IMG/VR virus record: IMGVR_UViG_3300036820_000002
Location: 1-64,000 of that record
Source of the DNA: a virus
Direction: 5' to 3' (one strand)
Length of the DNA: 64,000 nucleotides
Under the pieces are notes generated by a model. That model saw only the letters and a list, made by a program, of their open reading frames with translations. It had not been told where the DNA came from and ran no database searches. This document shows positions 1-64,000 of the stretch, one piece after another. The translations under genes and the position numbers were made by a program. The first letter of the stretch is position 1. Each line of letters starts with the position of its first letter.

Positions 1-306
1 AAAAACAGCAACGACCGGGGCAATGTCCTGATCGAGCCTTCGCCGCAGAGCAGCATCGGGTACCTGGTCAGCAAGAAGGTGACCGGGGTCGCGCTGACGA
101 CGGCAGCCCTGTCCCTCTATTTCCGGGAGGACAGCCAGGAGACCGGCTACCGGATCATCGCGGCCCCGTCAGGGCTGTGCCTGTCCGCGCTGTCCCTGAC
201 CAGGAAGTCCCAGGGGGTCTTCTGGGAGCCGTGCGGAGCCGTGTACAAGGGCAGCGACGGCGGGAAGGTACCCTGGCACCAGATCTGGACCATCCCGCAA
301 GGATGA
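1..306 (+). CDS. 3' part of ricin-B/beta-trefoil lectin-like protein (truncated by window)
   Basis: Frame open from base 1; GLCLSA...VFWEPC...HQIW resembles the CL...C...QxW pattern of four other ORFs in the window. Confidence 0.5.
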   Translation, partial: KNSNDRGNVLIEPSPQSSIGYLVSKKVTGVALTTAALSLYFREDSQETGYRIIAAPSGLCLSALSLTRKSQGVFWEPCGAVYKGSDGGKVPWHQIWTIPQG

Positions 307-363
307 TCAGGACTGCTGCGGCCAGCCATCGGACACGTCATCAAGCCACCATCGCCGCAGCAG

Positions 364-396
364 GAAGCCCCGCAGGTTCAGTGCCTGCGGGGCTTC
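364..396. terminator. hairpin between convergent genes
   Basis: GAAGCCCCGCAGG/CCTGCGGGGCTTC 13-bp inverted repeat. Confidence 0.55.
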
Positions 397-584
397 TGCG
401 CATCCGCCCAGCCCAGCCGCATCACTGCGTGCGCGGCCTCCCGGTAGGCCTCCCGGTCATCCTCCTCCAGGTCCTCCCAGAACGGCAGCGGGCGCTCCCC
501 GTCATACCATCCTTTCGCGGAAGCATACGCCTCATAGGCCAGCTGGCCGGTCTCCTTGCACCCGTGCCTCATGCGGCCCGGCAC
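378..584 (-). CDS. hypothetical protein
   Basis: ORF coupled to upstream gene; LPFWEDLEEDDREAYREAA. Confidence 0.55.
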   Translation of the reverse strand: MPGRMRHGCKETGQLAYEAYASAKGWYDGERPLPFWEDLEEDDREAYREAAHAVMRLGWADAQKPRRH

Positions 585-1051
585 AGGCCGCAGCGGCCGT
601 CGCGGAGCAGGTCGCGGTGCGGGTAGGAGTCACCGCAGTCCCTGCATGTCTCCAGCTTGCGAGAGGTGCAGTCCCGGCACTGGTGCCGCAGCCCGTCAGC
701 GGAATCACGGCGCAGCGGGAAGTTCACCGGGGTCGCCGCCTTCACCTTCCCGCAGCCGGTGCAGGTCACTGACCGGCCCGAGCACTCGATGCAGACCGGG
801 CGGCCGTCCTCGAACATGGTGAGGTCGCGGACCTCGCGGCAGCTCACGCAGCGGGTCACCTGGCGGGCGGTGTCGGTCTCTCCCGGACGCAAGCGGGCAT
901 AGGGGTCATGCAGTACCGCGACAGGCTGCGGGGCCTGCTGCGCCGCGTAAGCGCGGACCAGCCGCATCACCTGCGCCCTGGCCGCCGGGGATCTCACCCC
1001 AGCAGTGAACAGGGCGTCCTCGATCTGGGAGGGGAAGATCCGGCTAGCCAC
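569..1051 (-). CDS. Zn-finger (multiple CxxC) protein
   Basis: Six CxxC pairs; CTGCGKVK...F...DGLRHQCRDC. Confidence 0.65.
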   Translation of the reverse strand: MASRIFPSQIEDALFTAGVRSPAARAQVMRLVRAYAAQQAPQPVAVLHDPYARLRPGETDTARQVTRCVSCREVRDLTMFEDGRPVCIECSGRSVTCTGCGKVKAATPVNFPLRRDSADGLRHQCRDCTSRKLETCRDCGDSYPHRDLLRDGRCGLCRAA

Positions 1052-1108
1052 TGACCCCGCGTTCCTTCTCTGCCCTCTGCCTGATGACCAGGCAGGCCAG
1101 TCCGTTAG

Positions 1109-2203
1109 TCATCCGCCTGTTCTCCCGTCAATCCGGCGGGGCTTAACCAGCCACACGCCGCCCGGGATCGCGCCCCTGATGTAGACGGGGTCATGCGGGC
1201 CGGTCACCGACACCTGCACCTGCGGCCCCGACAGCGCCGCCAGCAGCAGGTCAGCCCCCAGCAGCAGGGTCACGGGCGGGCCGGGGCACGGGGTCTCCAG
1301 CGTCTCGCTGGCCTGCCCGCGTTCCCCCGCCGCGCTGACCGTGACACGGTCCCCTCCCAGCACCACCCGGACCGTCTTCCCGTCTGGTTCGGTGAGGACC
1401 GCCATCTTCACGGCCCGCGCCAGTTCCGCTGACGGCAGCTCCATCCAGGCCCGGTCCTGGCCGGGCAGCAGCGTGCGCCAGGGCACGTAAGCACCGGGAA
1501 TGACCCGGGAGGTGATGACCTGGCTGCTGCCGCTGATCGCGATCATCCGGTGGTCCCAGGCCAGGGCCACCCTGGTGTCCAGGACGCGGGCCAGCCGGGC
1601 CAGCACCCGCGCCGGGACCAGCACCTCCGGCACCCCTTTCACGTCCGCGTACAGGGAGACGGAGGCGGCCTGCACCGGGACGGCGGCCAGCCGCGCGTCG
1701 TCGGTGGCCGCCAGCCACAGCGTGCCGTCCCTCAGGGACACCGCCAGCGAGCTCAGCACCGGATGGGTCCGCGATGCCGCAGGGGCCACCGCGAGCAGCG
1801 CAGCGGCCAGCTCGGCCCCGTCAGCGGTACAGGCAGGCGGCGGCGGGTCCGGCCACGCCGGGTAGGTGACGCTATCCTGCGCGGCCAGCGTGAACCGGGA
1901 CGCCTTTCCCGTGATGATCACCCGGGTTCCTTCAGAGGTCACGGTGATGTCCCCCGCCGGGAGGCAGCGGGCGATCTCGGCCAGCATCTTCCCCGGGACC
2001 ATGACGCTGCCCGGTTCCCGGGTCACCGCCAGCACGCGGGCGGTCATCACCACGTCCCCGTCACCGGAGGTGAGGGTGAGCTCATCCTCTGCCGCAGTGA
2101 CCAGGATCCCGGCATGGGAAAGCTGCACGGGATTCACGGGGATTCCCTGTGCAGCCTTCCCGGCGGCAGCCGCCAGCATGGCGCTGCCCGTGATGACGAT
2201 CAA
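1109..2203 (-). CDS. dnaN: DNA polymerase III beta sliding clamp
   Basis: About 365 aa; EPGSVMVPGKMLAEIARCLP, LAATDDARLA, ITSRVIPGAYVPWRTLLP; TTG start overlaps upstream stop. Confidence 0.85.
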   Translation of the reverse strand: MIVITGSAMLAAAAGKAAQGIPVNPVQLSHAGILVTAAEDELTLTSGDGDVVMTARVLAVTREPGSVMVPGKMLAEIARCLPAGDITVTSEGTRVIITGKASRFTLAAQDSVTYPAWPDPPPPACTADGAELAAALLAVAPAASRTHPVLSSLAVSLRDGTLWLAATDDARLAAVPVQAASVSLYADVKGVPEVLVPARVLARLARVLDTRVALAWDHRMIAISGSSQVITSRVIPGAYVPWRTLLPGQDRAWMELPSAELARAVKMAVLTEPDGKTVRVVLGGDRVTVSAAGERGQASETLETPCPGPPVTLLLGADLLLAALSGPQVQVSVTGPHDPVYIRGAIPGGVWLVKPRRIDGRTGG

Positions 2204-2715
2204 TCCGCGCGCTCCCAGCGGGCGAACGCATTCTCGCTGAGCACCATCCGGTGGCCCCTGTCCGTCACCCCGGCCCGCCAGCCGGGCTGCATGACACCCC
2301 ACCGGCCGTCGGGATAGCGGACCAGGAAGCGGTTCCCGTCCTGGTCGGTGTTGCCGTCGCCGAACAAGGCGGTGATATCCGCCTGGTTGCTGCCGGTGTA
2401 CTGCACCAGCCCAGCGGTCACGCCGGTGTCAGCCTCATGCAATCCGTCATCGCGGAGACGGAACAGGCGGGCACGGGCCCCAGCACCCAGCAGCTCAACC
2501 TCCCCGGTGGCCGTCTCCTTCAGCACCCACCAGCCCGGGTCGGGACTGGTGTACGTGTCACCGCACTTCACCAGGATACTGCGCTCTCCCGAGGAGGCGC
2601 CGGGGGCGATGCCGGTGATGACGCTGTCCCCGGCGAACATCGCAACCTGCTCGTGGTTGCGGCCGTCGAACTGGAGGGCCTCGAAAAGGCCTGGCTTCTG
2701 CCGGTACCTCATCAT
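2200..2715 (-). CDS. hypothetical phage protein
   Basis: MRYRQKPGLFEALQFDGRN N-terminus; translational coupling. Confidence 0.65.
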   Translation of the reverse strand: MMRYRQKPGLFEALQFDGRNHEQVAMFAGDSVITGIAPGASSGERSILVKCGDTYTSPDPGWWVLKETATGEVELLGAGARARLFRLRDDGLHEADTGVTAGLVQYTGSNQADITALFGDGNTDQDGNRFLVRYPDGRWGVMQPGWRAGVTDRGHRMVLSENAFARWERAD

Positions 2716-3071
2716 GTTCCTTTCTCTTCAAGCCGGTGCCCGGCTTCCTTCAGCAGCTGGATGACATCCTCACCGCTGGTCCGCTCCTGGTTGTTGTACT
2801 GGATAGGGCCGTTAGTGAAGCCGCGCTCCCGCACAATGGCATCAGCTGCGTCAGAGACCGCCCGCCAGCAGTGGTACGCCTCATCACTGAGGGACGAGGG
2901 CATCCACGTGAAGGCGGCCCCCCAGATCACGCCCGCCGGGATCTCCGTCATCGCCGTGACGACGGCCCCGGAAAAGCAGCAGCGCCCTTCCGCGTCCTGG
3001 AGCATGTGCTTGCAGTGACCGCGCTCCGCGATGATCGCGGCGGCATCGTAGGCGATCTGCGACGGTCTCAC
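2712..3071 (-). CDS. hypothetical phage protein (DUF6197-like)
   Basis: AAAIIAERGHCK...GRCCFSGAV...IQYNNQERTSGEDVIQLLKEA. Confidence 0.6.
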   Translation of the reverse strand: MRPSQIAYDAAAIIAERGHCKHMLQDAEGRCCFSGAVVTAMTEIPAGVIWGAAFTWMPSSLSDEAYHCWRAVSDAADAIVRERGFTNGPIQYNNQERTSGEDVIQLLKEAGHRLEEKGT

Positions 3072-3754
3072 TGTGCCTCCTGGTACTTTCCGTAGCCGGT
3101 CATCCCGGGCCAGGGCTGCGGTCCGGGGATGACACCCTTCTCCCGCAGCGCCCTCTCCGTGTCGTAGAAGAGGGTCAGCAGGTCCGGCGCCCCACCGCGA
3201 TCGAACTGCACCCGGGTAACGGGACTGAGCCGGGTGGCCCCGATGCCGGTACCCGCACGGGTGTTCATGATCATGCCCCGGGCATACAGCACATCGTCGC
3301 CGCCCGCGCTAGCTACCGCCACGGCCGGGGATCTCCACTCATAGGTGCGCTCGTGCCAGGCGGCCAGCCCGATCACCCCCGTGTTCTGCGGGGTTCCGGC
3401 CTGGGCTGCGACCGCCTGGGCCGGGTCGGTGAAAACGAACTGGCGGACGTGGCCGTCATCGGTGCGCCACCCCTCGATGTCGCGGTAATCGCGGGCCGGG
3501 ATCAGCAGCCCGGCGTTGCCGTAGGGGTCACCGGGTTCATCCTCCTGCACGTTCCGGCCGTCCACAGACACCACCGCCTCGATCCGGGCGGAGGTCAGGT
3601 TGGTGACCCGCAGTACCCAGGGCATGCCCAGGACCGCCACGGCGTAGGGGATGCCGTCCTGGATGTAGACCGGCTGCAGGGTGCCCTTGATCAGGATGGC
3701 GGCTGAGGCCGTCCCTGCGGGGGTCCCGGCAGCCAGCTTGGTGTAGATCGGCAT
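3068..3754 (-). CDS. hypothetical protein
   Basis: RIEAVVSVDGRNV...IEGWR...NTGVIGLAAWHE; coupled ORF. Confidence 0.7.
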   Translation of the reverse strand: MPIYTKLAAGTPAGTASAAILIKGTLQPVYIQDGIPYAVAVLGMPWVLRVTNLTSARIEAVVSVDGRNVQEDEPGDPYGNAGLLIPARDYRDIEGWRTDDGHVRQFVFTDPAQAVAAQAGTPQNTGVIGLAAWHERTYEWRSPAVAVASAGGDDVLYARGMIMNTRAGTGIGATRLSPVTRVQFDRGGAPDLLTLFYDTERALREKGVIPGPQPWPGMTGYGKYQEAQ

Positions 3755-3815
3755 TACTGTCCTTTCTTATCGGTCACGGTTGATCTCCCGGGTCATCTGC
3801 CACCCCCTGGTGATC

Positions 3816-4250
3816 CTAGAAAGGGGGCTCATCCGAGCCAGTATCCCCGGCCCACGGGTCTTTTGCACGGGCCGGCTGGTTCCGGGGCTGGTTCCTGGTG
3901 AGGGCGGCGCTGCTCCACAGCAGGCTGGGGCCGATGTCATCGGCTTGCACCTCATAGACGGTCCGCTTCTCCCCGTCCTTAGTCTCATAGGAGCGCTGCT
4001 GCAGCCGCCCGTGGACGATGACGCGGGTTCCCCGGACCAGGGATTCCGCGACATTCTCCGCCAGGCCGCGCCAGGCGCTGACCGCCAGGAAGAGGGTCTC
4101 CCCGTCGGCGAAGCTGCCGGTGTCCTTGTTCCACACCTTCGGGGTGCTGGCCACTCGGAAGTTCACGACCCCCGCCCCGGAGGCGGTGAACTTCAGCTCC
4201 GGGTCCTCAGTGAGGTTGCCGGTGATGGTGATCTGGGTCTCGCCTGCCAT
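3816..4250 (-). CDS. ssb: single-stranded DNA-binding protein
   Basis: [22 protein letters not shown]...[25 protein letters not shown]...DEPPF (actinobacterial SSB). Confidence 0.97.
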
Positions 4251-4326
4251 GAATATCTCCTCGGGGGTTAGCTCTGCGGCACGTGCCCAGCCAGCTTACA
4301 CCAGTGTGTTTCCGCAGGCAAGAGGC

Positions 4327-4686
4327 CTAATCAGGCCACTGCGCCTCGTAGGCATCCAGCTCCGGCAGGTACCGCCCGAGCCGGTAGAGGACCGTGCGGT
4401 TTTCTCCCCGGATCGTCACAGTCCACCCGCTAAATTCTGTACTCTCCTCACGCCCCGGGCCGGAACGCACGGTCAGCAGCGGGTTGCTGTAGAGGGGGGC
4501 GCCGCCGCTCTCCCACCATAGCGAGAACAGCACCCTGCTGATCAGGATGCAGGGATCAGCCTGGTCGACATGGACCCGGATCCAGGTGCCGAACCGGTCA
4601 TGCAGGGAAGTGATCCGGCACTCGCCGTACCCTCTGGCACGGACGGTGAACATATCGGAGCGCGCGCACCACGACGGCATGCTCAT
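4327..4686 (-). CDS. hypothetical protein
   Basis: Coupled ORF in operon. Confidence 0.5.
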   Translation of the reverse strand: MSMPSWCARSDMFTVRARGYGECRITSLHDRFGTWIRVHVDQADPCILISRVLFSLWWESGGAPLYSNPLLTVRSGPGREESTEFSGWTVTIRGENRTVLYRLGRYLPELDAYEAQWPD

Positions 4687-5015
4687 CAGCAGGACCCGTC
4701 CCGGGTGGCGGGCCGGTTCCCGGACCAGATGACCCGGCCCCCGAAGCCGCCACGCTGCTCAGCTTTGACTGCCCGCATCTCCTCCAGCTGCTGCGGGCTG
4801 ATGCCGGCGAGGGCAGCCAGCGCGTAGACGACGTCGAGGATATCAGTGAGCTCTGCCAGGTCAGCGCCGGAGCGGAACTCGGCGACTTCCTCGGCGAGCT
4901 TGTCCCGCAACCGGACCGCGTACTCGGCGGGGCCGGCGGTATAGGTGACCGGTTCCAGGCCCTGGTCGCGGATGATCTGCGGGATCTTATCACGAACCAG
5001 CTTGCTCACCGTCAC
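4686..5015 (-). CDS. MazG-like nucleoside triphosphate pyrophosphohydrolase
   Basis: KLVRDKIPQII...KLAEEVAEF...ELTDILDV...KAEQRGGF. Confidence 0.88.
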   Translation of the reverse strand: MTVSKLVRDKIPQIIRDQGLEPVTYTAGPAEYAVRLRDKLAEEVAEFRSGADLAELTDILDVVYALAALAGISPQQLEEMRAVKAEQRGGFGGRVIWSGNRPATRDGSC

Positions 5016-5701
5016 CAGAACGCAGCCCGCACCGAGAGCAGCCAGTCCTGCGCAGTGCGGGTATCCGGGTATTCCGGCAGCGGGGTGGCAGATGCGCCGA
5101 ACAGGCGCCCGGCATCAGCAATCTCGGTGCGGGCTGTGTCCAGGTCACCGGCCGCGACCCGGTCCCCGAACTCCCGGCAGCGCTCCGGGTCCTGCAGCGC
5201 GACGGTGAGCATCCCGGTCCGATAAAGTTCTGTCCCCTGGATCAGCAGCCTCAGCAGGTGCCGGGCATGCTTGGCGGTCCGCTGCCTGGTACCGGAAATG
5301 TCGACATTCATTAGACCGCAGCGACGCTGCAGCCGCTCGAACTGCTGGGTGGCATACCCGAGGTAGGCGCTTTTCACCAGCGGGGCGGACAGGAAGCACT
5401 GCCGGATGGCGATCAGGTCGCTGCCCAGGGCGGTGCGCACCTCATGGAGGTCATCGGGCAGCCAGAGCAATTCGGTGACCGTCGGGTTGCAGGCCAGCAG
5501 CAGCAGCGCCAGCTTGCCCGCCTCGTGGTAGGTGACATCGGGCTTGGTGCTGATGTGAGAGCGCTCGTAGGCGGTCAGCCCCAGCAGCACCGTCGTGGGC
5601 TGCGCGAAGGTGCCCAGCCGATCAGTGTCGGAGTCCTGCGTGGCCAGCCCGTAGGCCCTGCTGCCGGTGATGCCGGAGAGCAGGATGTTAGGGATCTCCA
5701 T
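5012..5701 (-). CDS. Pol-beta superfamily nucleotidyltransferase (RlaP/YcgL-like)
   Basis: GSRAYGLATQDSDTDRLG; NPTVTELLW; KHARHLLRLL. Confidence 0.88.
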   Translation of the reverse strand: MEIPNILLSGITGSRAYGLATQDSDTDRLGTFAQPTTVLLGLTAYERSHISTKPDVTYHEAGKLALLLLACNPTVTELLWLPDDLHEVRTALGSDLIAIRQCFLSAPLVKSAYLGYATQQFERLQRRCGLMNVDISGTRQRTAKHARHLLRLLIQGTELYRTGMLTVALQDPERCREFGDRVAAGDLDTARTEIADAGRLFGASATPLPEYPDTRTAQDWLLSVRAAFW

Positions 5702-6108
5702 TACCGCCTCTCATCAATCTCGGAGTAGAGGTGGCCCTGCACGGACAGCGCGATCATCTCCGCGAGGCCGGAGACCAGCGGGACGTCCGCGATGTCGCGG
5801 ATCCAGCGCAGCCCTGACATCCTGCTCTTCTCCCGGTTCTCCGGCACCCCGGCTGCCGTCCCGGTGTTGACCAGGATGTTCAGGGAGCCGTGGTCCGGCC
5901 GCCAGCAGACGTGGCGGACGTCAGCGAAGGTGAGCTCCGGCACGGTCAGCCCGGTCTGGCCCGCCAGTACCCGGGCGACTGCCTCCAGGACGGGCTCCCC
6001 TACCTCCACATGGTCCCAGGGGGCGGTCCAGTCCTGGTCCGAACGGCGCTGCAGGACCAGCAGGCGGCCGGTCTGGTTCCAGGTCATGACGTAGACCGTG
6101 AGGTTCAT
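5701..6108 (-). CDS. Nudix hydrolase-like protein
   Basis: Degenerate Nudix box PWDHVEVGEPVLEAVARVLAGQTGL. Confidence 0.65.
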   Translation of the reverse strand: MNLTVYVMTWNQTGRLLVLQRRSDQDWTAPWDHVEVGEPVLEAVARVLAGQTGLTVPELTFADVRHVCWRPDHGSLNILVNTGTAAGVPENREKSRMSGLRWIRDIADVPLVSGLAEMIALSVQGHLYSEIDERR

Positions 6109-6362
6109 TCCCGTGATGCTATCTCGTCCGCGAGCGCGGTCACCGCCTTTTCCCGCGACGGCTGCGGCGGTATCGCCGGCAGCGGCTCCGGCGGGCGGTA
6201 CGGCTTCTTCTCCTTGTAGGCACGCAGTTCTGCGGGTGACATCCGGCGGATGCTCACCGGCCCGTTGCGGGCTTTCCAGGCGGCGTTCTCCCGGGCCCTC
6301 TCGATCATCATCCGGTGCAGCTTGCCCGGAGAGTAGGCCATGACGGTGCCCTGCTTGGGCAT
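6105..6362 (-). CDS. hypothetical protein
   Basis: First ORF of leftward operon, coupled to Nudix gene. Confidence 0.5.
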   Translation of the reverse strand: MPKQGTVMAYSPGKLHRMMIERARENAAWKARNGPVSIRRMSPAELRAYKEKKPYRPPEPLPAIPPQPSREKAVTALADEIASRE

Positions 6363-7538
6363 AGTTTCTTCTTTCTTTTTTAGGTGGTAGCACGTGCTGT
6401 GCTTGCTGTTCTCATCGTAAGGAACGGGAACGGCTCAGGTAAAGGGCTCTTATTCCCCCCTTTACCTACCGGTAAAGTAGGAAATGCGGAACTCCTTTGA
6501 CGAGCTGTCCCCTCAGCCCCAGGGTGTTCTTGGCAGGTGATCAGTGGCTGATGTAAAAAGCATCGCCGAAGAGGGCGGGGGGCAGCCTCTGCAAATTCTG
6601 GACGGGTGGTCGCATCCCCCCTTTAGATACCCCGCGTCACTGCTGGTGACTAGCTGTAGTTTCCAGCCAGTAAGGGGGTGAGGGGTGAACGCAGTGAATC
6701 CCCGAACGCCTCGCACTAACCAGGAGACCCGCTCAGAGTAGGGTCGCGGGCGGAGATTTATCCGGCAGGCGACTGATGCGTGGTCTGAGCTGCAGAAGGA
6801 TGCTTAGCCAGAAGGGCGGGTCTGGCTTGTCCTGCTGAGGACAATAGATCCCCCCAAACCGCTAGCGGGGGTTGGTAGCGGGCTCCTCCCTGGCCCCGGA
6901 GGTTTAACTCCGGGCCAAGGCGCCTGTGTCTACCCCTAGACACCCGGCCTTGGCGGGTTGTTCAAACGCGTTTTGAGCTTAGCATGGCCAACCAAATAGT
7001 TACAAGACCCCAGCTGGGGTTTTCTCAGATTTATTTATCCTTGCTAAGAAACGATCTGGTAACGATTGCTTTTTACCCTGACCTGGTTGACCTCTGGGGG
7101 CTGTTACCGGTAGGATTTCTCCTCATAGGGCGACCATCAGGCATAAACACCTGACCAGGCGACCCATCGCAAGACAGCTCGACCTGCCGGGAAAGCTCAG
7201 CGGACGCACGCGGGAGTGCGGGGCACGGCTCACCAGCAGCTAGTCCGGATTTAGTTCGCAGTAAAACAGGGCCACCGGCATGCCTGGACGCAGGTACTGC
7301 AGGGAGTCCACCTTTAGTGTCATCGTTCAGCCGCTCCCGGCCAGGAGCGAGGGTCTGATGACGCTTCTCAAAGCCCCCAGGCCTGGGGGTTACGCAGATA
7401 CAGCCAGGGGTCTGCCTTCTGCAGGGGCGGACCTTACTGGCGTTGCCTGCTACCTTCCTTCTCATGAAAGAGAACAGCCAGGATATAACCCCCCGCTGCG
7501 CCTTCCCGCCGTGGACCCCCGTTCCGGGTGCTGTCCCG

Positions 7539-7940
7539 GTGGAGTACTGGCATGCCTCACGTACCCCTCTAGCAGGGACGTACGTAGTACGGTCATGCCC
7601 GCATGACAACCTCATCGTCTATACCTACATCACTGATATTCATGACGCCTTCTCAGTATGGGCGTATGCTGCTGCCGGACCGCAGGATGTGCGGCTGATC
7701 TCGGTGATGCAGCACATCTTCCCCGGGGGCCCCTTCCGGAAGCTCACCGAAGTGCACCGCTACATCGAGGAGACCTGGCGTGACAGGGAGATCATCATCG
7801 CACTGGCGCAGGGGAGCATGCTCTTCTCCTGGACCCGCGAGGTCCTGGACCGCCGGGGCATCATCGTGACCGCCCGCGACGCCGTCCGGCTGCTGCTCCC
7901 CGCCGGGGAAGTCCGCAAGGAGGACCCGTGGAGGAGCTGA
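7539..7940 (+). CDS. hypothetical protein (start uncertain)
   Basis: GC3-biased ORF overlapping start of HD gene. Confidence 0.45.
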   Translation: MEYWHASRTPLAGTYVVRSCPHDNLIVYTYITDIHDAFSVWAYAAAGPQDVRLISVMQHIFPGGPFRKLTEVHRYIEETWRDREIIIALAQGSMLFSWTREVLDRRGIIVTARDAVRLLLPAGEVRKEDPWRS

Positions 7941-8533
7941 GCCGGCAGGTTTTCGCACTCGTCCAGCTCGCGCTGGATTTCGGCCTGATAGAACGCGGCG
8001 TCTGCCATCCCGGCGGGAAACCGGAGACCGATACCGACCACAGCATCTCGCTGGCCTGGCTGGCCTGCTCGCTGGCCGCCCGCTTCTACCCGCAGCTGGA
8101 TAACGGGCTGGTCGCGATGTTCGCCGTCGTGCATGACGCGGTGGAGGTTTATGCGGGAGATTCCTACGCGATTACCGCCGGGGAGGACGGGCGTGCCCGC
8201 ACGCGGGAACGGGAAGAGCAGGCACTGCGCTGGCTGCGCGATGACTTCACCGTGCTGCCCTGGCTGCCGGAGATGATCGCCCGCTACGAGCGGCAGGAGG
8301 AACCCGAAGCGCGGCTGGTCCGGACAGTGGACAAGCTGATGCCGAAGATCGTGCTGCGCATCGAGGGGCAGCCGGCTCAGCGGCTGGCCGCCCACGGGGT
8401 GACCCGGGAAGCGCTCATCGCGTTCCGGGCCTATGAGGATGAGCTGCTGGCCGTGATCGCGGCGGATTTCCCGGAGGTCCTGCAGCTGCGGGCTGACCTG
8501 CATACGCAGCTGTCCCCGGAGGATCTCCCGTGA
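7928..8533 (+). CDS. HD-domain phosphohydrolase (5'-deoxynucleotidase-like)
   Basis: ETDTDHSISLA, VVHDAVEVYAGD, EARLVRTVDKLMP. Confidence 0.88.
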   Translation: MEELSRQVFALVQLALDFGLIERGVCHPGGKPETDTDHSISLAWLACSLAARFYPQLDNGLVAMFAVVHDAVEVYAGDSYAITAGEDGRARTREREEQALRWLRDDFTVLPWLPEMIARYERQEEPEARLVRTVDKLMPKIVLRIEGQPAQRLAAHGVTREALIAFRAYEDELLAVIAADFPEVLQLRADLHTQLSPEDLP

Positions 8534-8904
8534 CCGGCCCCCTCCCCCCCGCTTCCCTTGCGGAGATGCTGGCGATGATCCGCGAGGTGGACGCTCACTG
8601 CGACGCCAGCAGGGCACCCGCGTTCAGTCAGCAGCCGCTGGCCGCTGACTGGGCACGTATCACCAAGGTCTGCGAGGAAGCCGGGGAGGTCTGGGAAGCG
8701 CTCAGCAAGGCCACCGGAGAAAACCCCCGCAAGGGAACAGGCAGCTGGGACACGGTGCTGGAGGAGCTGGGCGATGTATTCAGCGCGTCTGTCTGCGCTA
8801 TCCAGCATGTCACTAAGGATGAGAGGCGAACCCTGGGCGTGATGATGGCGGCACTGCGGAAAGCACATCTGCGAATATCGGAAGGACGGCATGACCAGGT
8901 ATGA
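8530..8904 (+). CDS. MazG-like protein
   Basis: KVCEEAGEVWEAL...GENPRKG...VLEELGDV. Confidence 0.85.
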   Translation: MTGPLPPASLAEMLAMIREVDAHCDASRAPAFSQQPLAADWARITKVCEEAGEVWEALSKATGENPRKGTGSWDTVLEELGDVFSASVCAIQHVTKDERRTLGVMMAALRKAHLRISEGRHDQV

Positions 8905-9112
8905 CTCCCGCAAGCACCTCGCGAACAAGATCGACTGGGAAGGAGGCCTGATGGAATCCCTGGACTACGGCATCCGCTCTGAGGACATGCCGGACGGCGA
9001 CACCGAACTCACTGAGGCGTGGCAGCTGCTGGAGACCTCGTACTGGGCTACAGCGCAGCTCGCCCGGCGGGTGCAGGCACTCCTGCCGGAACCGGGTGAC
9101 CCGGATGAATGA
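8891..9112 (+). CDS. hypothetical protein
   Basis: Coupled ORF, KIDWEGG motif. Confidence 0.6.
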   Translation: MTRYDSRKHLANKIDWEGGLMESLDYGIRSEDMPDGDTELTEAWQLLETSYWATAQLARRVQALLPEPGDPDE

Positions 9113-9599
9113 CAAGCCCTACGCCCTGATTGACGTGGACGGGGTGCTGCGCTGCTACCACGAGCACCACGACGGTACCCACCCCGGCTGGGAACGGCAC
9201 CTGCTGGATACTGACCCGGGGGAGTTCGTGGTGCACCTGAACCCGCTGGGCCGGGCACTGCCCGCATGGGCCGCTGCGGCTGGCGCAGAGCTGGCCTGGG
9301 CGACCATGTGGGGGGAGCAGGCCAACTTCTACCTCAGCCCGCTGCTGGGCCTGGGAGAGCTGCCGGTGGTGCCGCCGCCGCAGTGGCTGCGGGCCAAGGC
9401 CTCTGTCGCGGTGCCCTGGACCGGGGGGAGGCCGTTCGTGTGGTTCGATGATGACCCCAGCGAGAAGCAGGTCGCTGACCACCTGGCCGTGCAGCCGCAC
9501 CTGATGGTGCAGGTGGACCGGGAGAAGGGGCTGCAGCAGCGGCACCTGGACCGGGCGCAGGAATGGCTGGCCCGGCTCCGGGAGAGGACGCTGGCGTGA
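9105..9599 (+). CDS. HAD phosphatase (Swiss-army-knife RNA repair-like HAD)
   Basis: LIDVDGVL, ELAWATMW, GRPFVWFDDD, VQVDREKGL. Confidence 0.85.
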   Translation: MNDKPYALIDVDGVLRCYHEHHDGTHPGWERHLLDTDPGEFVVHLNPLGRALPAWAAAAGAELAWATMWGEQANFYLSPLLGLGELPVVPPPQWLRAKASVAVPWTGGRPFVWFDDDPSEKQVADHLAVQPHLMVQVDREKGLQQRHLDRAQEWLARLRERTLA

Positions 9600-9991
9600 T
9601 CAAGATCGGCGCTGTCATCCAGGATGACCGCCGCCGCCTGCTGGTCGTGAGAAAGCAGGTACCGGGCCGGGACACCTGGATCATCCCCGGCGGCCGTCCT
9701 GAGGGCGCTGAGGCGCCGCTGGAGACGCTGGAACGCGAGCTCTTCGAAGAACTGGGCGTCCAGGTTGCCTCCTCTGCTTTTTTCGGGTCTTACGAGGAGC
9801 CCGCCGAGTTCGAGGATGCCGTCCTGAGGATGACTGTCTTCGACGTGAGGGTTACCGGTACGCCTTCCCCTCAGTCGGAGATCACCGGCCTGCTCTGGAT
9901 CGGCCGCGACTACGCCGCCCGGGGGGTGAGCGCCGGGTCAGTGCTGGCCCGTCACGTCATCCCCCGGCTGATTGAACTGGACCGGATGTAA
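9596..9991 (+). CDS. Nudix hydrolase
   Basis: PGGRPEGAEAPLETLERELFEELGV. Confidence 0.9.
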   Translation: MIKIGAVIQDDRRRLLVVRKQVPGRDTWIIPGGRPEGAEAPLETLERELFEELGVQVASSAFFGSYEEPAEFEDAVLRMTVFDVRVTGTPSPQSEITGLLWIGRDYAARGVSAGSVLARHVIPRLIELDRM

Positions 9992-10000
9992 GGTTGAGCG

Positions 10001-10360
10001 GTGAACAGCTGGTACCACGCGCAGTCCGCCGCGCATAAATGGGGCGGAAACCCGGAACAGTTCATCGAACTGGAGGAGTTCATCGACTCCAGCAAGAAAA
10101 TCATCGGGGACGTGCGGCACCGCTCCCTCTACCACCACACCGAGGGGGTGTGGCTGTGCCAGCGGATCTTCGGGCGCACCCTCCTCATCGGGCACACGCA
10201 CGTTCCCGTCCGTCTCATCGCTGAGCGTCACATCCTGGAAGACCTCGGCTGGCTGCCCTCACCCGCCGACTACATCGCGGGGATGCCCATCGCGCCGTGG
10301 ATGGGCGGCAAGCAGGAACGCACCGCAGAACTGTCCGTCCTGAACCTGGAGAAGAAATGA
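10001..10360 (+). CDS. DUF6915-like protein
   Basis: HAQSAAHKWGG...DSSK...DVRHRSLYHH...IAERHILEDLG. Confidence 0.75.
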   Translation: MNSWYHAQSAAHKWGGNPEQFIELEEFIDSSKKIIGDVRHRSLYHHTEGVWLCQRIFGRTLLIGHTHVPVRLIAERHILEDLGWLPSPADYIAGMPIAPWMGGKQERTAELSVLNLEKK

Positions 10361-10878
10361 CAGCACAGCGTAATTTCCTCGGGATCCCCGTCGAGGGAGA
10401 GATCACCCGGCCCGAACGCCGGTCCCGCCAGCGCCCGCTGGAGGAGTTTGCGCCGCTGCTGCAGGCGGTGCTGGACAGCGAGCTGGTCACCGAGTTCGGC
10501 TGGGCGCAGTACACCCCCTACTTCATGGACGGCGACCCCTGCATCTTCGGGGCCAGCACCGTGTGGGTGCGCACCACCTCCGATACCGGGGGGACGGGGA
10601 CTTTCGGCGACTACGACGATGACATGTACACGCTGGAGGTCCTCCAGTCCGGCGGTCACCCTACCCTGGGCCTGGCCCGGTGGAATGGGGTGACCCGCGC
10701 CTATGATGAGGTGGAACGCAGCCCGGAGATCACCGGGCTGTCCCGGCAGTGCACGGAGCTGGCTAAGGCCATCGACGGCGGTTCTTTCGACGACGTGCTG
10801 CTGGACGCGTTCGGGGACCACGCGGAGATCACCGTGCGGCGGGACGGGATCACCATTGCCAGCTACTCTCATGACTGA
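10357..10878 (+). CDS. hypothetical protein
   Basis: WAQYTPYFMDGDPCIF...FGDHAEITV. Confidence 0.7.
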   Translation: MTAQRNFLGIPVEGEITRPERRSRQRPLEEFAPLLQAVLDSELVTEFGWAQYTPYFMDGDPCIFGASTVWVRTTSDTGGTGTFGDYDDDMYTLEVLQSGGHPTLGLARWNGVTRAYDEVERSPEITGLSRQCTELAKAIDGGSFDDVLLDAFGDHAEITVRRDGITIASYSHD

Positions 10879-11101
10879 CAGGCCTGTCTATGAGGCTGTA
10901 ACCTGGCCGGAAGAGGACTGGTGGCTGGTGAGGGTGACCGGCGTCAGCGCCGGGGGCGACCCTGTGCCCGTCGGGTACCTCACCCAGGCAAAGAGCCTGA
11001 CAGATACCGAGCCCATGGTCCTGGACCTGATCGCGTGCGTTCTCGATGCTGATGACGCGGCAGGTTTCGACGTGACAATAAGACAGGCGGCGCAGGAGTG
11101 A
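10871..11101 (+). CDS. HicB-like small protein
   Basis: WWLVRV...TQAKSLTDTEPMVLDLIA. Confidence 0.45.
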   Translation: MTDRPVYEAVTWPEEDWWLVRVTGVSAGGDPVPVGYLTQAKSLTDTEPMVLDLIACVLDADDAAGFDVTIRQAAQE

Positions 11102-11108
11102 CCGGCAG

Positions 11109-11405
11109 GTGATAACCCCTACCGAAGACGGCGTGATCATCGACTGCGGCGGCCTGTACCAGACCTGGGGCTGCGGCTGTGACCGCTGCTTGCCCCGCGA
11201 GCACCCGCTGGACCGGGGCGCGCGGTTCACCTGTGATCAGCTCCGGCGGTGGAAGCAGGAGTCTGAAGCCATCGGGTACGCGATCACGCGCAGGTGCATC
11301 ACCTGCCAGGGTGGTGCCCGCCTCTATGCGGGGGGATGGTTCTGTGATGAGCATTCCCCGGGGCAGACGTGCATTATCGCGACAGCAGGAGGGCTGTGCT
11401 CATGA
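11109..11405 (+). CDS. Cys-rich hypothetical protein
   Basis: CITCQGGARLYAGGWFCDEHSP. Confidence 0.5.
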   Translation: MITPTEDGVIIDCGGLYQTWGCGCDRCLPREHPLDRGARFTCDQLRRWKQESEAIGYAITRRCITCQGGARLYAGGWFCDEHSPGQTCIIATAGGLCS

Positions 11406-11827
11406 CGTTCCGTATCCTGGTCACCGGCAGCAGGAAATGGGCTGACCCTGCCCGGGTTGCTCATGAGCTGTCCGCAGCTGCCGGTGACCAGAAGGCTGTG
11501 GCGGTAATTCACGGGGCCTGCCGGACCGGGGCGGACGTGCTGGCGGAAGTGGCGGCTCGTGGGCTCGGGTTCAGGACCGAACCTCATCCAGCCCGCTGGG
11601 GCGGCCCGTGCCGTCCGGCGTGCCCGCCGGGGCACCGTCATCAGCGGGTATGGCAAGGTGCCTGGTACTGCCCGTCCGCTGGGCTGTACCGTAACCAGGA
11701 GATGGTTGATGCCGGGGCTGATATCTGCCTGGCCTTTTTCTGGCCGGGTGCCGCGAACCTCGGTACCACCGACTGCGCCCGCCGTGCACGGGCAGCGGGG
11801 ATACCGGTGACGGACGTGAGGCCCTGA
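11402..11827 (+). CDS. SLOG family (DUF2493/YspA-like) protein
   Basis: RILVTGSRKW, IHGACRTGAD, AGLYRNQEMV, GTTDCARRARAAGIPV. Confidence 0.88.
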   Translation: MTFRILVTGSRKWADPARVAHELSAAAGDQKAVAVIHGACRTGADVLAEVAARGLGFRTEPHPARWGGPCRPACPPGHRHQRVWQGAWYCPSAGLYRNQEMVDAGADICLAFFWPGAANLGTTDCARRARAAGIPVTDVRP

Positions 11828-12105
11828 TGGCCAGGATGCTAGGTACGAACCGGGAGGCCGGATGTGGCCTCGGGAGATGTTACTACTGCCAGCGCGGGGA
11901 TGAGACCCGGCGGACCAAGCGCATTGAGGAGCGGCGGTGGCGCCGGGAGCTCGCTGATGAGATGACGCTGCTGCTGACGGAGGCGGCGCAGGTACGTGAT
12001 GGTTATGGTCCGCTGATGAGCGCGGTCTGCCTGCTGACCGGGTTCACCCCGGAGCGGGTCAATGAGCTCGGCGGGACAGGGGAACAGAATGGCGAAGAAA
12101 CCTAA
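11827..12105 (+). CDS. hypothetical protein
   Basis: ORF between SLOG gene and effector, overlapping both. Confidence 0.5.
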   Translation: MARMLGTNREAGCGLGRCYYCQRGDETRRTKRIEERRWRRELADEMTLLLTEAAQVRDGYGPLMSAVCLLTGFTPERVNELGGTGEQNGEET

Positions 12106-13621
12106 GCTTCCGTACCGGCGTGCCCAGACCTATGCCGCCGACCTGACCCCGGAACAGGAACAGGCTTTCGATGTGCTGGCGGCCGGGGTCCGCTGGGCCT
12201 GGAATCAGTGGTCCGCCTCCCAGGGTGCTCTCTGGAAAGCCCACGAGCTGCTGGAGACAACCTCTGAGCTGGGGAAGAAGATTACCGCCGCCCGTCAAGG
12301 TCATGAAATGTTCCGGTATTACACCACCAGCTGCTTGTTTACCGAGCATTCCTTTGCTGAGATTCCCCATACTTGTCTTTCTAGTGCCCTCCGCCAGTTC
12401 ACTGACGCATGGACACGTCATTTCAAGGCGCTGAAGACCGGGGCGCCCTCCTCGCCGCCTGGATTCCGCAGCTGGAAAGGCCCGCAGTCCCTGTACTGGG
12501 AGGTACAGCAGGACGATCATTCGTGTTCGCCGGGAGACGTGCTGCCCATCACGAGAGGTTCCGCCGTCCGCAGCACTCCGCATACGGCGATGCTACGGGT
12601 ACCTACCGCGCTTGGTTCTGCGATCTGCATCGGGAAGGTCAGTGTTCGCCTGCACCGGCTGCTGCCCGATGACGCCCGGGTGAATTTCGCCGTCCTGCGC
12701 CGGGATAAGATCGGGCGCTATGCGGTGACTGTCCAGTACCAGACAGCAACGGTGCGGCAGGGTGCCGCCACCGGCCTGACCGGGGTTGACCGAGGGAGTG
12801 TGGTCACAGCAGCCACTAGCTCGGGGGAGTTTTACAATGCTCCCGGCCTGACTCCCGGTCAGCTCAAACGTAAGCTCAGGCTGGAGCAGGGACTAGCTCA
12901 TAAGCGTCTAGCGAATAAGTGCATCCACGACGAGGAGATCACCGTCGGCGGTAAGATCTGGGTGAAGAGAGGCGACTGCCCTGAACCCGGTGACCCTGGC
13001 CACGACTGCCGGTGCTGGAAACATACCCGCAGCTATAAAGACCAGCAGCTTGCCTTGGCTAAGCTGTCCGTCCGTGAGCAGCGGATGCGCAAGGCAGTCT
13101 CGCACATGGCTTCCCGCGCGCTTGCTGACAGGTATGCCGTCGTGGTCATGGAAGACCTGAAGCTGTCTGCTATGACCAGGAGGGCGCACGGTCCCGGGTC
13201 GGCCGGCAAGACGGGGCGGAACCGGGAGATGCGGGCCGCGAGTTTGTACCAGCTGCAGAAACTCACTGAGTACAAGACGACGGTCGTGTATGTTCCGCCC
13301 CCCTATACCAGTCAGACCTGCCCCGCCTGCGGGCACGTGGACAAGAAAAACCGCGACGAACAGGTGTTCTGCTGCACGTCTTGTGGCCTGTCGGGTCATG
13401 CTGACGTCATCGCTGCCCGTAACATCGAGAACCTCTACGAGCGTCCCGGTGATGACTCAGATCCCGGGGGTCGCTCGCACGCAGGTCAGGATAGGGAAAT
13501 CGTACGTACGCTCGGGGAAAACCTTATCCCGGCGGCATGGGGGAGACCTGTCGCTCGCACGAGGCGACGTAAGGCCTGGTCAAAGCGGGTAAAAAAGCCG
13601 AGCCCTGGTGATAGTCTCTGA
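12089..13621 (+). CDS. compact type V CRISPR effector (TnpB/Cas12f/Cas12n-like RuvC nuclease, about 510 aa)
   Basis: RuvC-I GVDRG, RuvC-II VVMEDL, Zn ribbon YTSQTCPACG...CTSCG, RuvC-III HADVIAARNI; directly abuts CRISPR array; no tnpA. Confidence 0.9.
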   Translation: MAKKPKLPYRRAQTYAADLTPEQEQAFDVLAAGVRWAWNQWSASQGALWKAHELLETTSELGKKITAARQGHEMFRYYTTSCLFTEHSFAEIPHTCLSSALRQFTDAWTRHFKALKTGAPSSPPGFRSWKGPQSLYWEVQQDDHSCSPGDVLPITRGSAVRSTPHTAMLRVPTALGSAICIGKVSVRLHRLLPDDARVNFAVLRRDKIGRYAVTVQYQTATVRQGAATGLTGVDRGSVVTAATSSGEFYNAPGLTPGQLKRKLRLEQGLAHKRLANKCIHDEEITVGGKIWVKRGDCPEPGDPGHDCRCWKHTRSYKDQQLALAKLSVREQRMRKAVSHMASRALADRYAVVVMEDLKLSAMTRRAHGPGSAGKTGRNREMRAASLYQLQKLTEYKTTVVYVPPPYTSQTCPACGHVDKKNRDEQVFCCTSCGLSGHADVIAARNIENLYERPGDDSDPGGRSHAGQDREIVRTLGENLIPAAWGRPVARTRRRKAWSKRVKKPSPGDSL

Positions 13622-14506
13622 TCAGAGAATGAATTGCGACTAACCATTCCGCTCGCGACCCGCGTCAACAGGTCAGCTGGTGATAGTCTCTGATCAGAGA
13701 ATGAATTGCGACATCGATGACAAGCTCGGCCGCGAGAACTTCGGCCGGCTGGTGATAGTCTCTGATCAGAGAATGAATTGCGACTCATGGCAGCCATGCG
13801 ACATCTGCGGCGGCAACCTCCTGGTGATAGTCTCTGATCAGAGAATGAATTGCGACACCCCGATGCTCGTATTGGCCTCATGCCTAATGTGGCTGGTGAT
13901 AGTCTCTGAGCAGAGAATGAATTGCGACATCACGTACCTGATGACCTCGTTGTCCCCCCGGTGGTGGTGATAGTCTCTGAGCGGAGAATGAATTGCGACG
14001 CCGACTCCTGGTCCCCAGTGCTCACGCGTGCCCAGCCTGGTGATAGTCTCTGATCAGGGAATGAATTGCGACCCGAACGCCAAGGTCAGCAACCACAACA
14101 CTTACACCTAGTGATAGTCTCTGAGCAGAGAATGGATTGCGACACGAAAGCTCCCGTCTGCTCGCCGGTTTTGCCACACCTGGTGATAGTCTCTGACCAG
14201 AGAAATGAATTGCGACTTGAATCTGCGGTCCCGGCGCAACCAAGCCTGTTCCAGCTGGTGATAGTCTCTGATCAGGGAATGAATTGCGACACATCCAGAA
14301 GCCGTAGTGGAGAGCGGATCAGGCCGCTGGTGATAGTCTCTGAGCGGAGAATGAATTGCGACGGGGACATGCTGCTGTGCGAGAGCGCGGTGCCGCCTAG
14401 TGATAGTCTCTGACTAGAGAATGAATTGCGACGCCGTAACTCCCGTGATGATCGTTGGGGCAGTTGCGGGCTGGTGACAGTTTCTGACCAGAGAATGCAA
14501 TAATAA
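13605..14506 (+). CRISPR. CRISPR array, 13 repeats (last degenerate), 12 spacers of 34-38 bp
   Basis: 36-bp repeat CTGGTGATAGTCTCTGATCAGAGAATGAATTGCGAC starting at 13605, 13677, 13749, 13821, 13893, 13964, 14037, 14108, 14180, 14255, 14327, 14397, 14471. Confidence 0.98.
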
Positions 14507-14524
14507 TATGATTTAGGTAAATGA

Positions 14525-14655
14525 TAAGCAGTACCGCCGGGGCGCAACCGGTGTTAGCTACGGGTATGCCTGTCATGCAGGGGCCGCCCAGGAATCATTC
14601 TCTGTATTCTGCATGAAGAACCCCCCCGCCCTGGAAATGGGCGGGGGGGTTCTTT
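14525..14655 (+). ncRNA. candidate tracrRNA
   Basis: TCATTCTCTG (14595-14604) complementary to repeat CAGAGAATGA; loop CGCAA (14543-14547) complementary to repeat TTGCG; ends at terminator. Confidence 0.45.
14616..14654. terminator. intrinsic terminator between convergent units
   Basis: AAGAACCCCCCCGCCC/GGGCGGGGGGGTTCTT inverted repeat. Confidence 0.8.
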
Positions 14656-14662
14656 GCTTGCC

Positions 14663-15220
14663 TTACGGGGCCGGAATCAGCTCGGTGACGGGACGCCAGG
14701 TGCCGGTGACGATCCACAGCTGGGTTAGCGTGTGGCTGCGCAGCGGCTTCCACAGGGCGGGGCCGGGGATCTTCTTCGCGTCGGCGGACAGGGTCTCCCC
14801 GTTCAGCAGCCGGATCCGCCACTGGCTGGCGGTGGCGTTGTAGAAGGTTACCGCCGTCAGCGGCTCTTTCAGGATGACGGCGGTACTGTCCAGCTTGGTG
14901 GACAGGTACAGCAGCCGGTGCTTGCCGGTCTCCTCGTCTTCGGGGACCACGATCGTGCCGGGGGAGGCGTCCAGTCGGGTCAGCGCCCACAGCTGCCCGT
15001 AGGCTGCCGGGTTCTCCTGATGGCATTCCTGGACCGTGATTTCCTCTTCCTCCTTCCTGCTCCCGGCGGTCAGGCACCCGTGACTGCCTGCCAGCCGCAT
15101 CATGGTGATCAGCTGGTAGCCGTCGACCGGCGATCCCTTAGGTGCCGCCTGCGCAGGCATCGTGAAAGCGCAGAGCGCTGCCGCTGACAGCAGCGCTCCT
15201 GCCAGTACTGTCTTCTTCAT
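14663..15220 (-). CDS. secreted ricin-B lectin-like protein
   Basis: Signal peptide MKKTVLAGALLSAAAL...AQA; GCLTAG...VQEC...GQLW, TQLW. Confidence 0.65.
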   Translation of the reverse strand: MKKTVLAGALLSAAALCAFTMPAQAAPKGSPVDGYQLITMMRLAGSHGCLTAGSRKEEEEITVQECHQENPAAYGQLWALTRLDASPGTIVVPEDEETGKHRLLYLSTKLDSTAVILKEPLTAVTFYNATASQWRIRLLNGETLSADAKKIPGPALWKPLRSHTLTQLWIVTGTWRPVTELIPAP

Positions 15221-15447
15221 TCCGTTTCCTCTTCCTTTACTTCCTGCTCCGGCGGCAGCAGGGTGGCTGCCGCCGCGCCGATGATGATGCTCATGTCGCC
15301 GTCCAGCTGTCCGCAGTCGCCGAACACCTGGCACAGTGATTCGATGAGGTCTGTCTCAGTGTCAGATGCCGTTTCGCCGAGGAGGGCGGCAGCCTTCTCG
15401 AATTCCCAGGTCCGGATCGCTTCCTTGCATACCTCAGAGAGAGCCAT
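15217..15447 (-). CDS. hypothetical protein
   Basis: Coupled acidic ORF. Confidence 0.5.
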   Translation of the reverse strand: MALSEVCKEAIRTWEFEKAAALLGETASDTETDLIESLCQVFGDCGQLDGDMSIIIGAAAATLLPPEQEVKEEETE

Positions 15448-15632
15448 GGCCAGAGCGTACCGCGCCGGGGCAGGTACCGGGGCCGCAGCCGCCGAAGGTC
15501 TCCGCGAAGCTCATCAGCACCGTGCACATGACGCAGGCCCAGTCCCCGGGGGCCAGTTTCTCCCCCCGCTTCTGCCCCGCCGGGTCCACCCGGATGTGCG
15601 GGCCGTAGGCGAACAGGTGGATCATCGCCGCA

Positions 15633-16043
15633 TCATGTTCCCGGGAAGCTGGAGTACGGGGACCGGGAGAAGGCGGTGGAGGCGGGATGCGCGGTAACGG
15701 TCTCTGTCACCAGGGGCTGTCCCCAGAGTGGGTACCGGGGAATGGCCTTGAGCTGCTCTTCCAGTTCCTTTACCCGTTCCTGCAGGGCGGTGATGACCGG
15801 GTCCTGCGGTGCGTCCGGACACAGGCCGCCGTGGCCCCCTGATCCCGTCTGGCCGCAGTACCGGCAGGCCCCGTCACCGAATCCGCTGGCATCAGTTTCA
15901 GTGACGGGATCGTTGTCGGGGCCCCCCTTGCCGATGCGGATGCCTAGCGCCTCCAGGATGGCTATCTGCGCAGGTGCAGGAAGTTTGTGCTCAGTCATGA
16001 TTCCGGCCGCTTCCCGGACGATGTCTCTGGCTGTTCTGCTCAT
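15633..16043 (-). CDS. hypothetical protein (likely leaderless)
   Basis: TACAAT 6 nt upstream of ATG; CRYCG...HGGLCP. Confidence 0.5.
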   Translation of the reverse strand: MSRTARDIVREAAGIMTEHKLPAPAQIAILEALGIRIGKGGPDNDPVTETDASGFGDGACRYCGQTGSGGHGGLCPDAPQDPVITALQERVKELEEQLKAIPRYPLWGQPLVTETVTAHPASTAFSRSPYSSFPGT

Positions 16044-16080
16044 CCCCTGATTGTAGTCCAGGGTATTTTCCTTGTTCCGG

Positions 16081-16109
16081 TTGACGGAGTCCGGGTTGCT
16101 CAGTATGTT
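16081..16109 (+). promoter_or_regulatory. SigA-type promoter for leaderless mRNA
   Basis: TTGACG-17bp-TATGTT, ATG 7 nt downstream. Confidence 0.65.
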
Positions 16110-16116
16110 TACCTTC

Positions 16117-16644
16117 ATGTTCAAGACCTTCAGCAAGTTCGCGATGATCGTCGGCCTCGCGATGGGCGCTACCCTGTCCGTCGGTGCGATGGCTGCCCAC
16201 GCATCTCCGGTGCCGCAGGCCCCGCCTTCCTCCAGTCACTGTATTACTATGGGCACTGATAAGCTCGGCACTCCTGTTATTCCTGGCGGCGGCAGCAAGA
16301 ACTGCTGTCCCGCTGACCACGTCACTGAGGGCATCACCGGCCAGGATGGAAACCGGAACAGTCAGGATCAGAACGGTAACTGCAGCTGCCCCGGCAGCGT
16401 GAACACCGGCCCCCTTGTCACCTCGGATTATCAGGGCGCCCAGGCAGGTAACTGCGACCCCTGTCCCACCCCGCAGCCCTGCAACTGCCAGCCTCCCGTC
16501 AAGAACCCTTGCCCCGTGAGTCGGCCTGGCGGCAATGACCCGGGCAGTCACCACACCCCTTGCCCGCCGAAGCAGCCCAAGCCCTGTAAGTCGCACACTA
16601 CCCCGAAGGACCCGTGCGGGAACAGCCACAGCACCTGGAAGTAA
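16117..16644 (+). CDS. secreted Cys/Pro-rich protein
   Basis: Signal peptide ending AAHA; many Cys. Confidence 0.65.
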   Translation: MFKTFSKFAMIVGLAMGATLSVGAMAAHASPVPQAPPSSSHCITMGTDKLGTPVIPGGGSKNCCPADHVTEGITGQDGNRNSQDQNGNCSCPGSVNTGPLVTSDYQGAQAGNCDPCPTPQPCNCQPPVKNPCPVSRPGGNDPGSHHTPCPPKQPKPCKSHTTPKDPCGNSHSTWK

Positions 16645-16674
16645 CCGGAACGTTTTCATCCACTGACATCCTCT

Positions 16675-16707
16675 GAACCCCCTGGCGAGTGCACCGCCAG
16701 GGGGTTC
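16675..16707. terminator. terminator hairpin
   Basis: GAACCCCCTGGCG/CGCCAGGGGGTTC between convergent genes. Confidence 0.7.
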
Positions 16708-16726
16708 TTCCCTGTTCAGCCGCAGG

Positions 16727-17833
16727 TCAGAACGGGCACTGGTTCACCGGGCGCGGGATCAGCCGCTCCCGGTTGCGGCGGGCCAGGATCGCGGCCTGCA
16801 GCTGACTGGTCCGGACCATGCTCACCCCGTTGTCCCGCAGGATCTTCCTGGCCATGCTGACCCCGGCAGTAGCGGGCACGCTCAGCCGGTCCATCATCTC
16901 CGCGATTTCCCGGTACATCCGTTCCGGCATGTCGATCTGCACGAACCAGGTATGCTGCAGCGGCTCATAGGAGCGGGTCAGGGTCACCATCGTGCCGTAG
17001 GGGATGTGCCCGGCTCTGCTTTTCTGGCATTCCAGTAGGAAGGTGGCGTCATCATCGCTGCGGGACAGGCACCACAGCACGTCCAGGTCGCTCTCCTTGG
17101 CGCTGGAGCCGCGCTGCCCCCGGGTGGTGTCCTTCCCCGAGTGGTCCAGCCGCAGCACCGCGATGCCCAGCCGCTTCAGCCGGGTCAGCGAGCACCGGTA
17201 CAGCTGCAGGAAGGTATCCGCGTCATTCTCATTGCCCTTGATCATCCGGCTGACCGTGTCCAGCACGATCAGGTCCGGCTGGTCCGCCAGTGCTAGCGCC
17301 TGCAGGTGCTCCCCGCCTTCCTCGGTGTCCAGCGGCGGCAGCCCCTGGAAGTTGTAGATGCACAGCTTCTCCAGCTCCTGCCAGCTGGCCCCGAACGCGC
17401 GCATCCGGTCCACGATGTCGGTGAGCCGGTTCTCGTCGTCGACGTAGAGGACCGTCAGGCCCTGCCGGACCAGCTCCAGCGCGAGTTCCTGCACGATCAG
17501 GGATTTGCCCACCCCGGGCTGGCTGAACAGGCCAGCCAGGGAGCCTCGCTCGATGAAGTCGGGCTTCAGCCACTGGACGTCATCGGGTTCTTCCTTGTAC
17601 GCCGTCTCCCAGCTGACTTTCTGGTACCGGGCGTGGAGCGGCTCCGGGTCACCGGGCCAGCTTCCCTTCCGGGCCACCGCGTTCAGCACCGCCTGCCGGT
17701 GCAGCGGCCCCTCGGTGCCGCACTCGGGGCAGGCGCCGCCGGGTGCGAGCGGGATGGAGTAATGCCCGTTGCCTTCGGGTGAGCAGGCGCACATCAGCCC
17801 GCCCAGGCTTGCCACGATGTCCTGATCGCTCAC
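16727..17833 (-). CDS. RecA-like/AAA_25 ATPase (RepA-type helicase)
   Basis: Walker A SQPGVGKS, VLYVDDEN, LIVLDT, LDHSGKD...QRGSSAK. Confidence 0.85.
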   Translation of the reverse strand: MSDQDIVASLGGLMCACSPEGNGHYSIPLAPGGACPECGTEGPLHRQAVLNAVARKGSWPGDPEPLHARYQKVSWETAYKEEPDDVQWLKPDFIERGSLAGLFSQPGVGKSLIVQELALELVRQGLTVLYVDDENRLTDIVDRMRAFGASWQELEKLCIYNFQGLPPLDTEEGGEHLQALALADQPDLIVLDTVSRMIKGNENDADTFLQLYRCSLTRLKRLGIAVLRLDHSGKDTTRGQRGSSAKESDLDVLWCLSRSDDDATFLLECQKSRAGHIPYGTMVTLTRSYEPLQHTWFVQIDMPERMYREIAEMMDRLSVPATAGVSMARKILRDNGVSMVRTSQLQAAILARRNRERLIPRPVNQCPF

Positions 17834-18249
17834 TGGTTCCCCTCCAGTTCCTCGATCTCGATGACCAGCTGGCCTTTCTTCACCAGCTGTGGTTTCCCGG
17901 CGTGGGTGCCGGGGAGCAGGGTCAGGGAGGCGACCACCGCATCGTTGTCGTCGGGGAGCACCCCCGCGTCGGTGAACCCGTCGATACACGGCTTGGAGGA
18001 GGGGAAGGTGATGTTGGAGGAGTCGCGGCGCCTCCGGTCAGGAGGGAAATAGGACACACGGATAGCCACCTTCCGCAGCGGGGGGATCTGAGCCTGGCGG
18101 GCCAGCTGCGCAGAGAGCTCACGCAGCCGGGCAGTCACTGCCATTCGGGCGAACCGGTTCGCGGTGGAGACCGCGACTGCGCTGGAGCGCCCGTTGGCGG
18201 AGAGCAGCCGGATCCCCGCAGGGAACTCGACCCGGAATACTCTCCCCAC
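17830..18249 (-). CDS. RusA-like Holliday junction resolvase
   Basis: RRRDSSN...KPCIDGFTDAGVLPDDN. Confidence 0.8.
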   Translation of the reverse strand: MGRVFRVEFPAGIRLLSANGRSSAVAVSTANRFARMAVTARLRELSAQLARQAQIPPLRKVAIRVSYFPPDRRRRDSSNITFPSSKPCIDGFTDAGVLPDDNDAVVASLTLLPGTHAGKPQLVKKGQLVIEIEELEGNQ

Positions 18250-18257
18250 ACGCTCCT

Positions 18258-18600
18258 TCAGAAAAAGGGGGGGATCTCCTCCCTCAGCGACCCGTCATGG
18301 GATAGCCAGACGGCGATGGCCCCTGCCTGCAGGGGGATATCCTCCGGATCGTGACCGGAACGGATCAGGAACCCGCAGGCGCAGGACTCCTGCGGGCAGG
18401 CATGCACATGATCATGGCAGCTGCGGCACAGCGACACCAGGTTCGCCAGGCCAAGGCTGCGCAAAGAATCGCCGGTGCCGCCCATTCCCTTTGGGGAGGC
18501 GGTGGTGCACGTCGCAGGCAGCCTTGCGGCACCGCCGGCACAGCCCCTCATCCCGGGCCAGGGCGGCCTTCCTGGCGGCTTCCCAGGTCACTGCGCCCAC
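18258..18600 (-). pseudogene. HNH endonuclease interrupted by +1 frameshift
   Basis: RDEGLCRRC...HHRLPKG in one frame, MGG...NLVSLCRSCHDHVH in another; extra base at about 18486. Confidence 0.7.
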
Positions 18601-18974
18601 CGGGGCGTGCCGTAGCTCCGCAGCCGCATGCGGGCATCCTGGAGCCGCTGCGCCTCCTTCTCCCCTTCCAGTGCCTGCTGGACCTGCTGCCGCAGGCTGC
18701 TGGTGACGGCAGGCTTCTCCGCCTGGAGCGCCTCCTTTAGCAGGTAGGCCTCCAGCCCCCAGATCTGCCGCCTGGCGTCGGCGTAGGAGAGGTCGCGCCC
18801 CAGCTCCTCATCGAAGTTCCCCTCCGCCGCGCAGGCGGAGCTGCCGGTTACGCAGTAGCCGTTGCGCAGGGTCAGGCAGCACACCGTCACGGTGGTGCCC
18901 AGGAAGATGTGGTACTGCTCCTTCACGATCGCCCTGGCGACGTCATCGGCAGTTACTGACGGTCCTCTGCTCAT
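18588..18974 (-). CDS. phage Gp49-family protein
   Basis: TVCCLTLRNGYCVTGSSAC...NFDEELGRDLS...IWGLEAYLLKE. Confidence 0.85.
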   Translation of the reverse strand: MSRGPSVTADDVARAIVKEQYHIFLGTTVTVCCLTLRNGYCVTGSSACAAEGNFDEELGRDLSYADARRQIWGLEAYLLKEALQAEKPAVTSSLRQQVQQALEGEKEAQRLQDARMRLRSYGTPRWAQ

Positions 18975-19023
18975 GATTCCTCCTTGCGCGAATAACGGGG
19001 ATAGATCTGGACGGCGGGCGCGA

Positions 19024-21978
19024 TCACGGCACCTCGCAGGTGTCTGAGGAGCAGTAAAGCTCGCCCTGCGCGTCGGGCAGTGACGGGTTCCCGTAGAGGG
19101 CATCCCAGTCCACGGGCTTCACCCGTGCGCGCAGCTCATCCCAGCGCTCCTTGCTGACCCGCTGGTACGGCGCCTGGGGATAGGTGCCCTCGGCCATCGG
19201 CAGGAAGGACACCGACTTGAGTTGCCCGTCGAAGGCGCGCAGCACCGCCGGGATGTCTTTTGCCTCCTCGGCGGAGAAGGTGATGGTGCAGCTAACCGCA
19301 TTGTCGGACCACCAGCGCTGGCACTGGGCGGCCAGCGCCGTCTTCTCCCACAGCGATACCTCCCGCTCCGGCCGGATATCGGGGCCCTCTACCGGCAGCG
19401 TGATCACCACCGTGGTCTCCGGGTCCATCACGCTCGGCTCGACGGGGTAGCCCGCCTCTTCCATGGCGCTGGCGAACGGGGAGCCGGCCATGTCGCGGAC
19501 GGTCCGCACGTAGAACCCCCTCTCCCTGGGCCAGTGCACGCCCGGGGTCGCGCCCCAGAGCAGGGATACCGTACCGCTCGGCTTCACCGTCGTCACCCGG
19601 ATTGACTCCCGGACCCCGAGCCATTCGGAGTAAACCCGGTCCCAGCGGCGGATCTCCCGGTAGCCCTCGTCCTGCCAGCGGCGCAGCTCCGCCCACCCGT
19701 TCGCTTCGGCGAACTGGACTACCCCGGTCATCGAGGTGCCGATGCGGCGGTTCCGGTTCATCACTTCGTTGGACTCGGGCCACTGCACCGGCAGCAGGGT
19801 GACGCTCTTGGCGTAGAGGTATGCGAATTTGAGGGTGCGGAGATAATCTTTGAGGTCGGTATGACGATAGGGGAAGGACTCGCATAGTGTGCAGAGTTCG
19901 TTGTCCTCAAGCGCCTGCTCCGCGCAATTTGACACGTTCATGCCACCGGACCAGTAGGTATGGCTCTCCCCGTCGACGGTGATATCCCAGACATCATGCC
20001 TGCCGAGGTGCTCGGTCTCGGTGATGCCGAATGACTGATCTGCGCAGCCGGTGTCCTTGCGGATGGTTTCCCGGAGCTTGTCCATCTTGTAGCCCTGGAT
20101 GAACCCGATGATCTTCGCGAAGCGGGCAGCATCCTGCGCTCTGCCGATATTCACGTCATAGGATTCGCGGGATTCATAATCACCGTTGGCCCATGTGATC
20201 CGTGACGGCTTATTCGTAGTGAAATAGGAGGCAATGCCTAGCGCGGACAGGGAGAGCTGGACGTCATCGCGCATCTGCGGCGACGCCGTCTTGAAGGTGA
20301 CCCGGCCGCTGACCACTGACCCGTTCGCCGAGTACAGCCCCCGGAGTACCGAAGGATTCCCCAGCAGCTCCGGCGGCATGAAGCGCTCGGGGAGCCGCCG
20401 GAAGCAGGAACCGCTGATGACCTTCTCAGTAGTCCAGGCACGGTCGGTGCCGTGGCGCCCCTTGATCAGGCCTGCGATCTCGCTGCTGAAATAATCCTGG
20501 TCGTTCTCGCCGATGCACAGCACGTGGTAAGCATTGCCACGGGTTTCATGGAGGTAGCCGTCGCCGAGCATGAGCCCGGCCAGGATGTCCTTGACATCGC
20601 GGGAGGTACCTGGCAGGCCGCCGCGCAGCCGGTCAATGGACTGGGCATCACCGAGCTCCGTCTTGATGCCGCCGGACATTACCCGGTGATTGACCGTGGC
20701 ATCCACATATCCCGCTGTCGTGCGGTACCGGTAGACGGTTTCCACCCCGGTGCGGATTTTGCGGGTGACCTTCACCCACCCGTCCTGTGACCAGACGGTA
20801 TCGCCCGGCTTGATCTCGCCCATGACGGTGATGCCGCCGGGAGTCAGCAGGGGTGCCCATTCCGGCTGACATGGGTTCGTGCCTTTCGTCCGGTACTCCC
20901 GGTGATCGGGAGGGTCGGCGAGCCGTCCGTGCTCCTGCATCATGTCGAGCCAGACCAGCCCCGGTTCCCCGTTGAGGGCGATTCGCTCTGCCAGGTGCGA
21001 GTAATCACTGCCGGAATAAGCGATGACTGAGTTATTCGACAGGTGACCCCAGCCGTTCGCTCCCATTCTCTCCGGGTTTTTCTTCCAGTTCTTCAGGTCC
21101 AGGAAGTTTTCATCCGCTGGGTCACCGAGCGCAATCTCGGCACTCCTGCGCACATTTCCTGCTACTACGCATTTGCCTGCCAGGTTCATGATGTCGGCAA
21201 TGTCAGTGGAGGTCAGCGGCTGATCCTGCCGGTTCCCTAGCAACCTGGTCAGCTGCTCGTGGAGCTGCTGAAGGATCGCGGGGCCGCTGGCCGTCCCGCC
21301 GAATCCCCGGATGGGCTCCCCGGCCGGGCGGATGCGGGAATAGTCGAAGACCGGCATCCTCCTGGCCGGGAGCAGGAAGGCGCGGAGCAGGCTGGCTACT
21401 GATTCCACCCAGCCTTCACGGCTGTCCGGAATCTGGTGCGGGAATTTTCCCTCCGGCTGGTGCAGCGTGATCTTGCCCGCGCCACGGGTATCGAATCCGA
21501 TCCCGACTCCGAGCATGAGCATGTCCATGGTCCGGGAGAAAGGAAGCGACGGGTCACCGGCTGACGCTATATCTTCGGTGGAAATAAACCCGCAGTTCTG
21601 GAGGGCGCTGGAATCACCGCGCCCGTTGACCATTTCCGTGCCGAGCATCCACAGGCCGCGTCCCGGCGGGCTCCATTTCCCGAGGAATGCCCGGTGGTAA
21701 GCTTCCTGGGCGGAGGCCTGAGCCTTCGCCTCATTCCAGGGCATCCGGTTCTTCGCAGCGTGGTCCTTCTGGATGGAGTACATGCCGGAGATGACCCGGT
21801 CCAGCCCCTCGCTGAAGCGTTCGCGGGTGCCGTCGGGCTTGCGCCGAGCGTACTTGGTCAGCCAGCTGTGCTCGCCGAGAGTGTTGCCCGCGCCCATCGG
21901 GAATCCGAAGCCGGGGTCGCGGCGGGTATAGCCTGCGATGAAATCCGGGTCCATGGTGAAGCTGAGCCATTCAGTCAC
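19024..21978 (-). CDS. nrdJ: class II (B12-dependent) ribonucleotide reductase with intein
   Basis: PPGRGLW, ALQNCGF, VVAGNVRRSAEI, TNP|CAEQ, TTVKPSGTVSLL. Confidence 0.95.
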   Translation of the reverse strand: MTEWLSFTMDPDFIAGYTRRDPGFGFPMGAGNTLGEHSWLTKYARRKPDGTRERFSEGLDRVISGMYSIQKDHAAKNRMPWNEAKAQASAQEAYHRAFLGKWSPPGRGLWMLGTEMVNGRGDSSALQNCGFISTEDIASAGDPSLPFSRTMDMLMLGVGIGFDTRGAGKITLHQPEGKFPHQIPDSREGWVESVASLLRAFLLPARRMPVFDYSRIRPAGEPIRGFGGTASGPAILQQLHEQLTRLLGNRQDQPLTSTDIADIMNLAGKCVVAGNVRRSAEIALGDPADENFLDLKNWKKNPERMGANGWGHLSNNSVIAYSGSDYSHLAERIALNGEPGLVWLDMMQEHGRLADPPDHREYRTKGTNPCQPEWAPLLTPGGITVMGEIKPGDTVWSQDGWVKVTRKIRTGVETVYRYRTTAGYVDATVNHRVMSGGIKTELGDAQSIDRLRGGLPGTSRDVKDILAGLMLGDGYLHETRGNAYHVLCIGENDQDYFSSEIAGLIKGRHGTDRAWTTEKVISGSCFRRLPERFMPPELLGNPSVLRGLYSANGSVVSGRVTFKTASPQMRDDVQLSLSALGIASYFTTNKPSRITWANGDYESRESYDVNIGRAQDAARFAKIIGFIQGYKMDKLRETIRKDTGCADQSFGITETEHLGRHDVWDITVDGESHTYWSGGMNVSNCAEQALEDNELCTLCESFPYRHTDLKDYLRTLKFAYLYAKSVTLLPVQWPESNEVMNRNRRIGTSMTGVVQFAEANGWAELRRWQDEGYREIRRWDRVYSEWLGVRESIRVTTVKPSGTVSLLWGATPGVHWPRERGFYVRTVRDMAGSPFASAMEEAGYPVEPSVMDPETTVVITLPVEGPDIRPEREVSLWEKTALAAQCQRWWSDNAVSCTITFSAEEAKDIPAVLRAFDGQLKSVSFLPMAEGTYPQAPYQRVSKERWDELRARVKPVDWDALYGNPSLPDAQGELYCSSDTCEVP
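19927..20871 (-). mobile_element. intein with LAGLIDADG endonuclease (315 aa) at RNR catalytic Cys
   Basis: CQPEWAPLLTP...ATVNHRV...GLMLGDG...LRGLYSANG...VWDITVDGESHTYWSGGMNVSN|C. Confidence 0.93.
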
Positions 21979-21986
21979 ATGCCTCC

Positions 21987-22373
21987 TCACGAGGGGTCCA
22001 GGGTAAGAAGCGCCTTCTCCCGGCTCAGGAGACTGCGGCCGATCTCTATGCGCTTGTGCAGCGCGGTCAGGCTGGCCTGCTGGCAGCGGACTGCCGCCTT
22101 GGCCCGGGACCAGTCCAGGGAGGCGACGTGGAGGTCCAGCCGGTAACTGCCGGTGACCAGCCGGGCTGTCGCCTTGCGGGCTTCCACGCCCCCGTCCGCG
22201 TCCAGGAATGCCCTGTCCAGCGCGTCACCGAAGGCGTTCTCCCGGGTCCGGAACCGTCCTTCCGCTTCCACCGACTCCAGCTCCAGCCCGGCCAGCGTCT
22301 CCACCGACTCCTCCAGGTCACGGCCCAGCTGCCCGAGCTGGCGGGCCAGCGTCTCCGCATCGTAGGAGCTCAT
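21987..22373 (-). CDS. coiled-coil hypothetical protein
   Basis: Coupled ORF in recombination operon. Confidence 0.6.
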   Translation of the reverse strand: MSSYDAETLARQLGQLGRDLEESVETLAGLELESVEAEGRFRTRENAFGDALDRAFLDADGGVEARKATARLVTGSYRLDLHVASLDWSRAKAAVRCQQASLTALHKRIEIGRSLLSREKALLTLDPS

Positions 22374-23107
22374 GCGGCCAGCACCCGGGGGGCGGTGTCA
22401 TGCAGCCAGCCCCAGATGTCGCGGGCCGCCAGGAAGGCGGCGGTGTTCTCCTGACGGCAGGTCACCGGGATCAGCCGCCAGCTGCGGGGGCGGACGTGGA
22501 GCACCGCCAGCTCGTCGATGGCCGGGATCTCCTCCTCGGTGCCGTCGGGACGCAGGATGAAGTCGGCGTTTGCCAGCGCGCTGACCTGCAGGGCAGCCTC
22601 GGGGTAGGCACGCTTGCCGGTCTTGATGTCCGCCAGCACGGTGCGGCCGGCGATGCAGGCGATCCAGTCGCAGGTTCCCGCGTACCCGTAGGTGCGGGAC
22701 CACAGCGTTACCTCGCTCTCGCGGAAGCGCGGCCGGCATTCCATCAGGAAGCGGACGTACTGGTCAGCGTAGCCCTTGATGCCCTTGGGGACCCCCCCTG
22801 ACGGCACCCCCCGGCCCCATTTCTCCGCGAGCTCGTGAACGGCGTCTCCGGTCTCTCGCGCGGCCTGCGACTCACGGAAGGAGGCTGTCTCCAGCATTTT
22901 CCCACGGTCAGCGGCGGTCATCTCTCCCAGCTCCGCCCAGTGCGCGGCGGCGTAGCGGGCGGTGACGCGCTCTTCCCAGCTGTCCACGTCCGGCTTGAGG
23001 ATGACCTTCAGCACGGTGGTCACGCTGGGGGCCTCCTCGCTGGTACGGGGGTGGGTGTACCGGCGGGAGCCGTCGGGGAGGTCGGTGGCCAGGATCGGCG
23101 AGGTCAC
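22370..23107 (-). CDS. PD-(D/E)XK exonuclease (RecE/Cas4-like)
   Basis: PSVTTVL, GDAVHE, GYAGTCD...ADIKTG...LQVSA. Confidence 0.88.
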   Translation of the reverse strand: MTSPILATDLPDGSRRYTHPRTSEEAPSVTTVLKVILKPDVDSWEERVTARYAAAHWAELGEMTAADRGKMLETASFRESQAARETGDAVHELAEKWGRGVPSGGVPKGIKGYADQYVRFLMECRPRFRESEVTLWSRTYGYAGTCDWIACIAGRTVLADIKTGKRAYPEAALQVSALANADFILRPDGTEEEIPAIDELAVLHVRPRSWRLIPVTCRQENTAAFLAARDIWGWLHDTAPRVLAA

Positions 23108-23324
23108 GCAGGCCCTTCATCGAGGCACACGGGCCCTTCATCGAGGCCGGGGAGCAGCGCCTGCACCCACGGCCTGGCGACGGGGGCATCCCCGCTGAGG
23201 GCGTCCTTCAGCTCCAGGATGGCCTTCCCGATCCCGATCAGGGCCATGACCTGGGCATCGGTCTTCCGGGGCGCTGACTCTGCCCAGATAGCCATGGCCC
23301 TCTGGAGGTCATCACGGGCGGTTG

Positions 23325-25034
23325 TCACCGCGCACCAGCCAGGTCGGTGCCAGCAGCGGCGCCAGTACTGCCAGCGCCGTCCCGAAAGGAGGGGTCCAGC
23401 TCCTTGCTGCGCTGCTCCAGCCAGTCCCGCACCCGGATGGTACTGCCGTCGTCCAGCGGCGCGGCAGCATCGAGCTGGGCGCCGCTGAGGGCCATCTGCC
23501 AGACGGCGCGCAGCTCGTCGATGGTGGAGGCGCCGCCGATCAGCGCGGTGATCTTCGGCAGCAGTTCCCCGCCTTCCTGTTTCACGGTCCTGGTCCGGGC
23601 CGGGCTGGCTACCGGGTGGGCGGGACGTGCTCCCCGGACCGCTTCCCCCGCCGATGCCACCGGGTTCTCGGCGGTGGGGTCGGCGCGGTCCCCCTTGGCC
23701 CACAGGTCCAGGGCTACCCCGAACCGCATCGCCGCATTGCGCAGGCTGTTCCGGACGACTATCCCGTTGGCGGTGTACTCGTGGCTGCCTTCGACGCTAA
23801 GGTTCCAGACTTCTCCTGGTCCGGCGTCCAGCACTGCCACGACAGCTACCGCAGCAGAAACGTGCCCACGGTCGCTTGGCGACGAATTCGGTTCCGCATT
23901 CTTCGCAGCTGCGATTGTCCCTGAAGGATCCCTTACGGGGGCGGATATAGGCCGTTCCCTCTCGACGACGCCGACGTTCCCTGCAGGCGGGAGAACACCA
24001 GCGGCTCCATGGGCGAACTGCTGTGTACGACTCGTTGCATTCGTCACAGAGCCGCTCATAGGTGACCTGGTGGTCGTGGTGCCATCGTGCGTGATCCCCC
24101 GGGGAGAGGGCGACAAGGTTTCCGGGATCGTTGTCAAGCGGGTCAACGTTGCGGTGATGGACGTGCCAGCCTTCTGGAATCGGTCCGTGTGCCGCTTCGT
24201 AGATGCCGACGTGAAGATAGGTACGTGGTGCAGTGGTCGCCATGAAGTAGACACGACGATGCCGGTCGGGATGACCGGGCTGCCGCCGGTACTGGCGCTG
24301 GTTCCAGGCGATGTCATCTGCGCCTGCGTTTTTACGGTACCCTGCCACGTGTAGAGCATATCGCCGTTACGCAACGCGTCCATGCACTGCAGGCCGCGAT
24401 TCGCGGTCGGAATACGGTGATGCGGTGTTCCGACGATCACGCGTCCGTCGGCCAGCAGTGCGGCCTTCGTGGGTGCGGCCGGGTGAGAAAGCCAGTGGTC
24501 AGTCACCCGGCGCCAGCCTTCACGGGTGGGTACCAGGTCCCCGACGCGAACATCCTCGATGCGGACGGCGCCGCGTGCGGTCTGTACGGGCGTACCACGG
24601 AGCAGGCAGTCGCCGATCAGGACTTTCACCGCGTCGTTCTGGCCGCTGGGCACAGATCCGTAGCCGAGCCGCGACACCCCCCCGATGGTGAGCCTGATCC
24701 ACAGCCCGACCGGCGACCCGCTGCTGTCCAGGTCGAAGACGGGCATGCCCCGCTCGTCGGCGGCCAGCGGTGCCCAGTTCCAGGCCGGGTCGGCGTCCAG
24801 CAGCCGGTTCGTCACATCCGCGTGGCCGACATAGTCAATGTGAATGTGGCGGACGGAGATGTAGTTGCCGCAGTCATCGCACTTGCTCTTCGGGTGCTTG
24901 TCGCAGGTCTTGCGCCGGTCGCTGCAGTCCGGGCAGGTGACCCTTGGCAGCTTCCCGATCAGTTCCCCCCCGAAGGGCTTGCGCAGGAGGGTCAGGTCCG
25001 TCACCGGGACATCGTGAGCCAGCGGGATCGTCAT
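23325..25034 (-). CDS. Rad52/Sak-like single-strand annealing protein with intein
   Basis: DYVGHADVTNRLLDADPAWNW, LWIRLTIGGVSRLGYG, KVLIGD|SLRNAAMRFGVALDLW. Confidence 0.85.
   Translation of the reverse strand: MTIPLAHDVPVTDLTLLRKPFGGELIGKLPRVTCPDCSDRRKTCDKHPKSKCDDCGNYISVRHIHIDYVGHADVTNRLLDADPAWNWAPLAADERGMPVFDLDSSGSPVGLWIRLTIGGVSRLGYGSVPSGQNDAVKVLIGDCLLRGTPVQTARGAVRIEDVRVGDLVPTREGWRRVTDHWLSHPAAPTKAALLADGRVIVGTPHHRIPTANRGLQCMDALRNGDMLYTWQGTVKTQAQMTSPGTSASTGGSPVIPTGIVVSTSWRPLHHVPIFTSASTKRHTDRFQKAGTSITATLTRLTTIPETLSPSPRGITHDGTTTTRSPMSGSVTNATSRTQQFAHGAAGVLPPAGNVGVVERERPISAPVRDPSGTIAAAKNAEPNSSPSDRGHVSAAVAVVAVLDAGPGEVWNLSVEGSHEYTANGIVVRNSLRNAAMRFGVALDLWAKGDRADPTAENPVASAGEAVRGARPAHPVASPARTRTVKQEGGELLPKITALIGGASTIDELRAVWQMALSGAQLDAAAPLDDGSTIRVRDWLEQRSKELDPSFRDGAGSTGAAAGTDLAGAR
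23748..24608 (-). mobile_element. intein (287 aa) in recombinase
   Basis: CLLRGTPV...IEDVRVGDLV...GTPHHRI...VWNLSVEGSHEYTANGIVVRN|S. Confidence 0.9.
23797..24348 (-). CDS. HNH homing endonuclease nested out of frame inside intein
   Basis: YLHVGIYEAAHGPIPEGWHVHHRNVDPLDNDPGNLVAL...HARWH plus two CxxC...CSxxC zinc fingers. Confidence 0.9.
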   Translation of the reverse strand: MAGYRKNAGADDIAWNQRQYRRQPGHPDRHRRVYFMATTAPRTYLHVGIYEAAHGPIPEGWHVHHRNVDPLDNDPGNLVALSPGDHARWHHDHQVTYERLCDECNESYTAVRPWSRWCSPACRERRRRREGTAYIRPRKGSFRDNRSCEECGTEFVAKRPWARFCCGSCRGSAGRRTRRSLEP

Positions 25035-25152
25035 GCGGCAGCCTCTTCCCTGGAGTCAGCGGGTGCCTCACGGGGCTGCCCGTCCCTCTAAGTTACAGCG
25101 GTGTGATCATGCTGTCCAGCGCTTCTTTCATGTGTCCTGAGCTGGGAAAACA

Positions 25153-25188
25153 GTAACACCCCTGGTCAGCGGCGACCAGGGGTGTTAC
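25153..25188. terminator. hairpin/terminator
   Basis: GTAACACCCCTGGTC/GACCAGGGGTGTTAC. Confidence 0.6.
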
Positions 25189-25199
25189 CGGTTGTCTTC

Positions 25200-26024
25200 T
25201 TACCGGCGCTCGGGGTCTTCCCCCGTCCACCGGTACTCCTGGGCCAGCCGCCCGCCGTGCTTGACCATCTTGACGGCACGGACGTCCAGGACCCCGATCA
25301 GGGACAGGCGGCGCGCCTCCTGGCGGAAGGCTGCCCCCCGCCCGGACTTGGTATCGCAGGGCAGCGGGCGGTCCGGGTACTGCCGGTCCCACTCCTGGCA
25401 GGCGTCGTCGACGCTGAACCAGCGGTCCTGCGGCTGCGCCCGGACGAACTGCCGCAGCCACCCGGCGCCTCCTTTCATGACCGCCGAGGCCCGGACCGGC
25501 TGGTTGATGCTCCGCGACAGCAGTGCCGCGACTGCTTCCGCCCTGATCCTGGCCTGGGTGATCACCGGGTGGGTGACGCCGGAATCACGAAGGTAGGCGC
25601 TCAGTTCCCCGGCCATCACCTGGGCGCGGCCCATGACGTTCCGGGCATCCCGGGTCCTGGCGTCGTAGAAGACGAACTGCGCCCTGGCGGCGTTGCCCTT
25701 GCCCAGCTGGATGCTGAGCCGCGCTTCCGGCTGCGCCTTGGCGGTCAGCGTCCACACTCCGTCATAGGAGCTGATCAGGTTCGCGTCGGCGAGGGCGTCC
25801 AGGAGGTCGCCGGCGAGGGTCTCCCAGTCTCCCCAGACGTGGCGCACCCGGGTATCGAGGTAGGCCAGCGGTATCTGGATGGCTTTCACCAGCGCGGGCA
25901 GCCGGCATCCCTTCCCGCCGGCATCCCAGATCGCCGTCATGATCTCGCGGAACCCGTCTGCGAGCGGGATGCCGCCCTGGTGGTCCTCCTTGCCTTTCAG
26001 CCGGGCCGCGTAGCCTTCAGCCAT
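25200..26024 (-). CDS. hypothetical protein
   Basis: 274-aa GC3-biased ORF coupled to ParB-like gene. Confidence 0.65.
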   Translation of the reverse strand: MAEGYAARLKGKEDHQGGIPLADGFREIMTAIWDAGGKGCRLPALVKAIQIPLAYLDTRVRHVWGDWETLAGDLLDALADANLISSYDGVWTLTAKAQPEARLSIQLGKGNAARAQFVFYDARTRDARNVMGRAQVMAGELSAYLRDSGVTHPVITQARIRAEAVAALLSRSINQPVRASAVMKGGAGWLRQFVRAQPQDRWFSVDDACQEWDRQYPDRPLPCDTKSGRGAAFRQEARRLSLIGVLDVRAVKMVKHGGRLAQEYRWTGEDPERR

Positions 26025-27084
26025 TGGTGTGACTGAAAGTCGGCGCCAGCGGCGGCTGTGCGTTCTGCTCGGTCTGCAGCATCAGGATGTCGCGGAGGTC
26101 GATGATGGCCTGCTGGATGACCTGCGCGTTGAGCTCGCCGCTCCCGGGGGTGATGTCCACCAGCATCTCCTTGTTGCCGGCCCTGATCCACTCGCAGATG
26201 CCGTGGAGCGCGGACAGTTTAGTGCGGAGCTGCCGGGACCTGGTCACGACCGGCGCGTGACCGGTTTTCGCGCCTTCGCGGGATTTCGCCTCGGCGTCGA
26301 TGGCCGCGATCATCGCGGCCTCGCTGGAGTATCCCGCGAACTGGCGGGACAGCCCCCTGATCTCGCTTCCCGGGACGGCGCAGTCCCGCAGGAACTCCAC
26401 GTAGTGCCGGAACGGGCCGTCGTAGAACTTGGAGGTAGTCTGTCCGATAATCGCGAGGTGGGTGAGGGTGAACGACCCCGGTACCGTGATGCCCAGCTCC
26501 GTCATCCTGGTCTCGGCGTTGCGGGCGGCGATCACGTTCTTCACCGCCTGCTGGCTGCACTGGATCTGCTGGGCCAGCGCGGCGGCATCCGGCTCCGGGT
26601 CACCGGAGATCAGCTGCCGGATGAGGCGGTACAGCTCTATGTCCTTGAGGTTCTTTCCGTGAACCCGGTTGAGCCGCATCTGCAGTACCTGGAACCGCGC
26701 CCTGATCGGCTCGGTGGCGCTGGCGTAGTTGTCGTTGAGCACGATGGCGGGAAAGGAATCCCAGCCGAGCTTCGCGGCGGCGGCGTTGCGGGTGTTGCCG
26801 TCGAGGAGGTAGCCGTCCAGGGTGTAGACCACCGGGGGCATGACCAGGTTCGGCCGCTTGGCCGACGCGGTGTAGGGCTTCATTGCCTCGGCGTAGCGGG
26901 ATACCTCATAGGGGCCCGCCTTCTCTTCCTGGTCCCGGACCTGGGACTGTTTTCCGGGATCGGCGAGCGGGTAGTTCTGTTCATAGGTCCAGGTGCCCTC
27001 GCTGTACCCGAGGGTGGAGATCAGGGCTGCCGTCCACTGGCCCGACGGCGGCAGGGAGCTCGTCCTGGTGATGGGTCGTCCCAT
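26017..27084 (-). CDS. ParB-like N-terminal domain protein
   Basis: MPPVVYTLDGYLLDGNTRNAAAAKLG...NRVHG. Confidence 0.7.
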   Translation of the reverse strand: MGRPITRTSSLPPSGQWTAALISTLGYSEGTWTYEQNYPLADPGKQSQVRDQEEKAGPYEVSRYAEAMKPYTASAKRPNLVMPPVVYTLDGYLLDGNTRNAAAAKLGWDSFPAIVLNDNYASATEPIRARFQVLQMRLNRVHGKNLKDIELYRLIRQLISGDPEPDAAALAQQIQCSQQAVKNVIAARNAETRMTELGITVPGSFTLTHLAIIGQTTSKFYDGPFRHYVEFLRDCAVPGSEIRGLSRQFAGYSSEAAMIAAIDAEAKSREGAKTGHAPVVTRSRQLRTKLSALHGICEWIRAGNKEMLVDITPGSGELNAQVIQQAIIDLRDILMLQTEQNAQPPLAPTFSHTNG

Positions 27085-27434
27085 CGGGACTCCTTTTCTG
27101 TTCCGGTTCTGCACGCCGTAACCGCGTGCTTTGTACGGACAGTACATCCTCCTTCATCACCACGCAAATGATCCGGGAAACTTTCTTCACGGATGCGGCC
27201 GGATCACGGTCAGGGGCCGCCCGGGATGGGGTTCCCGGGATTCGCCGATCCCGCAGGATTCCCGGGATTCGCCGACCTCGCAGGATACGCACCAGCCGGA
27301 GACGGCTGACGTCATCTGCATCGGGGCGGTGCAGACCCAGCAGGGAAAGGGCTCCGGCGGGCGCGGCGGGGTGAGCGCCTCAGCGGCAGGATCGGTGCCG
27401 CCGAAGCGGGCAGACAGGCTGTACCACTGCATGA

Positions 27435-27836
27435 TCAGCTTCCTCCGAGTATCCGCGCCCATGTCAGTTCCGTTTCTATATCGCGGATGACGGTGCTCAT
27501 CTCGCGGCTCGCGGCGGTCATGAATTCCTGCGGCAGGTTTTCTTCCGGCAGCAGGAAGCCGTTGTCTCGTGCCCACATAATGAAACGGGGCCATTCTCCC
27601 GGAGTTGAGCACCATGCGGCGGCCAGCCCGGCGGCGGCGAGCATTTCCGGGAATTCCCCTGCCGTCACGGGATGACCTGCCGCCGGTCGGTCGGCCAGCA
27701 CCAGCAGGCCGGTGATCAGCTCCCGGGTGCTGTCATCGCCGGCCGACGCCAGGAAGCCGGTCACCGCCCCGGTGTCGCCGTCATGCCACTGCCTGACCAG
27801 GCGCGCTGCTGCCGTCAGTCCCGGTTCGGTGCCCAT
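27435..27836 (-). CDS. hypothetical protein
   Basis: ORF with GGAGG RBS. Confidence 0.5.
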   Translation of the reverse strand: MGTEPGLTAAARLVRQWHDGDTGAVTGFLASAGDDSTRELITGLLVLADRPAAGHPVTAGEFPEMLAAAGLAAAWCSTPGEWPRFIMWARDNGFLLPEENLPQEFMTAASREMSTVIRDIETELTWARILGGS

Positions 27837-27938
27837 GCTCGCCTCCGCTGATGATCTCGGGTGAGAAGAAGCGTAGACCCCCGTGGTCCCATCGGCAACA
27901 GCCTTGCGCCGGGGTATCCTGGACCGGGACCGAAGGAG

Positions 27939-28589
27939 ATGACTTCAGTGAATGCGGATGTTTTCCCGGATAGCGAAGGAATGGCATGGACGGACCTTGA
28001 CGGGGGCCTGGAGGTCTACGGGAAATTCCTCGATTCCGTCGATACCGATGACGGCGAGAGGCTTCGCTGGGCGGAGCTGTGCCTTTATAAGGTCATCGAT
28101 ACCGACGAATCCCATGATGCTTCCCTCCCTGACGCCGATGAGAACAAGGATATGTACGGCCACCCGATATGGGTGCTCCATACCAAGGGCCACACCCTGG
28201 TTTACCACCGGACCGGCCCCTGCAAGGGTGGCATCGTGGTGCGCGCCTGCGACTTCCCGCAGCACGCCGAGGATGTGGATGAGCTGGTCGGCTGCGAGCG
28301 GTGTGACCCGCCGGACTGGCAGTCCCTCGGTGAGGAGAAGCTGCGGCTGGAGGTTACCTGGTACACCAGCGTCATCTGCCAGACCGCCGACAAGCTTATC
28401 GACGCGCTGCAGCGCAAGCCGCTGTGCACGGCGTGCCACAAGGAGGAGCGGTACCACCCGCACCCGGGCTGCCAGCAGTACCGCAAGCCGCTGCCGGAGC
28501 TGTCGGCGCCGGGCCGCAACCTGATCGAGCGGGTCCGCTACTCCGAGCCGGACATCGACCGGGCCGCGAACAGGAAGAAAAGGCTCTGA
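27939..28589 (+). CDS. hypothetical protein
   Basis: AAGGAG RBS; RWAELCLYK, CERCDP. Confidence 0.65.
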   Translation: MTSVNADVFPDSEGMAWTDLDGGLEVYGKFLDSVDTDDGERLRWAELCLYKVIDTDESHDASLPDADENKDMYGHPIWVLHTKGHTLVYHRTGPCKGGIVVRACDFPQHAEDVDELVGCERCDPPDWQSLGEEKLRLEVTWYTSVICQTADKLIDALQRKPLCTACHKEERYHPHPGCQQYRKPLPELSAPGRNLIERVRYSEPDIDRAANRKKRL

Positions 28590-28635
28590 CGTGATAGAGT
28601 GCCCGTGAACGGATAAGAAGAAGGACGATGTTTCC

Positions 28636-30057
28636 ATGAGGCTGGACCGCAGCATCCTGACCCCGGCCGCGCGCCGGGCGCTGAAGGCGTGTGCTGATGC
28701 AGGTGGCCGTCCGGTGCTGGCCGGAGGGTGCGTCCGCGACGCCCTCCTTCACGTTGATATCAAAGACTTCGACGTCGAAGTCTACGGTGACGTGGATCCG
28801 GACCGTCTCTGCGCGGAGCTGTCCGCCATCGGGGCCGCCGATCTCACCGGCAAGGCGTTCGGGGTAATGAAGGTGCGCCTCCTGGGTGAGGAGATCGACG
28901 TCTCCCTGCCCCGCCGCGATATCAAGACCGCAGCGGGGCACCGGGGATTCGACGTCGTCACGGGCGGCGACCTTTCCCCGGAAGACGCGTCGGCGCGGCG
29001 TGACTTCACCGTCAACGCGATGATGGCCGACCCGCTTACCGGGGAGGTTACCGACCGCCACGGCGGCCTGGCTGACCTCTACGCGGGGGTGCTGCGCCAT
29101 ACTGGTCCCGCGTTCACCGAGGACCCGCTGCGGGTGCTGCGCGGGATGCGGTTCGCGGCCCGTTACGGGTTCACTATGGCGCCGGAGACCGTCCAGCTGT
29201 GCCGCAGCATCAGCGGCGCGTTCGCCGAGCTTCCCGCCGGGCGTGTCTGGGGGGAGTTCCGGCAGCTGGGCACCCGGGGCACGGACATCACCGCCGGGCT
29301 GGCGGTGCTGGCGGACACCGGCTGGGAGCGCCACTTCCCGCAGCTGGCTGCTCTTCACGGCATTCGCCAGGACCGTCGCTGGCATCCCGAAGGGGACGCT
29401 CACGTCCATTCCGGGCTGGCGGCGGACCAGGCGGCCCGGCTCGCTGATGAGGCGGGGCTGCCCGGCGATGACCGGTTCGTCGTCGTGATGGCGGCGCTGC
29501 TGCATGACCTGGGGAAGGCGGCCCGGACCCGGCATGCCGGGCTCGCCAGCCGCCTGCTGCGCCGCCGCATCACCTCTCACGGTCATGCAGCCGCTGGGGT
29601 AGAGCCTGCGGTCGCGTTCCTGCGCGCCGCAGGCTGCCCGGACGGGCTGATCATGCGGATCACCCCGCTGGTCAAGGAGCACATGTCCTGCCAGGTCCGG
29701 CCGTCCCCGCCGGCGGTCCGGCGGCTGGCCCGCCGGCTGCAGCCCGCCACCCTGGAGGAGCTGGCCCTGATCTGCTCCGCTGACCGGAAAGGACGCGGCG
29801 ACCCGGATGCGGCCAGCGGAGCAGATGCCTGGCTGGAGATGGGGCGCGGCCTCAGCGTGCAGGAGGAGCCAGTACGCGGTATCCTCACCGGGTATCACCT
29901 GATCGCCGCCGGGATGATTCCCGGCCCCGCCTTCCGGCCGGTGCTGGCCGCTGCCGTCACGGCGCAGGATGCTGGGGAATTCGCCGACGAAGAGGGGGCG
30001 CTGCAGTGGCTTACCGGGAACTACCTCCCGGCTGCAGTTCATTCTCGCAGAGCCTGA
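28636..30057 (+). CDS. cca: tRNA nucleotidyltransferase (CCA-adding/poly(A) polymerase family) with HD domain
   Basis: GGCVRDALL...KDFDVEV, RRDFTVNAM, EDPLRVLRGMRFAAR, HPEGD...LLHDLGK. Confidence 0.93.
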   Translation: MRLDRSILTPAARRALKACADAGGRPVLAGGCVRDALLHVDIKDFDVEVYGDVDPDRLCAELSAIGAADLTGKAFGVMKVRLLGEEIDVSLPRRDIKTAAGHRGFDVVTGGDLSPEDASARRDFTVNAMMADPLTGEVTDRHGGLADLYAGVLRHTGPAFTEDPLRVLRGMRFAARYGFTMAPETVQLCRSISGAFAELPAGRVWGEFRQLGTRGTDITAGLAVLADTGWERHFPQLAALHGIRQDRRWHPEGDAHVHSGLAADQAARLADEAGLPGDDRFVVVMAALLHDLGKAARTRHAGLASRLLRRRITSHGHAAAGVEPAVAFLRAAGCPDGLIMRITPLVKEHMSCQVRPSPPAVRRLARRLQPATLEELALICSADRKGRGDPDAASGADAWLEMGRGLSVQEEPVRGILTGYHLIAAGMIPGPAFRPVLAAAVTAQDAGEFADEEGALQWLTGNYLPAAVHSRRA

Positions 30058-30117
30058 TCAGGTCCGAACGTGACGTGGCCAGGCTGACGATTGCTGACCG
30101 GGTTCACCAGGAGAGCA

Positions 30118-30983
30118 TGACCCGGATCGAACAGGAATGGCGGGGATTCGAGGAGCACAGGCGCAGGCTGCATGATGCTCTCCGCAGCATGTACAGCTAC
30201 CCTCCGTACACGATGGGCACCTACCCTCCGTACACGATGGGCGCGGATATTATGCCGGGAAGGAGCGTGGAGATGAAGCTGAATCCGCTTGCGAGTACCC
30301 GTCTTTGCCCGCACCATTGCGGATCCACTCTCGTGGTTGATTATCACGGCAGTGTCTGGTGCACCAGCGCTTCCTGTCCTGATCCGTATCAGGTCACCCG
30401 GTGGCTGAACGACGGAAAATTCGTCAACAGCGCATACGGGGTCATCTACCATGAGGGACGGCCTTTCTGGAGAGAGGCTGACGGCTCTATCGCGCTGATA
30501 CAGATACAGAAGGAACTTGTGCCTGATAAGAAGGAGATGGCGGTCTGCGAGGCCGCCCAGCCCGCGAACAGGGTCACCGCGAGCGTCCTCCCTGACGGGG
30601 TGAACGTGCTGTCCGTGCCCAGGATCGGGGACAAGGCTAAGGGAGACGCTCAGGAGCGGCTGGACCAGGCCTACGCGGAAGGTTTCCTTACCCAGAAAGA
30701 ATTCAAGGCGCGACAGGAGGCGGCTCAGGCCGCGAAGACGCAGACCGAGCTGGATATGCTGGCCGGGGACCTGCAGAAGGTGATTGCTCTTGCCCCTGTG
30801 CAGGGTAGGAAGAAGAACCGGGCGGTCATGCATCCGGCAGTATGCCTGCTCCTTCCTGCGGCCGTGTTTTTCGGGACGTCAGAAGCGCTTAGCTTCGAGT
30901 CTCATCTCCTGGCCTGGCTGTTCCTTGCGGCAGGGATTATTCTCCTGTTCTCCGGGATAATACTGGCGAGCCGGCGTAGATAA
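30118..30983 (+). CDS. membrane protein with DUF1707/SHOCT-like domain (start uncertain)
   Basis: RIGD...ERLDQAYAEGFLTQKEFKAR...AKTQTEL; two C-terminal TM helices. Confidence 0.6.
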
Positions 30984-30994
30984 TATCACCGGAC

Positions 30995-31023
30995 TTGACC
31001 CGGGTCTGCAGTATCGGTATCTT
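30995..31023 (+). promoter_or_regulatory. SigA-type promoter
   Basis: TTGACC-17bp-TATCTT. Confidence 0.65.
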
Positions 31024-31025
31024 CA

Positions 31026-31045
31026 AGCAGAGAATGAATTGCGAC
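31026..31045 (+). repeat. solitary partial CRISPR repeat (3' 20 nt)
   Basis: AGCAGAGAATGAATTGCGAC identical to the 3' end of array repeat 5. Confidence 0.85.
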
Positions 31046-31098
31046 AAGCTATCAATAGCGACTCGGGCAGCCGTGCTGCCTGAACAGGAAGGCAGTGT

Positions 31099-32100
31099 AT
31101 GCCCCGTCTCAAGAGTCTCGCTGCCGCCGCCGCGACCTCCGTGCTCACCTTCGGTGCAGCCGCAGGGATCGCGATGGCGACCGTGAGCACCCCGATCGCC
31201 ACCTCCAACGGCGAGGCGGGCTACGGCACCCAGAGCACCACCCCCCTCACTAACGTGCAGGCGGTCGTCACCCCGGACCAGTACGGCACCACCATTACCG
31301 GCGGCGCCCTCGGGGTCCAGCTCGCCGACCAGAAGAGCAGCACCGACTGCTACGCCGCCCAGCTGGGGTTGGTGGCGAACACCGCCACTTCCACCTACTC
31401 CGTCGAGTACGGCACCGGTAACCAGACGGGGACCTGCCCGGCAGTGGGCGTGGTCAGCGGTACCGCTCTCCCCGGGCTGACCTCGGTCCCGGACAACGCG
31501 TCGGTATACCTGAGCCTCTCCTACGTCACTCACGGGAAGAAGTTCTGCTTCCCGGTTCCCTGGGGCAAGCAGGGCAAGTGGGGGCATAAGCAGTACTGCT
31601 GGAGCGGCACCGGCAGTGATGGCCTCCTGGTTAGCGCCGAGGTGCTGGACAGCACCACCCCGGTCCTGGTGACCAAGATGATCCCGGACCCGGCTGACTT
31701 CACTTTCGCCAGCTTCGGCATCTCGCTGGACAATGACAGCGCGCTGATCCCGGCCGCCGCCGGCCTCGCCGAGCCCGCCACGGAGCAGGGGCTGGGTACC
31801 TTTACCGATGACGTCAGCGTTTACACCTCCTACGCGGACCAGGAGGTCGCCGAGTTCGACTACGCCAGCGTCACCCGGCAGGGCGGCAGTCCCGAGCTGA
31901 TCGACGGCACCGGCCTTACTCCTAACGCGGCGCAGGATGTCTCCGGCGGCAAGGTCGTCGCCGACATGCACGACAGCCTGACCGATGACGCCGTCTTCCC
32001 GCTGTCCCCGGCGGTCGGCACCTACACCCCGGTTAGCATCCACGGCGCCAGCACGATCGGGAACTCCTTCCAGGTGTACACCGGGAACTCGATCGGCTAA
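31099..32100 (+). CDS. secreted protein
   Basis: Signal peptide; Thr/Ser/Gly-rich; SNGEAGY N-terminus. Confidence 0.75.
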   Translation: MPRLKSLAAAAATSVLTFGAAAGIAMATVSTPIATSNGEAGYGTQSTTPLTNVQAVVTPDQYGTTITGGALGVQLADQKSSTDCYAAQLGLVANTATSTYSVEYGTGNQTGTCPAVGVVSGTALPGLTSVPDNASVYLSLSYVTHGKKFCFPVPWGKQGKWGHKQYCWSGTGSDGLLVSAEVLDSTTPVLVTKMIPDPADFTFASFGISLDNDSALIPAAAGLAEPATEQGLGTFTDDVSVYTSYADQEVAEFDYASVTRQGGSPELIDGTGLTPNAAQDVSGGKVVADMHDSLTDDAVFPLSPAVGTYTPVSIHGASTIGNSFQVYTGNSIG

Positions 32101-32186
32101 GCTAGGTCCCGCCCTGGCTGAAGGCACCGAGCAGGAGGGAGCCGCAGTGATACTGCGGCTCCTTCTGCTTTCCCCGGGTATTCCGC

Positions 32187-32215
32187 TTGCACTGCCCGGG
32201 AGCGTGTGGTAGCTT
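32187..32215 (+). promoter_or_regulatory. SigA-type promoter
   Basis: TTGCAC-17bp-TAGCTT following a terminator-like hairpin. Confidence 0.5.
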
Positions 32216-32254
32216 TAGCTCATCAGCAAAGAAAAGAAAAGAAGGAAGAACACC

Positions 32255-32548
32255 ATGAAGCTCCGCACCATCGCAGCGGCCGTCACGATCGCCGGTGCCG
32301 CTCTCACCGGTACCGCCCTGGCCGCTCACGCGTCGGCGCCCGTCATCTTCCAGGCTCAGGTCACCGGCTGGAATACCTTCCGGGCCGCTTACCCGCTGAC
32401 CGTCGGCGAGATCGTCTCCGAGAACACGGGCGGCCGTCAGTTCACCATCACCTCGGTGCAGAGTGCCGGCGGCGATGAGAACGTGACCGTCAGCACCGCC
32501 GGGCTCCCGGCTAAGGGCACTGATGTGGCCCTGACCCTGGTCAGTTGA
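32255..32548 (+). CDS. small secreted protein
   Basis: Signal peptide MKLRTIAAAV...AAHA. Confidence 0.7.
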   Translation: MKLRTIAAAVTIAGAALTGTALAAHASAPVIFQAQVTGWNTFRAAYPLTVGEIVSENTGGRQFTITSVQSAGGDENVTVSTAGLPAKGTDVALTLVS

Positions 32549-32736
32549 CAGGTCCGTCCGTACGGGCTTACGCTTAGTTCATGTTTAAGTGGCAGATCTC
32601 ACACTCCCGGGCCACCCGGCCTGGTACTGAGCGCTGCCCCGGGAGTCTCCCTGGGTGATCTTCCCCGAAGCCCAGGGAGGCCGCCCGGATCAGGATTACC
32701 TGGTTCCACGAGCGGCCTTTCTCATAACTGAATCTT

Positions 32737-32809
32737 TCGGACGTAGCTCAACGGGGAGAGCTCTGGTCTCCAAAACCAGCGGTTGAGGGTTCGAGTCCCT
32801 CCGTCCGGG
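32737..32809 (+). tRNA. tRNA-Trp(CCA)
   Basis: Cloverleaf; CTGGT-CT-CCA-AA-ACCAG. Confidence 0.9.
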
Positions 32810-32914
32810 CGAGGCACCACCTGCGGGTGTACGTGCGTGATCATTGACAACTCCATCTGTTGACGGGCCGGATGACCAGGGGTGAACGATGCCGCTGTAC
32901 CGTCCGGTCTCGTG

Positions 32915-32987
32915 GGGGCCTTGGCGCAGCTGGCAGCGCGTCTCTTTTGCACGGAGAAGGTCGCGGGTTCGATCCCCGCAGGCTCCA
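32915..32987 (+). tRNA. tRNA-Ala(TGC)
   Basis: Cloverleaf, G3:U70. Confidence 0.9.
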
Positions 32988-32992
32988 CGTCA

Positions 32993-33066
32993 GGGGGTTT
33001 GGCGCAGTCCGGAAGCGCGCTTCCTTCGCAAGGAAGAGGGCACGGGTCCGAATCCCGTAACCTCCA
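32993..33066 (+). tRNA. tRNA-Ala(CGC)
   Basis: Cloverleaf, G3:U70, T-loop TCC. Confidence 0.88.
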
Positions 33067-33073
33067 CCTGTAC

Positions 33074-33147
33074 GGGGCTTTAGCGCAGCCTGGTAGCGCG
33101 TCTGCGTGGCACGCAGAAGGTCGCGGGTCCGAATCCCGCAAGCTCCA
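33074..33147 (+). tRNA. tRNA-Ala(GGC)
   Basis: Cloverleaf, G3:U70, T-loop TCC. Confidence 0.88.
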
Positions 33148-33292
33148 CGAAAGAAGGGCCTGGCGCTGTCGGGCGTCAGGACTAAACGACATCCGGCGGG
33201 GCCCCAGTGATTACAACGGGCCGGGCGGCAGTCAGGGTACTACTCATGAGGTCCGCGCTCCCGCTTACTGGTGGTACTGCTAGGAATAGCAT

Positions 33293-33366
33293 CGGGTTGT
33301 GGCGCAGCTTGGCAGCGCGCGTCGTTCGGGACGACGAGGTCGGCCGTTCAAATCGGCCCAGCCCGA
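33293..33366 (+). tRNA. tRNA-Pro(CGG)
   Basis: Cloverleaf. Confidence 0.9.
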
Positions 33367-33449
33367 CTCTGAGGAGCTGCATACGGGGATGAGATAAGCC
33401 CTGGCTGTGTGTGGCGGTGAAAGTCCGTGCCAGTTCCTCAGTTTTTAAA

Positions 33450-33523
33450 CGGAGTATGGCGCAGCTTGGCAGCGCGCCCGGCTGGGGGCCGGGAGGTCGC
33501 GGTTTCGAATACCGCTACTCCGA
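33450..33523 (+). tRNA. tRNA-Pro(GGG)
   Basis: Cloverleaf. Confidence 0.88.
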
Positions 33524-33577
33524 CGAGCAGCCCGGACGCAGGCGCCGCCGGACGGCCTGGGCGGGCTGCCAGGTGTA

Positions 33578-33649
33578 CGGGGTGTAGCTCAGTGGCAGAG
33601 CACCGCGTTTGGGACGCGGGGGTCGTCCGTTCGGTCCGGACCACTCCGA
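33578..33649 (+). tRNA. tRNA-Pro(TGG)
   Basis: Cloverleaf. Confidence 0.88.
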
Positions 33650-33661
33650 CGTAAGTACTAT

Positions 33662-33733
33662 GGTCACCTAGCTGAGACGGATTAGCGGCTGCCTGAAAAG
33701 CAGCAGAGGCAGGGTCGCTACCTGCGGTGGCCA
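33662..33733 (+). tRNA. tRNA-Phe(GAA)
   Basis: Cloverleaf with atypical T-loop GTCGCTA. Confidence 0.8.
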
Positions 33734-34024
33734 CGGGGCTATAGGGAATCTCTTTGATGGTATCCTTGGCCTTTACCGGAAGACAGGACTAGAACCGTGG
33801 CCTCTGGCGGGGCCTTCGAAGAGAATTCCGGACACGATGAGGTCTTCCTTCCCTTACCGCGCTGAACACCTGTCTTCCCTCATAGTCGTGAGCCCCGGGT
33901 CCGCCTCTGCCTGCATGCCGCCCGGGGCACGGCCTGCCCCTGCCCTGACCTGGTCTCCGCGTACGGATAGCTTTATGGCATCCGTATGCAGTGGAGTATC
34001 CGTTTGAATCGGAAAGGGGCTCCT

Positions 34025-34095
34025 GCGGGTGTCGTCCAAAGGCAGGACAGCAGCCCTCCAAGCTGCTTACGCCGGTTCGACCCCGGTCACCCGCT
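34025..34095 (+). tRNA. tRNA-Gly(TCC)
   Basis: Cloverleaf; C at position 33. Confidence 0.82.
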
Positions 34096-34107
34096 CTTAT
34101 CAGCCAT

Positions 34108-34181
34108 GGGCCGCTAACTCAAGTGCGAAGAGTACCGTCCTCTTAAGTCGGAAGTTCCGGGTTCGAGTCCCGGGCGGCTCA
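34108..34181 (+). tRNA. tRNA-Lys(CTT)
   Basis: Cloverleaf. Confidence 0.88.
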
Positions 34182-34223
34182 CTGCTAGTGTTAAGGAGGG
34201 CGGCTCACTGCTAGTGTTAAGGA
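34172..34223 (+). repeat. 26-bp tandem duplication including tRNA-Lys 3' end
   Basis: GGGCGGCTCACTGCTAGTGTTAAGGA x2. Confidence 0.9.
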
Positions 34224-34274
34224 GAATGTCATGCACGCTCTCTATAAACAGGTCCCGGCCATCTGATAAACCGG

Positions 34275-34348
34275 GAGCCGCTAACTCAAATGCGAAGAGT
34301 ACCGATCTTTTAAATCGGGAGTTCAGGGTTCGAGTCCCTGGCGGCCCA
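34275..34348 (+). tRNA. tRNA-Lys(TTT)
   Basis: Cloverleaf. Confidence 0.88.
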
Positions 34349-34470
34349 CAGGAGAGAATATGCCGCAGGTCATCTGCCCGGACTGCAAGGGCGGTGAAGA
34401 CGATAAGAAGGACTGCGAGCGGTGCCATGGCACCGGTACTATCTGGGTGGACAGCGGCTCCGGCTGGTAA

Positions 34471-34546
34471 GGGCGGGTAAGTCCAATCTGGTAGAGCTGG
34501 CCTGCTCAAAACAGGTCGTATGCGGGTTCGAGCCCCGCCCCGCCTA
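34471..34546 (+). tRNA. tRNA with CAA anticodon (Leu) lacking long variable arm
   Basis: GCCTG-CT-CAA-AA-CAGGT; short variable loop. Confidence 0.7.
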
Positions 34547-34727
34547 CGGAAGAGATGAATGGGATGCAGCGGCGGCAGACCCGGGGCCTGGCTGAGGGTG
34601 ATGTCTTCACCGGCTGGAAGCATGTGCTCTGCTACGTGCAGCGAGCGGGAGTGAAGAGCGGTATCAAGCGCGGTGCCCGGCGGCGGGAGCGGCGTGAGGG
34701 CAAGGCGCAGCTGCGGGAAGAACAGAT

Positions 34728-35033
34728 ATGAAGAGAAGGCCGGTGGCGGCATTCGACGTGGACGGCACCCTCCTCCGGGACGACGACAGCCCCCGCGAGG
34801 AGATGGTCTCGTTGCTGATGGCACTGGTGCCGTACTGCAGGATCGTGGTCTGGTCCGGTTGCGGGAGCGATTATGCGGTGATGCAGGGACGGCGGCTCAG
34901 GCTCCCGGACGGCATCACCTACATGGCGAAGGCCGGCGGGTTCGCCGACCTCTGCTTTGATGACCAGGATGTTAACCTGGCGACCGTGAACATCATGGTC
35001 GCCGATGAGGAGCAATCCTCCGATCCCGCTTAG
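34728..35033 (+). CDS. small HAD-family phosphatase
   Basis: AFDVDGTL, IVVWSG, LCFDD. Confidence 0.75.
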   Translation: MKRRPVAAFDVDGTLLRDDDSPREEMVSLLMALVPYCRIVVWSGCGSDYAVMQGRRLRLPDGITYMAKAGGFADLCFDDQDVNLATVNIMVADEEQSSDPA

Positions 35034-35096
35034 TTCAGCTGGTAGAACGCCGCCCTCTGAAGGCGGAAGTGCGAGGTTCGAAACCTTGAGCGGGAG
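35024..35096 (+). tRNA. tRNA-Gln(CTG)
   Basis: Cloverleaf. Confidence 0.88.
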
Positions 35097-35100
35097 CTGT

Positions 35101-35138
35101 GCCCCTGTAGCTCAGCCGGAAGAGCGGTCACCTCGTAC
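35101..35138 (+). pseudogene. tRNA 5' half ending at anticodon loop
   Basis: GCCCCTGTAGCTCAGCCGGAAGAGCGGTCACCTCGTAC; no 3' half follows. Confidence 0.6.
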
Positions 35139-35147
35139 AGAAATCTT

Positions 35148-35221
35148 GCCGTCATAGCTCAGCTGGTCAGAGCGGCTGTCTCGTAAACAGCAGGTGGCAG
35201 GTTCGAGCCCTGCTGGCGGCT
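35148..35221 (+). tRNA. tRNA-Thr(CGT)
   Basis: Cloverleaf. Confidence 0.9.
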
Positions 35222-35260
35222 CTCCGTGGTCAGGGGCTCTGGCCGAAGAGAAGGAGAAGG

Positions 35261-35464
35261 ATGAGCGAACAGGACAGGACGGCGGCCGTTCACGCCTCCG
35301 TCGATGAGAAGGCGGCTGAGCTCGCGCTGATGGAGCACATCCGGGCGGCAGTGTACAGCCTGGAGGTTCCTATTTCCCAGGTCGTGCTCCGCTTCGAGGA
35401 GAAGCTCCGCGAGCTGCTCCCGGTGGCGCCGGGGGAGACCTTGAAGACGCCGGACAGCGAGTAG
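35261..35464 (+). CDS. hypothetical protein
   Basis: Strong RBS, GC3 bias. Confidence 0.6.
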   Translation: MSEQDRTAAVHASVDEKAAELALMEHIRAAVYSLEVPISQVVLRFEEKLRELLPVAPGETLKTPDSE

Positions 35465-35465
35465 C

Positions 35466-35978
35466 ATGGGCCGTATCGCGGTAGCAATGGTCGCGGTGGC
35501 GGTGGCCGCCGGAGCCTGCTTCGCACCGGCTGCGGAAGCCAAGCCAGCTCCGTCGAGCCATGAGGTGGCTTATGATGATATCCGGGCAGCGGGAACCAGG
35601 GAATGTTTCGCGGTCTCGGGGCTGCGGGTGATAATCGCTACCTGCAATGTCCATGACGGTCATCAGGAATGGCTTCTCAACCGCTATGGAGCACTGCTGG
35701 AGATAGCCAGCTCGGAGTACCCCGGGCTGTGCCTCGGCAAGCCCGGCTACCCGGTGACGCTCAGTTCATGTGCGGACCTGAATGCTCACGGTTACCCGCT
35801 CCGCCTTGATGAGACCGCCAGGGAGACGATGACTGTGGAACTGGCGCGTACGGGTGACCTGTTGTCTTCCTGCCTCTCCGGCGACGAGGAGGCGATCGCC
35901 CGCTGGACGGTCAGGAACACTGCCGACTGCCTCCAGGAGCTTGTGCTTCCGGAATGGAAGCCGGTGAAGGACGCGTAA
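35466..35978 (+). CDS. secreted ricin-B lectin-like protein
   Basis: Signal peptide; ECFAV...ATC...HQEW, GLCLG...LSSC. Confidence 0.65.
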   Translation: MGRIAVAMVAVAVAAGACFAPAAEAKPAPSSHEVAYDDIRAAGTRECFAVSGLRVIIATCNVHDGHQEWLLNRYGALLEIASSEYPGLCLGKPGYPVTLSSCADLNAHGYPLRLDETARETMTVELARTGDLLSSCLSGDEEAIARWTVRNTADCLQELVLPEWKPVKDA

Positions 35979-35992
35979 GGAGGGAGAAGGAG

Positions 35993-36217
35993 ATGGCCGT
36001 AGAGATTGCGCTGAAGCACAAGTACCGGATGGGCAGCACCGGCAAGAGGAATGCGTCCCGGGGCAATAACAGCGGTACGAACAAGCACCGGGGCGAGGAT
36101 AAGAACCGGCTTGCGTTCGCCCAGTCTCAGACCAGGGCAAACCAGCGGATGCTGGTTATGCTGCCGACCGGCAGGTTCCGGTGGGTGCTGGCGGCGGACT
36201 GGGGTGGCAGCCGCTAG
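35993..36217 (+). CDS. small basic hypothetical protein
   Basis: GGAG RBS. Confidence 0.45.
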   Translation: MAVEIALKHKYRMGSTGKRNASRGNNSGTNKHRGEDKNRLAFAQSQTRANQRMLVMLPTGRFRWVLAADWGGSR

Positions 36218-36251
36218 CGGGCGGCCTGGCGGGATATCAGGAAGATAACAT

Positions 36252-36336
36252 GCGCTCGTGGCGGAATGGCAGACGCGCAGCGTTGAGGTCGCTGTGCTCC
36301 GCGAGGGGCGTCCCGGTTCAAGTCCGGGCGGGCGCA
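36252..36336 (+). tRNA. tRNA-Leu(GAG)
   Basis: Cloverleaf with long variable arm. Confidence 0.9.
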
Positions 36337-36407
36337 CACCGTGTCTGGCTGGTCACGGTGAGATGATATGAGCAGGGCCCGTGGCGAGTGCCAGCTCGCT
36401 ACGGCAC

Positions 36408-36481
36408 GCCGCCTTAGCTCAGTCTGGCAGAGCAACCGCCCTGTAAGCGGTAGGTCACCCGTTCGAGGCGGGTAGGCGGCT
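36408..36481 (+). tRNA. tRNA-Thr(TGT)
   Basis: Cloverleaf; C33. Confidence 0.82.
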
Positions 36482-36794
36482 CACGAGGTAATCCCAGGGG
36501 AAGGGGACGAATGGATTTCAGTGACGCGCTGAGCACTATGCGGCAGGGCGGCAGGGTACGGCGGCGGTTGTGGTCACAGATATGGCCCGCGCACCTATGG
36601 CTGGAGATCGTGGCGAACTGGGACCTCCTGGCCAGTGACTGGGAGGCAGAGTAATCAGCCGGCGGGATTGGACGACCCCGAAGGCGCATGCCCGCAGGCC
36701 GCACCATAAAGCCATGCACAGCGGCAAGAAAGGGAGAGGTGGGGATAAGAAGCTGAAGGAAGTCAAGCGCCTGCTCGCGCAGGGAGCAGTGTAA

Positions 36795-36868
36795 TGCCCG
36801 CTGGGGTAACCGGCAAGCCCACCGGGTTTTGGTCTCGGGTGTTCCAGGTTCGAATCCTGGGCGGGCAG
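36795..36868 (+). tRNA. tRNA-Gln(TTG)
   Basis: Cloverleaf. Confidence 0.88.
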
Positions 36869-36965
36869 CGAGGAGATAGGGTTCTGCGCACGGAGATGAT
36901 TCTCCTCTGTCTAAACATGGCATAGTGCCTGGGTTACGGTACCCGGTGTCTAAAAGCCGCTGTAA

Positions 36966-37038
36966 GCCTCTCTAGCTCATCCGGCAGAGCGTGGCCATGG
37001 TAAGGTCAAGGCGAGCGGTTCGAGTCCGCTGGGAGGCT
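36966..37038 (+). tRNA. tRNA-Thr(GGT)
   Basis: Cloverleaf. Confidence 0.88.
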
Positions 37039-37154
37039 CACCGGGATACGTCTGGCACCGTGGCGTGTCCCTGCCGGTCCCACGAAGATGCTGACCTTCA
37101 CGGAGGGCCGGTAACCAGCCAGCCCTGGTCAGCGGGCGCTGGCACGGTGCACAC

Positions 37155-37226
37155 GCGGTTGTGGCGCAGTGGTAGCGCACCACCTTGCCAAGGTGGGGGT
37201 CACGGGTCCGAATCCCGTCAGCCGCT
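37155..37226 (+). tRNA. tRNA-Gly(GCC)
   Basis: Cloverleaf, T-loop TCC. Confidence 0.88.
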
Positions 37227-37287
37227 CGGAGGGACAACGCTGGGGGCTGACTTACCCAAGGAGATCGTCACTGGTGTCCCTTCTCAT

Positions 37288-37359
37288 GCGGCCATAATTC
37301 AATGGCAGAATGCCACCTTCCCATGGTGGAGACGAGGGTTCGACTTCCCTCTGGCCGCT
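37288..37359 (+). tRNA. tRNA-Gly(CCC)
   Basis: Cloverleaf. Confidence 0.85.
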
Positions 37360-37392
37360 CTGTTCCTTACGCCGAGACGCGTGAGGAACCCC

Positions 37393-37477
37393 GGGCGAGT
37401 GGTGGAATGGTAGACACGCATGCCTCAGGAGTATGTGTCTTAACGACGTGGGGGTTCGACTCCCCCCTCGCCTACCA
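37393..37477 (+). tRNA. tRNA-Leu(CAG)
   Basis: Cloverleaf with long arm, encoded CCA. Confidence 0.9.
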
Positions 37478-37557
37478 GCAGGAAGCTTTTATGATAGAAC
37501 CCGGATTCCCGGGTACTGTCTGACGGACTCCATAACCCGGGCTTCCTGCTGTTTTCC

Positions 37558-37646
37558 GGAGTGGTCGCCTAGTCCGGCCCATGGCGCTCGACTGCTAATC
37601 GAGTGGGGTCTCACCGCCCTCGGGAGTTCAAATCTCCCCCGCTCCG
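37558..37646 (+). tRNA. tRNA-Ser(GCT)
   Basis: Cloverleaf with long arm. Confidence 0.88.
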
Positions 37647-37677
37647 CCCTGTTTCAGTGAACTGAAGGAAGAGATAC

Positions 37678-38253
37678 GTGATGATACGGTCGGCTGTTCT
37701 CGCAGCAGCAGCTGCCATGACGGCAGCGATTGCCCTGGCTGTCCCTGCTGGTGCGGTGACGGGACCTCCGGCCGGCTCCCGGGGAACCGGGGTGATCTCG
37801 GTGAGGACGAGCAAGGAGAAGCTCTGCCTGACCGCCCTGGGCAGCGGGGTGGTCGTGGCCAAGCCGTGCGTATCCAGGCTCAGCGACGAAGGGGACGGGC
37901 AGGCGTGGTTGCTGTCCCGTTATGACGGCTTCCTGGCCGTGAGGTCAGTCCGCGAGTCAGGTGAGTGCCTGGGGTCGCGTGGCGGGACGGCTTCCGCTGT
38001 GCTGGTGAGCTGCACGGCGAGCAATGAGGGCGGTGACGCTCTCCGCTACGTGGAACTGGGTGACGACGCGTGTCCCGGTATCGCTGCCACCTCAGATTGC
38101 GCCGAGATCACGCTGGTTAACGGGCGTAAGCTGACCGCCTGGGTCGCGGCCCGGGGCCATCGTGACTCCTATGCCGTCGTGACCTGGGATGAGGATCCGG
38201 GAGGCATGAACGTCCGGTTTACCTGGGCGGTGCCGGGGTGGCATCATGATTAG
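37678..38253 (+). CDS. secreted ricin-B lectin-like protein
   Basis: Signal peptide; LCLTA...KPC...GQAW, ECLGS...VSC. Confidence 0.65.
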   Translation: MMIRSAVLAAAAAMTAAIALAVPAGAVTGPPAGSRGTGVISVRTSKEKLCLTALGSGVVVAKPCVSRLSDEGDGQAWLLSRYDGFLAVRSVRESGECLGSRGGTASAVLVSCTASNEGGDALRYVELGDDACPGIAATSDCAEITLVNGRKLTAWVAARGHRDSYAVVTWDEDPGGMNVRFTWAVPGWHHD

Positions 38254-38259
38254 CAGGAG

Positions 38260-38295
38260 CTGGTGATAGTCTCTGACCAGAGAATGAATTGCGAC
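38260..38295 (+). repeat. solitary full-length CRISPR repeat
   Basis: CTGGTGATAGTCTCTGACCAGAGAATGAATTGCGAC, 35/36 to consensus. Confidence 0.95.
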
Positions 38296-38408
38296 AGGAA
38301 TTGCGGCAAGGACCTGTACCGGGAGTGCTTTGACTGCTGGGACGGGTACCATGTCTACGCTACGACACCGGGGAGCAGGATCAGGTGCCCTCCGTGTGAC
38401 CAGAAGAA

Positions 38409-38533
38409 GACCGGGAAGGTGGGCTTAGAGGCAGCCATCCTCTAAGGAGTGAGAGTACCGGCGTGAGGCGTCGGCGGAGCGCCTGGCCTCACCGGGCAGC
38501 TCCGGTCTCTTCGGCGTAACAGCACACCCGGTC
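38409..38533 (+). ncRNA. 23S rRNA L11-binding (GTPase-associated centre, H43-H44) mimic
   Basis: GACCGGGAAGGTGGGCTTAGAGGCAGCCATCCTCTAAGGAGT...GCGTAACAGCACACCCGGTC aligns to 23S nt about 1050-1108 with a hairpin insertion. Confidence 0.75.
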
Positions 38534-38584
38534 AGTCCTGATGGTGTACAGTGAACAGGGAAAAGAAAGAACAGTGAGGAACGG

Positions 38585-39055
38585 ATGAGACTCGCCGAGG
38601 CGCTGCGTGAGCGCGCCGATACCCAGAAGAAGCTCGCGCAGCTGAGTCACCGCATCAGCGAGAACGCCCGGGTCCATGAGGGGGATACCCCCGACGAGGC
38701 CCCCCTGGATCTCCTGGCTGAGGCCAGGGTGAGGATGATCACGCTGGAAGAGCTGATCCGGCGCATCAACGCGACGAACGCCGCGACTCCGCTGACCCCG
38801 GAGATGACGCTCACCGCCGCGATGGCCCGCCGCGAGGCGCTGACCAACCTGCAGAAGTTCCTCACTGCCGCCGCCGATGCTGCCGCCGGCGGTACTGCTG
38901 ACCGGATGTGGGGCCGCCGCCGCGCGACTGAGCTCCGGGAGGTGGCGGCCTTGCCGGTGAAGGACCTCCGCGCCGAAGCGGACCGGGTGTCCGGGGAGCT
39001 GAGGAAGCTGTCCATGAGCATCGAGGAAATGAACTGGAAGACGGAACTGATGTAG
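38585..39055 (+). CDS. DIP1984/DUF6847-family protein
   Basis: MRLAEALRERAD...NARVHEGDTPDE...IRRINATN...IEEMNWKTEL. Confidence 0.88.
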   Translation: MRLAEALRERADTQKKLAQLSHRISENARVHEGDTPDEAPLDLLAEARVRMITLEELIRRINATNAATPLTPEMTLTAAMARREALTNLQKFLTAAADAAAGGTADRMWGRRRATELREVAALPVKDLRAEADRVSGELRKLSMSIEEMNWKTELM

Positions 39056-39059
39056 AGGG

Positions 39060-39250
39060 GAAGACGGTAGCTGCTCGTCACCCGTCCGGGGTGAGTACGC
39101 AATCCTCGCAAGATTCATGGTCTTGCATCACAGCACATGCGCGGGGCCGCATGACAATCATTACCAGTCAGCCCAGCATCTATGCAGCAGTCAGCGGCGG
39201 AAGCCGTTACCAGTTATTTTTATCACCATGTGCTAACCGGACAGGATTAC
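39060..39250 (+). ncRNA. candidate structured RNA downstream of DIP1984 gene
   Basis: Several long-range complementary blocks including a possible pseudoknot. Confidence 0.4.
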
Positions 39251-39252
39251 TG

Positions 39253-39660
39253 ATGGCAGCGAGGGCGGGCCAGGGGAATTCCCCCCAGCAGAAGCCTTTC
39301 TTGAGCATACGGCTCAAGGATTGTGAGGTGCAGACGTTCCAGTCCGGCGGACCGGGCGGCCAGCACCAGAATCATTCCAATACCGGGGTCCGGATCATCC
39401 ACCGGGCGTCCGGGGCCCGTGGGGAGTCGCGGGAGGAACGTAGCCAGCTGCTGAACAAGAAGGCGGCGTTCCGGCGGATGACAGAACATGTGATGTTCCG
39501 GGTGTGGGTGAACCGGATGATCTTCTATGCCGGGAAATCCCCGGAGGAGAGGGTGAAGGAAGACCTGGTACCGCAGAATCTGCGCACGGAAGCCCGTCGC
39601 GGGAACCGGTGGGTACCTTATGCGGCAGAAGGGAATGATCATGGCGGAACCGCAGGATGA
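39253..39660 (+). CDS. RF-1 domain peptidyl-tRNA hydrolase (ArfB/PrfH-like)
   Basis: SGGPGGQHQNHSNTGVRIIH...ERSQLLNKKAAF. Confidence 0.9.
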   Translation: MAARAGQGNSPQQKPFLSIRLKDCEVQTFQSGGPGGQHQNHSNTGVRIIHRASGARGESREERSQLLNKKAAFRRMTEHVMFRVWVNRMIFYAGKSPEERVKEDLVPQNLRTEARRGNRWVPYAAEGNDHGGTAG

Positions 39661-39798
39661 CCAGGCTGACGAGGAAATCATCGAGGAGCTCGTCAAGGGC
39701 TATTCCGGTGACGGCCTGTTCCGCGAGCAGAACTCGCCGCACCCGAAGTAATGGAGATGAACGGGCAGGAGCGCACCTCTCACGGAGGGGTGCGCCGG

Positions 39799-39870
39799 AC
39801 GCGGGTAGCTCAGCGGCAGAGCGACGCTCAGATGAAGCGGAGGCCGGTGGTCCGAGTCCACCCCCGCGTA
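39799..39870 (+). tRNA. atypical tRNA with GAT anticodon (possibly pseudo)
   Basis: Acceptor ACGCGGG/CCCGCGT, normal D arm, loop CA-GAT-GA, T-loop TCC. Confidence 0.6.
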
Positions 39871-39871
39871 C

Positions 39872-40260
39872 TGATCCGCCTCAGGGAAGAGCTGGGGCTG
39901 CCGGGATGCCCGTACGTGATCCGGTGGCGCCTTCAGGTCCCCGGGGGGTCGGTCCGGCTGCATCACTGGCTGGGCCCTGATGATGACCGTGCTCACCATG
40001 ATCATCCGTGGTGGTTCGTGACCCTGGTACTGCGCGGCGGCTACACCGACCGCAGTCCTGGGGGGACCGAGCGCTTGCGGGCGGGATCGGTGCGGTACCG
40101 CCCGGCTCTGTACCGGCATACGGTGGTTCCTGATCCCGGCGGCGCCTGGACGCTGTTGGTTACCGGTCCCCGGGTGCGGGACTGGGGATTTTGGCCGGGG
40201 AAGTTCGTGAAGGCTAACAAGTGGTTCTTCCGGTACGGTCATCACCCGTGTTTCGAGGAT
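39872..40260 (+). CDS. cupin-like hypothetical protein (ends approximate)
   Basis: VRLHHW...DDRAHHDHPWWFVTLVLRGGY...RDWGFW; the frame stays open to 40410 across tRNA genes. Confidence 0.6.
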
Positions 40261-40341
40261 TCGCCTAGCGGCTTAGGGCGCACGCCCGGAAAGCGTGTTG
40301 GGGGTGACCCCCCCTCGCGAGTTCGAATCTCGCATCCTCGG
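40254..40341 (+). tRNA. tRNA-Ser(GGA)
   Basis: Cloverleaf with long arm; C33. Confidence 0.85.
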
Positions 40342-40345
40342 CGAT

Positions 40346-40434
40346 GGAGACGTGGCACGAGTGGCTTAAGGCTCCGGTCCCGAAAACCGGCGGGTGTAAC
40401 AGCCCCGTGAGTTCGAATCTCACCGTCTCCTCCA
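40346..40434 (+). tRNA. tRNA-Ser(CGA)
   Basis: Cloverleaf with long arm; C33; encoded CCA. Confidence 0.85.
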
Positions 40435-40435
40435 A

Positions 40436-40510
40436 GGGCTGGTAACTCAGCAGGTCAGAGTACCCGTCTGATAAGCGGGAAGCCGGCAGGTTCAAATCCT
40501 CCCCAGCCCA
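40436..40510 (+). tRNA. tRNA-Ile(GAT)
   Basis: Cloverleaf. Confidence 0.85.
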
Positions 40511-40511
40511 C

Positions 40512-40586
40512 AGGCCGGTAACTCAAGTTGGTCAGAGTGCCATTCTTATAAGATGGGAGTCACGGGTTCGAACCCCGTCCGGCCTA
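40512..40586 (+). tRNA. tRNA-Ile(TAT)
   Basis: CCATT-CT-TAT-AA-GATGG. Confidence 0.88.
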
Positions 40587-40594
40587 CCGGAGCC

Positions 40595-40855
40595 ATGATG
40601 AAGCGCAAGGATGATAACAGCTGCCGGTGTGATCCGCCGCCTTTTACCGGAGGGTGCCGGTACCGGCTGTGCCGGTACGGTCACTGCGCGGAGTACGTGT
40701 GCTTGCGCTGCGATCTGTTCAGCTGGGGATACGGCCCTATGCTGTGCAAGTGTGATGTCCCTAAGCCCAGGCTCTTCCTTTACCCGGACATGGACGTGAA
40801 ACCGCACGTAGCCCTCAAGTCGTCAGCACGCCGGCGGCGGGTAAGGAAATGGTGA
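40595..40855 (+). CDS. Cys-rich hypothetical protein
   Basis: ORF between tRNAs. Confidence 0.4.
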   Translation: MMKRKDDNSCRCDPPPFTGGCRYRLCRYGHCAEYVCLRCDLFSWGYGPMLCKCDVPKPRLFLYPDMDVKPHVALKSSARRRRVRKW

Positions 40856-41127
40856 ACCGCCAGCCGCTGGCAGCATTCATCCAGGAAGGGTGCTACCGTA
40901 GCTGGCACCGCCACGGGAAACGGGCGAAGCACCGTTCTGTACGGCGTGAGCGGATGCTGGCCCGCACGGAAGCCAGGGAGGCCGTGATGAGCGAACCTGA
41001 GAGCGGATATGATATCTGGCCGTACGGTGATGACAACATGCCGGCGGTCGGTGACCCTGATGATGATTATGAATGGGTAGAGGACCTGCTCACCGCCGAG
41101 CGGGCCAGCCGTTCCGGGCCCCTGTAG
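40849..41127 (+). CDS. hypothetical protein
   Basis: Coupled ORF. Confidence 0.4.
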   Translation: MVNRQPLAAFIQEGCYRSWHRHGKRAKHRSVRRERMLARTEAREAVMSEPESGYDIWPYGDDNMPAVGDPDDDYEWVEDLLTAERASRSGPL

Positions 41128-41190
41128 CTTAACGGAGAAAGCAGGGAGCTTCTAACTCCCGGGATGCGCGTTCGAGTCGTGTCAGGGGCG
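41118..41190 (+). tRNA. tRNA-Arg(TCT)
   Basis: Cloverleaf. Confidence 0.85.
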
Positions 41191-41192
41191 CT

Positions 41193-41265
41193 GGTCCCTT
41201 GGGGTAATGCGCAGCCCGCCGCCCTCTCATGGCGGAGATTGCCGGTTCGAATCCGGCAGGGATCA
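41193..41265 (+). tRNA. tRNA-Glu(CTC)
   Basis: Cloverleaf. Confidence 0.85.
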
Positions 41266-41299
41266 CTGATGTACCAGGAAAAGAAGAGAAAGGTCCAGC

Positions 41300-41881
41300 A
41301 TGAAGAAGATGCTCGCCTGTGCCGCCGCGCTGGCAGGCGCGGCGGCAGGAACGGCAGTGATGGCCGTCCCTGTGCACGCGGTCACGGCTGCTAATGACGG
41401 GGCTGGCCGGATCACCATGACCGTCAGCGGTGTCACCCGGTGCCTGGCAGGTAATCCGGAGACCAAGGCGGTTACCCTCGGCAGCTGCTCGGACGCGCAG
41501 TCCTGGGCGATCACTGCTTCAGCCGGGGTCATGTACGTCGACTGGATCAGGAACCCGCTGCTCTGCCTCGGCGTGAAGCCAGCCAGCGGCAGTGCGCTGC
41601 TGGTCCGGTGCGATGCCCGTGATGTTACCAGCGCTTACCTGGGATATGATTTCCGGAACTCCAGGGACGCGGTCATCACATCCCCCGGTCCGAGTGCCTT
41701 CGAAGAGATCCTGCCTCCCGGGTTTGTTACCCGGGCCCGGCTGACAGTGGTCGTGCCGGAACAGGTCACGGCTACCACGGTCCTCCCGGTGCTCTGGGCT
41801 GGCCGTAACTTCATCGCTGAACCGGGATCGGCCCAGGACGTATGGACGCTGCCTAAGCTCAGCCCGACCCGCAAGGACTAG
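41300..41881 (+). CDS. secreted ricin-B lectin-like protein
   Basis: Signal peptide; RCLAG...LGSCSDAQSW, LCLGV...VRC. Confidence 0.65.
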   Translation: MKKMLACAAALAGAAAGTAVMAVPVHAVTAANDGAGRITMTVSGVTRCLAGNPETKAVTLGSCSDAQSWAITASAGVMYVDWIRNPLLCLGVKPASGSALLVRCDARDVTSAYLGYDFRNSRDAVITSPGPSAFEEILPPGFVTRARLTVVVPEQVTATTVLPVLWAGRNFIAEPGSAQDVWTLPKLSPTRKD

Positions 41882-41903
41882 CTGCCTGGCCGCCGGGGGT
41901 AAT

Positions 41904-41986
41904 GCCGTCGTTGCTCTGATGGTGAGGGGCCGCCGCCCTTTCATGGCGGATTAGCGACGGGGGTTCGATTCCCCCCGGCGGCACCA
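41904..41986 (+). tRNA. tRNA-Glu(TTC), atypical length
   Basis: CCGCC-CT-TTC-AT-GGCGG, canonical T arm, encoded CCA. Confidence 0.7.
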
Positions 41987-42472
41987 GGATAAGGAAGGAA
42001 GCCGTTGATCTGCAGGCACAGCGATGAAGGGAGAGCGGAGGCAGACGCCTTGCTCGCCGAAGTGAAGCAGCGACTCGGCGGCCGGGATGGGCCGGTCACC
42101 GACGGCACCCTGCTTAGCTGCGTGATATATAGCCTGAACCAGGACTTCGGTGCGCAGATCACCGAGATCATGTGTGATCTGTGGGCGGTAGTCTGCGCCT
42201 CTACGTACCGGGATTCGGATGACCCCTTCGAGGTGAGCATCTACTGCGATAACGTGGAAGACGGGATCGCCGCCGCCTGGAAGGCGTTCGCGGACAGGAA
42301 GGACGGAAATGCTGCTGCTGGAGCGGATGGCCCTGGAATCGGACTGGCAGGAGACCTGCCCGGTGAAGGTGGCGGAGCTGATGACGTTCATGACTCCCAT
42401 CGCACCAGTGCTGGGTAACCTGGAAGACAGCACCGGGGAGCCGCGAATCTGGCGGTATCGGGTGTGCGGCAT

Positions 42473-42546
42473 GCCGCCGTGGTGAAGTCGGAAATTCACG
42501 GTGTCCTCATAAGGCACAGAGCCCTGTTCGAGCCAGGGCGGCGGTA
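42473..42546 (+). tRNA. tRNA-Met(CAT)
   Basis: Cloverleaf. Confidence 0.8.
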
Positions 42547-42555
42547 CGAAATCGC

Positions 42556-42584
42556 TTGACGGCACGGGATCTGCCGGCGATAAT
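42556..42584 (+). promoter_or_regulatory. SigA-type promoter before tRNA-fMet
   Basis: TTGACG-17bp-GATAAT. Confidence 0.55.
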
Positions 42585-42595
42585 GGATCCTACGA

Positions 42596-42672
42596 CGCGG
42601 GGTGGAACAGTTCGGTAGTTCGCTGGGCTCATAACCCAGAAGTCGCAGGTTCAAATCCTGCCCCCGCTACCA
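42596..42672 (+). tRNA. initiator tRNA-fMet(CAT)
   Basis: CGCGGGG start with 1:72 mismatch, three G-C pairs in anticodon stem, CCA. Confidence 0.93.
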
Positions 42673-42739
42673 GAGGCACCTGGCACAGTCAGGAGTCGAC
42701 CACGGGCTGCTGCTTACCGTGGCCTCAGAAGCAGCGTAA

Positions 42740-42813
42740 TCCCCGATAGCTCAACTGGCGGTAGCGTCCGGCTGTTAACCGGAAGGTTCCTGGTTCGATC
42801 CCAGGCCGGGGAG
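42740..42813 (+). tRNA. tRNA-Asn(GTT)
   Basis: Cloverleaf. Confidence 0.9.
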
Positions 42814-42917
42814 CGCTAGTCCGGGAAACGAGGGCCAGTGGCCTGCGGCTGCCTGCGCCGCGAGCATGAAGCAGGACAGTATGAGGGGTTCCCCGGTCAG
42901 CCGCCTCATGCGCCTAT

Positions 42918-42992
42918 GGTCTTGTAGAGCAGCCCGGAGTGCTCGCCACCCTGTCACGGTGGAGGTCGCGGGTCCGAATCCCGCCAGGACCG
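42918..42992 (+). tRNA. tRNA-Asp(GTC)
   Basis: Cloverleaf, T-loop TCC. Confidence 0.9.
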
Positions 42993-43008
42993 CATAGAGT
43001 GGAACGAT

Positions 43009-43275
43009 ATGACCGCCAGCAGGAAAAAGCAGATTACCCTGTACCGGATAACCCGGATCAAGTACATCCGCAACCTGGCTCTGGGCTGGAAAGCGGACTC
43101 GGTGAGTATCGTCTACTGCTCCACGAAGGCCAGCCTTACTAATGCCCGCAAGGAACTGATCGTACTTAACGGGCATCAGTGGGCACGCGGGCAAGGCAAC
43201 CCTCGCATCCGGTATGAACTGATAGCAGAGTGGTGCCCGATGCCGGAGTTCCAGCCACTGGACCTGGGCGCGTAG
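43009..43275 (+). CDS. hypothetical protein
   Basis: ORF between tRNAs. Confidence 0.45.
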   Translation: MTASRKKQITLYRITRIKYIRNLALGWKADSVSIVYCSTKASLTNARKELIVLNGHQWARGQGNPRIRYELIAEWCPMPEFQPLDLGA

Positions 43276-43338
43276 CTCAGCGGTATGAGTGCTCGCCTGA
43301 CGCGCGAGAAGGCGGCAGTTCGATCCTGCCCGTGCCCA
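43266..43338 (+). tRNA. tRNA-Val(GAC)
   Basis: Cloverleaf. Confidence 0.85.
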
Positions 43339-43391
43339 CCGGGGTTACTGATCAGGACTGAGGTATCTCTCCTGATTTCTGGCCCTGCCAG

Positions 43392-43465
43392 GCCCCCATA
43401 GCTCAGCGGAATAGAGCGGCCGGCTACGAACCGGCAGGCCGGGAGTTCGAGTCTCCCTGGGGGTA
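43392..43465 (+). tRNA. tRNA-Arg(ACG)
   Basis: Cloverleaf. Confidence 0.9.
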
Positions 43466-43466
43466 C

Positions 43467-43685
43467 GTGATATGGACTGATATCGACCCGGCGGACGCCG
43501 TGGACATTGATTGCCGGGAGCGCCTGGATCTTGACCCGCCGCTCAACGAGAACCAGGAGGCATGCCCGTGGCCCTGGGACCCGCAGCAGCTCAAGGGTGC
43601 TCCGCTGGGCCAGTATCACTGCCCGTACTGCGGGGCGATGGTGATGGCAGGTCTTCCCCATCCGGATTACCGGAGGGATCTCTAA
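43467..43685 (+). CDS. small zinc-ribbon hypothetical protein
   Basis: CPWPWDPQQL...GQYHCPYCGAMVMAG. Confidence 0.65.
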   Translation: MIWTDIDPADAVDIDCRERLDLDPPLNENQEACPWPWDPQQLKGAPLGQYHCPYCGAMVMAGLPHPDYRRDL

Positions 43686-43702
43686 GGGAAAAAAAGAAGC
43701 AA

Positions 43703-43773
43703 GGTCGGCTAGCTCAATGGAAGAGCGAGGCGTTTACACCGCCAGGACGAGGGTCCGATTCCTTCGCTGACTA
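43703..43773 (+). tRNA. tRNA-Val(TAC)
   Basis: Cloverleaf, T-loop TCC. Confidence 0.82.
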
Positions 43774-43775
43774 CC

Positions 43776-43848
43776 GGGTCGTGATCCAAGTGGCTGAGGA
43801 AGCGGTTTGTGGAACCGTTACTGGCGGGTTCGAATCCCGTACGACCCT
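43776..43848 (+). tRNA. tRNA-His(GTG)
   Basis: GCGGT-TT-GTG-GA-ACCGT. Confidence 0.8.
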
Positions 43849-43861
43849 CCCGTCTGATCTC

Positions 43862-43943
43862 GCCAGGGTGTCCGAGCGGTCAAAAGAGGCGCTCTGTAAA
43901 AGCGTTGGCCCTGCCTTCCCAGGTTCGAATCCTGGTCCTGGCA
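43862..43943 (+). tRNA. tRNA-Tyr(GTA)
   Basis: Cloverleaf with long arm. Confidence 0.88.
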
Positions 43944-43997
43944 CGTGAAATACGAGTTCTTTCATTGACGTAATGGACGATCTGTACAGTCCTGTAT

Positions 43998-44070
43998 GCT
44001 CCCATGGTAAAGGGGATATTACGCTGGTTTCCGAAGCCAGAGATCGCCTGTTCGAATCAGGCTGGGAGCA
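43998..44070 (+). tRNA. tRNA-Arg(CCG)
   Basis: Cloverleaf. Confidence 0.85.
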
Positions 44071-44075
44071 CGCCT

Positions 44076-44148
44076 GACCCCGTGCTGAAGCGGCTAACAG
44101 AGCTGCCTGCAAAGCAGCCATTCGCGGGTTCGAGTCCCGCCGGGGTCT
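44076..44148 (+). tRNA. tRNA-Cys(GCA)
   Basis: Cloverleaf. Confidence 0.85.
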
Positions 44149-44171
44149 CGGAGAAAAGAGAGGAAGTCATC

Positions 44172-44369
44172 ATGCTGCTCAAGAGCCAGCAGCGGGTATA
44201 CCTGCTCGCCGCACCCTCTAATGCGGGTCATGTGTCCCGTATCCGGGGTGACCAGTTCACTGTCACCTATGACAGTCCCGGACGGCCCAAGGGCCATCCC
44301 CGGGTCCGGGTGACCTACCAGGAGCGCCAGGTGTCCCAGTTCGGCACCGGCAATCTCGGCCAGCCCTGA
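44172..44369 (+). CDS. hypothetical protein
   Basis: GAGGA RBS. Confidence 0.5.
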   Translation: MLLKSQQRVYLLAAPSNAGHVSRIRGDQFTVTYDSPGRPKGHPRVRVTYQERQVSQFGTGNLGQP

Positions 44370-44434
44370 TAGCTCAGAGGACAGAGCGGGGCTCTCCTAA
44401 GGCCTGCGCGGGGGTTCGAGTCCCTCTCAGGGCA
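44363..44434 (+). tRNA. tRNA-Arg(CCT)
   Basis: Cloverleaf. Confidence 0.88.
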
Positions 44435-44456
44435 CGTTACGCTAGGACCGGAAGAG

Positions 44457-46628
44457 GTGAGGGATATGGATACGGAGCAGGTCGTTTTCGCCCGGACGCA
44501 CCGGGTATCGCTGGATACCGCCCGTGACGGCCACGATGCCGTCACGGAGGCCCGTCAGCTGGACGCGGTGCTGATGAGCACCGGGTTCAAGCTGTCCGCT
44601 GACCTGCTCCGGGCCCTGAGCGTGCTGGATCCCCCGTATGTCATCGACCGGGCCGTGGAGATCATCGGCTGGGCCCGGGAGCTGTCCGGGGATCACGTCC
44701 GGCACAACGCCTATTTCATCGACTTCCCGGCGAACGTGCCGGATACGCTGGAGTTCTGGGCGGATTGCCTGCGTGAGGCGGTCCTCGCCGGCGGCCAGGT
44801 CCGCCACTTCGCGGTGCTGAACACCGACGGCCTGCAGTTCTTCACCGACCTGCTGTCGCTGCCCGGCTACGGCCGCTATCGTCATGCCTATGAAGAGATG
44901 CTGGCCCGTCACGATGAGTTGATCCCGCTGATGACCGACCGGATGACCATCATCCACCTCGGCGTATCAGCGGCGCAGGAGGCGGCTGCGCTCTACGCGG
45001 AGCTGGCCGGGTCGGCCGTGCCGCTGTCCGGGGAGGGGCTGGCCGGGCTGCGGGTGCTGGCGCAGGCGTGCCTGGGTGAGATGCCGGAGATCCCGGTCCG
45101 GGAGAACCGGGCCGTCGTGAACGCCGTCCGGGTCAGGGCCGGGATCATGCCGTCGGTGACCACGGTCACCGACATCCTGCGGCTGGCCGCTGAGCTGTCC
45201 GGATCCGGCGTGACCCTGGCGGAGCCGCCCCGGTTCCGGTCGCTGCCCCGCCCGCAGCGTCACCTGCTGATGCAGTCCCTGGACGCCCTCACGCCGGTTA
45301 ACGACGTGGTGCGGCACCGGGAGCAGTGGAAGAGGCTCGGCGAGCGGCTGCATCCCCATGAGTACCCGCAGTACCCGGTGGCCCAGCTGGCGTTCGCGGC
45401 AGCGCGCGGCGAACAGGAGGTCACCACCCTCGCCGGGAAGGCGGAGCAGGCATTCCGGCGCGGTGACACCGTCAGCGCGGCGAAGTGGCTGTCTGTTGCT
45501 CCCGGGATGCTGTGGCGGTCGGCGGACCGGCTGCTGCGCACCGCTGATCCCGGTGACCTGACTGCCCTGATGAAGGGGTTCAGCGGAGCTGCCCCGGACG
45601 TGTCCGCCCGGGTGCTGCTGTCGGCGGGGGAGCACCTGGTGAACCGGGTCCGCAAGAGCGAGGTCAGCCGCATTTTCACCGGCAGGGGTGCCCGCGCCTG
45701 GGTGATGCCGGACACCCGCCCGCTGCTGGACCTGTCCGTGGTCGCTGACCTGTCGGCACTGATCGATGAGGAGATCGGCCGCCGGCTCCCGGCAGTGCCG
45801 GTGCTGGTCATCGACCCGGCGATCCTGGACGCGGCCGTGCCGCTGTCCGGGAAGGGGATCCCGGACGGGCTGGGCGTGTGGCCGCGCGGGTCGGTGATCC
45901 CGCTGCCGCCGGGAGATACGCTGCGCTTCTTCTGTTACTGGAAGCAGACGCGGCGGCAGACTGACTTCGACCTGTCCGCGGTGTTCACCGATGAGCAGTT
46001 CGCCAACGGCGAGCATGTCAGCTGGACCCGTCTCCACGGGAAGAATGCCGTCCACAGCGGTGACATCGTCAATGCCCGCGACGGTGCGACCGAGTTTATC
46101 GACATCGCCCTGGCCGGGTTCGGGCGTGGCTACATCATCCCGCAGGTCTACGTCTACGCCGGGGAGGGGTTCGATGAGGTGGAGGAGAACGTCTTCGGCT
46201 TCATGACCCGCCAGTCCGGCCAGGAAGGTGCCCCTTTCGAGGCGCGGACGGTGCGGATGAGGTCGGCGCTCCACGGAAGCGGGCGGGTGGCGATGCCGCT
46301 GGTCTTCTTCCGGGGCGAGGATGGCCGTTTCTATGCGAAGTGGCTGCACCTGAACCTGAAGGGGCAGCAGGGCTTCTCCGGCGGCGCCCAGGTCGAGGAT
46401 AACCGGCTGACCACGCGGCTGCTGGCCCGGTCGGTAATGGAACGGGATTATCTCCGGGTCGGCTACCTGGCCGGGCTGATGGCAGCGAAGGCGGGGATGG
46501 TGCTGCAGGCAGGCGGTGACCTGCCGGGCCAGCCGGTGACCTACCTTGGTGTCGCGGAGCCGGAAGGGCTGCCGGAGGGGTCGGCGGTCATCACCCTGCC
46601 GGGCCTGGCCCGGCTGATCCCGGTGTAG
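44457..46628 (+). CDS. divergent TROVE/Rot-like helical protein with C-terminal TerD-like domain
   Basis: HNAYFIDFPANVPDT, EQWKRLGERLHPHEY, PGMLWRSADRLLR, DFDLSAVF, HSGDIVNARDGATEFIDI. Confidence 0.75.
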   Translation: MRDMDTEQVVFARTHRVSLDTARDGHDAVTEARQLDAVLMSTGFKLSADLLRALSVLDPPYVIDRAVEIIGWARELSGDHVRHNAYFIDFPANVPDTLEFWADCLREAVLAGGQVRHFAVLNTDGLQFFTDLLSLPGYGRYRHAYEEMLARHDELIPLMTDRMTIIHLGVSAAQEAAALYAELAGSAVPLSGEGLAGLRVLAQACLGEMPEIPVRENRAVVNAVRVRAGIMPSVTTVTDILRLAAELSGSGVTLAEPPRFRSLPRPQRHLLMQSLDALTPVNDVVRHREQWKRLGERLHPHEYPQYPVAQLAFAAARGEQEVTTLAGKAEQAFRRGDTVSAAKWLSVAPGMLWRSADRLLRTADPGDLTALMKGFSGAAPDVSARVLLSAGEHLVNRVRKSEVSRIFTGRGARAWVMPDTRPLLDLSVVADLSALIDEEIGRRLPAVPVLVIDPAILDAAVPLSGKGIPDGLGVWPRGSVIPLPPGDTLRFFCYWKQTRRQTDFDLSAVFTDEQFANGEHVSWTRLHGKNAVHSGDIVNARDGATEFIDIALAGFGRGYIIPQVYVYAGEGFDEVEENVFGFMTRQSGQEGAPFEARTVRMRSALHGSGRVAMPLVFFRGEDGRFYAKWLHLNLKGQQGFSGGAQVEDNRLTTRLLARSVMERDYLRVGYLAGLMAAKAGMVLQAGGDLPGQPVTYLGVAEPEGLPEGSAVITLPGLARLIPV

Positions 46629-46630
46629 GA

Positions 46631-46709
46631 TGAGTGCGTGAGGCCATGGGCGGGCTTCCTTCTATTCTCTTATACGGAAACTAGCGCGCCCGCTTTCCTC
46701 ACGCACTCA
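46631..46709 (+). ncRNA. Y-RNA-like unit 1
   Basis: Closing stem, GGCCAT-N8-TTCCTTCT motif. Confidence 0.65.
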
Positions 46710-46711
46710 CC

Positions 46712-46848
46712 TCCCGGCGGTCATAGGCGGGGTTCCTTCTGTCCCTCATAATCTGGGTGCCGCAGGTTCGACCCCTGCCTCCCCTCCGGGGAGTAGCTCA
46801 GCGGCAGAGCACCAGACGGCTCCTACCCCGCCTGCTTCCCGCACGGGA
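46712..46848 (+). ncRNA. Y-RNA-like unit 2 with circularly permuted tRNA domain
   Basis: GGTCAT-N8-TTCCTTCT, then T arm, loop-closed acceptor stem, D arm. Confidence 0.8.
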
Positions 46849-46855
46849 TACACCG

Positions 46856-46953
46856 AAGGCCCTGCGGTCATCGGAGAGCTTCCTTCTAGCTGCGTCCTGC
46901 GCAGCGGTTTCAGGAACCGCTTCCTAGCTCCCCGGCTCACCGCAGGGTCTTTT
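46856..46953 (+). ncRNA. Y-RNA-like unit 3
   Basis: GGTCAT-N8-TTCCTTCT, closing stem, U-tract. Confidence 0.65.
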
Positions 46954-47206
46954 CCTCAGTGCGGGCGTACCTCCGCGAGGATCACCAGGATGAGGAAGAG
47001 GACCCCCATCGCGAGCACGATGATGACCAGGTCATTCATGAACGCCCGCATCAGGGGGCGCAGCTTCCGGAACCTGTCCACCTGTTCTCCTTAAACGACG
47101 GCCTGCTGCCGTCCTGATCATATAGAGTCCTGATCCACGGGGCAGCCTGGCACCCGCGACGACAGGCTCCCGGTCACTGCCGTCAGTCTTCCAGGGAGGT
47201 CAGCTC

Positions 47207-47518
47207 GTGACAGCTGCTGTCAAGATAGGCATCAAGCCGCTCGATGACCGGATCGTGGTCCGGCCGCTCGATGCCGAGGAGGTTACCGCCGGCGGGCTGG
47301 TGATCCCGGCCACCGTGCGGGAGAAGCCCCAGGAGGGTGAGGTCCTCGCGGCCGGGCCCGGCCGCTTCAACAGCGCGGGCACCGCTCGCATCCCGACCGG
47401 GATCAAGCCCGGGGACATCGTGCTCTACGGCCGGTACGGCGGTACCGAGGTCAAGCATGACGGCGAGCAGTACCTGATGCTGACCGCCGCCGACGTGATG
47501 GCTCTCATCGAGAAGTGA
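47207..47518 (+). CDS. groES: co-chaperonin GroES
   Basis: IKPLDDRIVV...TAGGLVIP...EKPQEGEVLAAGPG...YGGTEVK. Confidence 0.95.
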   Translation: MTAAVKIGIKPLDDRIVVRPLDAEEVTAGGLVIPATVREKPQEGEVLAAGPGRFNSAGTARIPTGIKPGDIVLYGRYGGTEVKHDGEQYLMLTAADVMALIEK

Positions 47519-47525
47519 GAACAGG

Positions 47526-47565
47526 AAAAATACCCCCCCGTACCTGAGTGCGGGGGGGTATTTTT
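47526..47565. terminator. bidirectional intrinsic terminator
   Basis: AAAAATACCCCCCCG/CGGGGGGGTATTTTT. Confidence 0.85.
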
Positions 47566-47597
47566 CTTACAGCACCTGTCTCTTGCCTTTAAGGCTA

Positions 47598-48233
47598 TCA
47601 CGGGCGGGCGGTCCACGTCTTCCCGTCGGGGGAGGTCACCGGCACGCTGGAGAGCCCGGCGGTCACCACGACGCCCGCCTGCACCTGGTGCGGCAGGAAC
47701 CAGCCGGGGATGGTCACCGACAGGTCGACAGTCAGCTCTGACAGCGTCTGTACGGTCCCGGGAGCCACCGTAGCAGGATTGGAGGAGGGGGAAGCCCACT
47801 GGATGGCTACCACGTCCCCGCCGAGCGCAGCGGCTGCCCCAGCTTCATCCAGGGACCAGTCCGCGATCCAGTACTGCACGTGCCCGGCCAGCCCGGCCGC
47901 CTTCACTGCCGCCTTCACGGCGGCCAGGCTCCCCTGGCTGACGTAGATCCAGGACAGCCACCCCCTGCCCTTGCGGGCCAGCGCTCCTGTGACTGCCTGC
48001 GCGATGGTGCCCGCCCCCGTCTCTACGTCCGCGACGTCGGCCTCCCCGGCGGCGAAAGCGGCCAGCTCCGGGGACTGGTCGATGCGGACCTTCCCCTCGC
48101 TGAACCGGGCCCAGTCCGCCGTGGTCCAGCGGATCCCGCTGCTGCCGGTGACGTAGCCGGCTACCAGCGGGGCGTTCGCCGGGATGCTCATCACGTCAGC
48201 GTGGGTGGCGTCGGTCATCACCTGATAGGTCAT
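47598..48233 (-). CDS. putative endolysin (GH25/DUF1906-like glycoside hydrolase)
   Basis: VAGYVTG...DVADVETGA...WIYVS...YWIADW...AIQW; position after membrane genes. Confidence 0.6.
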   Translation of the reverse strand: MTYQVMTDATHADVMSIPANAPLVAGYVTGSSGIRWTTADWARFSEGKVRIDQSPELAAFAAGEADVADVETGAGTIAQAVTGALARKGRGWLSWIYVSQGSLAAVKAAVKAAGLAGHVQYWIADWSLDEAGAAAALGGDVVAIQWASPSSNPATVAPGTVQTLSELTVDLSVTIPGWFLPHQVQAGVVVTAGLSSVPVTSPDGKTWTARP

Positions 48234-48691
48234 GAATTCTCCTCCGGGGCGGATATCTTCTGGTGGATCTGCTGCGCCAGCCCGTGAATCTGCTCGGTGA
48301 GGTCGGTGTTCCGGTCCAGCAGCTGCTTGTTCTGGTCTTCTACCGTCGCGATATGGGTGAGTGCCTCATGCATGGCCGCCGACTGCAGGTCAGAGGAGCG
48401 CTGCAGCTTGTTCCCGACGTAGACCATCAGCGGCAAGGCGAACAGCTGGAGCCAGCCGCTGGAGTAGAAGAAGATCTTCCCCTCGGCGGCCGGCCCGAGA
48501 TAAGGGGCGATCAGGGGCACCGTGAAGAAAAGCCAGATTGTCCAGCAGACGCCGAAGACGATGGCCAGATGGGTAGCCAGCCAGTCATTGGCGGCGGCGA
48601 TTTTGCCCCGGGCTCCCCGCTCATGGCGGGCGGCATCCTCGCGGAGCCGCATATGCACGGCGTGCGGCACTGCCGGGTGCTGGCTGTCCAT
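48230..48691 (-). CDS. membrane protein (DUF1003-like)
   Basis: Two TM segments; SSGWLQLFALPLMVYVGN. Confidence 0.65.
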   Translation of the reverse strand: MDSQHPAVPHAVHMRLREDAARHERGARGKIAAANDWLATHLAIVFGVCWTIWLFFTVPLIAPYLGPAAEGKIFFYSSGWLQLFALPLMVYVGNKLQRSSDLQSAAMHEALTHIATVEDQNKQLLDRNTDLTEQIHGLAQQIHQKISAPEENS

Positions 48692-48971
48692 GGGCCTGTC
48701 TTTCGTTATGCAGGTGCAGCAGTTGCGCCAGCTGCCTGCCAGGGCGGTGATAGCTGCCGCGCTGCTGCCGCAGCGGCGCGCTTCCTCATCGAGGTAGCCC
48801 GCGACCTGGCACCAGCGGCAGCTCACCAGGCGGGGCGGTCCCAGATGCTGCTCAGGCACCACAGGAACAGGCCCAGGACGGCCAGCACCCTCCAGGTGAG
48901 GGCGCCGTGGGACAGCGTCCAGGCCACCATGACCAGGGACAGGAAGAATGCGAGCATGGCCAGGATGCGGA

Positions 48972-49424
48972 TCATGATTTCCCTGCCTTGGCGATGAGGT
49001 CCCGGACGTAGGATTCGCTGGAGAAGTCGCTGTAGCTGGCGCAGTGGACGCCCATCGGGCCCCGGTGGTGGTTCACGCAGAGCAGGGTGAGGTTGGCGTC
49101 GCCGTCGATCCAGGCGCCGATGTCATCCGCGCTGATCCCCGGGTAGTCCTTCTCCAGCAGCGCTATGTCGATCTCGTTGAGCATGGCCAGCTCCACCACC
49201 CGGTGGTGGGCTTCCAGCGGGCTGCCCAGGTCGCATTCACCGGCTTTGCCGTCGCGGTGCTCCTTCGCGAAGTCGCACCACCAGGTCTCGGCGTTCCTGC
49301 GCCGCCGCTTCCATTCCTCGAAATCACGGCGGTGCGGGTCGGCGGCCCTGGGCGGGTGCTCCGGGTAGTGCACCAGGTAGCGGCGGCTGGTGACCTGCCA
49401 GTGCGCGGGGGTCACTTCGTGCAC
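48972..49424 (-). CDS. HNH-like protein
   Basis: YPEHPPR...LEAHH...NLTLLCVNHHRG. Confidence 0.7.
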   Translation of the reverse strand: MHEVTPAHWQVTSRRYLVHYPEHPPRAADPHRRDFEEWKRRRRNAETWWCDFAKEHRDGKAGECDLGSPLEAHHRVVELAMLNEIDIALLEKDYPGISADDIGAWIDGDANLTLLCVNHHRGPMGVHCASYSDFSSESYVRDLIAKAGKS

Positions 49425-49669
49425 CTGAACTGGTGCTGTACGGTGACGAAGTCCTCATACAGCTCGTAGGTCTGCACCCGGCTCGGGTTGGCCGCCGGGT
49501 CAGCCGGCTTGGGTACCGGATGGCTGATCAGCAGGTTGATCACGTTGCACCACTGCTGATCAGCCCGGTTGATCTGCCAGGCGGTCAGCAGGTAAGCGCC
49601 GGCGATGGCCGCCACCACGATCACCACCAGTGCGGAGATCAGCAGCGCGATCCGGGTAGCGTGGGTCAT
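49412..49669 (-). CDS. membrane protein
   Basis: N-terminal TM helix. Confidence 0.65.
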   Translation of the reverse strand: MTHATRIALLISALVVIVVAAIAGAYLLTAWQINRADQQWCNVINLLISHPVPKPADPAANPSRVQTYELYEDFVTVQHQFRCTK

Positions 49670-49884
49670 GGCCGCTTGATCCTGTCTTCGAGGATCGCTA
49701 TCCGGGTTTCATGGCTCTGGTACATGTTCTTGAGCTCTCCCACTCCCGTGGTCAGTCTCCTCACCGCCTCGGTGTTCTCCTCAGTAGCGGTGACCTGCCG
49801 GAAGATGCCGCGCCCGATGATTACGACGGTGGACAGCAGCACGATGAAGCCGCCGAGGCCGCCGGTCGCGATCAGCCAGGTCAC
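49666..49884 (-). CDS. membrane protein (holin-like)
   Basis: TM helix plus coiled coil HETRIAILE. Confidence 0.6.
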   Translation of the reverse strand: MTWLIATGGLGGFIVLLSTVVIIGRGIFRQVTATEENTEAVRRLTTGVGELKNMYQSHETRIAILEDRIKRP

Positions 49885-50537
49885 GCCGTTCTCCAGGCGC
49901 GCGGCCAGCTCTGGTCAGCCGGCACCTGGCGCAGCCGCTTCCCGTTGTAGGAAGGCTGCTCCGGTTCCCCCGCCATCACCATCGCGGTCCCGGCGCTGGT
50001 GATGGCGGGAAAACGATGGCGCTGCTCGCGAAGCCAGGTGAACCCCGATCCGGGGACCTGGCCGTAGGCGCAAGCGGCCGTCCCGCGCCAGGGCAGCGGG
50101 TGGACCAGGCCGGGCCGGTAGGCGCAGAGCCGCATCTCCAGCGCCACCGGGACGGCGACCCCGGTCTGGGCCAGGTAGCGGACCACCTCGAACCGGGGGA
50201 TCTCCGCCACTGACCCGTGGAGGATGATGTCCCCCTCCGACCCGTCCAGGCCGTGGGCCAGGAATTCGCGGAGGCCGTCTTTGCGCTCTTTCCCCGGCGG
50301 CTGCGGCAGCTCTCCCGGCAGTACGTCCACGTGGGTCCAGCGGCCGTGGTAAGGGCTGAACCGGGTCCGGCAGTTCTCCTTGAAATGCAGCGGCTTAGGA
50401 TCTCCCTGCCAGGTCACGGATGTCTCCGCTATCACGTGAGTGACGTCCGGGATGTCCTCCAGTTCCTGCATCCGGGCGGCCAGCAGATCCAGGTCCTTGT
50501 CCTCCCCGATGAGGACGCAGTCGAAAACGCGTGGCAT
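49881..50537 (-). CDS. glycosyltransferase family 17-like protein
   Basis: RVFDC...DLLAARMQEL...VIAETSVTWQGDPKPLHF. Confidence 0.7.
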   Translation of the reverse strand: MPRVFDCVLIGEDKDLDLLAARMQELEDIPDVTHVIAETSVTWQGDPKPLHFKENCRTRFSPYHGRWTHVDVLPGELPQPPGKERKDGLREFLAHGLDGSEGDIILHGSVAEIPRFEVVRYLAQTGVAVPVALEMRLCAYRPGLVHPLPWRGTAACAYGQVPGSGFTWLREQRHRFPAITSAGTAMVMAGEPEQPSYNGKRLRQVPADQSWPRAWRTA

Positions 50538-50567
50538 GCCGTTCCCCTCCGGTTGGTAACTGACTGG

Positions 50568-53500
50568 TCATTCCCAGTAATTATTCGGTTCGTGGTCCAA
50601 AGTGAGCACCACGCTGCCGGTGACATCGCTGTCATGGCTGCCGTAGGAGATCCGCCGGGTGATCGCGGTCACCCGGTAGGTGTAGACGGTGCCGCCGCCG
50701 CCGATCTGCCAGTCCTGCATCGTCACCACGTCCCCCACGTTGATCCCGGCGACCAGCTGCCAGGCCTGCGGGTAAGGGGCGGCGTCGATCCTGATCCCGG
50801 CCGCCCGCCGCTGCGGGGTGCCGTAGACGCTGAACAGCCAGTTCGCCTGGCTCTGCATCTCAGTGACGCTTTGCAGGTAGGACGTCACCTGGTAGGGCTG
50901 CGCCCCGTCCTGGTCCTGGCTGGCGTTAACCGCCGTGGCATCCTGCGGGGTGAGCAGCGGCAGCGAGGCGCCGGTCGGGGACAGCGGCTGGACGGTGATC
51001 GCGTTCCATACCCGCTGCGGGTCAGTGATCCACTCGGCGGCGCGGTAATAGGGGACCTGCCCCGCCGAGGTAACCGGGCCCAGCGCCCATACCGGGCTGC
51101 TGTACTGCGACTGCAGGTGCGGGCGCTGCCAGTAGGTGAGGTTGTTGCAGTTGTCGACGAACAGCATGCCGTCATCGGACTGCTGGATCGCCTGGATCCC
51201 GGCGCCTGCCTGCACGCCGCCGCCAGTCGCTCCCGGCGACTGGACCTGCAGCGGGGCCTGGTCGATGCACCGGTTCGGGGAACTGCACAACCCGGCCCGC
51301 ATCAGCCGCTCGATCCGCTGTCCGACAGTATCCCCCACGCTGGAGGGGACCGTCGGCGGGGGGGAGCCGTTTCCGCCGGCTACCTGGCAGACCCCTGTCC
51401 CGGTGGCGCTGCCGCCGTAGCCGCCGGAGAAGGCGGCTCCGCTGCCGCAGGTCACCGCCGCCTCCTCTTCCGCGCCCACCTTGCTGGAGGTATAGGCGTA
51501 GATCAGCGGCGCGACCGCCTGCCAGCCCAGCCACAGGCTCGCGTAGCCGGTGCCGGACTCGTCGTTGCGCTGCACCGTCGTGCCGGTCGCCCAGGCGCTC
51601 GGTCCCGAGGTGATGCCGCCGGGGACCACCGCGACCGCGACCCCGGAAGCGGCTACTCCCGTGGTGGCCGTATAGCCGCCGTTGGTGCTGCCGTCGGGGG
51701 AGAAGGTGGTGATCACCTGGTTGCCCGTCGTCGGGACCTGCGGCGTCCAGGTAACCTGGACCGATGTCGGTGCCGGGAGCTGCCCGAACCCGGTGATCGC
51801 GGCCCAGTAGTGGTCCATGATCCGGTAGTAGGGCAGTACGTACGGGTAGAGGGCCAGGTGCGCGATCGCGGTATTGCCGCAGTGCTGGACCTGGCCCGAG
51901 GCCCCGCCGCCGCCGGAGCCCATGTCGGCGTTCGCGATGAGCCAGGTCCAGGCGGAGGTCATCCCGGACGCGGTGCCGCTGACTTCCGCTGTCGCGCCGC
52001 CGTTGACGTAGACCGTCCAGCTGGTCTGGGTGAGGGTCATGCTCACCATGAACCAGGCGCCGGACCGCAGGTCGCTGCCGTTGTAGATGAGATTCGAGGT
52101 GCCGGTGCCGCCGGAATAGGTGATCAGGTGCAGGGCGCCGTTATCATCAAGCTGCAGCACCGCGACCGGGTTGCTGCCGGTGGCCAGCTCGATCAGGGTC
52201 AGCGGGCACAGCGGCTGCTGCTGGAGCGGGGAGGGCTGGTCGGTTTCCCCTATCCCGGTCGGGCCGGCCTGGAACTGGAACTGGAACCACCCCTCGGCAG
52301 TGATCCCCGAGGACAGCGGCGGGAAGCTGCTGTCGTTGCAGGAGAGGTACCAGCCGTAGGAGCCGGTGCTGCCGGACTGCCCCGACGCCTGCCAGGCCGC
52401 CGACCCGGGGGTTGCGGTCTGCGGGTTGCCGGTGTCGACGGTGCTGATCGCGGACTGAGGATCTCCCGGCATCCACCCGGCCAGCGCGCCGGTCGTGTAG
52501 ACGGGCATCGTCGGCGGGATGAGGGTGTCCGGCGCGTATCCTTCCAGGCTCTCCGGTGTCTGCGCGATCCCTCCGAGACTGGACAGCATCACGTCCAGCG
52601 TGTTCGTGTTGCCGAGGGCGGCGTTCAGCAGCGCCGTGGGCAGCACCCCGGCCGTGCCCGGCTGGTCATCGCACGGCCACCAGGCATAGGGGGCGTCCTC
52701 GTAGACCTCGGACCGGTAGAAGGTCGGCGGGGTCGCCGACAGTGCCGCCCAGATGTCAGCGCCAGTCACCGTGCAGTAACGGCGGAAGGTGTCGTCGATC
52801 TGCTCCGCCCACTGCGTCGCGTTCCGGGCGATGACATACCACCGGTTGCAGGTGCTGCCGCCGAGGGTGCCCAGCGCCATCCGCAGCCGTACGGGAGTGC
52901 CGGGGACGCAGTAGGGATAGTAGGGTGACAGGGAATTCAGCGGTGACAGCGCGCCGTCGAAGTTATCCAGGATCAGGGTGAGGTTCGTCGACTGCAGCTC
53001 GCCCAGCTCGAACTGGATCCCGGTCTGCTCATCCCACTCCCAGAGGCGGTTCGAGATGTCGGTCCAGGTCACCTCGCTGTCCGGGGTGTTGAACCCGGAC
53101 CCGAACCCGGCTTCGGCGACGATATGCGGCCAGGCCTGGTTGCCGGCGGGGACCGGGCTGGGGGCATTGGTGTAGACGCCGACCAGGAAGCCGGACATCG
53201 CCTCGGCGGTCCCGGCGGAACCTGATACTGACTGTGCGCTCAGCGAGGAAGACAACACGGCGGCGGTGAGGATATTGTCCGCGAGGGTGTTGACGCCGTT
53301 GGTCTGGGTCTGGGTAACCAGGGACGTCCACCCGGCCGGCGTGAACGCCTGTCCCGACGACGCGTTATTCCCCCCGGTGGCCCCGAGGAAGAAGGAGGCG
53401 GCAGCGGGAGCGCCCAGCGACAGGGATAGCGACGTCCCCGAGCCGGTGTAGGCGGTGTCTGTACCCGCGACAGTGTCCCACGGGCCCAGTCCGGCCACCT

Positions 53501-54755
53501 CGATGACCAGCACGTTCATCGCCGCGACTTCCATATCGGGGGCCACGTAGACATACTGGGGGACGCCGGCGATATTCGGGGTGTAGCTGACGGCGGTGCG
53601 GACCAGCCCGCCGCTCCCGGCGGCCGGGTACTCGCGCCAGTAGGAGCGGATGTCGTCAGCGGTCCCGATGTGGACGTTCGCGATCTGCGGGTTCTGCGTC
53701 CAGCTGGCAATGGTGAACAGCCAGTTCCCGGCGGTCGGCACACCCGAGCCCGGCCCGACCGACCCGGTCGGGGTCAGGCTCACCACCGTCGACTGCAGCG
53801 CCGGGGTGATGGCGGTGAAGGTAGTGCCCTGCCCGTAGCCGCCGGCCCACTGGTTGACCACGGCAGGTGCGGGCAGTGACCCGTAGCCGGCCAGGGTGCC
53901 AGCTCCGGTGAGGGCAGTCGTCCCGTGGAACGTCTGCAGCTGGAGACCGGGCACGACCTGGTGCCGGGCCCTCCCGAAGCGGCGCAGCCAGGTGGGCCCG
54001 GGGGCACGCTGGGGGGCGATCACCGTGCCGGGGACGCCGACTGCCCCGCCGGCGGTCAGCGTGCCGGTTCCCGCCAGCGTCGCGGTCTCGGTGAGGCCCA
54101 GGGTGTAGATGAGGGTGACCTGCCCGCCGGCGCCGCTGCCGCCGTTGCTGGGAAGGGTGTCCCGGGAGCCGCCGCCGCCGCCGGAGCCGGGAACGGTGCC
54201 GTTGGCCCCGGCAGCACCTGCGGTTCCTGATCCCGCGCCGCCTGCCGCTCCGCCGGGAGAACCGGAGCCTGCCGTCCCGCCAGCGCCGCCGCTGGCGGAG
54301 CCGCCGGTCCCGCCGGATCCGCCGGAGCTGCCCGCTCCCGCCGAGCCGCCGCCGCCGCCGCCGCCGCCTGTCCCGGTGCTGCCGGTTGACTTCCCGCCGC
54401 CGCCGGGACCTCCCGCGAACGCGACGGCATTGCTGCCGGCCGGGCCGCCGGTGCCTTCATTGGTCCCGGACCCGGACGCTCCCGCGTCAGCGGTGATAGA
54501 CGGGCTGGCCCCGGTGATGGTCGTGTTCGTGGATGTGCCGCCGGACCCGATGGTATAGGTCAGGACGGTGCTCACCACGACGCCGGGATAGTCCTGCGCG
54601 AATGCGCCGCCTCCCCCGCCCCCGCCGCCATGGTGGTTGGTGACGGAGCTGCTGCCGTCGCCGCCCTCGCCCCAGGCCTGCGCCGTCAGCGATCCGCTGA
54701 CGTAACCGGTGGGGGTAACCCAGGTTCCCGAGGAGGTGAAGGTGACGGTCGTCAC
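50568..54755 (-). CDS. large minor tail protein (Gly-rich N-terminus, LamG-like domain)
   Basis: Gly-rich N-terminus; WTDISNRL, LDNFDGALSP, PYAWWPCDD, LamG-like stretch. Confidence 0.85.
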   Translation of the reverse strand: MTTVTFTSSGTWVTPTGYVSGSLTAQAWGEGGDGSSSVTNHHGGGGGGGGAFAQDYPGVVVSTVLTYTIGSGGTSTNTTITGASPSITADAGASGSGTNEGTGGPAGSNAVAFAGGPGGGGKSTGSTGTGGGGGGGGSAGAGSSGGSGGTGGSASGGAGGTAGSGSPGGAAGGAGSGTAGAAGANGTVPGSGGGGGSRDTLPSNGGSGAGGQVTLIYTLGLTETATLAGTGTLTAGGAVGVPGTVIAPQRAPGPTWLRRFGRARHQVVPGLQLQTFHGTTALTGAGTLAGYGSLPAPAVVNQWAGGYGQGTTFTAITPALQSTVVSLTPTGSVGPGSGVPTAGNWLFTIASWTQNPQIANVHIGTADDIRSYWREYPAAGSGGLVRTAVSYTPNIAGVPQYVYVAPDMEVAAMNVLVIEVAGLGPWDTVAGTDTAYTGSGTSLSLSLGAPAAASFFLGATGGNNASSGQAFTPAGWTSLVTQTQTNGVNTLADNILTAAVLSSSLSAQSVSGSAGTAEAMSGFLVGVYTNAPSPVPAGNQAWPHIVAEAGFGSGFNTPDSEVTWTDISNRLWEWDEQTGIQFELGELQSTNLTLILDNFDGALSPLNSLSPYYPYCVPGTPVRLRMALGTLGGSTCNRWYVIARNATQWAEQIDDTFRRYCTVTGADIWAALSATPPTFYRSEVYEDAPYAWWPCDDQPGTAGVLPTALLNAALGNTNTLDVMLSSLGGIAQTPESLEGYAPDTLIPPTMPVYTTGALAGWMPGDPQSAISTVDTGNPQTATPGSAAWQASGQSGSTGSYGWYLSCNDSSFPPLSSGITAEGWFQFQFQAGPTGIGETDQPSPLQQQPLCPLTLIELATGSNPVAVLQLDDNGALHLITYSGGTGTSNLIYNGSDLRSGAWFMVSMTLTQTSWTVYVNGGATAEVSGTASGMTSAWTWLIANADMGSGGGGASGQVQHCGNTAIAHLALYPYVLPYYRIMDHYWAAITGFGQLPAPTSVQVTWTPQVPTTGNQVITTFSPDGSTNGGYTATTGVAASGVAVAVVPGGITSGPSAWATGTTVQRNDESGTGYASLWLGWQAVAPLIYAYTSSKVGAEEEAAVTCGSGAAFSGGYGGSATGTGVCQVAGGNGSPPPTVPSSVGDTVGQRIERLMRAGLCSSPNRCIDQAPLQVQSPGATGGGVQAGAGIQAIQQSDDGMLFVDNCNNLTYWQRPHLQSQYSSPVWALGPVTSAGQVPYYRAAEWITDPQRVWNAITVQPLSPTGASLPLLTPQDATAVNASQDQDGAQPYQVTSYLQSVTEMQSQANWLFSVYGTPQRRAAGIRIDAAPYPQAWQLVAGINVGDVVTMQDWQIGGGGTVYTYRVTAITRRISYGSHDSDVTGSVVLTLDHEPNNYWE

Positions 54756-54771
54756 GGCGGGTCACCTTTTC

Positions 54772-55167
54772 TCAGACGAGGGAGACGGAGATCCCGGCGG
54801 GCGCGATCTGGAAGGTGTCGCCGGTCGGTACCGAGATCGGCTGGCCGGTCCAGGTCCCGAAGAAATGGCGCAGCGGCGTCCCGGCGGTATCCCAGATCTC
54901 CAGTCCCGCCAGCGACCAGCTGCTGCCGGTATTGATCCAGGAGATGGTCCCTGAATTCGCGGTGGCGGCAGCGCTGACAGCATTCCAGGCAATAGCTGAC
55001 CCGCCGGTTGTGTAGCCGGACCCGCCGCCGAGCTCGGTCATGTCGGCGGTGGCCGTCGGGACGGTGGTGCCCAGCCGGAGATGGGTTGAGGTAACCGTGG
55101 TATAGGCCGAGTCATTGAGGATCGCGGCGAGGATATTTGTAGCGTCGACCTGGTCAAACATCGCCAT
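54772..55167 (-). CDS. minor tail/virion protein
   Basis: TELGGGSGYT...GLEIWDTAGT...GDTFQIAPAGISVSL. Confidence 0.75.
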   Translation of the reverse strand: MAMFDQVDATNILAAILNDSAYTTVTSTHLRLGTTVPTATADMTELGGGSGYTTGGSAIAWNAVSAAATANSGTISWINTGSSWSLAGLEIWDTAGTPLRHFFGTWTGQPISVPTGDTFQIAPAGISVSLV

Positions 55168-55176
55168 GAGAACTCC

Positions 55177-55770
55177 TTAGTTGAGTCCGCTGGCGACCAG
55201 CTGCTGCATGATGGCGGAATTGCTGGAGCTGGCGGTGGAGAATGTCACCGTGAAATACAGCCACTGGTTGACGGAGAAGTCGATGGTGGCCAGGTTCGCG
55301 GGGCCGCCCAGCACGGTCCCGCCGGCAGAGCCGGCGTTCTGGTAGCCGATGCTCATCGATGACCACAGGTTCGTGGACACGGAGCTGGTGCCGTAGCCGG
55401 CCCCGAAGCAGCTCACGATCAGCCGCCCCATGACGGTCGCGGAAGCAAAGGAAGTGCAGGTGAAGGCGTTCGCCGCAACCAGCGTGCTGCCTGATGCGGT
55501 GGTGGTGGACTGCGGGGAGGTGGCCAGCCCGGCGGTAATGATGGCGGTGGTCGCCGACCCTTGCCCGGAGAGGATGACCGCGAAGTCTGCTGACAGCGCC
55601 TGGTTGGTGCGGCCCTGCTGGAAGAAGCCGCCGAACAGTACCGGCTGCTGGTACTTCCCTGAGGCCCCGGCGACCAGGTTCTGCGCTCCGGAGGAGGAGG
55701 CGTTAGCGGTGGGGTAGGCGAACCCGGAGGAGAAGACGACTTCGCTCTGGGTCCCGGTATAGAAGGTCAC
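55177..55770 (-). CDS. virion structural protein
   Basis: Ser/Thr/Ala-rich ORF in tail operon. Confidence 0.65.
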   Translation of the reverse strand: MTFYTGTQSEVVFSSGFAYPTANASSSGAQNLVAGASGKYQQPVLFGGFFQQGRTNQALSADFAVILSGQGSATTAIITAGLATSPQSTTTASGSTLVAANAFTCTSFASATVMGRLIVSCFGAGYGTSSVSTNLWSSMSIGYQNAGSAGGTVLGGPANLATIDFSVNQWLYFTVTFSTASSSNSAIMQQLVASGLN

Positions 55771-55779
55771 ATACCTCTC

Positions 55780-55965
55780 TCAGGGGGTGGCGCCAGCCAG
55801 GCCGGCGGTTGCGGTGATAGTGACGGTCCGGCAGCCCAGCCCGGCGTGATCATGGGGAAGAGGGCAGCAGCCGCACTGCAGCGAGGCGTGGGGCTGCGTG
55901 CCGTCGGTGACGGGTGCCTGCGTACCGCAGGTGTTGCAGGTGACAGTCAGCTCGTCAGTGGTCAT
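55780..55965 (-). CDS. small Cys/His-rich protein
   Basis: Coupled to tape measure stop. Confidence 0.5.
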   Translation of the reverse strand: MTTDELTVTCNTCGTQAPVTDGTQPHASLQCGCCPLPHDHAGLGCRTVTITATAGLAGATP

Positions 55966-58900
55966 GAGCCGTAGCCTTTCTGGGTCAGGCCGCTCTTGCG
56001 GTTCCGCTTGGACTGCTGCAGGATCTTGGCCTCGATCTCGGCGATCAGCTGCTTCATCTGGGCGTTGGACAGGGCCAGGTTGCCGCTGCCGGAGCCGGAG
56101 CCCATGTTGACGCTGACGGTGACGTTGTTCGTGGTGAAGGTTCCCGACTTCAGGTTGGGGGCTAGCACGCCGCCGTAGGCAGCCCCGGCCGCCTTCGCCC
56201 CGAATACGTTCGCGGCCTTGGTGATGGCGCCGTAGAGCTTGTTGATGGCCGCGATCTCGCCCTTGCCGCCGCCCTGCGCCTGGTTCGCTTTGGTCCCGAA
56301 CTGGTTCGCCGCCTTCTGCAGGCTGGCGTAGGCGGCGTTCACGGCGGCGACCTGGTTACCCCCGGTGCTACCCGCCCCGAGCAGTGACTGGGCCAGCGGG
56401 TCCGAGGACGGCCCGGCCTGAATCAGCTGATTGAGCAGGGACTTGTTGAGGTGGTCCTTGCCGAGGGCGCCGACGTCCTTGGTGAACTGCTTCAGGCTGC
56501 TGGTGTAAGTGCCCATCTGCTGCGCGACCGGCCCCTGGGTCGGGTCGATCTGGGCGAAGTTCAGCCCGCTGACCGCCGATGCGCTGGCAGCAGAGGCGCT
56601 GCCCTGTCCCAGGATTGCCTGCGCCTCCGGCAGCGCTGCCGGGCCTGCGCTGGCCAGCTGCTTGAGCAGGGTCTGGTTCAGGCCGCCCTTGGATAGCTCG
56701 CTGATCGCCGTGGTGAACTGCTGGATGCTGGTCAGGTAACTCTGCATCTGGTCGGCGATGCCGCCGTTAGAGGGATCCAGCTGAGCGAAACCCAGCCCGC
56801 TGACCACGTTCGCGGAGGTGGTCTTGGCGTAGCTGACCTCGTTCTTGATCCGGGTCACCAGGCTGGAGGCCAGGCTTGCGATACCTTTGGTGCCGTCGGC
56901 GTCCGCCAGCCCCGACGAGATGCCGCTGACCAGGGAGACGGCGATCTTCTTGCCGATCCCCGACTTCTCGATCGCCGCTTCCAGCTGCGCCTCCAGCTGC
57001 AGCAGCGCGGCGGACAGCGGCGGGTTCGGCTGGCTCGCGCCCGCCCCTCCGGTGGGACCGCCGCCGGCGGTCATCGGGGTGATTACCTCCGGGGAGCCGG
57101 TCCCGTTGTAGGCCATGGTCAGCCCCGGCATCAGCATGCCGCCGGCGTCGAACCAGCCGAACTGGAGCTTGTGTGCCATCGCGTTGCCGGGAGTGCCGTA
57201 GGTGCCGGAGATGTAGGCCATCTGCGAGGTGATCAGCGAGGCTGCCGTTTCCACCGGGGCCGACCCGAGCGCCCCGGCGATCTGGGCCGCCGAGTTCGCC
57301 CCCGTCACGGCCTGCATCATCGCCCCGACCCCCGGCGCGACGCCGCCGGCCGCGAAGCCCGGCACCCGGCCGGCCAGCAGCGGCGCGACCATGCCCACCA
57401 GGTGCTTGGGCACGACCGCCTCGCCGGGTTCCAGCATCGCCGGGATGATGTCGCCGCCGCCGTAGCCGGGGATCTTGCCGCCGGTCTGCTCAGCCAGGAC
57501 GTGGCCCGCGACAGGCCCGGAGGCACCGGGCATCGCCCCTCCGGGCCCGGAAGTGACGTAACGGAGATTGACGGTGACCGTCTTGTTCTGCACGGCATTC
57601 AGGGCCGCCTGGGCCGCGATGGCCCCGGCGGTGTTGGCCTGGATCAGCAGCCGCACCGTCTTGTCAGCAACCGACTGCACCGCATTCTTCGCTCTGGTCG
57701 CACCGGACGTGTCAGCACTGACAGCGAGCTTGATGTCCTTGCCGGAGATGCCGGCGATATCACTTTTGACCTTGTTGATGCCAGAGGTGTCCGCCTGGAC
57801 GCTCAGCCGGATGGTCTTCGGCGAGACGTCTGCGATCGCCGCTTGCGTCTGTGCAGTCCCGGCGGCGGTAGGGCCGGGGAAGATGGGCCTGGTTCCGAGC
57901 GCTGCTGCCGCATCTTCCGTCAGCTTCGACGGGACCAGGGTGGCGAGTTTGCCTTCCTTGGGGCCCAGCGGACTCGTGGAGGTAGTGTCGTGGGGTGTCA
58001 GGCTGGCCAGTGAGCGGCCGGAGATAATATCGCCGACGTCGCCGGTAGCGGCCTTGATACTCGCCGACGTGGCACCGTACCTTGTCATCGTCTGGCTGAC
58101 GACCGCCTGGATGGAGGCGAGATTCTGACCGGTGTCCCGCATGTTCTGCGCCAGCCCGGTCAGGGCGGCCTTATCGAAGGTTCCTGAACCCCGCTTCAGG
58201 GAGCCGGCAAACAGTCCGTATGCTGCTGCCGACCGGGTGACTGACGGGTCGGCACCGCTCAGGGCGGTGCTCAGGGAACTTCCGACGGCAGAGCTGAATC
58301 CCTGTGCCTGCGCACTGAGGTCAGAGGTTGCCTTGGTGCCGTCGGTAACGGTGGCGTTGTACTCTTTCTGGCTGCTTGCTACCTTATCGATAGCTTTGCT
58401 GATGTTCTTATAGTTCTGCGCCTGGGTCAGGGTGGGGTTATAGGCGGCTTGCGAGCCGAGTCCTGCCTGCTGGGCGATAGTGCTTATTTCCGCTAGCGCA
58501 GCCGGGCTCTGCTTTCCGTAAGGGAGGAGCTGTTTGGCCAGGTAGCCTCCCGCGCCTTCCATCTGGGTAGCGGTGATTCCCGGCTGCCCTCCCCAGCCGT
58601 AGGAAGTGGCGGCGGTACGCAGCCAGTCCATCATCGTCCCGGCCTGCTGGATCAGGCCGGGAGTAGTCGTAGAGGTAGAGCTCAGCGCCGCCCACGCGGA
58701 GGCACCCTGGGGGGTAGTGAATGACGTCAGTGCCTTGGCGAAGTTTTCCTGGTCCTTTTTCGAGCTGACCTTCGCTTCCTCAGCAGTATGTTCAGCGGCA
58801 GCTTTCGCGGTAGCTGTCTGGGGCTTGGCCGGGGGGACGCTCATGCCCGCCCCGAGCGTCTGTGCTGCCTGCAGTGACTGGTAGAGGCCGGTGATCGCGG

Positions 58901-61900
58901 TCGTACCCTCGGTCGCGTTCTGGAGAAGCAGGTCCTGGGACGTGTTGACGCTCGCCAGGGTGCCACCCAGGCCCTGAGCGGCGGTAACTGCACCGACGTT
59001 TACGCCGAACTGACCGGTATTCGCGTGCATCATCTGATAGCCGGTGGCCGCATTGAGGACTTGCTGCAGTGCGACGGGGGTGAGAGTGCCGTTCTTGCCG
59101 AAGGCAGTGGACATCTGTACGCCCGCCTGGTCCAGCAGTCCGTAGGCACCGGACAGGGACACGCCGCCGAGCTGCCCGCCCAGGTCCTGCTGTACCTGAG
59201 CTCCGGCGCCCAGGAAATTCGAGTACTGGGTCGCGAAGTTCATCAGGGAACCGAGATCGGTCCCTCTCGCGCCGCCAGAGACCAGCCCTTTCAGGTTCTG
59301 GATCGTGGTGGCGTCCCAGTTCCAGTTTGCGCCGGGGGCCGCTTGCGCGGCGACGGCCGTCTGGTTCATGGCATTGACCAGTTCGCTGCCGCCTTGCAGG
59401 AACGGCGCCTGGTTGATCTGCGTTTGCAGGCTCCCGGTAGCTGCCTGTGCCGGGGTCGGCTGCATAATCGCGCGCCCGGTGATATAGGCGCCGGCCGCAG
59501 CCAGCGCGATCTCCGGGGCGGACAAGCTGCCCAGGAAGCCGGCCGCACCGGTCCCGGCGACCATATCTCCTTCGGCGATCCCCAGGCTTGCCGCCTCGGC
59601 AGCGGTGGCCGGGTGGGCAACTGCCCCGAAGAAACCTCTTATGCCGGTTCCTGCTGTCGCGTCTCCTGCCGCTGTGCCTAGCACCCCGGCTCCGGCTAGC
59701 CCGAAAGCGGACAAGCCGCTCCCGATGCCCTCCAGTGCATTCCCAGCCAGGCCGCCGAGTGCACCGATTCCGCGTCCGACCGACCCGACCAGAGCGGGAC
59801 CGTACCGGCCCCCGGCTTCGGCGGCCAGTGCCGGGCCAAGCAGGCCCGCCTCGCCGAGCCAGCCGGTGGTCAGTGACAGCCCTTTGGTGAACGCATCGAG
59901 TGTGGACAGGATGTCACTGCCGACACCGGGCAGGTTGGGCGCGACGTTCATGAACGTCTTACCCAGATTGCCGAACACCTGACCGAATTGCTGCAGGTCA
60001 CCGACCCCGCCGGAGACTACCCCTGCGAGAGCCTTTCCGGCGCCTCCCTTGAAATCGAGGGTCATCCCGGCAGAGAACCGGTCCAGCATGTCGATTGTAT
60101 TCTGGCCCATTGACCAGAAATTCGACAAGCCGCCGGCAGCGTTGTCACTGGCAGCTTTCACCGAGTTGATCCCGGCACCCATCAGTTCCCAGACACCCGT
60201 GTCGGCCGAGTTCTGTGCTTTCTGCAGAGCGTCACCGAGTCCGAGGAACTGCCCGGATGTCTCGTTCAGTGCACCGGCTCCCAGGGACTGGGAGACGTCG
60301 TTGACAGCGACCAGCCGGTTCCACAGCGTCTGGCCGCCTTGCGCGCCGACGGCCATGGCGTTGCCCGCCGCGATAGCGGCCGGTCCGACCGTGGCCAGGA
60401 TCTCGTTGGTCGCCATCATTGCGTAGTGGAAACGCGGGTACCAGGTGCCAAGCCAGCTGAGCATCGCCGCAGACTGTACTCCCGAGGTGCCGAGACCGAA
60501 TCCGCTGCCGCCGCCCCCGCCGCCCCCGAACATAGCGGCGGCGGCTCCGCCTGCGCCGCCTACGCCGCTGCCGCCAGCTGCCGCCGCCAGGGCGGTAGTA
60601 AGACTGCTGCCGCCACTTCCCTGGACAACCCGCCTGGCTTGTGCTGCTGCTGCTGTAGCGGCGGCAGCGGCAGCACCGCTGTTCCAGCCGCCGCCAGCGC
60701 CTCCTGCTGTTGTTGCCGCTGTCGCGACACTGGAATAAATAACGGCGTTGGCGATAGCCTGCTGGGTCCTGGTGACTGCCGCCGTTGCTTTGCCCATCTC
60801 GGTAGCGACGGCAGCGCCTGTGATAAGAGACTGGTCTGAGATTTCCTTGGTGGCTGCGGCAACATCTCGCTGTGCTGCCGCCAGACGATAGGCGGCTGAT
60901 TCGGAAGGGAAAAACGTCTCATTCATTCTTTCCCAGGCATTTGCCACTTCCTGGGCCGAAGCTTTCGAGCGATTCCCGCTATTGATCAGGGCGTTATTGT
61001 AGGTCTCATTGCGGGTGGCGGCTTCAGTCCATGCAGCTTCCATTGCGGCAAGATTCCTGCGCTGCTCTTCAAAGTCGTCACCGGAAAGACCTCCGCTTCC
61101 GGCATTTCCTCCGCCGTTACCGGAGCCGCCGCCGCCGGTCCTGCCGCCGGATCCGCCGAACCCGCCAGTTCCGCCACTGGAGATAACGTTCTCCAGTTCA
61201 CTGATAGCGTCGTCCCAGTTGCCGCCGCCGAGGGCGAAACCGGAGCCGCCACCGCCCGCACCTCCTCCGGCCAGCGCGAAGACCCGCATGACCTCCGGCG
61301 CCTTCGCCTGGATGGCGTTCATCTTGACCAGGATCATGTCCAGGGCGCTGCCTTGGTCGGACAGGCTGGAGATGGCTATCCGGCTGGCAGCCGCCGTGCT
61401 GGCCCCGAGGTTGTCATAGGCGTCGGAGATGCGGCCTGCGGAGCTGGCGGAGGCATCTGCCATGTCACCGATGGCGGTGATGCTGTCATTCATCAGGTCG
61501 CCGGTCCTGGCTAGCACCAGCTGGTGCTGCTCATGGACGGCGGTGGCCCCGGCAACGGCTTCGCTGAGCCGCGCGTACTCCCCGGCATAGGCGGCGACCC
61601 GGCTTCCGCTGTCATCGGCCACCTGCCCGGCGTCGCCGATCGCACTGGAGACCGCAGCGACCGCCTCGCGGACCTCGCGGAGATCCCCCACGGAACTGCG
61701 CAGGTCCGCGAACTTCTCCCTGAGGCTGCCCGCCGCGTCGCCGGCCCCGCCCAGGACCGTCTTCATGTCCTCCCCGGCCGCCTTGATCAGCGCGAACGAG
61801 GGCGCCATCTCCCGGGCCATGACGATAGTGGCGGCAATAGCGCTGTTGACATCGGCGTGGATGCCGATGATCTGCTGCATGCCGCCGGTGTACTGAGAGA

Positions 61901-61952
61901 CGTCAGCGATGAATTTCTGCTCGACGGTAGGCAGGCCGCGTGACGGCATCAC
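55962..61952 (-). CDS. tape measure protein
   Basis: 1996 aa Ala/Gly-rich; GGKIPGYGGGDIIPAMLEPGEAVV and FDAGGMLMPGLTMAYNGTGSPEV motifs. Confidence 0.9.
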   Translation of the reverse strand: MMPSRGLPTVEQKFIADVSQYTGGMQQIIGIHADVNSAIAATIVMAREMAPSFALIKAAGEDMKTVLGGAGDAAGSLREKFADLRSSVGDLREVREAVAAVSSAIGDAGQVADDSGSRVAAYAGEYARLSEAVAGATAVHEQHQLVLARTGDLMNDSITAIGDMADASASSAGRISDAYDNLGASTAAASRIAISSLSDQGSALDMILVKMNAIQAKAPEVMRVFALAGGGAGGGGSGFALGGGNWDDAISELENVISSGGTGGFGGSGGRTGGGGSGNGGGNAGSGGLSGDDFEEQRRNLAAMEAAWTEAATRNETYNNALINSGNRSKASAQEVANAWERMNETFFPSESAAYRLAAAQRDVAAATKEISDQSLITGAAVATEMGKATAAVTRTQQAIANAVIYSSVATAATTAGGAGGGWNSGAAAAAATAAAAQARRVVQGSGGSSLTTALAAAAGGSGVGGAGGAAAAMFGGGGGGGSGFGLGTSGVQSAAMLSWLGTWYPRFHYAMMATNEILATVGPAAIAAGNAMAVGAQGGQTLWNRLVAVNDVSQSLGAGALNETSGQFLGLGDALQKAQNSADTGVWELMGAGINSVKAASDNAAGGLSNFWSMGQNTIDMLDRFSAGMTLDFKGGAGKALAGVVSGGVGDLQQFGQVFGNLGKTFMNVAPNLPGVGSDILSTLDAFTKGLSLTTGWLGEAGLLGPALAAEAGGRYGPALVGSVGRGIGALGGLAGNALEGIGSGLSAFGLAGAGVLGTAAGDATAGTGIRGFFGAVAHPATAAEAASLGIAEGDMVAGTGAAGFLGSLSAPEIALAAAGAYITGRAIMQPTPAQAATGSLQTQINQAPFLQGGSELVNAMNQTAVAAQAAPGANWNWDATTIQNLKGLVSGGARGTDLGSLMNFATQYSNFLGAGAQVQQDLGGQLGGVSLSGAYGLLDQAGVQMSTAFGKNGTLTPVALQQVLNAATGYQMMHANTGQFGVNVGAVTAAQGLGGTLASVNTSQDLLLQNATEGTTAITGLYQSLQAAQTLGAGMSVPPAKPQTATAKAAAEHTAEEAKVSSKKDQENFAKALTSFTTPQGASAWAALSSTSTTTPGLIQQAGTMMDWLRTAATSYGWGGQPGITATQMEGAGGYLAKQLLPYGKQSPAALAEISTIAQQAGLGSQAAYNPTLTQAQNYKNISKAIDKVASSQKEYNATVTDGTKATSDLSAQAQGFSSAVGSSLSTALSGADPSVTRSAAAYGLFAGSLKRGSGTFDKAALTGLAQNMRDTGQNLASIQAVVSQTMTRYGATSASIKAATGDVGDIISGRSLASLTPHDTTSTSPLGPKEGKLATLVPSKLTEDAAAALGTRPIFPGPTAAGTAQTQAAIADVSPKTIRLSVQADTSGINKVKSDIAGISGKDIKLAVSADTSGATRAKNAVQSVADKTVRLLIQANTAGAIAAQAALNAVQNKTVTVNLRYVTSGPGGAMPGASGPVAGHVLAEQTGGKIPGYGGGDIIPAMLEPGEAVVPKHLVGMVAPLLAGRVPGFAAGGVAPGVGAMMQAVTGANSAAQIAGALGSAPVETAASLITSQMAYISGTYGTPGNAMAHKLQFGWFDAGGMLMPGLTMAYNGTGSPEVITPMTAGGGPTGGAGASQPNPPLSAALLQLEAQLEAAIEKSGIGKKIAVSLVSGISSGLADADGTKGIASLASSLVTRIKNEVSYAKTTSANVVSGLGFAQLDPSNGGIADQMQSYLTSIQQFTTAISELSKGGLNQTLLKQLASAGPAALPEAQAILGQGSASAASASAVSGLNFAQIDPTQGPVAQQMGTYTSSLKQFTKDVGALGKDHLNKSLLNQLIQAGPSSDPLAQSLLGAGSTGGNQVAAVNAAYASLQKAANQFGTKANQAQGGGKGEIAAINKLYGAITKAANVFGAKAAGAAYGGVLAPNLKSGTFTTNNVTVSVNMGSGSGSGNLALSNAQMKQLIAEIEAKILQQSKRNRKSGLTQKGYGS

Positions 61953-61995
61953 TCACCACCTCTGCAGAATGAGTATCTTGAGTTGTCTGTGTTTC

Positions 61996-62478
61996 TTACG
62001 GATCGTAGGGGCGGAAAGCCTCGATGGCTTCCTCCTGCAGGTCCCCGTCACGGATCGCGGCCTCAGTCGTCGGGCCCAGGTAAGGGTGCGGGGGAACCAC
62101 CAGGATCGTGTGGTACCAGGAGCCGCCCGTGTCGGTCCAGTGCAGGAATTTCTTGTTCACGGGCACGATGACGCACCCGAATTCGAGGATGCGGGAGTAT
62201 TCCGCGTCATTCCCGGCAATGGCGGTGGCCCGCATCCCTGAATGGGCGGGACGCACGTACATGCTGGACGCCAGGTTCCCCGAGGCGTAGGCCGGCGGGC
62301 GTCCCGGGCCCTGCCGGTACCATTCCCCGGGGGCGTGGGAGGACTGGCGCAGCGTGTCTTCCGCAGTCCGCAGCGCGACGTAGCGGGCCATCGCGGTGGC
62401 GGCAGCCGGGGCGCCGCCCCGGGTCAGCTGGGCGATGTCCTGCCAGAGGTCAAGGCTCTCCTCGAAGGTGATGCTCAC
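61996..62478 (-). CDS. HK97 gp10-like neck/tail completion protein
   Basis: PPAYASGNLASS, EYSRILEFG, PHPYLGP. Confidence 0.7.
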   Translation of the reverse strand: MSITFEESLDLWQDIAQLTRGGAPAAATAMARYVALRTAEDTLRQSSHAPGEWYRQGPGRPPAYASGNLASSMYVRPAHSGMRATAIAGNDAEYSRILEFGCVIVPVNKKFLHWTDTGGSWYHTILVVPPHPYLGPTTEAAIRDGDLQEEAIEAFRPYDP

Positions 62479-63632
62479 GCTTTCTTTTTCTTCTCCATCC
62501 GGTCCAGCAGCTCCTCGATGGCGGGCTTCATGTAGAGCCGCGCGACCAGGTCGGCGTCATAAGACAGAGCGTGGTCGCGGAGGAGGTCGCGCAGCTCGCT
62601 GCGGCTGCCGTCACGGCGCTGCTGCCAGGCCTGCTCATAGGCTGCCGTGATCCCCGGTACCGACGGGCGGGTCCACCAGCCCTTGTGCACGCCGTTCCAG
62701 AAGGGTTCCCCGGGAACCTGGGTTCCCAGCGGGTTCAGCTCCTCCATCGCCGAGCAGGCGGTGGTGATCACCGGGGTGCCGCAGGCCTGCGCCTCGACGA
62801 CAGGCAGCCCGAAGCCCTCTCCGTAGGAGCAGTTGGTCAGCACGTCCAGGGCGCCGTACCAGCCCGCCAGCTCGCCGGGCTGGACCAGGCCGCAGGAGTA
62901 GCGGTACTGGTCCACGGCGCGGACCCGGTCGGTGATGCCGAGATTCTCGGCGAGGGCGTCCAGGTCCTGGCCTCCGTCGGTGTGAATGCCGGTATGCAGG
63001 GCCAGCAGCCCTTCGGGGTGGCGCTGCAGGAACTGCGCGAAGGCGAGCATCTGCTCGGGGATGGCCTTGCGGATCGCGTCGTTGTTAGCGGAGTTCATCC
63101 CCACGACGAAATCCCCCGGCTCGATGCCGAGGGCGGCGCGGGCCGCCTCCCGGTCGGCCGGGGGGGTGAAGACGGAGGTGTCGATGCCGTGAGGCACGTA
63201 AAGAGGGCGCAGTCCCGCTGTCGCGAACCGGTCATAGCCGAACCGCGACATCGCGATCAGCTCCGACCCGGCCGCGTCGACGACATGGCGGTCCGCCAGC
63301 GACATCGGGCGGCAGTCCGAGGGCAGCCAGTGTGCCAGCGGCAGCCCCTTGAGCACAGCGGGGTCCAGTACCCAGATGTCACCCAGGGTGATGACCAGGT
63401 CAGGCCTGAGCGCCTGCGCGTGCTGAGCGAGGGACTGGGAGCAATACGAGTGCCCGAACCCTGGCATCACGGTGACGTCCTGCCATCCGGTCGGGGACCC
63501 GGACAGCCCCCAGTAGGAACTTACCGTCACCGAGTGGCCCATCTGCGTCAGCTTGCGCACCCAGACTGCCGTCTGGGTGCCGTAGCCGCTCGCTGCCCAG
63601 GGGGCTGTTGAATGCCAGAGGATAGTGCTCAT
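62475..63632 (-). CDS. glycosyltransferase family 4
   Basis: SGYGTQT, YVPHGIDTSVF, SYGEGFGLPVVEAQACGTPVI. Confidence 0.92.
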   Translation of the reverse strand: MSTILWHSTAPWAASGYGTQTAVWVRKLTQMGHSVTVSSYWGLSGSPTGWQDVTVMPGFGHSYCSQSLAQHAQALRPDLVITLGDIWVLDPAVLKGLPLAHWLPSDCRPMSLADRHVVDAAGSELIAMSRFGYDRFATAGLRPLYVPHGIDTSVFTPPADREAARAALGIEPGDFVVGMNSANNDAIRKAIPEQMLAFAQFLQRHPEGLLALHTGIHTDGGQDLDALAENLGITDRVRAVDQYRYSCGLVQPGELAGWYGALDVLTNCSYGEGFGLPVVEAQACGTPVITTACSAMEELNPLGTQVPGEPFWNGVHKGWWTRPSVPGITAAYEQAWQQRRDGSRSELRDLLRDHALSYDADLVARLYMKPAIEELLDRMEKKKKA

Positions 63633-64000
63633 GCGCGGTTCTTCTCCGGGGTTCAGTCGTCAGAATGAAGCTCCCGGTAGGTACTGATCGCCTCTGCTTT
63701 CGCGTCGGCCATCACCGGCAGCCAGAACATTTCATCGAGATCGAGCCTGTCGACGGTGCGCGGATCCCAGTGGTGCAGGTCGGCGAACCGGTCATAGGCC
63801 CACATCCGCTCCGGCATCCCGGCTGGCGGACCGGGGGCGAACTGGGGCGGGTATCCCTGGTAGTAATGCAGGTAGACCGAGGTCAGCTGACGTCCTGCTT
63901 TTTTGGGTCCGGTGCCGTGCGCCCCGAGATCTTGTCCATCAGCGGTTGCACGGCTTCCTCTATCAGGGAGTAGTCATCCAGGTCCATGCAGCCGCCGATC

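Follow-up and report, generated by a model that had tools for sequence, protein, structure and literature searches.

The locus described here, in which a TnpB-family nuclease gene of a complete phage genome runs directly into a repeat array, probably represents a working phage-borne miniature type V-like CRISPR system with a split-off tracrRNA, as far as this can be judged from sequence. Its effector is a TnpB-family nuclease, and the system consists of this minimal TnpB-derived effector and an array, with no adaptation genes. Both hallmarks of type V systems are present, namely a single effector with a C-terminal split RuvC domain (D-E-D) and a zinc-ribbon/TNB insert, and an effector gene adjacent to an array with unique spacers. 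The features listed here all lie in the window, by which we mean the whole stretch of 64,000 nucleotides that was analysed, and are as follows.

12089..13621, + strand: effector, predicted TnpB-family RNA-guided nuclease (HMM matches, invariant D/E/D and four Cys)
13605..14506, + strand: CRISPR array of 13 repeats and 12 spacers; repeat 1 overlaps the end of the effector ORF
14471..14506, + strand: degenerate terminal repeat 13, leading into an AT-rich stretch
14484..14512, + strand: sigma-70-like promoter match, CTGACC-17 nt-TATGAT, with a start about 10-20 nt before the tracrRNA-like element
14533..14616, + strand: candidate tracrRNA body (stem 1, divergent middle, anti-repeat TCATTCTCTG)
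14617..14655, + strand: predicted intrinsic terminator, 16-bp G+C stem and T-rich tail
31028..31045, + strand: solitary half repeat (3' 18 nt, 18/18) in an intergenic gap
38260..38295, + strand: solitary repeat (35/36 identical) between a 191-aa ORF and a small Zn-finger ORF

The carrier phage genome

The carrier is a 130,268-bp virus record from IMG/VR with direct terminal repeats, estimated by CheckV to be 100% complete. It encodes 42 tRNAs as well as phage replication and recombination genes, and a gene for a single-strand annealing protein is located at 23325-25034. At gathering thresholds, Rfam models matched only tRNAs (39 matches). Listings of public sequencing runs named one DNA data set containing the sequence, a soil metagenome from which this soil phage possibly originates, and no RNA data set. 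These data bear out the initial annotation, made from the letters of the window, in describing the system as phage-encoded. That annotation had also noted the lack of cas1, cas2 and tnpA nearby, and the absence extends to the whole complete record: searches for Cas1, Cas2, Y1_Tnp (Y1 tnpA) and Resolvase (serine recombinase) revealed no match in its 130,268 bp, and the same searches matched in control genomes. The effector gene is present in a single copy, no second copy being found in the phage genome.

Effector gene and array

The effector ORF (12089-13621, + strand) encodes a protein of 510 aa, or 519 aa if translation starts at an upstream ATG at 12062. HMM searches assigned it 142.4 bits with the NCBIfam model NF040570 (guided_TnpB, cut-off 100) and 64 bits with Pfam Cas12f1-like_TNB (cut-off 26.3). 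The RuvC residues D234, E355 and D439 and the C-terminal zinc ribbon CxxC..CxxC (C411/C414/C429/C432) are unchanged in 19/19 aligned family members; the triad and ribbon that were first read as intact in the 510-aa protein are thus invariant across the family. The AF2 model of the effector has a mean pLDDT of 78.5, with a basic, low-confidence C-terminal tail, and its top Foldseek matches were ISDra2 TnpB (8h1j) and Cas12f. The GC3 of the effector gene is 0.70, while most long genes of the phage have values of 0.8-0.9.

The array (13605-14506, + strand) comprises 13 repeats of 36 nt, one of them being 37 nt long, and 12 unique spacers of 34-38 nt, any two of which share at most 18 ungapped matches. 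The repeat pattern was found 13 times in the genome versus 0 times for the reversed control. The effector stop codon TGA (13619-13621) lies within repeat 1, which overlaps the last five codons and the stop, in agreement with the original description of 13 repeats and 12 spacers directly after the effector. The first four repeats do not differ from one another, those that follow have 1-3 changes each, and the last one, repeat 13, is degenerate; this polarity had been noted from the sequence at the outset and was also seen in the relatives L010, L016 and L029.

Changes in the repeat stem include A>G in repeats 6 and 11, A>G in repeats 7 and 10, and C>T in repeat 13. All of them give G-U pairs in the + strand RNA and C-A on the opposite strand, so that the five changed stems pair only in the + strand RNA and the orientation proposed in the initial annotation holds. 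Variants within the segment CAGAGAATGA, which could pair with the anti-repeat considered below, occur at its positions 2, 4 and 10, and all are A>G opposite U. The 3' end of the repeat, TGCGAC, which adjoins the guide, is invariant in 12/12 aligned loci.

A family with guide RNA scaffolds in the ORF tail

The effector is one of about 20 proteins of an unnamed family that we found only on viral and metagenome contigs, and its relatives are 42-52% identical to the window protein. Members of the family occur in many metagenome contigs and in three or more IMG/VR virus records, of which G000 and G001 are shown to be complete. No full-length relatives were found among 185,579 prokaryote species represented by one genome each. 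A megablast search of GenBank phages with the locus revealed no close relative, and a protein search of GenBank phages matched 276 records, all with less than 60% identity and annotated as transposase. In IMG/VR no match was obtained for the exact repeat or for the single protein as a query.

The 3' end of the ORF of the relatives is shared with the guide RNA scaffold, and the DNA after it serves as the guide. The number of repeats starting at the ORF end is 1, 2, 4, 5, 7 or 22, and the relatives include single-guide units and stand-alone scaffold-plus-guide units in which the guide is flanking DNA. The scaffold is a two-stem RNA embedded in the ORF tail and supported by covariation: in an alignment of 10 sequences with 19 pairs, 99.5% of cells were paired and both sides had changed in 8/19 pairs, compared with 34-50% pairing in slid controls and a covariation score reached by 0/500 shuffles. 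The stems are followed by a short segment able to pair with the end of the repeat.

The scaffold columns of the relatives are absent from the window ORF in the alignment, and no stretch of its tail complements the repeat over 7 nt or more. For the part of the ORF tail that separates the stems from repeat 1, RNAalifold predicted one short hairpin with no covariation, and we take this stretch to be conserved as protein. On a quick tree, which has long outgroup branches and a midpoint root used for drawing only, the window protein and its closest relative, P0003, whose ORF is likewise without the stems, form a clade (starred) nested inside the family; the loss of the ORF-embedded stems therefore appears to be a derived state.

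A candidate tracrRNA after the array

An nhmmer search of all 130 kb with the profile of the stems gave its best match at 14533-14571 (+ strand), 27 nt past the array, with an E-value of 0.13. With cmsearch this downstream element scored 19.3 bits, the highest value in the window, where two other sites reached 17.6-17.7 bits; in the whole genome the site 96831-96866 (- strand) scored higher, at 20.2 bits, and the score of the element is at noise level. The element and the ORF-embedded scaffold of the relatives have a homologous stem 1 (14534-14555 in the window), which is recognisably conserved together with its flanking bases, while stem 2 of the family is not.

In the position where the relatives have the segment following stem 2, the element carries the 10-nt anti-repeat TCATTCTCTG (14595-14604), which complements repeat positions 19-28, i.e., the pairing segment mentioned above. 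The calculated energy of its pairing with its own repeat is -14.5 kcal/mol, versus -3.6 to -9.6 kcal/mol with 12 other repeats, and the other anti-repeats reach only -1.3 to -5.9 kcal/mol with the window repeat. Across the family the results are mixed: the cognate repeat ranked first for 4/13 anti-repeat units, but it was seventh or lower for L015 and its stand-alone unit, as well as for L016 and L018.

Two sigma-70-like sites were found in 4.2 kb (0.9 +/- 0.8 in shuffled sequences), both in the AT-rich stretch. The 132-nt fold of the element has a z-score of -3.45, and 0/200 shuffles were as stable. The predicted terminator would end transcripts of both the array and the tracrRNA, and it faces a convergent minus-strand gene at 14663-15334. 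On sequence evidence that is weak by itself, we take the element after the array to be probably a relocated tracrRNA, the relocation being seen in one genome. The initial annotation had implied that no tracrRNA is needed, a view that is not supported: a tracrRNA-like element is located just 3' of the array.

The best whole-repeat complement in the genome, at 15690-15727 (+ strand; -38 kcal/mol vs. -34.1 kcal/mol for the next best), was also considered as a tracrRNA and rejected, being antisense in a minus-strand ORF, with no promoter or terminator match and no scaffold homology.

Comparison with known systems

The best match of the family profile among solved structures was RdCas12n (PDB 9J09; 93.5 bits, E-value 1.3e-25), a member of Cas12n, type V-N (formerly V-U4). 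The two have a very similar lid motif (SAMTASAKGT..PG.NV..K.GLNR); the catalytic E355 and D439 of the effector align with E386 and D484 of RdCas12n (residue names from PMC12216341), and D234 aligns with its GVDLGV motif. As in Cas12n (PMC12216341), a small TnpB-like effector with a disordered C-terminal tail is accompanied by an array only. The Cas12n tracrRNA overlaps the effector ORF (PMC12216341), a trait shared by 10 relatives of the window protein, in which the scaffold overlaps the ORF; in the window, by contrast, the scaffold segment is not in the ORF and its best match is found after the array.

The similarity to RdCas12n is limited to profile positions 299-465, corresponding to the RuvC half, while the N-terminal WED/REC half gave 1.7 and 3.5 bits; the window protein alone, without the profile, scored 29.5 bits. 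Full-length kinship with characterised Cas12n was therefore not found, only the RuvC half being alignable. Unlike Cas12n, the family is borne by phages and metagenome contigs and was not found in the cellular genomes searched. The PAM of Cas12n is A-rich, 5'-AAN. A Corynebacterium 'transposase', P0031, was tried as a stand-in for Cas12n and rejected, with only 67.6 bits to 9j09.

The guided_TnpB score above the cut-off and the Foldseek top match to 8h1j are shared with the TnpB-omegaRNA (OMEGA) systems of IS200/IS605 and IS607, as are, in the relatives, the overlap of the scaffold with the ORF end and a guide made of the adjoining DNA. However, the effector scored 65 bits with IS200_TnpB (cut-off 425) and 64.9 bits with IS607_TnpB (cut-off 350), there is neither tnpA nor a serine recombinase, the gene is single-copy, and 12 different spacers are found instead of the one flank-derived guide of OMEGA. 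None of the subtype-specific type V models passed its cut-off for the effector, including Cas12f2 (NF049972, 47 bits vs. 450) and V-U2 (C2c8; NF038192, 51.3 bits vs. 350), and matches to Cas12f structures in the PDB span effector residues 331-447 only.

In TranC (LaTranC, PDB 9JFO/9JFQ), the omegaRNA reportedly splits into tracrRNA and crRNA as an array appears ('RNA splitting'). The window family resembles this idea in showing fused, ORF-embedded and separated scaffold states, but the sequence relation is weak (33 bits to 9jfq with the profile, E-value 3.9e-4 to 9jfo with the protein).

A phage-borne effector with an array but without adaptation genes is also characteristic of the Cas12p 'hacker' systems and of Cas12j/CasPhi. 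Cas12p proteins have 500-700 aa, use a tracrRNA and are described as an early intermediate (bioRxiv 10.1101/2025.01.20.633832), but the Cas12p structure 9jfs gave only 18-21 bits to the window family. Matches to CasPhi, whose proteins have about 750 aa, span the C-terminal part of RuvC only.

The suggestion in the initial annotation of a possibly independent TnpB-to-Cas12 lineage is upheld in that no subtype model passed; it is qualified by the closeness of the RuvC half to Cas12n/V-N and by the about 50 independent events of this kind, with 40 unnamed V-U branches (V-U6 to V-U45), already published (PMC10691335).

Spacer targets

A spacer search had been suggested from the start as a way to infer the PAM, and it yielded no target in GenBank phages or plasmids, nor in IMG/VR for spacers 1-3. 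No array spacer matched the phage's own genome with up to 10 mismatches, no match was obtained in GenBank phages at E-values up to 1, and 22-nt seeds of spacers 1-3 (3/12 spacers) gave 0 matches in IMG/VR. A single plasmid match (39 nt, 87.5%, E-value 0.8) was taken as chance. When 60 spacers and guides of the relatives were compared with all fetched loci, two partial matches were revealed: L029 spacer 6 matched L015 inside a second TnpB-like gene (30/37), and L017 spacer 1 matched the window at 62839 (27/36). Their 5' flanks share no motif, and hence no PAM was inferred. For the guides of stand-alone units, no match other than to the guide itself was obtained. The effector would most likely be directed at competing phages or other mobile DNA.

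Solitary repeats

Four solitary repeats occur elsewhere in the phage, at 31028 (+), 38260 (+), 111282 (-) and 128778 (-), each at a gene junction and on the local coding strand. The copy at 38260-38295 contains an ATG in frame with the downstream ORF, the half repeat at 31028 corresponds exactly to the segment pairing with the anti-repeat plus TTGCGAC, and a diverged copy at 128778-128813 (- strand) carries the double compensatory change TCCCT/AGGGA. No empty-site allele of these loci was found because the collections contain no close relative of the phage.

One could hypothesise, although we regard it as rather unlikely, that one nuclease is served by two guide systems, the array acting against foreign DNA and the solitary repeats acting like omegaRNA ends. 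With the tracrRNA supplied in trans, each solitary repeat would yield a guide directed at the gene that follows it in the phage itself. A co-infecting sibling phage without the repeat would be cut and then repaired from the carrier, perhaps with the aid of the phage's annealing protein, a process that would carry the repeat and the genes next to it over to the sibling; the carrier itself would be protected because the repeat occupies the PAM position. If true, this would amount to RNA-guided homing or marker exclusion between phages, and the system would be a living intermediate whose one effector is used in both the TnpB and the CRISPR manner.

Proposed mechanism and alternative explanations

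In the miniature CRISPR system that we propose, transcription of the effector gene would continue into the array, whose RNA would form the 3' part of the effector mRNA. The omegaRNA-like scaffold of the ancestor may have split, its 5' part (stem 1, the diverged middle and the anti-repeat) leaving the ORF, and this part would now be transcribed separately, from a promoter of its own to its own terminator, as a tracrRNA of about 135 nt (roughly 14520-14660). This RNA would pair with repeat positions 19-28 in each unit, and the effector would bind the duplex, with the 3' spacer guiding the cutting of PAM-flanked DNA.

Alternatively, the effector could read the repeat hairpin (TCTCT-N4-AGAGA) in a crRNA-only system, the downstream element being a decayed leftover of the scaffold that shares the terminator. 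The repeat alone does fold into a hairpin (-6.1 kcal/mol), which is kept by the G-U stem variants and by the double compensatory change at 128778-128813, and the downstream element has a covariance model score within noise and no conserved stem 2. Nevertheless, a relic would not keep a 10/10 complement to its own repeat, distinct from the repeats of all relatives, nor would it lie between a promoter-like site and a terminator. Moreover, the half repeat at 31028 keeps the segment pairing with the anti-repeat and drops the 5' arm of the hairpin, and the A>G change at position 10 of this segment (in repeat 8 and in the copy at 111282) is outside the hairpin but inside the duplex, where it again gives G-U. 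We therefore consider a crRNA-only system unlikely. It is quite improbable that the locus serves not immunity but its own homing, as a selfish TnpB-like module. In this view the array would have grown without Cas1-Cas2, either through serial duplication of the 3' end of the omegaRNA or through recombination, and the guides would help the element and its flanks to spread or to be retained in mixed infections. The phage has no adaptation genes and encodes a single-strand annealing protein, some relatives have a single guide or stand-alone units with guides made of flanking DNA, the 'guides' of the four solitary repeats are the phage's own adjacent genes, and it has already been proposed that arrays arose when segments of the omegaRNA were duplicated (PMC10691335). 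On the other hand, the 12 spacers are unique and do not match the phage's own genome, and therefore are not copies of local flanks; a transposase, a second effector copy and an empty-site allele were likewise not found in the searches described above.

The degenerate distal repeats and the GC3 of the effector gene, lower than that of most long phage genes, could also indicate that the locus is a remnant, decaying or inactive, that no longer has a function. Such a remnant appears very improbable in view of the intact ORF, the conservation of catalytic residues and zinc ligands across 19 members at 42-52% identity, the four identical proximal repeats, and the persistence of the family in several virus records, including two complete ones, and in many metagenome contigs.

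Implications for the origin of type V systems

It is already established that TnpB gave rise to Cas12 many times and that compact Cas12 systems are carried by phages. What the locus and its relatives add is that one shallow family, with 42-52% identity to the window protein, brings the proposed steps together: a single guide derived from the flank, fused guide RNAs that stand alone, arrays that start at the ORF end and have 2 to 22 repeats, and a scaffold within the ORF. The window phage adds a further step, in which the scaffold appears to have left the ORF and to form a candidate tracrRNA of its own. The locus thus looks like a stage in the transition from a transposon nuclease to a CRISPR system, and the natural variants of the family allow the hypotheses of 'RNA splitting' and of 'array by duplication' to be tested. 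The 510-aa effector with its intact RuvC is a candidate compact genome editor, and the dispersed solitary repeats raise the testable idea of RNA-guided competition between phages.

The effector and its CRISPR array in the phage genome

The window opens a 130,268-bp IMG/VR virus record, G000, and spans its first 64 kb; the record has a GC content of 65.5% and direct terminal repeats of 127 bp, and is rated 100% complete. The effector gene is present in a single copy and its stop codon lies within the first repeat of the array.

12089–13621 (+): effector ORF, 510 aa (alternative start at 12062)
12920–13024: Cys/His cluster of the effector, residues 278–312, between the RuvC-I and RuvC-II segments
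13605–14506: CRISPR array, 13 repeats and 12 unique spacers
28636–30057: tRNA nucleotidyltransferase gene
32737–44435 (+): 42 tRNA genes, covering all 20 amino acids

The window also codes for ribonucleotide reductase, a sliding clamp, a primase/helicase-like protein, and a single-strand annealing protein. Genes for Cas1, Cas2, Y1 transposase, or serine recombinase were not found anywhere in the genome, while the same searches were positive in control genomes. Together with the intact catalytic triad and zinc ribbon and the array itself, this confirms the initial annotation, which described a TnpB-like nuclease followed by an array without adaptation or transposase genes. Its observations that repeat variants build up distally, and that G-U pairs in the stem variants argue for the plus strand, also proved correct.

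The effector passed the cut-offs of the broad guided_TnpB subfamily (142.4 bits, cut-off 100) and of Pfam Cas12f1-like_TNB (64 bits, cut-off 26.3), and fell far below every subtype cut-off (IS200_TnpB, 65 of 425 bits; IS607_TnpB, 64.9 of 350; C2c8, 51.3 of 350; Cas12f2, 47 of 450). All 19 aligned family members retain residues D234, E355, and D439, the four ribbon cysteines, and a second Cys/His cluster (C278, C297, C307, C309, H312), which is missing from the generic TnpB HMM alignment and may be an extra zinc site.

No cultured close relative of the phage was found, a conserved 723-aa protein sharing no more than 41.6% identity with an uncultured phage. Among public runs the locus was detected in one only, a soil metagenome, possibly its source. 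At 0.70, GC3 is lower in the effector gene than in most long genes of this phage (0.8–0.9), which would fit a different origin or constraints at the RNA level.

Distribution of the protein family

A word-indexed search with the effector retrieved 44 proteins at E ≤ 1e-5, about 20 of which align across most of their length with 37–50% identity; all of these come from metagenomes and bear names going no further than "transposase". When 1.84 billion representatives were scanned in full with HMMER, 7469 matches were obtained at E ≤ 0.001 and just 13 at E ≤ 1e-30. In prokaryotes (185,579 species, one genome each) 29 loci matched the effector, but none of the 29 is a full-length relative or extends past roughly residues 229–470, so that the common part is only the generic RuvC/ribbon region.

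DNA sequences of relatives comprised two IMG/VR loci (L010, within a complete 210-kb phage, and L011, within a 101-kb record) and 16 metagenome loci (L015–L030), of which L024 represents the same place as L011. Several of these contigs share other genes with the phage at 36–60% identity, in different neighbourhoods. The L015 contig carries a second, different TnpB-like gene of 590 aa (6990–8762, +; phrog_506 "transposase"); this gene agrees at 30 of 37 positions with spacer 6 from the L029 array.

Arrays at the ORF end

In all 12 aligned loci the end of the ORF enters a repeat-like segment ending in TGCGAC. The number of repeats that follow varies widely; at L011 a clear repeat was not seen at the ORF end.

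Repeats at the end of the effector ORF
L020, L028: 1 repeat each
L015, L023: 2 repeats each
L017: at least 2 repeats (contig end)
L016: 4 repeats
L021: 5 repeats
L029: 7 repeats
Window: 13 repeats
L010: 22 repeats

Where arrays are present, the repeats proximal to the ORF are identical to each other, and degeneration is seen at the distal end. A tree built by a quick method, with long outgroup branches, places L020, which has a single repeat, together with loci of four and at least two repeats, so array size changes quickly.

Scaffold RNA in the ORF tail of relatives

A 68-nt two-stem element is common to the ORF tails of ten relatives, where it immediately follows the RuvC-III motif. Paired cells amount to 99.5%, versus 34–50% in slid controls, and in 8 of the 19 pairs both sides have changed; the covariation score was reached by none of 500 shuffles, a test inflated by relatedness. 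A covariance model made from this element (R1) matches each relative's ORF tail once, with 85–92 bits. Four loci (L015, L018, L019, L025) contain an extra copy, upstream and divergent, with 69–73 bits, those of L019 and L025 being in the same place as that of L018. In the extra copies, which are compact stand-alone units, the two stems are followed by a short pairing segment, TGCGAC, and finally flanking DNA as the guide.

L015 2600–2723 (−): stand-alone unit
L018 1083–1199 (−): stand-alone unit
L011 12032–12158 (+): stand-alone unit, 2.5 kb downstream, 54.7 bits

No partial protein copies were found beside these units. Since the L015 and L018 units lie upstream of the effector gene and point outward, the gene there sits between two outward-facing guide units.

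A candidate tracrRNA downstream of the array

The two-stem columns are absent from the ORF of the window and, judging by the protein alignment, from that of its closest relative protein, P0003. Searched with a DNA profile built from these absent columns, the whole genome gives its best match at 14533–14571 (+), 27 nt past the array end (E 0.13), where 27 of 31 aligned bases, counted by hand, are identical to L015. Its R1 score of 19.3 bits is the highest in the window, but two other window sites reach 17.6–17.7 bits and one site outside the window 20.2 bits; taken alone, this score is noise.

It is the context that favours the candidate. It is followed by a 10-nt perfect complement of repeat positions 19–28, a candidate anti-repeat occupying the same place as the post-stem-2 segment of the relatives, and is flanked by a promoter-like site on the 5' side and a 16-bp terminator on the 3' side. 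The computed pairing energy of the candidate anti-repeat is −14.5 kcal/mol with the window repeat and −3.6 to −9.6 kcal/mol with 12 other repeats, while anti-repeats of other loci pair with the window repeat at just −1.3 to −5.9 kcal/mol. Group-specific matching is also seen for L010/L017/L020/L029 and for L021/L023/L028; cognate matching fails for L015, L016, and L018. On these sequence grounds, the element is probably a tracrRNA, and the scaffold would then have moved out of the ORF.

Solitary repeats

Copies of the repeat also occur singly in the phage genome.

31028 (+): half repeat, exact 3' half
38260 (+): 35/36 match, within the tRNA cluster
111282–111317 (−), outside the window: 34/36 match
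128778–128813 (−), outside the window: diverged copy

A reversed repeat query of the genome, used as a control, gave no matches. The hairpin stem of the diverged copy shows a double compensatory change (TCCCT/AGGGA). The solitary copies are found at ORF ends or between them, each on the local strand, coding calls near the two minus-strand copies being uncertain; with this proviso, the minus-strand ORF upstream of each of these two stops at a TGA inside the repeat, like the effector ORF. In the complete 210-kb relative there are no solitary repeats, all 20 repeat matches falling within its array. As an idea, one could propose a role for solitary repeats in homing.

The strongest RNA complement of the whole repeat in the genome, at 15690–15727 (+), has −38 kcal/mol with many G-U pairs (next best, −34.1) and is antisense within the minus-strand ORF 15633–16136. 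On the minus strand it starts with CTGGTGACAG, as does repeat 13, and could be either the decayed remains of an inverted solitary repeat or a chance match.

The 20.2-bit site, the best R1 score to the scaffold stems, is at 96831–96866 (−). On that strand a weakly repeat-like stretch precedes it by 244 nt, at 97110–97155 (GGTGATAG ... CAGTGAATGAGCTGTGAC, 14/18 in the 3' half). The pair may represent a decayed second unit, or a coincidence.

Comparison with known systems

Among solved structures, the family profile matched best the Cas12n protein RdCas12n (9J09), with 93.5 bits and in the RuvC half only; Foldseek ranked ISDra2 TnpB and Cas12f at the top for the effector, with low TM-scores. In Cas12n (PMC12216341), the tracrRNA overlaps the ORF, the C-terminal tail is disordered, and the PAMs are AAN. 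This set of features resembles the relatives of the effector; the window differs in the position of its candidate tracrRNA, which lies after the array. Another phage-borne intermediate is the Cas12p "hacker" (bioRxiv 10.1101/2025.01.20.633832), whose similarity to this family is only faint.

A surface-level literature search for phage-encoded TnpB-like systems with arrays found no description of the family. PMC10691335 counts about 50 cases in which Cas12 arose independently from TnpB, along with 40 unnamed V-U branches, and proposes that arrays emerge through duplication of omegaRNA segments; the effector's family may already be one of these branches. Altogether, this is a genuine, well-formed system; its general kind is already known, and the variant is new.

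What the first reader, a model, noticed from the sequence alone, without database searches (positions are those of the whole stretch)
13430..13640. Effector stop codon lies inside CRISPR repeat 1; the ORF tail looks like structured RNA
Seen: the last codons PGDSL-TGA are read from repeat 1, so no separate leader exists. The 60-aa tail after RuvC-III contains GTCGCTCGCACG twice (13470, 13550), the pairs CAGGTC/GACCTG and GGATAGGG/CCTTATCC, and GTCGC complementary to the repeat end GCGAC. Established: TnpB omegaRNA and Cas12n tracrRNA overlap the 3' end of their ORFs. Inference: an omegaRNA-derived scaffold or leader, suggesting an evolutionary intermediate.
Basis: partly seen in the sequence, partly recalled or inferred. 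Interest (0 to 1): 0.7.

Follow-up and report, generated by a model that had tools for sequence, protein, structure and literature searches.

The report
Phage mini-CRISPR nuclease overlapping its array
A large soil phage carries a small TnpB-derived CRISPR nuclease whose gene runs straight into its own repeat array, and the structured guide-RNA module that relatives hide inside the gene's tail seems here to have moved to a small separate RNA gene behind the array.

Summary
ORF 12062-13621 (519 aa, TnpB family, intact RuvC triad) stops at 13619-13621, inside repeat 1 (13605-13640) of a 13-unit array. The 12-mer occurs twice (5 of 2000 shuffles do as well). The same ORF/array overlap is seen in 4 of 8 distinct homologous loci.

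In relatives the ORF tail does encode a structured, omegaRNA-derived module: four helices, 12 of 19 pairs with compensatory changes, 0 of 500 shuffles as good. That module is missing from this window's tail. What remains (13430-13604) folds no better than shuffles (z -0.96) and has no anti-repeat of 9 nt or more. Part of it looks like real protein (pLDDT 88 at residues 481-490).

A covariance model and a sequence profile of the module both place their best hit in the whole 130-kb phage just behind the array (14524-14611, E about 0.05-0.07). That stretch also holds the genome's only 10-nt complement of the repeat (14595-14604). It lies between a promoter-like site and a strong terminator, so it is a candidate tracrRNA gene.

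This is a new variant of a known kind (Cas12n-like / TnpB-to-CRISPR intermediates). No expression data exist.

The parts
12062..13621 (+). Effector gene, 519 aa (P0001): TnpB-family RNA-guided nuclease, Cas12n-like
   Evidence: NCBIfam NF040570 guided_TnpB: 142.3 bits against cutoff 100, residues 23-457. Pfam PF07282: 64 bits. PADLOC best model Cas12u4: 116 bits. D243/E364/D448 and the zinc-finger cysteines are invariant in 28 relatives. AF2 mean pLDDT 81.9. Best fold matches are TnpB structures 8h1j, 8iaz and 8exa, TM(target) 0.73-0.79.
13433..13618 (+). C-terminal tail codons (aa 458-519), beyond every TnpB profile. Read here as the remnant of the linker between the scaffold module and repeat 1.
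   Evidence: The profile match ends at residue 457. pLDDT is 45-52 for residues 461-480 and 51-64 for 491-519. Fold z -0.96. Codon identity at identical residues, WIN against L008: 16/26 in the tail, 93/217 in the core, p 0.055.
13470..13481 (+). First copy of the 12-mer direct repeat (module 1)
   Evidence: A related block is present in 3 of the 4 relatives that keep this part.
13550..13561 (+). Second copy of the 12-mer (module 2), read in another frame
   Evidence: Six of its bases are invariant in all 6 group A rows.
13502..13543 (+). Codons for residues 481-494: a short conserved peptide motif predicted to be ordered
   Evidence: pLDDT 88 for residues 481-490. P490 and G494 are nearly invariant in 28 proteins.
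13605..13640 (+). CRISPR repeat 1. It contains the effector stop codon at 13619-13621 (repeat positions 15-17).
   Evidence: The same arrangement is seen in L008, L089, L090 and L096.
13605..14506 (+). CRISPR array: 12 full repeats, 12 spacers of 34-38 nt, and a degenerate last repeat from 14471
   Evidence: No spacer matches the phage's own genome beyond 9-17 nt or GenBank phages.
14484..14512 (+). Promoter-like site (9 of 12 consensus matches) in the AT-rich gap after the array
   Evidence: 2 sites found in 11500-15000 against 0.8 +/- 1.1 in shuffles, so a consensus match only. GC is 0.35 at 14470-14529.
14519..14662 (+). Candidate small RNA gene (tracrRNA-like): a diverged copy of the scaffold 5' module, then an anti-repeat, then a terminator
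14524..14611 (+). Best match in the whole phage genome to the covariance model of the relatives' scaffold module. Stem A is 14535-14540 with 14548-14553.
   Evidence: R1: 13.9 bits, E 0.055 genome-wide and 0.0042 in 10 kb with filters off. nhmmer profile built without this row: best hit 14532-14574, E 0.072, next best E 2. 13 of 19 model pairs are formed.
14595..14604 (+). Anti-repeat: a 10-nt exact complement of repeat positions 19-28
   Evidence: It is the only exact complement of 10 nt or more of the repeat in 130,268 bp on both strands, outside the array and orphan repeats. It pairs 10 of 10 (Watson-Crick plus G-U) with 11 of 12 full repeats.
14616..14654 (+). Intrinsic-terminator hairpin (16-bp stem) followed by a T-rich run
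   Evidence: With it, 14519-14662 folds at z -4.18 (0 of 200 shuffles). Without it, z is +0.39.
38260..38295 (+). Solitary full-length repeat (35 of 36 identical), far from the array and directly upstream of a small ORF
31028..31045 (+). Solitary partial repeat (the 3' 18 nt), between two genes

Best explanation
This is a stand-alone type V-like CRISPR system of a complete 130-kb phage. Its nuclease descends from TnpB and is closest to the V-U4/Cas12n kind.

Origin of the overlap (inferred). In the ancestor, the guide RNA (omegaRNA) began inside the 3' end of the gene. The array arose by repeated duplication of the last 36 nt of that RNA plus its guide. This is why the ORF runs into repeat 1 and uses a stop codon that belongs to the repeat.

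Layout in relatives (shown). The ORF tail still carries the scaffold: a four-helix module, followed by a short arm that pairs with the repeat just before its invariant 3' end.

Layout in this phage (inferred). That module has been lost from the tail. A diverged copy, carrying a 10-nt anti-repeat at the homologous position, lies behind the array with its own promoter-like site and terminator. It would act in trans as a tracrRNA on every crRNA, and on the solitary repeats elsewhere in the genome.

It is not the scaffold.

Shown: the layout, its conservation across the family, the RNA structure in relatives, and the position of the homologous copy and anti-repeat. Inferred: expression and function of the small RNA, and the order of events.
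For: 1. Family-wide overlap.
- 4 of 8 distinct homologous loci (L008, L089, L090, L096) have 36-nt arrays that start inside the ORF end, with the stop at repeat positions 15-17.
- 1 locus (L093) has a single truncated unit.
- 3 loci (L009, L088, L091) have irregular mini-repeats that keep only the repeat's 3' end.
- 13 of 28 family proteins end at the same alignment column as P0001, and P0002 reads on through two repeats.

2. Structured RNA in relatives' tails.
- 8 rows: 99.3% of 152 cells paired, 7 of 19 pairs compensatory, score 0.380 against 0.138 +/- 0.029, 0 of 500 shuffles, slid controls at most 54.6%.
- 12 rows, including 3 stand-alone copies and the window copy: 96.1% of 228 cells paired, 12 of 19 compensatory, 0 of 500.
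- Codon positions 1/2/3 there are 0.94/0.82/0.85 identical, against 0.72/0.77/0.51 in the core.

3. OmegaRNA origin. The same model hits the ORF 3' ends of 4 of 70 distant metagenomic TnpB loci that have no arrays, and 0 of 85 viral TnpB loci.

4. The module is absent from the window's tail.

5. The best genome-wide hit lies behind the array by two methods. The genome's only anti-repeat of 10 nt or more is in the same stretch.
- It follows the module as the 5' arm of the terminal helix does in the one-piece genes of L088 and L009 (direct reading).
- All 6 substitutions within repeat positions 19-28 keep pairing as G-U, while position 18 carries transversions.

6. None of the 9 neighbouring ORFs scanned hit a Cas1, Cas2 or Cas4 family.

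7. Residues 481-490 have pLDDT 88, and the rest of the tail is at or below 64.
Against: - Both model hits behind the array are marginal on their own (E 0.055 and 0.072).
- Only 13 of 19 model pairs form in the window copy, against 18-19 of 19 in the other 11 copies. It may be decaying.
- Without the terminator, the small RNA body folds no better than shuffles (z +0.39).
- The promoter is only a consensus match.
- A 10-nt anti-repeat is short.
- The repeat has its own internal palindrome, which could make the system crRNA-only. The wobble-compatible substitutions fit that hairpin as well.
- The terminal-helix covariation across relatives is not significant: 85.7% of 35 cells paired, 1 compensatory change, 128 of 500 shuffles as good.
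- The window tail does show mildly raised synonymous conservation (0.62-0.64 against 0.43, p about 0.055 per pair) and a non-random 12-mer duplication. Some RNA-level role of the tail is therefore not excluded.
- No RNA data are available.
Confidence: 0.5

Rival explanations
1. crRNA-only system. The window's repeat folds into its own hairpin and suffices as the guide handle, as in phage Cas12r or Cas12j. The module behind the array is a decaying relic of a former one-piece guide gene, and the tail is protein only.
For: - The repeat has a perfect internal palindrome.
- The window copy of the module forms only 13 of 19 pairs, and its body fold has z +0.39.
- Phage Cas12r (564 aa) works with crRNA alone (bioRxiv 10.64898/2026.04.20.719267, passages read).
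- Group B loci show that one-piece guide genes exist next to such effectors.
Against: - The anti-repeat is a perfect 10-mer against the current repeat consensus and is unique in the genome.
- It extends 4 nt beyond what the repeat's own hairpin arm can pair.
- Stem A is kept with a compensatory top pair.
- The core of about 460 aa is TnpB-sized, and solved TnpB and Cas12f complexes use long scaffolds (one search names the structures; the scaffold lengths are recalled).
Confidence: 0.25
2. The tail 13430-13604 is itself the functional scaffold or tracrRNA, or a processing leader, with its two 12-mer copies pairing to the repeat's 3' end.
For: - The 12-mer duplication is non-random (5 of 2000).
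- Its core is conserved in two different reading frames in relatives.
- Five bases of it can pair with the invariant repeat end.
- Synonymous conservation is mildly raised.
- In Cas12n the tracrRNA lies in the ORF tail (PMC12216341, passages read).
Against: - Fold z is -0.96.
- The duplex to the repeat is not above shuffles (135 of 300).
- No complement of 9 nt or more lies in the tail.
- The stand-alone guide genes of relatives lack this part altogether, so it is not needed for a complete guide RNA.
- Codon-position pattern in the equivalent segments of relatives: two segments still show a lower third position than first position (0.59/0.49/0.47 and 0.70/0.60/0.52), though far less markedly than the core. 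The last segment is flat (0.64/0.69/0.63).
Confidence: 0.15
3. The locus is no longer a working defence or competition system. It would be a domesticated or decaying TnpB remnant whose array and scattered repeats are selfish or regulatory DNA.
For: - There is no adaptation module.
- No spacer target was found.
- The last repeat is degenerate, and several repeats differ from the consensus.
Against: - The catalytic triad and zinc finger are intact and invariant.
- The ORF is open over 519 codons.
- 12 different spacers sit between well-kept repeats.
- Relatives in two complete phage genomes keep arrays of up to 20 repeats.
Confidence: 0.08

Closest known systems
Cas12n (type V-N, formerly V-U4 / C2c9)
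   Same: It is a small TnpB-like effector with a largely disordered C-terminal tail. In Cas12n the tracrRNA region overlaps the ORF 3' end, with the array downstream and no adaptation genes (PMC12216341, passages; PMC11641405, passages; bioRxiv 10.64898/2026.03.27.714800, section 6). The PADLOC Cas12u4 model is the best-scoring model for P0001 (116 bits, residues 13-469). The relatives of this window share the ORF-embedded scaffold.
   Different: - The margin over Cas12f models is small (116 against 111 bits).
- Similarity to solved RdCas12n (9j09) covers only residues 333-464, at E 3.4e-6.
- The family is phage-borne and from soil metagenomes.
- In this window the scaffold module is not in the ORF tail but behind the array.
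- The ORF stop lies in repeat 1. I found no statement of this for Cas12n in the texts read.
TnpB with its omegaRNA/reRNA (IS200/IS605, IS607)
   Same: - The NCBIfam guided_TnpB cutoff is passed.
- The best structural matches are ISDra2 and ISFba1 TnpB.
- The guide RNA starts inside the gene's 3' end.
- The same four-helix module sits at the ORF 3' ends of array-less TnpB loci L103, L107, L145 and L126.
   Different: - This locus has a 13-unit CRISPR array instead of a single guide.
- No transposase was seen among the 9 neighbouring ORFs tested.
- The ORF is extended by about 60 codons (130 or more in relatives) through the RNA-coding region.
TranC, transposon-CRISPR intermediates, and the 'functional RNA splitting' model (Jin et al., Cell 2025). 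The paper was not held; it is known here through PMC13565253 and bioRxiv 10.64898/2026.03.27.714800, passages read.
   Same: These are TnpB-sized effectors with short arrays, in which the omegaRNA is split into tracrRNA and crRNA. This family shows one-piece, ORF-embedded and (in the window) apparently split forms side by side.
   Different: - Sequence similarity to solved LaTranC is weak (E 4e-4; fold rank 19).
- Clade membership could not be tested because supplements are closed.
- Use of both CRISPR RNA and reRNA is untested.
Phage-encoded miniature type V systems: Cas12r (Thermus Lalka phages), Cas12p 'hacker', Cas12j
   Same: These are TnpB-like or small Cas12 effectors plus a short array in a phage genome, with no Cas1/Cas2 and a presumed role in inter-phage or host conflict (bioRxiv 10.64898/2026.04.20.719267 and 10.1101/2025.01.20.633832, sections and passages read).
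   Different: - Cas12r uses crRNA only, with 29-bp repeats.
- Cas12p (9jfs) matches only at E 0.009.
- No close homologue was found among 50,697 GenBank phage records (best 33% identity over half the protein).

Membership tests
TnpB family RNA-guided endonuclease | Profile match above the curated cutoff | tested here: met
   NF040570: 142.3 bits against cutoff 100. PF07282: 64 bits against 26.3.
TnpB family RNA-guided endonuclease | RuvC D-E-D triad and CxxC...CxxC zinc finger | tested here: met
   D243, E364, D448, C420, C438 and C441 are invariant, and C423 is nearly invariant, in 28 sequences.
TnpB family RNA-guided endonuclease | Residence in an IS200/IS605 or IS607 element with TnpA and transposon ends | tested here: not met
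   The 9 neighbouring ORFs scanned gave NUDIX, SLOG, AAA_25 and RNR with a LAGLIDADG insert. No transposase was found. Transposon ends were not searched.
Type V CRISPR effector (Cas12 in the broad sense) | Conserved association of a RuvC effector with a CRISPR array downstream | tested here: met
   The window plus 4 of 8 distinct homologous loci have 36-nt arrays, and 3 more have mini-repeats.
Type V CRISPR effector (Cas12 in the broad sense) | RNA-guided DNA interference with a PAM | not testable with these tools
   No protospacer was found for the window's spacers.
Cas12n (V-U4) | Sequence membership | tested here: inconclusive
   PADLOC Cas12u4 is the best model (E 5e-34, 116 bits), but Cas12f models follow at 111 and 103 bits and no cutoff is given. 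The match to 9j09 is only E 3.4e-6 over residues 333-464.
Cas12n (V-U4) | Disordered C-terminal tail | tested here: inconclusive
   pLDDT is 45-64 for most of residues 461-519, but 88 for 481-490.
Cas12n (V-U4) | tracrRNA with anti-repeat encoded inside the ORF 3' end | tested here: not met
   This is met in relatives. In the window's tail there is no module and no repeat complement of 9 nt or more.
Cas12n (V-U4) | 5'-AAN PAM | not testable with these tools
   No target was identified.
tracrRNA (for 14519-14660) | Anti-repeat complementary to the CRISPR repeat, encoded next to the array | tested here: met
   An exact 10-nt complement of repeat positions 19-28, unique in the genome and about 90 nt after the last repeat.
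tracrRNA (for 14519-14660) | Expressed as a discrete small RNA bound by the effector | not testable with these tools
   No RNA run holds the locus. There are only promoter-like and terminator-like sites.
TranC | Placement in a published TranC clade; dual use of crRNA and reRNA | not tested
   The paper and its supplements are not held. Only weak similarity to LaTranC was seen.
Rfam RNA families | Match to any curated family in 13200-13800 | tested here: not met
   There were 0 matches at E up to 10. Only tRNAs were found in the whole window at gathering score.

The most novel reading that the evidence does not exclude
One phage-borne nuclease family preserves every step of the birth of a CRISPR system from a transposon guide RNA:
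- one-piece guide genes;
- a scaffold buried in the nuclease's own reading frame, with an array budding from its 3' end;
- in this phage, a scaffold physically split off to a separate tracrRNA gene behind the array.

The split would free the effector to use any repeat in trans. This would include four solitary repeats scattered through the phage genome, directly in front of phage genes. These could act as fixed guides for RNA-guided homing or exclusion of rival phages, or for control of those genes.

Because the stop codon sits inside repeat 1, maturation of the first crRNA could cut the nuclease's own mRNA before its stop. That would tie enzyme level to guide production.
Probability: 0.2. Interest if true: 0.8.

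Novelty: new variant of a known kind. Interest (0 to 1): 0.5.

Why it matters
How CRISPR arrays and tracrRNAs arose from transposon guide RNAs is an active question. The 'RNA splitting' model and Cas12n as an early intermediate are recent proposals based on a few families.

This family offers a natural series within close relatives, so the steps can be compared base by base:
- a single guide;
- irregular mini-repeats;
- full arrays whose first repeat overlaps the nuclease stop codon;
- an apparently relocated tracr module.

It also adds a compact effector (about 460-aa core) from complete phage genomes, with a defined candidate guide architecture that can be tested directly. If the solitary repeats are used as guides, that would be a new way for a phage to deploy an RNA-guided nuclease.

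Tried and rejected
- Rfam: no family in 13200-13800 at E up to 10.
- Fold energy of the tail: not above shuffles.
- RNAduplex of tail against repeat in 5 loci: as good or better in 135, 73, 15, 149 and 125 of 300 shuffled repeats for WIN, L008, L089, L090 and L096. Not informative in this G+C-rich DNA.
- RNAalifold on the shared 3' part of the tail: it gave changing consensus structures, and I could not settle a fold.
- The small hairpins I read by eye there are 3-5 bp and were not tested. I make no claim on them.
- Terminal-helix covariation on A2: not significant.
- Repeat pattern scan of viral contigs: 0 hits.
- Tail pattern scans: only L008's own contig in viral contigs, and 0 in genome contigs.
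- A second genome-contig scan gave 5 loci with no protein similarity to the family, so they are chance matches.
- Spacer search against GenBank phages: no match.
- Spacers against the phage's own genome: only short chance hits.
- Sequencing runs: no RNA holder listed. One DNA run, possibly the source, was listed.
- Supplements of PMC10691335 (the V-U6 to V-U45 lists) and the TranC paper could not be seen. The family may already be listed there.
- A co-fold of the candidate small RNA with a crRNA was not obtained.
Full report
**What is there**

The window is the first 64 kb of a complete 130,268-bp virus record with direct terminal repeats. The exact terminal repeat is 127 bp and G+C is 65.5%. 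The window carries 39 tRNA genes.

ORF 12062-13621 (+) encodes a 519-aa protein, P0001.
- It passes the NCBIfam cutoff for RNA-guided TnpB: 142.3 bits against 100, residues 23-457.
- It has the Cas12f1-like TNB domain.
- Its best structural matches are TnpB complexes (8h1j, 8iaz, 8exa), ahead of Cas12f, Cas12m, LaTranC and Cas12p.
- The best PADLOC model is Cas12u4, the V-U4/Cas12n model, at 116 bits, narrowly ahead of Cas12f models at 111 and 103 bits.

A CRISPR array of 36-nt repeats starts at 13605. It has 12 full repeats, 12 spacers of 34-38 nt, and a degenerate thirteenth repeat at 14471. None of the 9 neighbouring ORFs scanned hit a Cas1, Cas2 or Cas4 family.

**The observation**

The stop codon 13619-13621 is positions 15-17 of repeat 1, so the last five codons are repeat sequence.

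The 12-mer occurs at 13470 and 13550. Only 5 of 2000 shuffles of the tail hold a direct repeat that long.

However, the fold of 13430-13604 is ordinary for its composition: z -0.96, with 34 of 200 shuffles as good. Pairing of the tail with the repeat is no better than with shuffled repeats (135 of 300).

**Relatives**

A search of 5.8 billion proteins scored the 7,999 candidates that shared the most words with the query and gave 406 hits. Among them, 28 metagenomic proteins stand out: E at or below 3.5e-60, 33-50% identity, 396-587 aa. All are unnamed or called 'transposase'.

I aligned P0001 with 27 of them, leaving out the 396-aa P0023. D243, E364, D448 and the zinc-finger cysteines are invariant. 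The tail is conserved at about the level of the core: WIN against L008 gives 26 of 57 tail residues and 223 of 447 core residues identical.

DNA was obtained for 8 distinct homologous loci: L008, L009 = L094, L088, L089, L090, L091 = L092 = L095, L093, and L096 = L097.
- In L008, L089, L090 and L096 a 36-nt array starts at the same codon as in the window, and the stop is again repeat positions 15-17.
- L008 lies in a complete 210-kb phage and has 20 repeats, all in one array.
- L093 has no array. Its ORF ends directly before a truncated repeat end followed by unique sequence.
- L009, L088 and L091 keep only the last 10-14 nt of the repeat, recurring at irregular spacing.
- 13 of 28 proteins end at the same alignment column as P0001, and P0002 reads on through two repeat units.

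The ORF/array overlap is therefore a family trait and not an accident of this contig.

**The tail as RNA, in relatives**

Most relatives carry about 45 extra codons just after RuvC-III. P0001 and P0002 lack them.

This stretch behaves like RNA rather than protein:
- Codon positions 1/2/3 are 0.94/0.82/0.85 identical among group A rows, against 0.72/0.77/0.51 in the core.
- It folds into four helices.
- On 8 tail copies, 99.3% of 152 cells pair, 7 of 19 pairs show compensatory changes, no shuffle of 500 reaches the covariation score, and slid controls pair at most 54.6%.

A covariance model of it (R1) also finds stand-alone copies outside any ORF tail:
- on the minus strand upstream of the effector in L091/L092/L095 (66.8 bits);
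- on the minus strand in L088 (62.4 bits);
- on the plus strand 2.5 kb downstream in L009 (43.3 bits).

Read directly, these are compact one-piece guide genes. Each has the module, a two-base linker, a short terminal helix (in L088 and L009), the invariant repeat end, and then unique sequence.

With these copies and the window copy, 96.1% of 228 cells pair and 12 of 19 pairs are compensatory, with 0 of 500 shuffles as good.

The model also hits the ORF 3' ends of 4 of 70 more distant, array-less TnpB loci (L103, L145, L107, L126) and 0 of 85 viral TnpB loci. The module is therefore an inherited omegaRNA part.

**The tail in this window**

The module and the arm that follows it are absent from 13430-13604.

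What remains corresponds to the stretch that, in relatives, lies between the scaffold and repeat 1. The stand-alone guide genes lack this stretch altogether.

Its RNA-level signal is weak:
- Synonymous conservation is 16 of 26 and 14 of 22 in the tail, against 93 of 217 and 90 of 208 in the core (WIN against L008 and L090). Each pair gives p about 0.055.
- There is the 12-mer duplication, whose six-base core is invariant in relatives in two reading frames.

On the protein side, AlphaFold2 (28-row alignment, mean pLDDT 81.9) gives 45-64 for most of the tail but 88 for residues 481-490. That is a motif with nearly invariant P490 and G494.

I could not settle a consensus fold for this part.

**Behind the array**

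Searched over the whole phage, R1's best hit is 14524-14611 (+): 13.9 bits, E 0.055, and E 0.0042 in 10 kb with filters off. A sequence-only profile built without the window row also has its best hit there: 14532-14574, E 0.072, next best E 2.

Each hit is marginal alone. But both fall within about 30 nt of the array's end on the array's strand.

Stem A and its loop match the group B tail copies in 19 of 23 columns, and the top pair is a third compensatory variant. The rest is eroded: 13 of 19 pairs form, against 18-19 of 19 in the other 11 copies.

Right after the module and the same two-base linker comes 14595-14604. This is the only exact complement of the repeat of 10 nt or more in the whole genome, outside the array and solitary repeats.
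- It pairs with repeat positions 19-28. That leaves 8 nt of repeat before the spacer, against 7 nt in the one-piece genes of relatives (direct reading).
- It pairs 10 of 10, counting G-U, with 11 of 12 full repeats and with both full solitary repeats.
- The 6 substitutions inside positions 19-28 are all wobble-compatible transitions, whereas position 18 carries transversions.

A promoter-like site (14484-14512) precedes the unit, and a 16-bp terminator hairpin (14616-14654) ends it. The promoter is a consensus match only. Without the terminator, the body's fold energy is unremarkable (z +0.39).

**Reading**

The simplest account is that the array grew from the 3' end of an ORF-overlapping omegaRNA. 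That explains the stop codon in repeat 1. In this phage's lineage the scaffold module then left the ORF tail and now sits, with an anti-repeat, behind the array as a tracrRNA-like gene.

The flagged tail would then be a translated leftover with one ordered motif.

The main rival is a crRNA-only system with a decaying relic behind the array. The repeat's own palindrome and the eroded helices speak for that rival. The perfect, unique and correctly placed anti-repeat speaks against it.

No RNA data exist for this phage, so function is inferred.

**What is known**

- Independent births of type V systems from TnpB, with arrays downstream of the gene and proposed origin by duplication of omegaRNA segments, are described, with 40 provisional V-U branches (PMC10691335, passages).
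- Cas12n as an early intermediate, and TranC with 'RNA splitting', are in print (seen through PMC13565253 and the 2026 preprint).
- Phage-borne miniature effectors are known (Cas12r, Cas12p).
- My searches found no text describing a stop codon inside repeat 1, or a scaffold module relocated behind the array. The key supplements and the Cell paper were not available, so this is not proof of absence.

I file this as a new variant of a known kind.

Noticed in passing
window 38260-38295 (+) and 31028-31045 (+); beyond the window, G000:C1 111282-111317 (-) and about 128757-128791 (-): Solitary copies of the CRISPR repeat are scattered through the phage genome: two full copies (35 and 34 of 36 identical), one degenerate full copy and one 3' partial copy. 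Two of them supply the start codon and first four codons of a downstream ORF (38284-38445, a 53-aa cysteine-rich ORF; and a 155-aa ORF on the minus strand). One lies 54 nt upstream of a gene. None has the scaffold module beside it, and their flanking 'guides' have no second copy in the genome. L008's 210-kb phage has none.
   Followed up: partly
L095 2811-2900 (-), L088 2641-2739 (-), L009 7026-7108 (+): Stand-alone one-piece guide-RNA genes (scaffold module plus repeat end plus unique sequence) sit next to the effector in three relatives. Two of them are on the opposite strand, just upstream of the effector's start.
   Followed up: partly
window 62839-62856 (+): The first 18 nt of spacer 1 of relative L090 match this phage exactly. 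The match lies in a conserved motif of a glycosyltransferase-like ORF on the minus strand, and similarity continues codon-wise beyond it. The spacer probably comes from a homologous gene of another phage or host.
   Followed up: partly
window 32737-44434: There are 39 tRNA genes in 12 kb, all on the + strand. One solitary repeat (38260) lies among them.
   Followed up: no
window 19024-21990 (-): A 988-aa ribonucleotide reductase ORF has a LAGLIDADG domain inserted (residues 548-629). This is probably an intein or homing endonuclease.
   Followed up: no
proteins P0002, P0011, P0022: P0002's called ORF reads through two repeat units because its repeat has no in-frame stop. The tails of P0011 and P0022 do not align with the rest. 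By my hand reading of the P0011 and P0004 peptides, P0011 looks like a +1-frame reading of a P0004-like tail that still stays open. Neither was checked on DNA, which was not available.
   Followed up: no
L096 and L097: In these two copies of one locus the effector frame is broken upstream of the tail: the stop-to-stop ORFs are short, while the tail and array are intact. Whether this is an assembly error or a pseudogene was not resolved.
   Followed up: no
window 14180-14216: One repeat of the array is 37 nt long, with one extra base in its A run.
   Followed up: no

Follow-up and report, generated by a model that had tools for sequence, protein, structure and literature searches.

crRNA-like RNAs that derive from a lone repeat are already a known kind. 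The delocalised crRNA of type V-K systems and the scaRNA of Francisella Cas9 carry a shortened or atypical repeat, lie apart from the array and serve a non-defence task; their targets (an attachment site, an endogenous gene) and their tracr partners are known. TnpB, Cas12f and Cas12n use scaffold or tracr RNAs. In the viral CracrVA1 and its bacterial counterpart CreR, a single pseudo-repeat shares 20 identical nt with the repeat and is followed by a spacer-like part and then a terminator; once mature, the RNA comprises a 19-nt handle and 21 nt (bioRxiv 10.1101/2024.10.29.618823). Viral solitary repeats are described, in the available text, as often lying just downstream of a predicted promoter (PMC10651486). 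The native crRNA of Cas12n has 40 nt, made of 20 repeat-derived nucleotides and a 20-nt guide; the 3′ part of the ORF overlaps with the tracrRNA, and the scaffold forms a pseudoknot with the bases immediately preceding the guide (PMC12216341).

The locus presented here, locus A, belongs to a soil phage. The window, by which we mean the whole analysed stretch of 64,000 nt, covers the initial 64 kb of one 130,268-bp contig (65% GC), which is classed as a complete virus with direct terminal repeats. We tentatively read locus A as a crRNA-like gene that stands alone and belongs to the TnpB-like type V system encoded by the phage itself, a reading that is plausible though short of probable. The features that bear on it are the following.

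12062–13621, + strand: gene of a 519-aa TnpB-like type V effector, with its stop codon inside repeat 1
13605–14506, + strand: CRISPR array of 13 repeats of 36 nt (the last degenerate) and 12 spacers of 34–38 nt
14484–14662, + strand: array trailer with a CTGACC-17-TATGAT promoter-like site, a 10-nt anti-repeat and a strong terminator
30995–31023, + strand: sigma-70-like candidate promoter, TTGACC (30995–31000), 17 nt, TATCTT (31018–31023)
31026–31045, + strand: partial orphan repeat A, comprising the 20 nt next to the spacer in the 36-nt repeat, or handle half
31046–31062, + strand: spacer-like stretch AAGCTATCAATAGCGAC, 17 nt, predicted to be mostly unpaired (RNA AAGCUAUCAAUAGCGAC)
31063–31083, + strand: predicted hairpin of 9 bp with a 3-nt loop, without U-tract
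31086–31092, + strand: ribosome site AGGAAGG
31099–32100, + strand: 333-aa ORF with the signal-peptide-like N-terminus MPRLKSLAAAAATSVLTFGAAAGIAMA and a coding-like GC3 of 0.90

In its layout, locus A would most closely resemble CracrVA1 and CreR. Like these type V-A elements, as far as the accessible texts describe them, it has a partial repeat outside the array, a promoter-like site of its own, a short spacer-like part and a hairpin (bioRxiv 10.1101/2024.10.29.618823; bioRxiv 10.1101/2023.03.03.530964). According to the same texts, CreR and CracrVA1 serve or hijack the host's Cas12a, whereas the presumed effector of A is TnpB-like and encoded by the phage. Unlike the two elements as described there, A lies 16.5 kb from the cas gene, its hairpin has no U-tract and its predicted RNA runs into an mRNA. 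At least 9–10 PAM-proximal nucleotides of CreR and CracrVA1 are reported to match a cas or toxin promoter; none was found for A. More broadly, A appears similar to the standalone repeat elements of type I and V-A loci, to the extent that the available texts describe them. With the type V-K delocalised crRNA and scaRNA it shares a candidate guide, a shortened repeat and a position apart from the array, but no target was found for it.

The viral solitary repeats (SRUs, Racr) are similar in other respects. A is a lone repeat in an intergenic region of a mobile element, and, like those in the accessible part of their description, it sits in a phage directly behind a predicted promoter (PMC10651486). 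SRUs are described there as lying on elements without cas genes and mostly matching the host's system, whereas this phage has a matching effector and array; moreover, A keeps only the 3′ half of the repeat. Solitary viral repeats behind promoters act as decoys in several systems, as that text has it (PMC10651486), and a highly expressed handle without a useful guide could likewise titrate a related effector, whether the host's or that of a competing phage. We consider such a role very unlikely here: the phage encodes the cognate effector, so that a decoy would blunt its own system too, and a repeat of this kind was not found in IMG/VR, in 185,579 GTDB species genomes or in metagenome contigs, one chance match aside. 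That sole match, in contig L017, has 41% GC and no similarity to the phage.

What is new here is that the cognate TnpB-like effector is encoded by the phage, that orphan repeats are dispersed in both orientations, and that one of them is fused to a candidate promoter and an mRNA leader. We did not find this combination in the literature as far as its accessible text goes; phages that encode their own effector may nonetheless be listed with orphan repeats in the supplements to those papers.

The effector ORF matches the NCBIfam model guided_TnpB (NF040570) end to end (2.4e-41) and, in Pfam, Cas12f1-like_TNB. It is the only TnpB-family gene of the whole phage genome, and Cas1 is absent from the entire 130,268-bp contig. 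A metagenomic protein family shares 37–50% identity with it over the full length, and all 21 relatives that were aligned keep the RuvC residues D243, E364 and D448 unchanged. The AlphaFold model (pLDDT 79) is closest to ISDra2 TnpB (8H1J, E 1.4e-18), and Cas12f structures are found as well. A profile of the effector family alignment has its best PDB sequence match in RdCas12n (9J09, E 1.7e-26), over profile positions 300–461 only, the RuvC/TNB part; in Foldseek 9J09 ranks 47th, its model holding 257 residues only. As in Cas12n, the protein is compact and TnpB-like, has the RuvC D-E-D residues and adjoins a CRISPR array. The invariant D-E-D, the match to Cas12n, whose crRNA has a 20-nt guide, and the TnpB and Cas12f fold neighbours all argue for the reading of A as a crRNA-like gene. 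Cas12n is similar to the present system in its compact TnpB-like effector and in a crRNA of about 20 nt of repeat plus a 20-nt guide (PMC12216341), such as A would give. Its scaffold RNA is described as overlapping the ORF 3′ end; comparably, the phage ORF ends inside repeat 1, and its 3′ end has conserved nucleotide blocks in common with the related locus L086. The Cas12n type is also marked by an A-rich PAM. It differs in that only the RuvC/TNB part of the phage effector aligns to RdCas12n, and in that orphan guides are not described for Cas12n in the available text of that paper.

We read the array on the + strand because the effector gene runs into it, because repeats 1–4 are identical and the degenerate repeat is distal, and because the conserved part of the repeat then adjoins the spacers. 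This conserved part is the 3′ tail ATGAnnTGCGAC, common to the phage repeats and to the repeat of a related locus, L086. The repeat is predicted to fold into an inner 5-bp stem (positions 11–15 with 20–24) and an outer stem (4–8 with 29–33). Across 13 repeat variants, including A, the three further orphans B, C and D and the L086 repeat, 93% of the cells pair and two pairs change on both sides; the covariation score was reached by 3 of 500 shuffles, a modest support among related sequences. Every repeat contains TGATAGTCT at positions 5–13, an extended −10-like TGnTAnnnT (window 13612–13617) that would start transcripts near repeat position 20 and that is absent from the L086 repeat.

The fragment AGCAGAGAATGAATTGCGAC (31026–31045), placed as in the preliminary description, is identical to the 3′ end of array repeat 5 (13893–13928) in 20 of 20 positions and agrees with the consensus repeat over 18 nt. 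Its distance from the array end (14506), given there as about 17 kb, measures 16.5 kb. With up to three mismatches, the 17-mer AGAGAATGAATTGCGAC occurs 13 times in the window (11 times in the array, and at 31029 and 38279), against 0.03 in shuffled sequences. The repeat-like part outside the array thus covers all 20 nt of the spacer-proximal half, which, by analogy with Cas12n and Cas12a, is probably the effector-binding portion. Two other assignments are ruled out: A is no tracrRNA, since it has the same sense as the repeat, and no canonical array unit, being a single partial repeat and not a spacer between two full ones. The nearest repeat-like piece after it is a tail copy (10/12) located 17 nt downstream.

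The main rival to a crRNA-like gene is a relic: an orphan repeat of the type of B, C and D would have occupied this intergenic gap and lost its 5′ half in a single rearrangement, the promoter would serve the secreted-protein gene, and the fragment would be a passenger in the 5′ UTR without any part in RNA guidance. We hold this to be possible but rather doubtful. The boundary of A is sharp: upstream of its 20 nt, the match to the repeat drops to 4 of 16 aligned positions. An exact 20-nt copy with such a boundary does not fit even decay, a point for a crRNA-like gene; if the overall divergence (12/36) were evenly spread, 20 untouched positions in a row would have an estimated p of ~3e-4. A single deletion also yields a sharp boundary. 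Against a relic, the piece left by the break is exactly as long as a mature-type handle, and the 20 nt carry no substitution though the array repeats themselves differ by 1–3 nt.

The position of the candidate promoter bears on the same choice. TTGACC-17-TATCTT, already noted in the preliminary description and called by our promoter scan as a consensus match, ends 2 nt before A, with a predicted start at ~31029–31031. It is the sole sigma-70-like match between 28000 and 40000 on both strands, where shuffles give 1.9 on average; the whole genome has 20 such sites, 10 of them in the ~32 kb left uncovered by a crude GC3-based gene map. By an estimate from these counts, a correctly oriented site would end 2–12 nt before any one orphan with a probability of ~0.002, and a −10 hexamer 2 nt upstream of A thus argues against a mere passenger. 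The placement, by which the RNA would begin at the handle, speaks for a crRNA-like gene, as does the promoter-proximal position reported as common among viral solitary repeats; against it, the downstream gene alone could explain the promoter. A terminator-like hairpin near the end of the upstream gene (30922–30936) fits a new transcription unit beginning at A. No shared extended promoter family was found, and an identification of A's −10 hexamer with the repeat's own TAGTCT was dropped, the two being offset by one column.

Under the crRNA-like reading, transcription would start at ~31030, and the 5′ end of the RNA would already be the handle (AGAGAAUGAAUUGCGAC), with 16–17 of the 20 retained nucleotides. 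About 17–20 nt of unpaired, guide-like sequence would follow, then the 9-bp hairpin, and transcripts passing the hairpin would continue as the mRNA of the secreted-protein gene. This succession of handle, 17–20 unpaired nucleotides and hairpin appears to mirror CracrVA1 and CreR and counts in favour of a crRNA-like gene. The hairpin may be a partial terminator or a barrier to 3′ trimming; its lack of a U-tract counts against such a gene. The 519-aa effector would bind the handle, probably together with a scaffold or tracr RNA as TnpB, Cas12f and Cas12n do, and the short guide would take the complex to a site, in the host or in a competing element, that it matches in part or in full. Since the guide is so short, binding and repression seem more likely than cleavage. 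A transcript from 31030 would lack the 5′ arms of both repeat stems, so an effector that reads the repeat hairpin in cis could not load the RNA of A. The handle, promoter, unpaired stretch and hairpin suit the pre-trimmed guide of the preliminary description, though the promoter is equally explained by the downstream gene. At 20 nt, the retained piece has the length of the repeat-derived part in both the native Cas12n crRNA and CracrVA1.

If real, such a locus would mean that a phage with its own TnpB-like nuclease supplies it with guide genes scattered outside the array, one guide being made without processing, straight from a promoter, and fused to an mRNA. Regulators of the crRNA-like kind, known from host type I and V-A systems, would then also occur in a near-ancestral type V system encoded by a virus, and nature would offer a case of a minimal guide that is defined by its promoter and serves a compact effector. 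Even as a relic, the locus shows how phage-borne array repeats spread through the genome.

The spacer-like stretch 31046–31062 repeats the handle in degenerate form, with identity at 11 of 17 positions, and its part 31051–31062 matches the repeat tail in 10 of 12. With up to two mismatches, the tail 12-mer occurs 20 times genome-wide, and 8 of these copies, against 2.8 genome-wide in shuffles, lie outside the array: in the four orphans, directly after A and B, and at two other places.

The downstream gene, said in the preliminary description to encode a secreted protein, is indeed an ORF (31099–32100) with a signal-peptide-like N-terminus behind AGGAAGG. Searches of Pfam, NCBIfam and PHROGs gave no family match, and relatives of the putative secreted protein were found neither in IMG/VR nor in G001, which a neighbouring gene marks as the nearest phage (61% aa). 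A single predicted transcript carries handle, hairpin and ribosome site; its predicted fold pairs AUUGC in the handle with a GCAGU located after the ribosome site and before the AUG. The RNA of A could therefore also act in cis: a complex of effector and scaffold would bind or cut the handle at the 5′ end of the mRNA, and the level of secreted protein would follow the CRISPR state with no target in trans. Each of the four orphans is found no more than ~75 nt from the start of a gene (A 54–73 nt before one), which agrees with this; in a densely packed phage genome such positions are also simply where insertions survive. We judge this cis mechanism unlikely. The fold of 31029–31100 (−21.1 kcal/mol) has a z of only −1.73, 10 of 200 shuffles folding as well, C and D are antisense to their genes, so that one common cis mechanism does not cover all four, and we know of no Cas12- or TnpB-type effector that controls an mRNA through a repeat in its leader.

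The fragment had been taken as unique, which proved wrong: a genome-wide search with the repeat returned, besides A, three full-length orphans, so that A is one of four, two of which are antisense to local genes.

38260–38295 of the window, + strand: orphan B, 35/36 positions matching
111282–111317 of the genome (L112:6283–6318), − strand: orphan C, 34/36
128778–128812 of the genome (L113:8779–8813), − strand: orphan D, 31/36 with one deletion

B immediately follows the ribosome site AGGAG and overlaps the beginning of a Cys-rich ORF of 53 or 60 codons (38260–38445). The ORF has seven Cys (MNCDRNCG...CFDC...CPPC), and no homologue of its 53-aa form was found. After the tail of B, ATGAATTGCGAC, a 10/12 copy of it, AGGAATTGCGGC, comes next in the same frame, offset by 12 nt. 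C is antisense within codons 6–18 of a 33-residue N-terminal extension of the PTH2 gene (genome 111265–111768), an extension that starts behind a strong ribosome site. On the − strand, an 11-bp hairpin occurs 38 nt after C. D, also antisense, lies between a stop codon and the ribosome site of the next gene, a 70-aa ORF; with its T-to-C and A-to-G changes, the inner stem remains paired. Neither C nor D has a sigma-70-like site next to it, and both would read as complete anti-repeats in + strand mRNAs.

The four orphans have no common flanks and each resembles a different variant of the array repeat. Four copies in two orientations without common flanks are what a relic would predict; the different variant behind each suggests repeated sporadic insertions, and the orphans sit where insertions are tolerated, between genes or in N-terminal extensions. 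Alternatively, the phage would run a dispersed CRISPR-repeat regulon, with its own effector and crRNA pool wired to the four orphan-linked genes. The sense copies A (secreted protein) and B (Cys-rich mini-protein) would then give transcripts a handle or release single guides, and the antisense copies C (PTH2) and D (70-aa ORF) would put full-length anti-repeats into mRNAs. This wider scheme strikes us as improbable; if true, CRISPR repeats would serve as both cis and trans regulatory modules inside a virus.

A crRNA-like gene would probably involve a partner RNA, for which the preliminary description named a tracr candidate pairing with the retained half. The fragment does keep the nucleotides concerned, but the anti-repeat is only 10 nt long. 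It is a perfect one (14595–14604) and pairs with repeat positions 19–28, at a genome-wide BLAST E of 2.5. In an ungapped anti-repeat search, this trailer site was the only one outside the orphans, and no counterpart was seen in L086; RNAduplex scans for a tracr were uninformative. The trailer resembles a small RNA gene of ~135 nt (fold z −4.18). It is the only tracr-like candidate found, and its 10 nt of predicted pairing make it a weak one, which counts against the crRNA-like reading. A second promoter-like site (14527–14500, − strand) points into the array.

A scaffold could instead lie at the end of the effector gene. In both this phage and L086 repeat 1 contains the end of the effector ORF, and over their final 240 nt (window 13400–13640; L086:11396–11636) the two ORFs share nucleotide blocks although the proteins are only 46% identical. 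The blocks are GCTCGCAC, present twice, GAACCTTATCCCGG and AAGCnGAGCCCTGG; UCGCA of GCTCGCAC is complementary to UGCGA of the repeat tail. Among identical residues, the fraction of identical codons is 0.62–0.69 in the last 50 codons against ~0.45 elsewhere, with 13–16 residues per window. The ORF end in repeat 1, the shared blocks and the codon identity fit an omega-RNA-like scaffold, short of proof.

A search for targets of the spacer-like part, proposed along with the guide, gave nothing above chance. In the phage's own genome, the longest seed from position 1 of the A pseudo-spacer is 8 nt (11/12 at 58396, chance level). Neither the array spacers nor the pseudo-spacers have a target among GenBank phages. 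Exact 20-mers of the A pseudo-spacer and of spacers 1 and 2 found no target in IMG/VR, with 0 matches for A. In 401 Actinomycetota genomes there were 14 matches, all with three mismatches (one in G124), against ~26 for the reversed control pattern, and the spacer search of G001, G002 and G405 gave a best E of 0.5. A seed of at least 9–10 PAM-proximal nucleotides in a cas, toxin or defence promoter was not found in the phage genome. The missing target counts against a crRNA-like gene and in favour of a relic. No PAM can be derived, because no array spacer found a protospacer. Two matches in the window were set aside: that of spacer 12 at 31129 (25/38) is treated as chance, and that of the first 12 nt of spacer 5 at 11989–12000 (− strand) is probably chance. 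The latter is situated in the ORF before the effector gene, 62–73 nt ahead of the effector's start codon, and its flank is ACC.

Absence of the fragment from relatives that keep the effector had been named as evidence against a guide. Orphan repeats are indeed lacking in G002 and G405: in these two complete phages, whose effectors belong to the same family, all matches to the repeat fall inside the array locus (20/20 in G002; 1/1 in G405, with its decayed array). Orphan repeats are therefore not a fixed feature of the system, a point for the relic and against the crRNA-like gene; at 46–49% effector identity both phages are distant, and their lack of orphans says little about this lineage. G001 has a TnpB gene and no array. 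In locus L087 (11500–11900) the array has decayed to three irregularly spaced copies, mainly of the tail GAGGTGCGAC, and the effector gene is open over its whole aligned length. That the tail ATGAnnTGCGAC is conserved with L086 and is the sole part left in L087 speaks for A as a crRNA-like gene. The L086 array (L086:11601–13095) has ~20 repeats and irregular spacers, some of ~10 and ~15 nt.

In the probable source DNA run, the contigs have ~250x depth and are broken at the array, and locus A shows no variants. The phage also carries the following tRNA-related genes.

28636–30057 of the window: tRNA nucleotidyltransferase gene, flanking the tRNA genes
32737–44435 of the window: 42 tRNA genes in 12 kb

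A search of Rfam returned only tRNAs. The PTH2 gene that carries orphan C encodes a peptidyl-tRNA hydrolase, also on the phage genome, and the first 22 tRNA genes are bracketed by orphans A and B.
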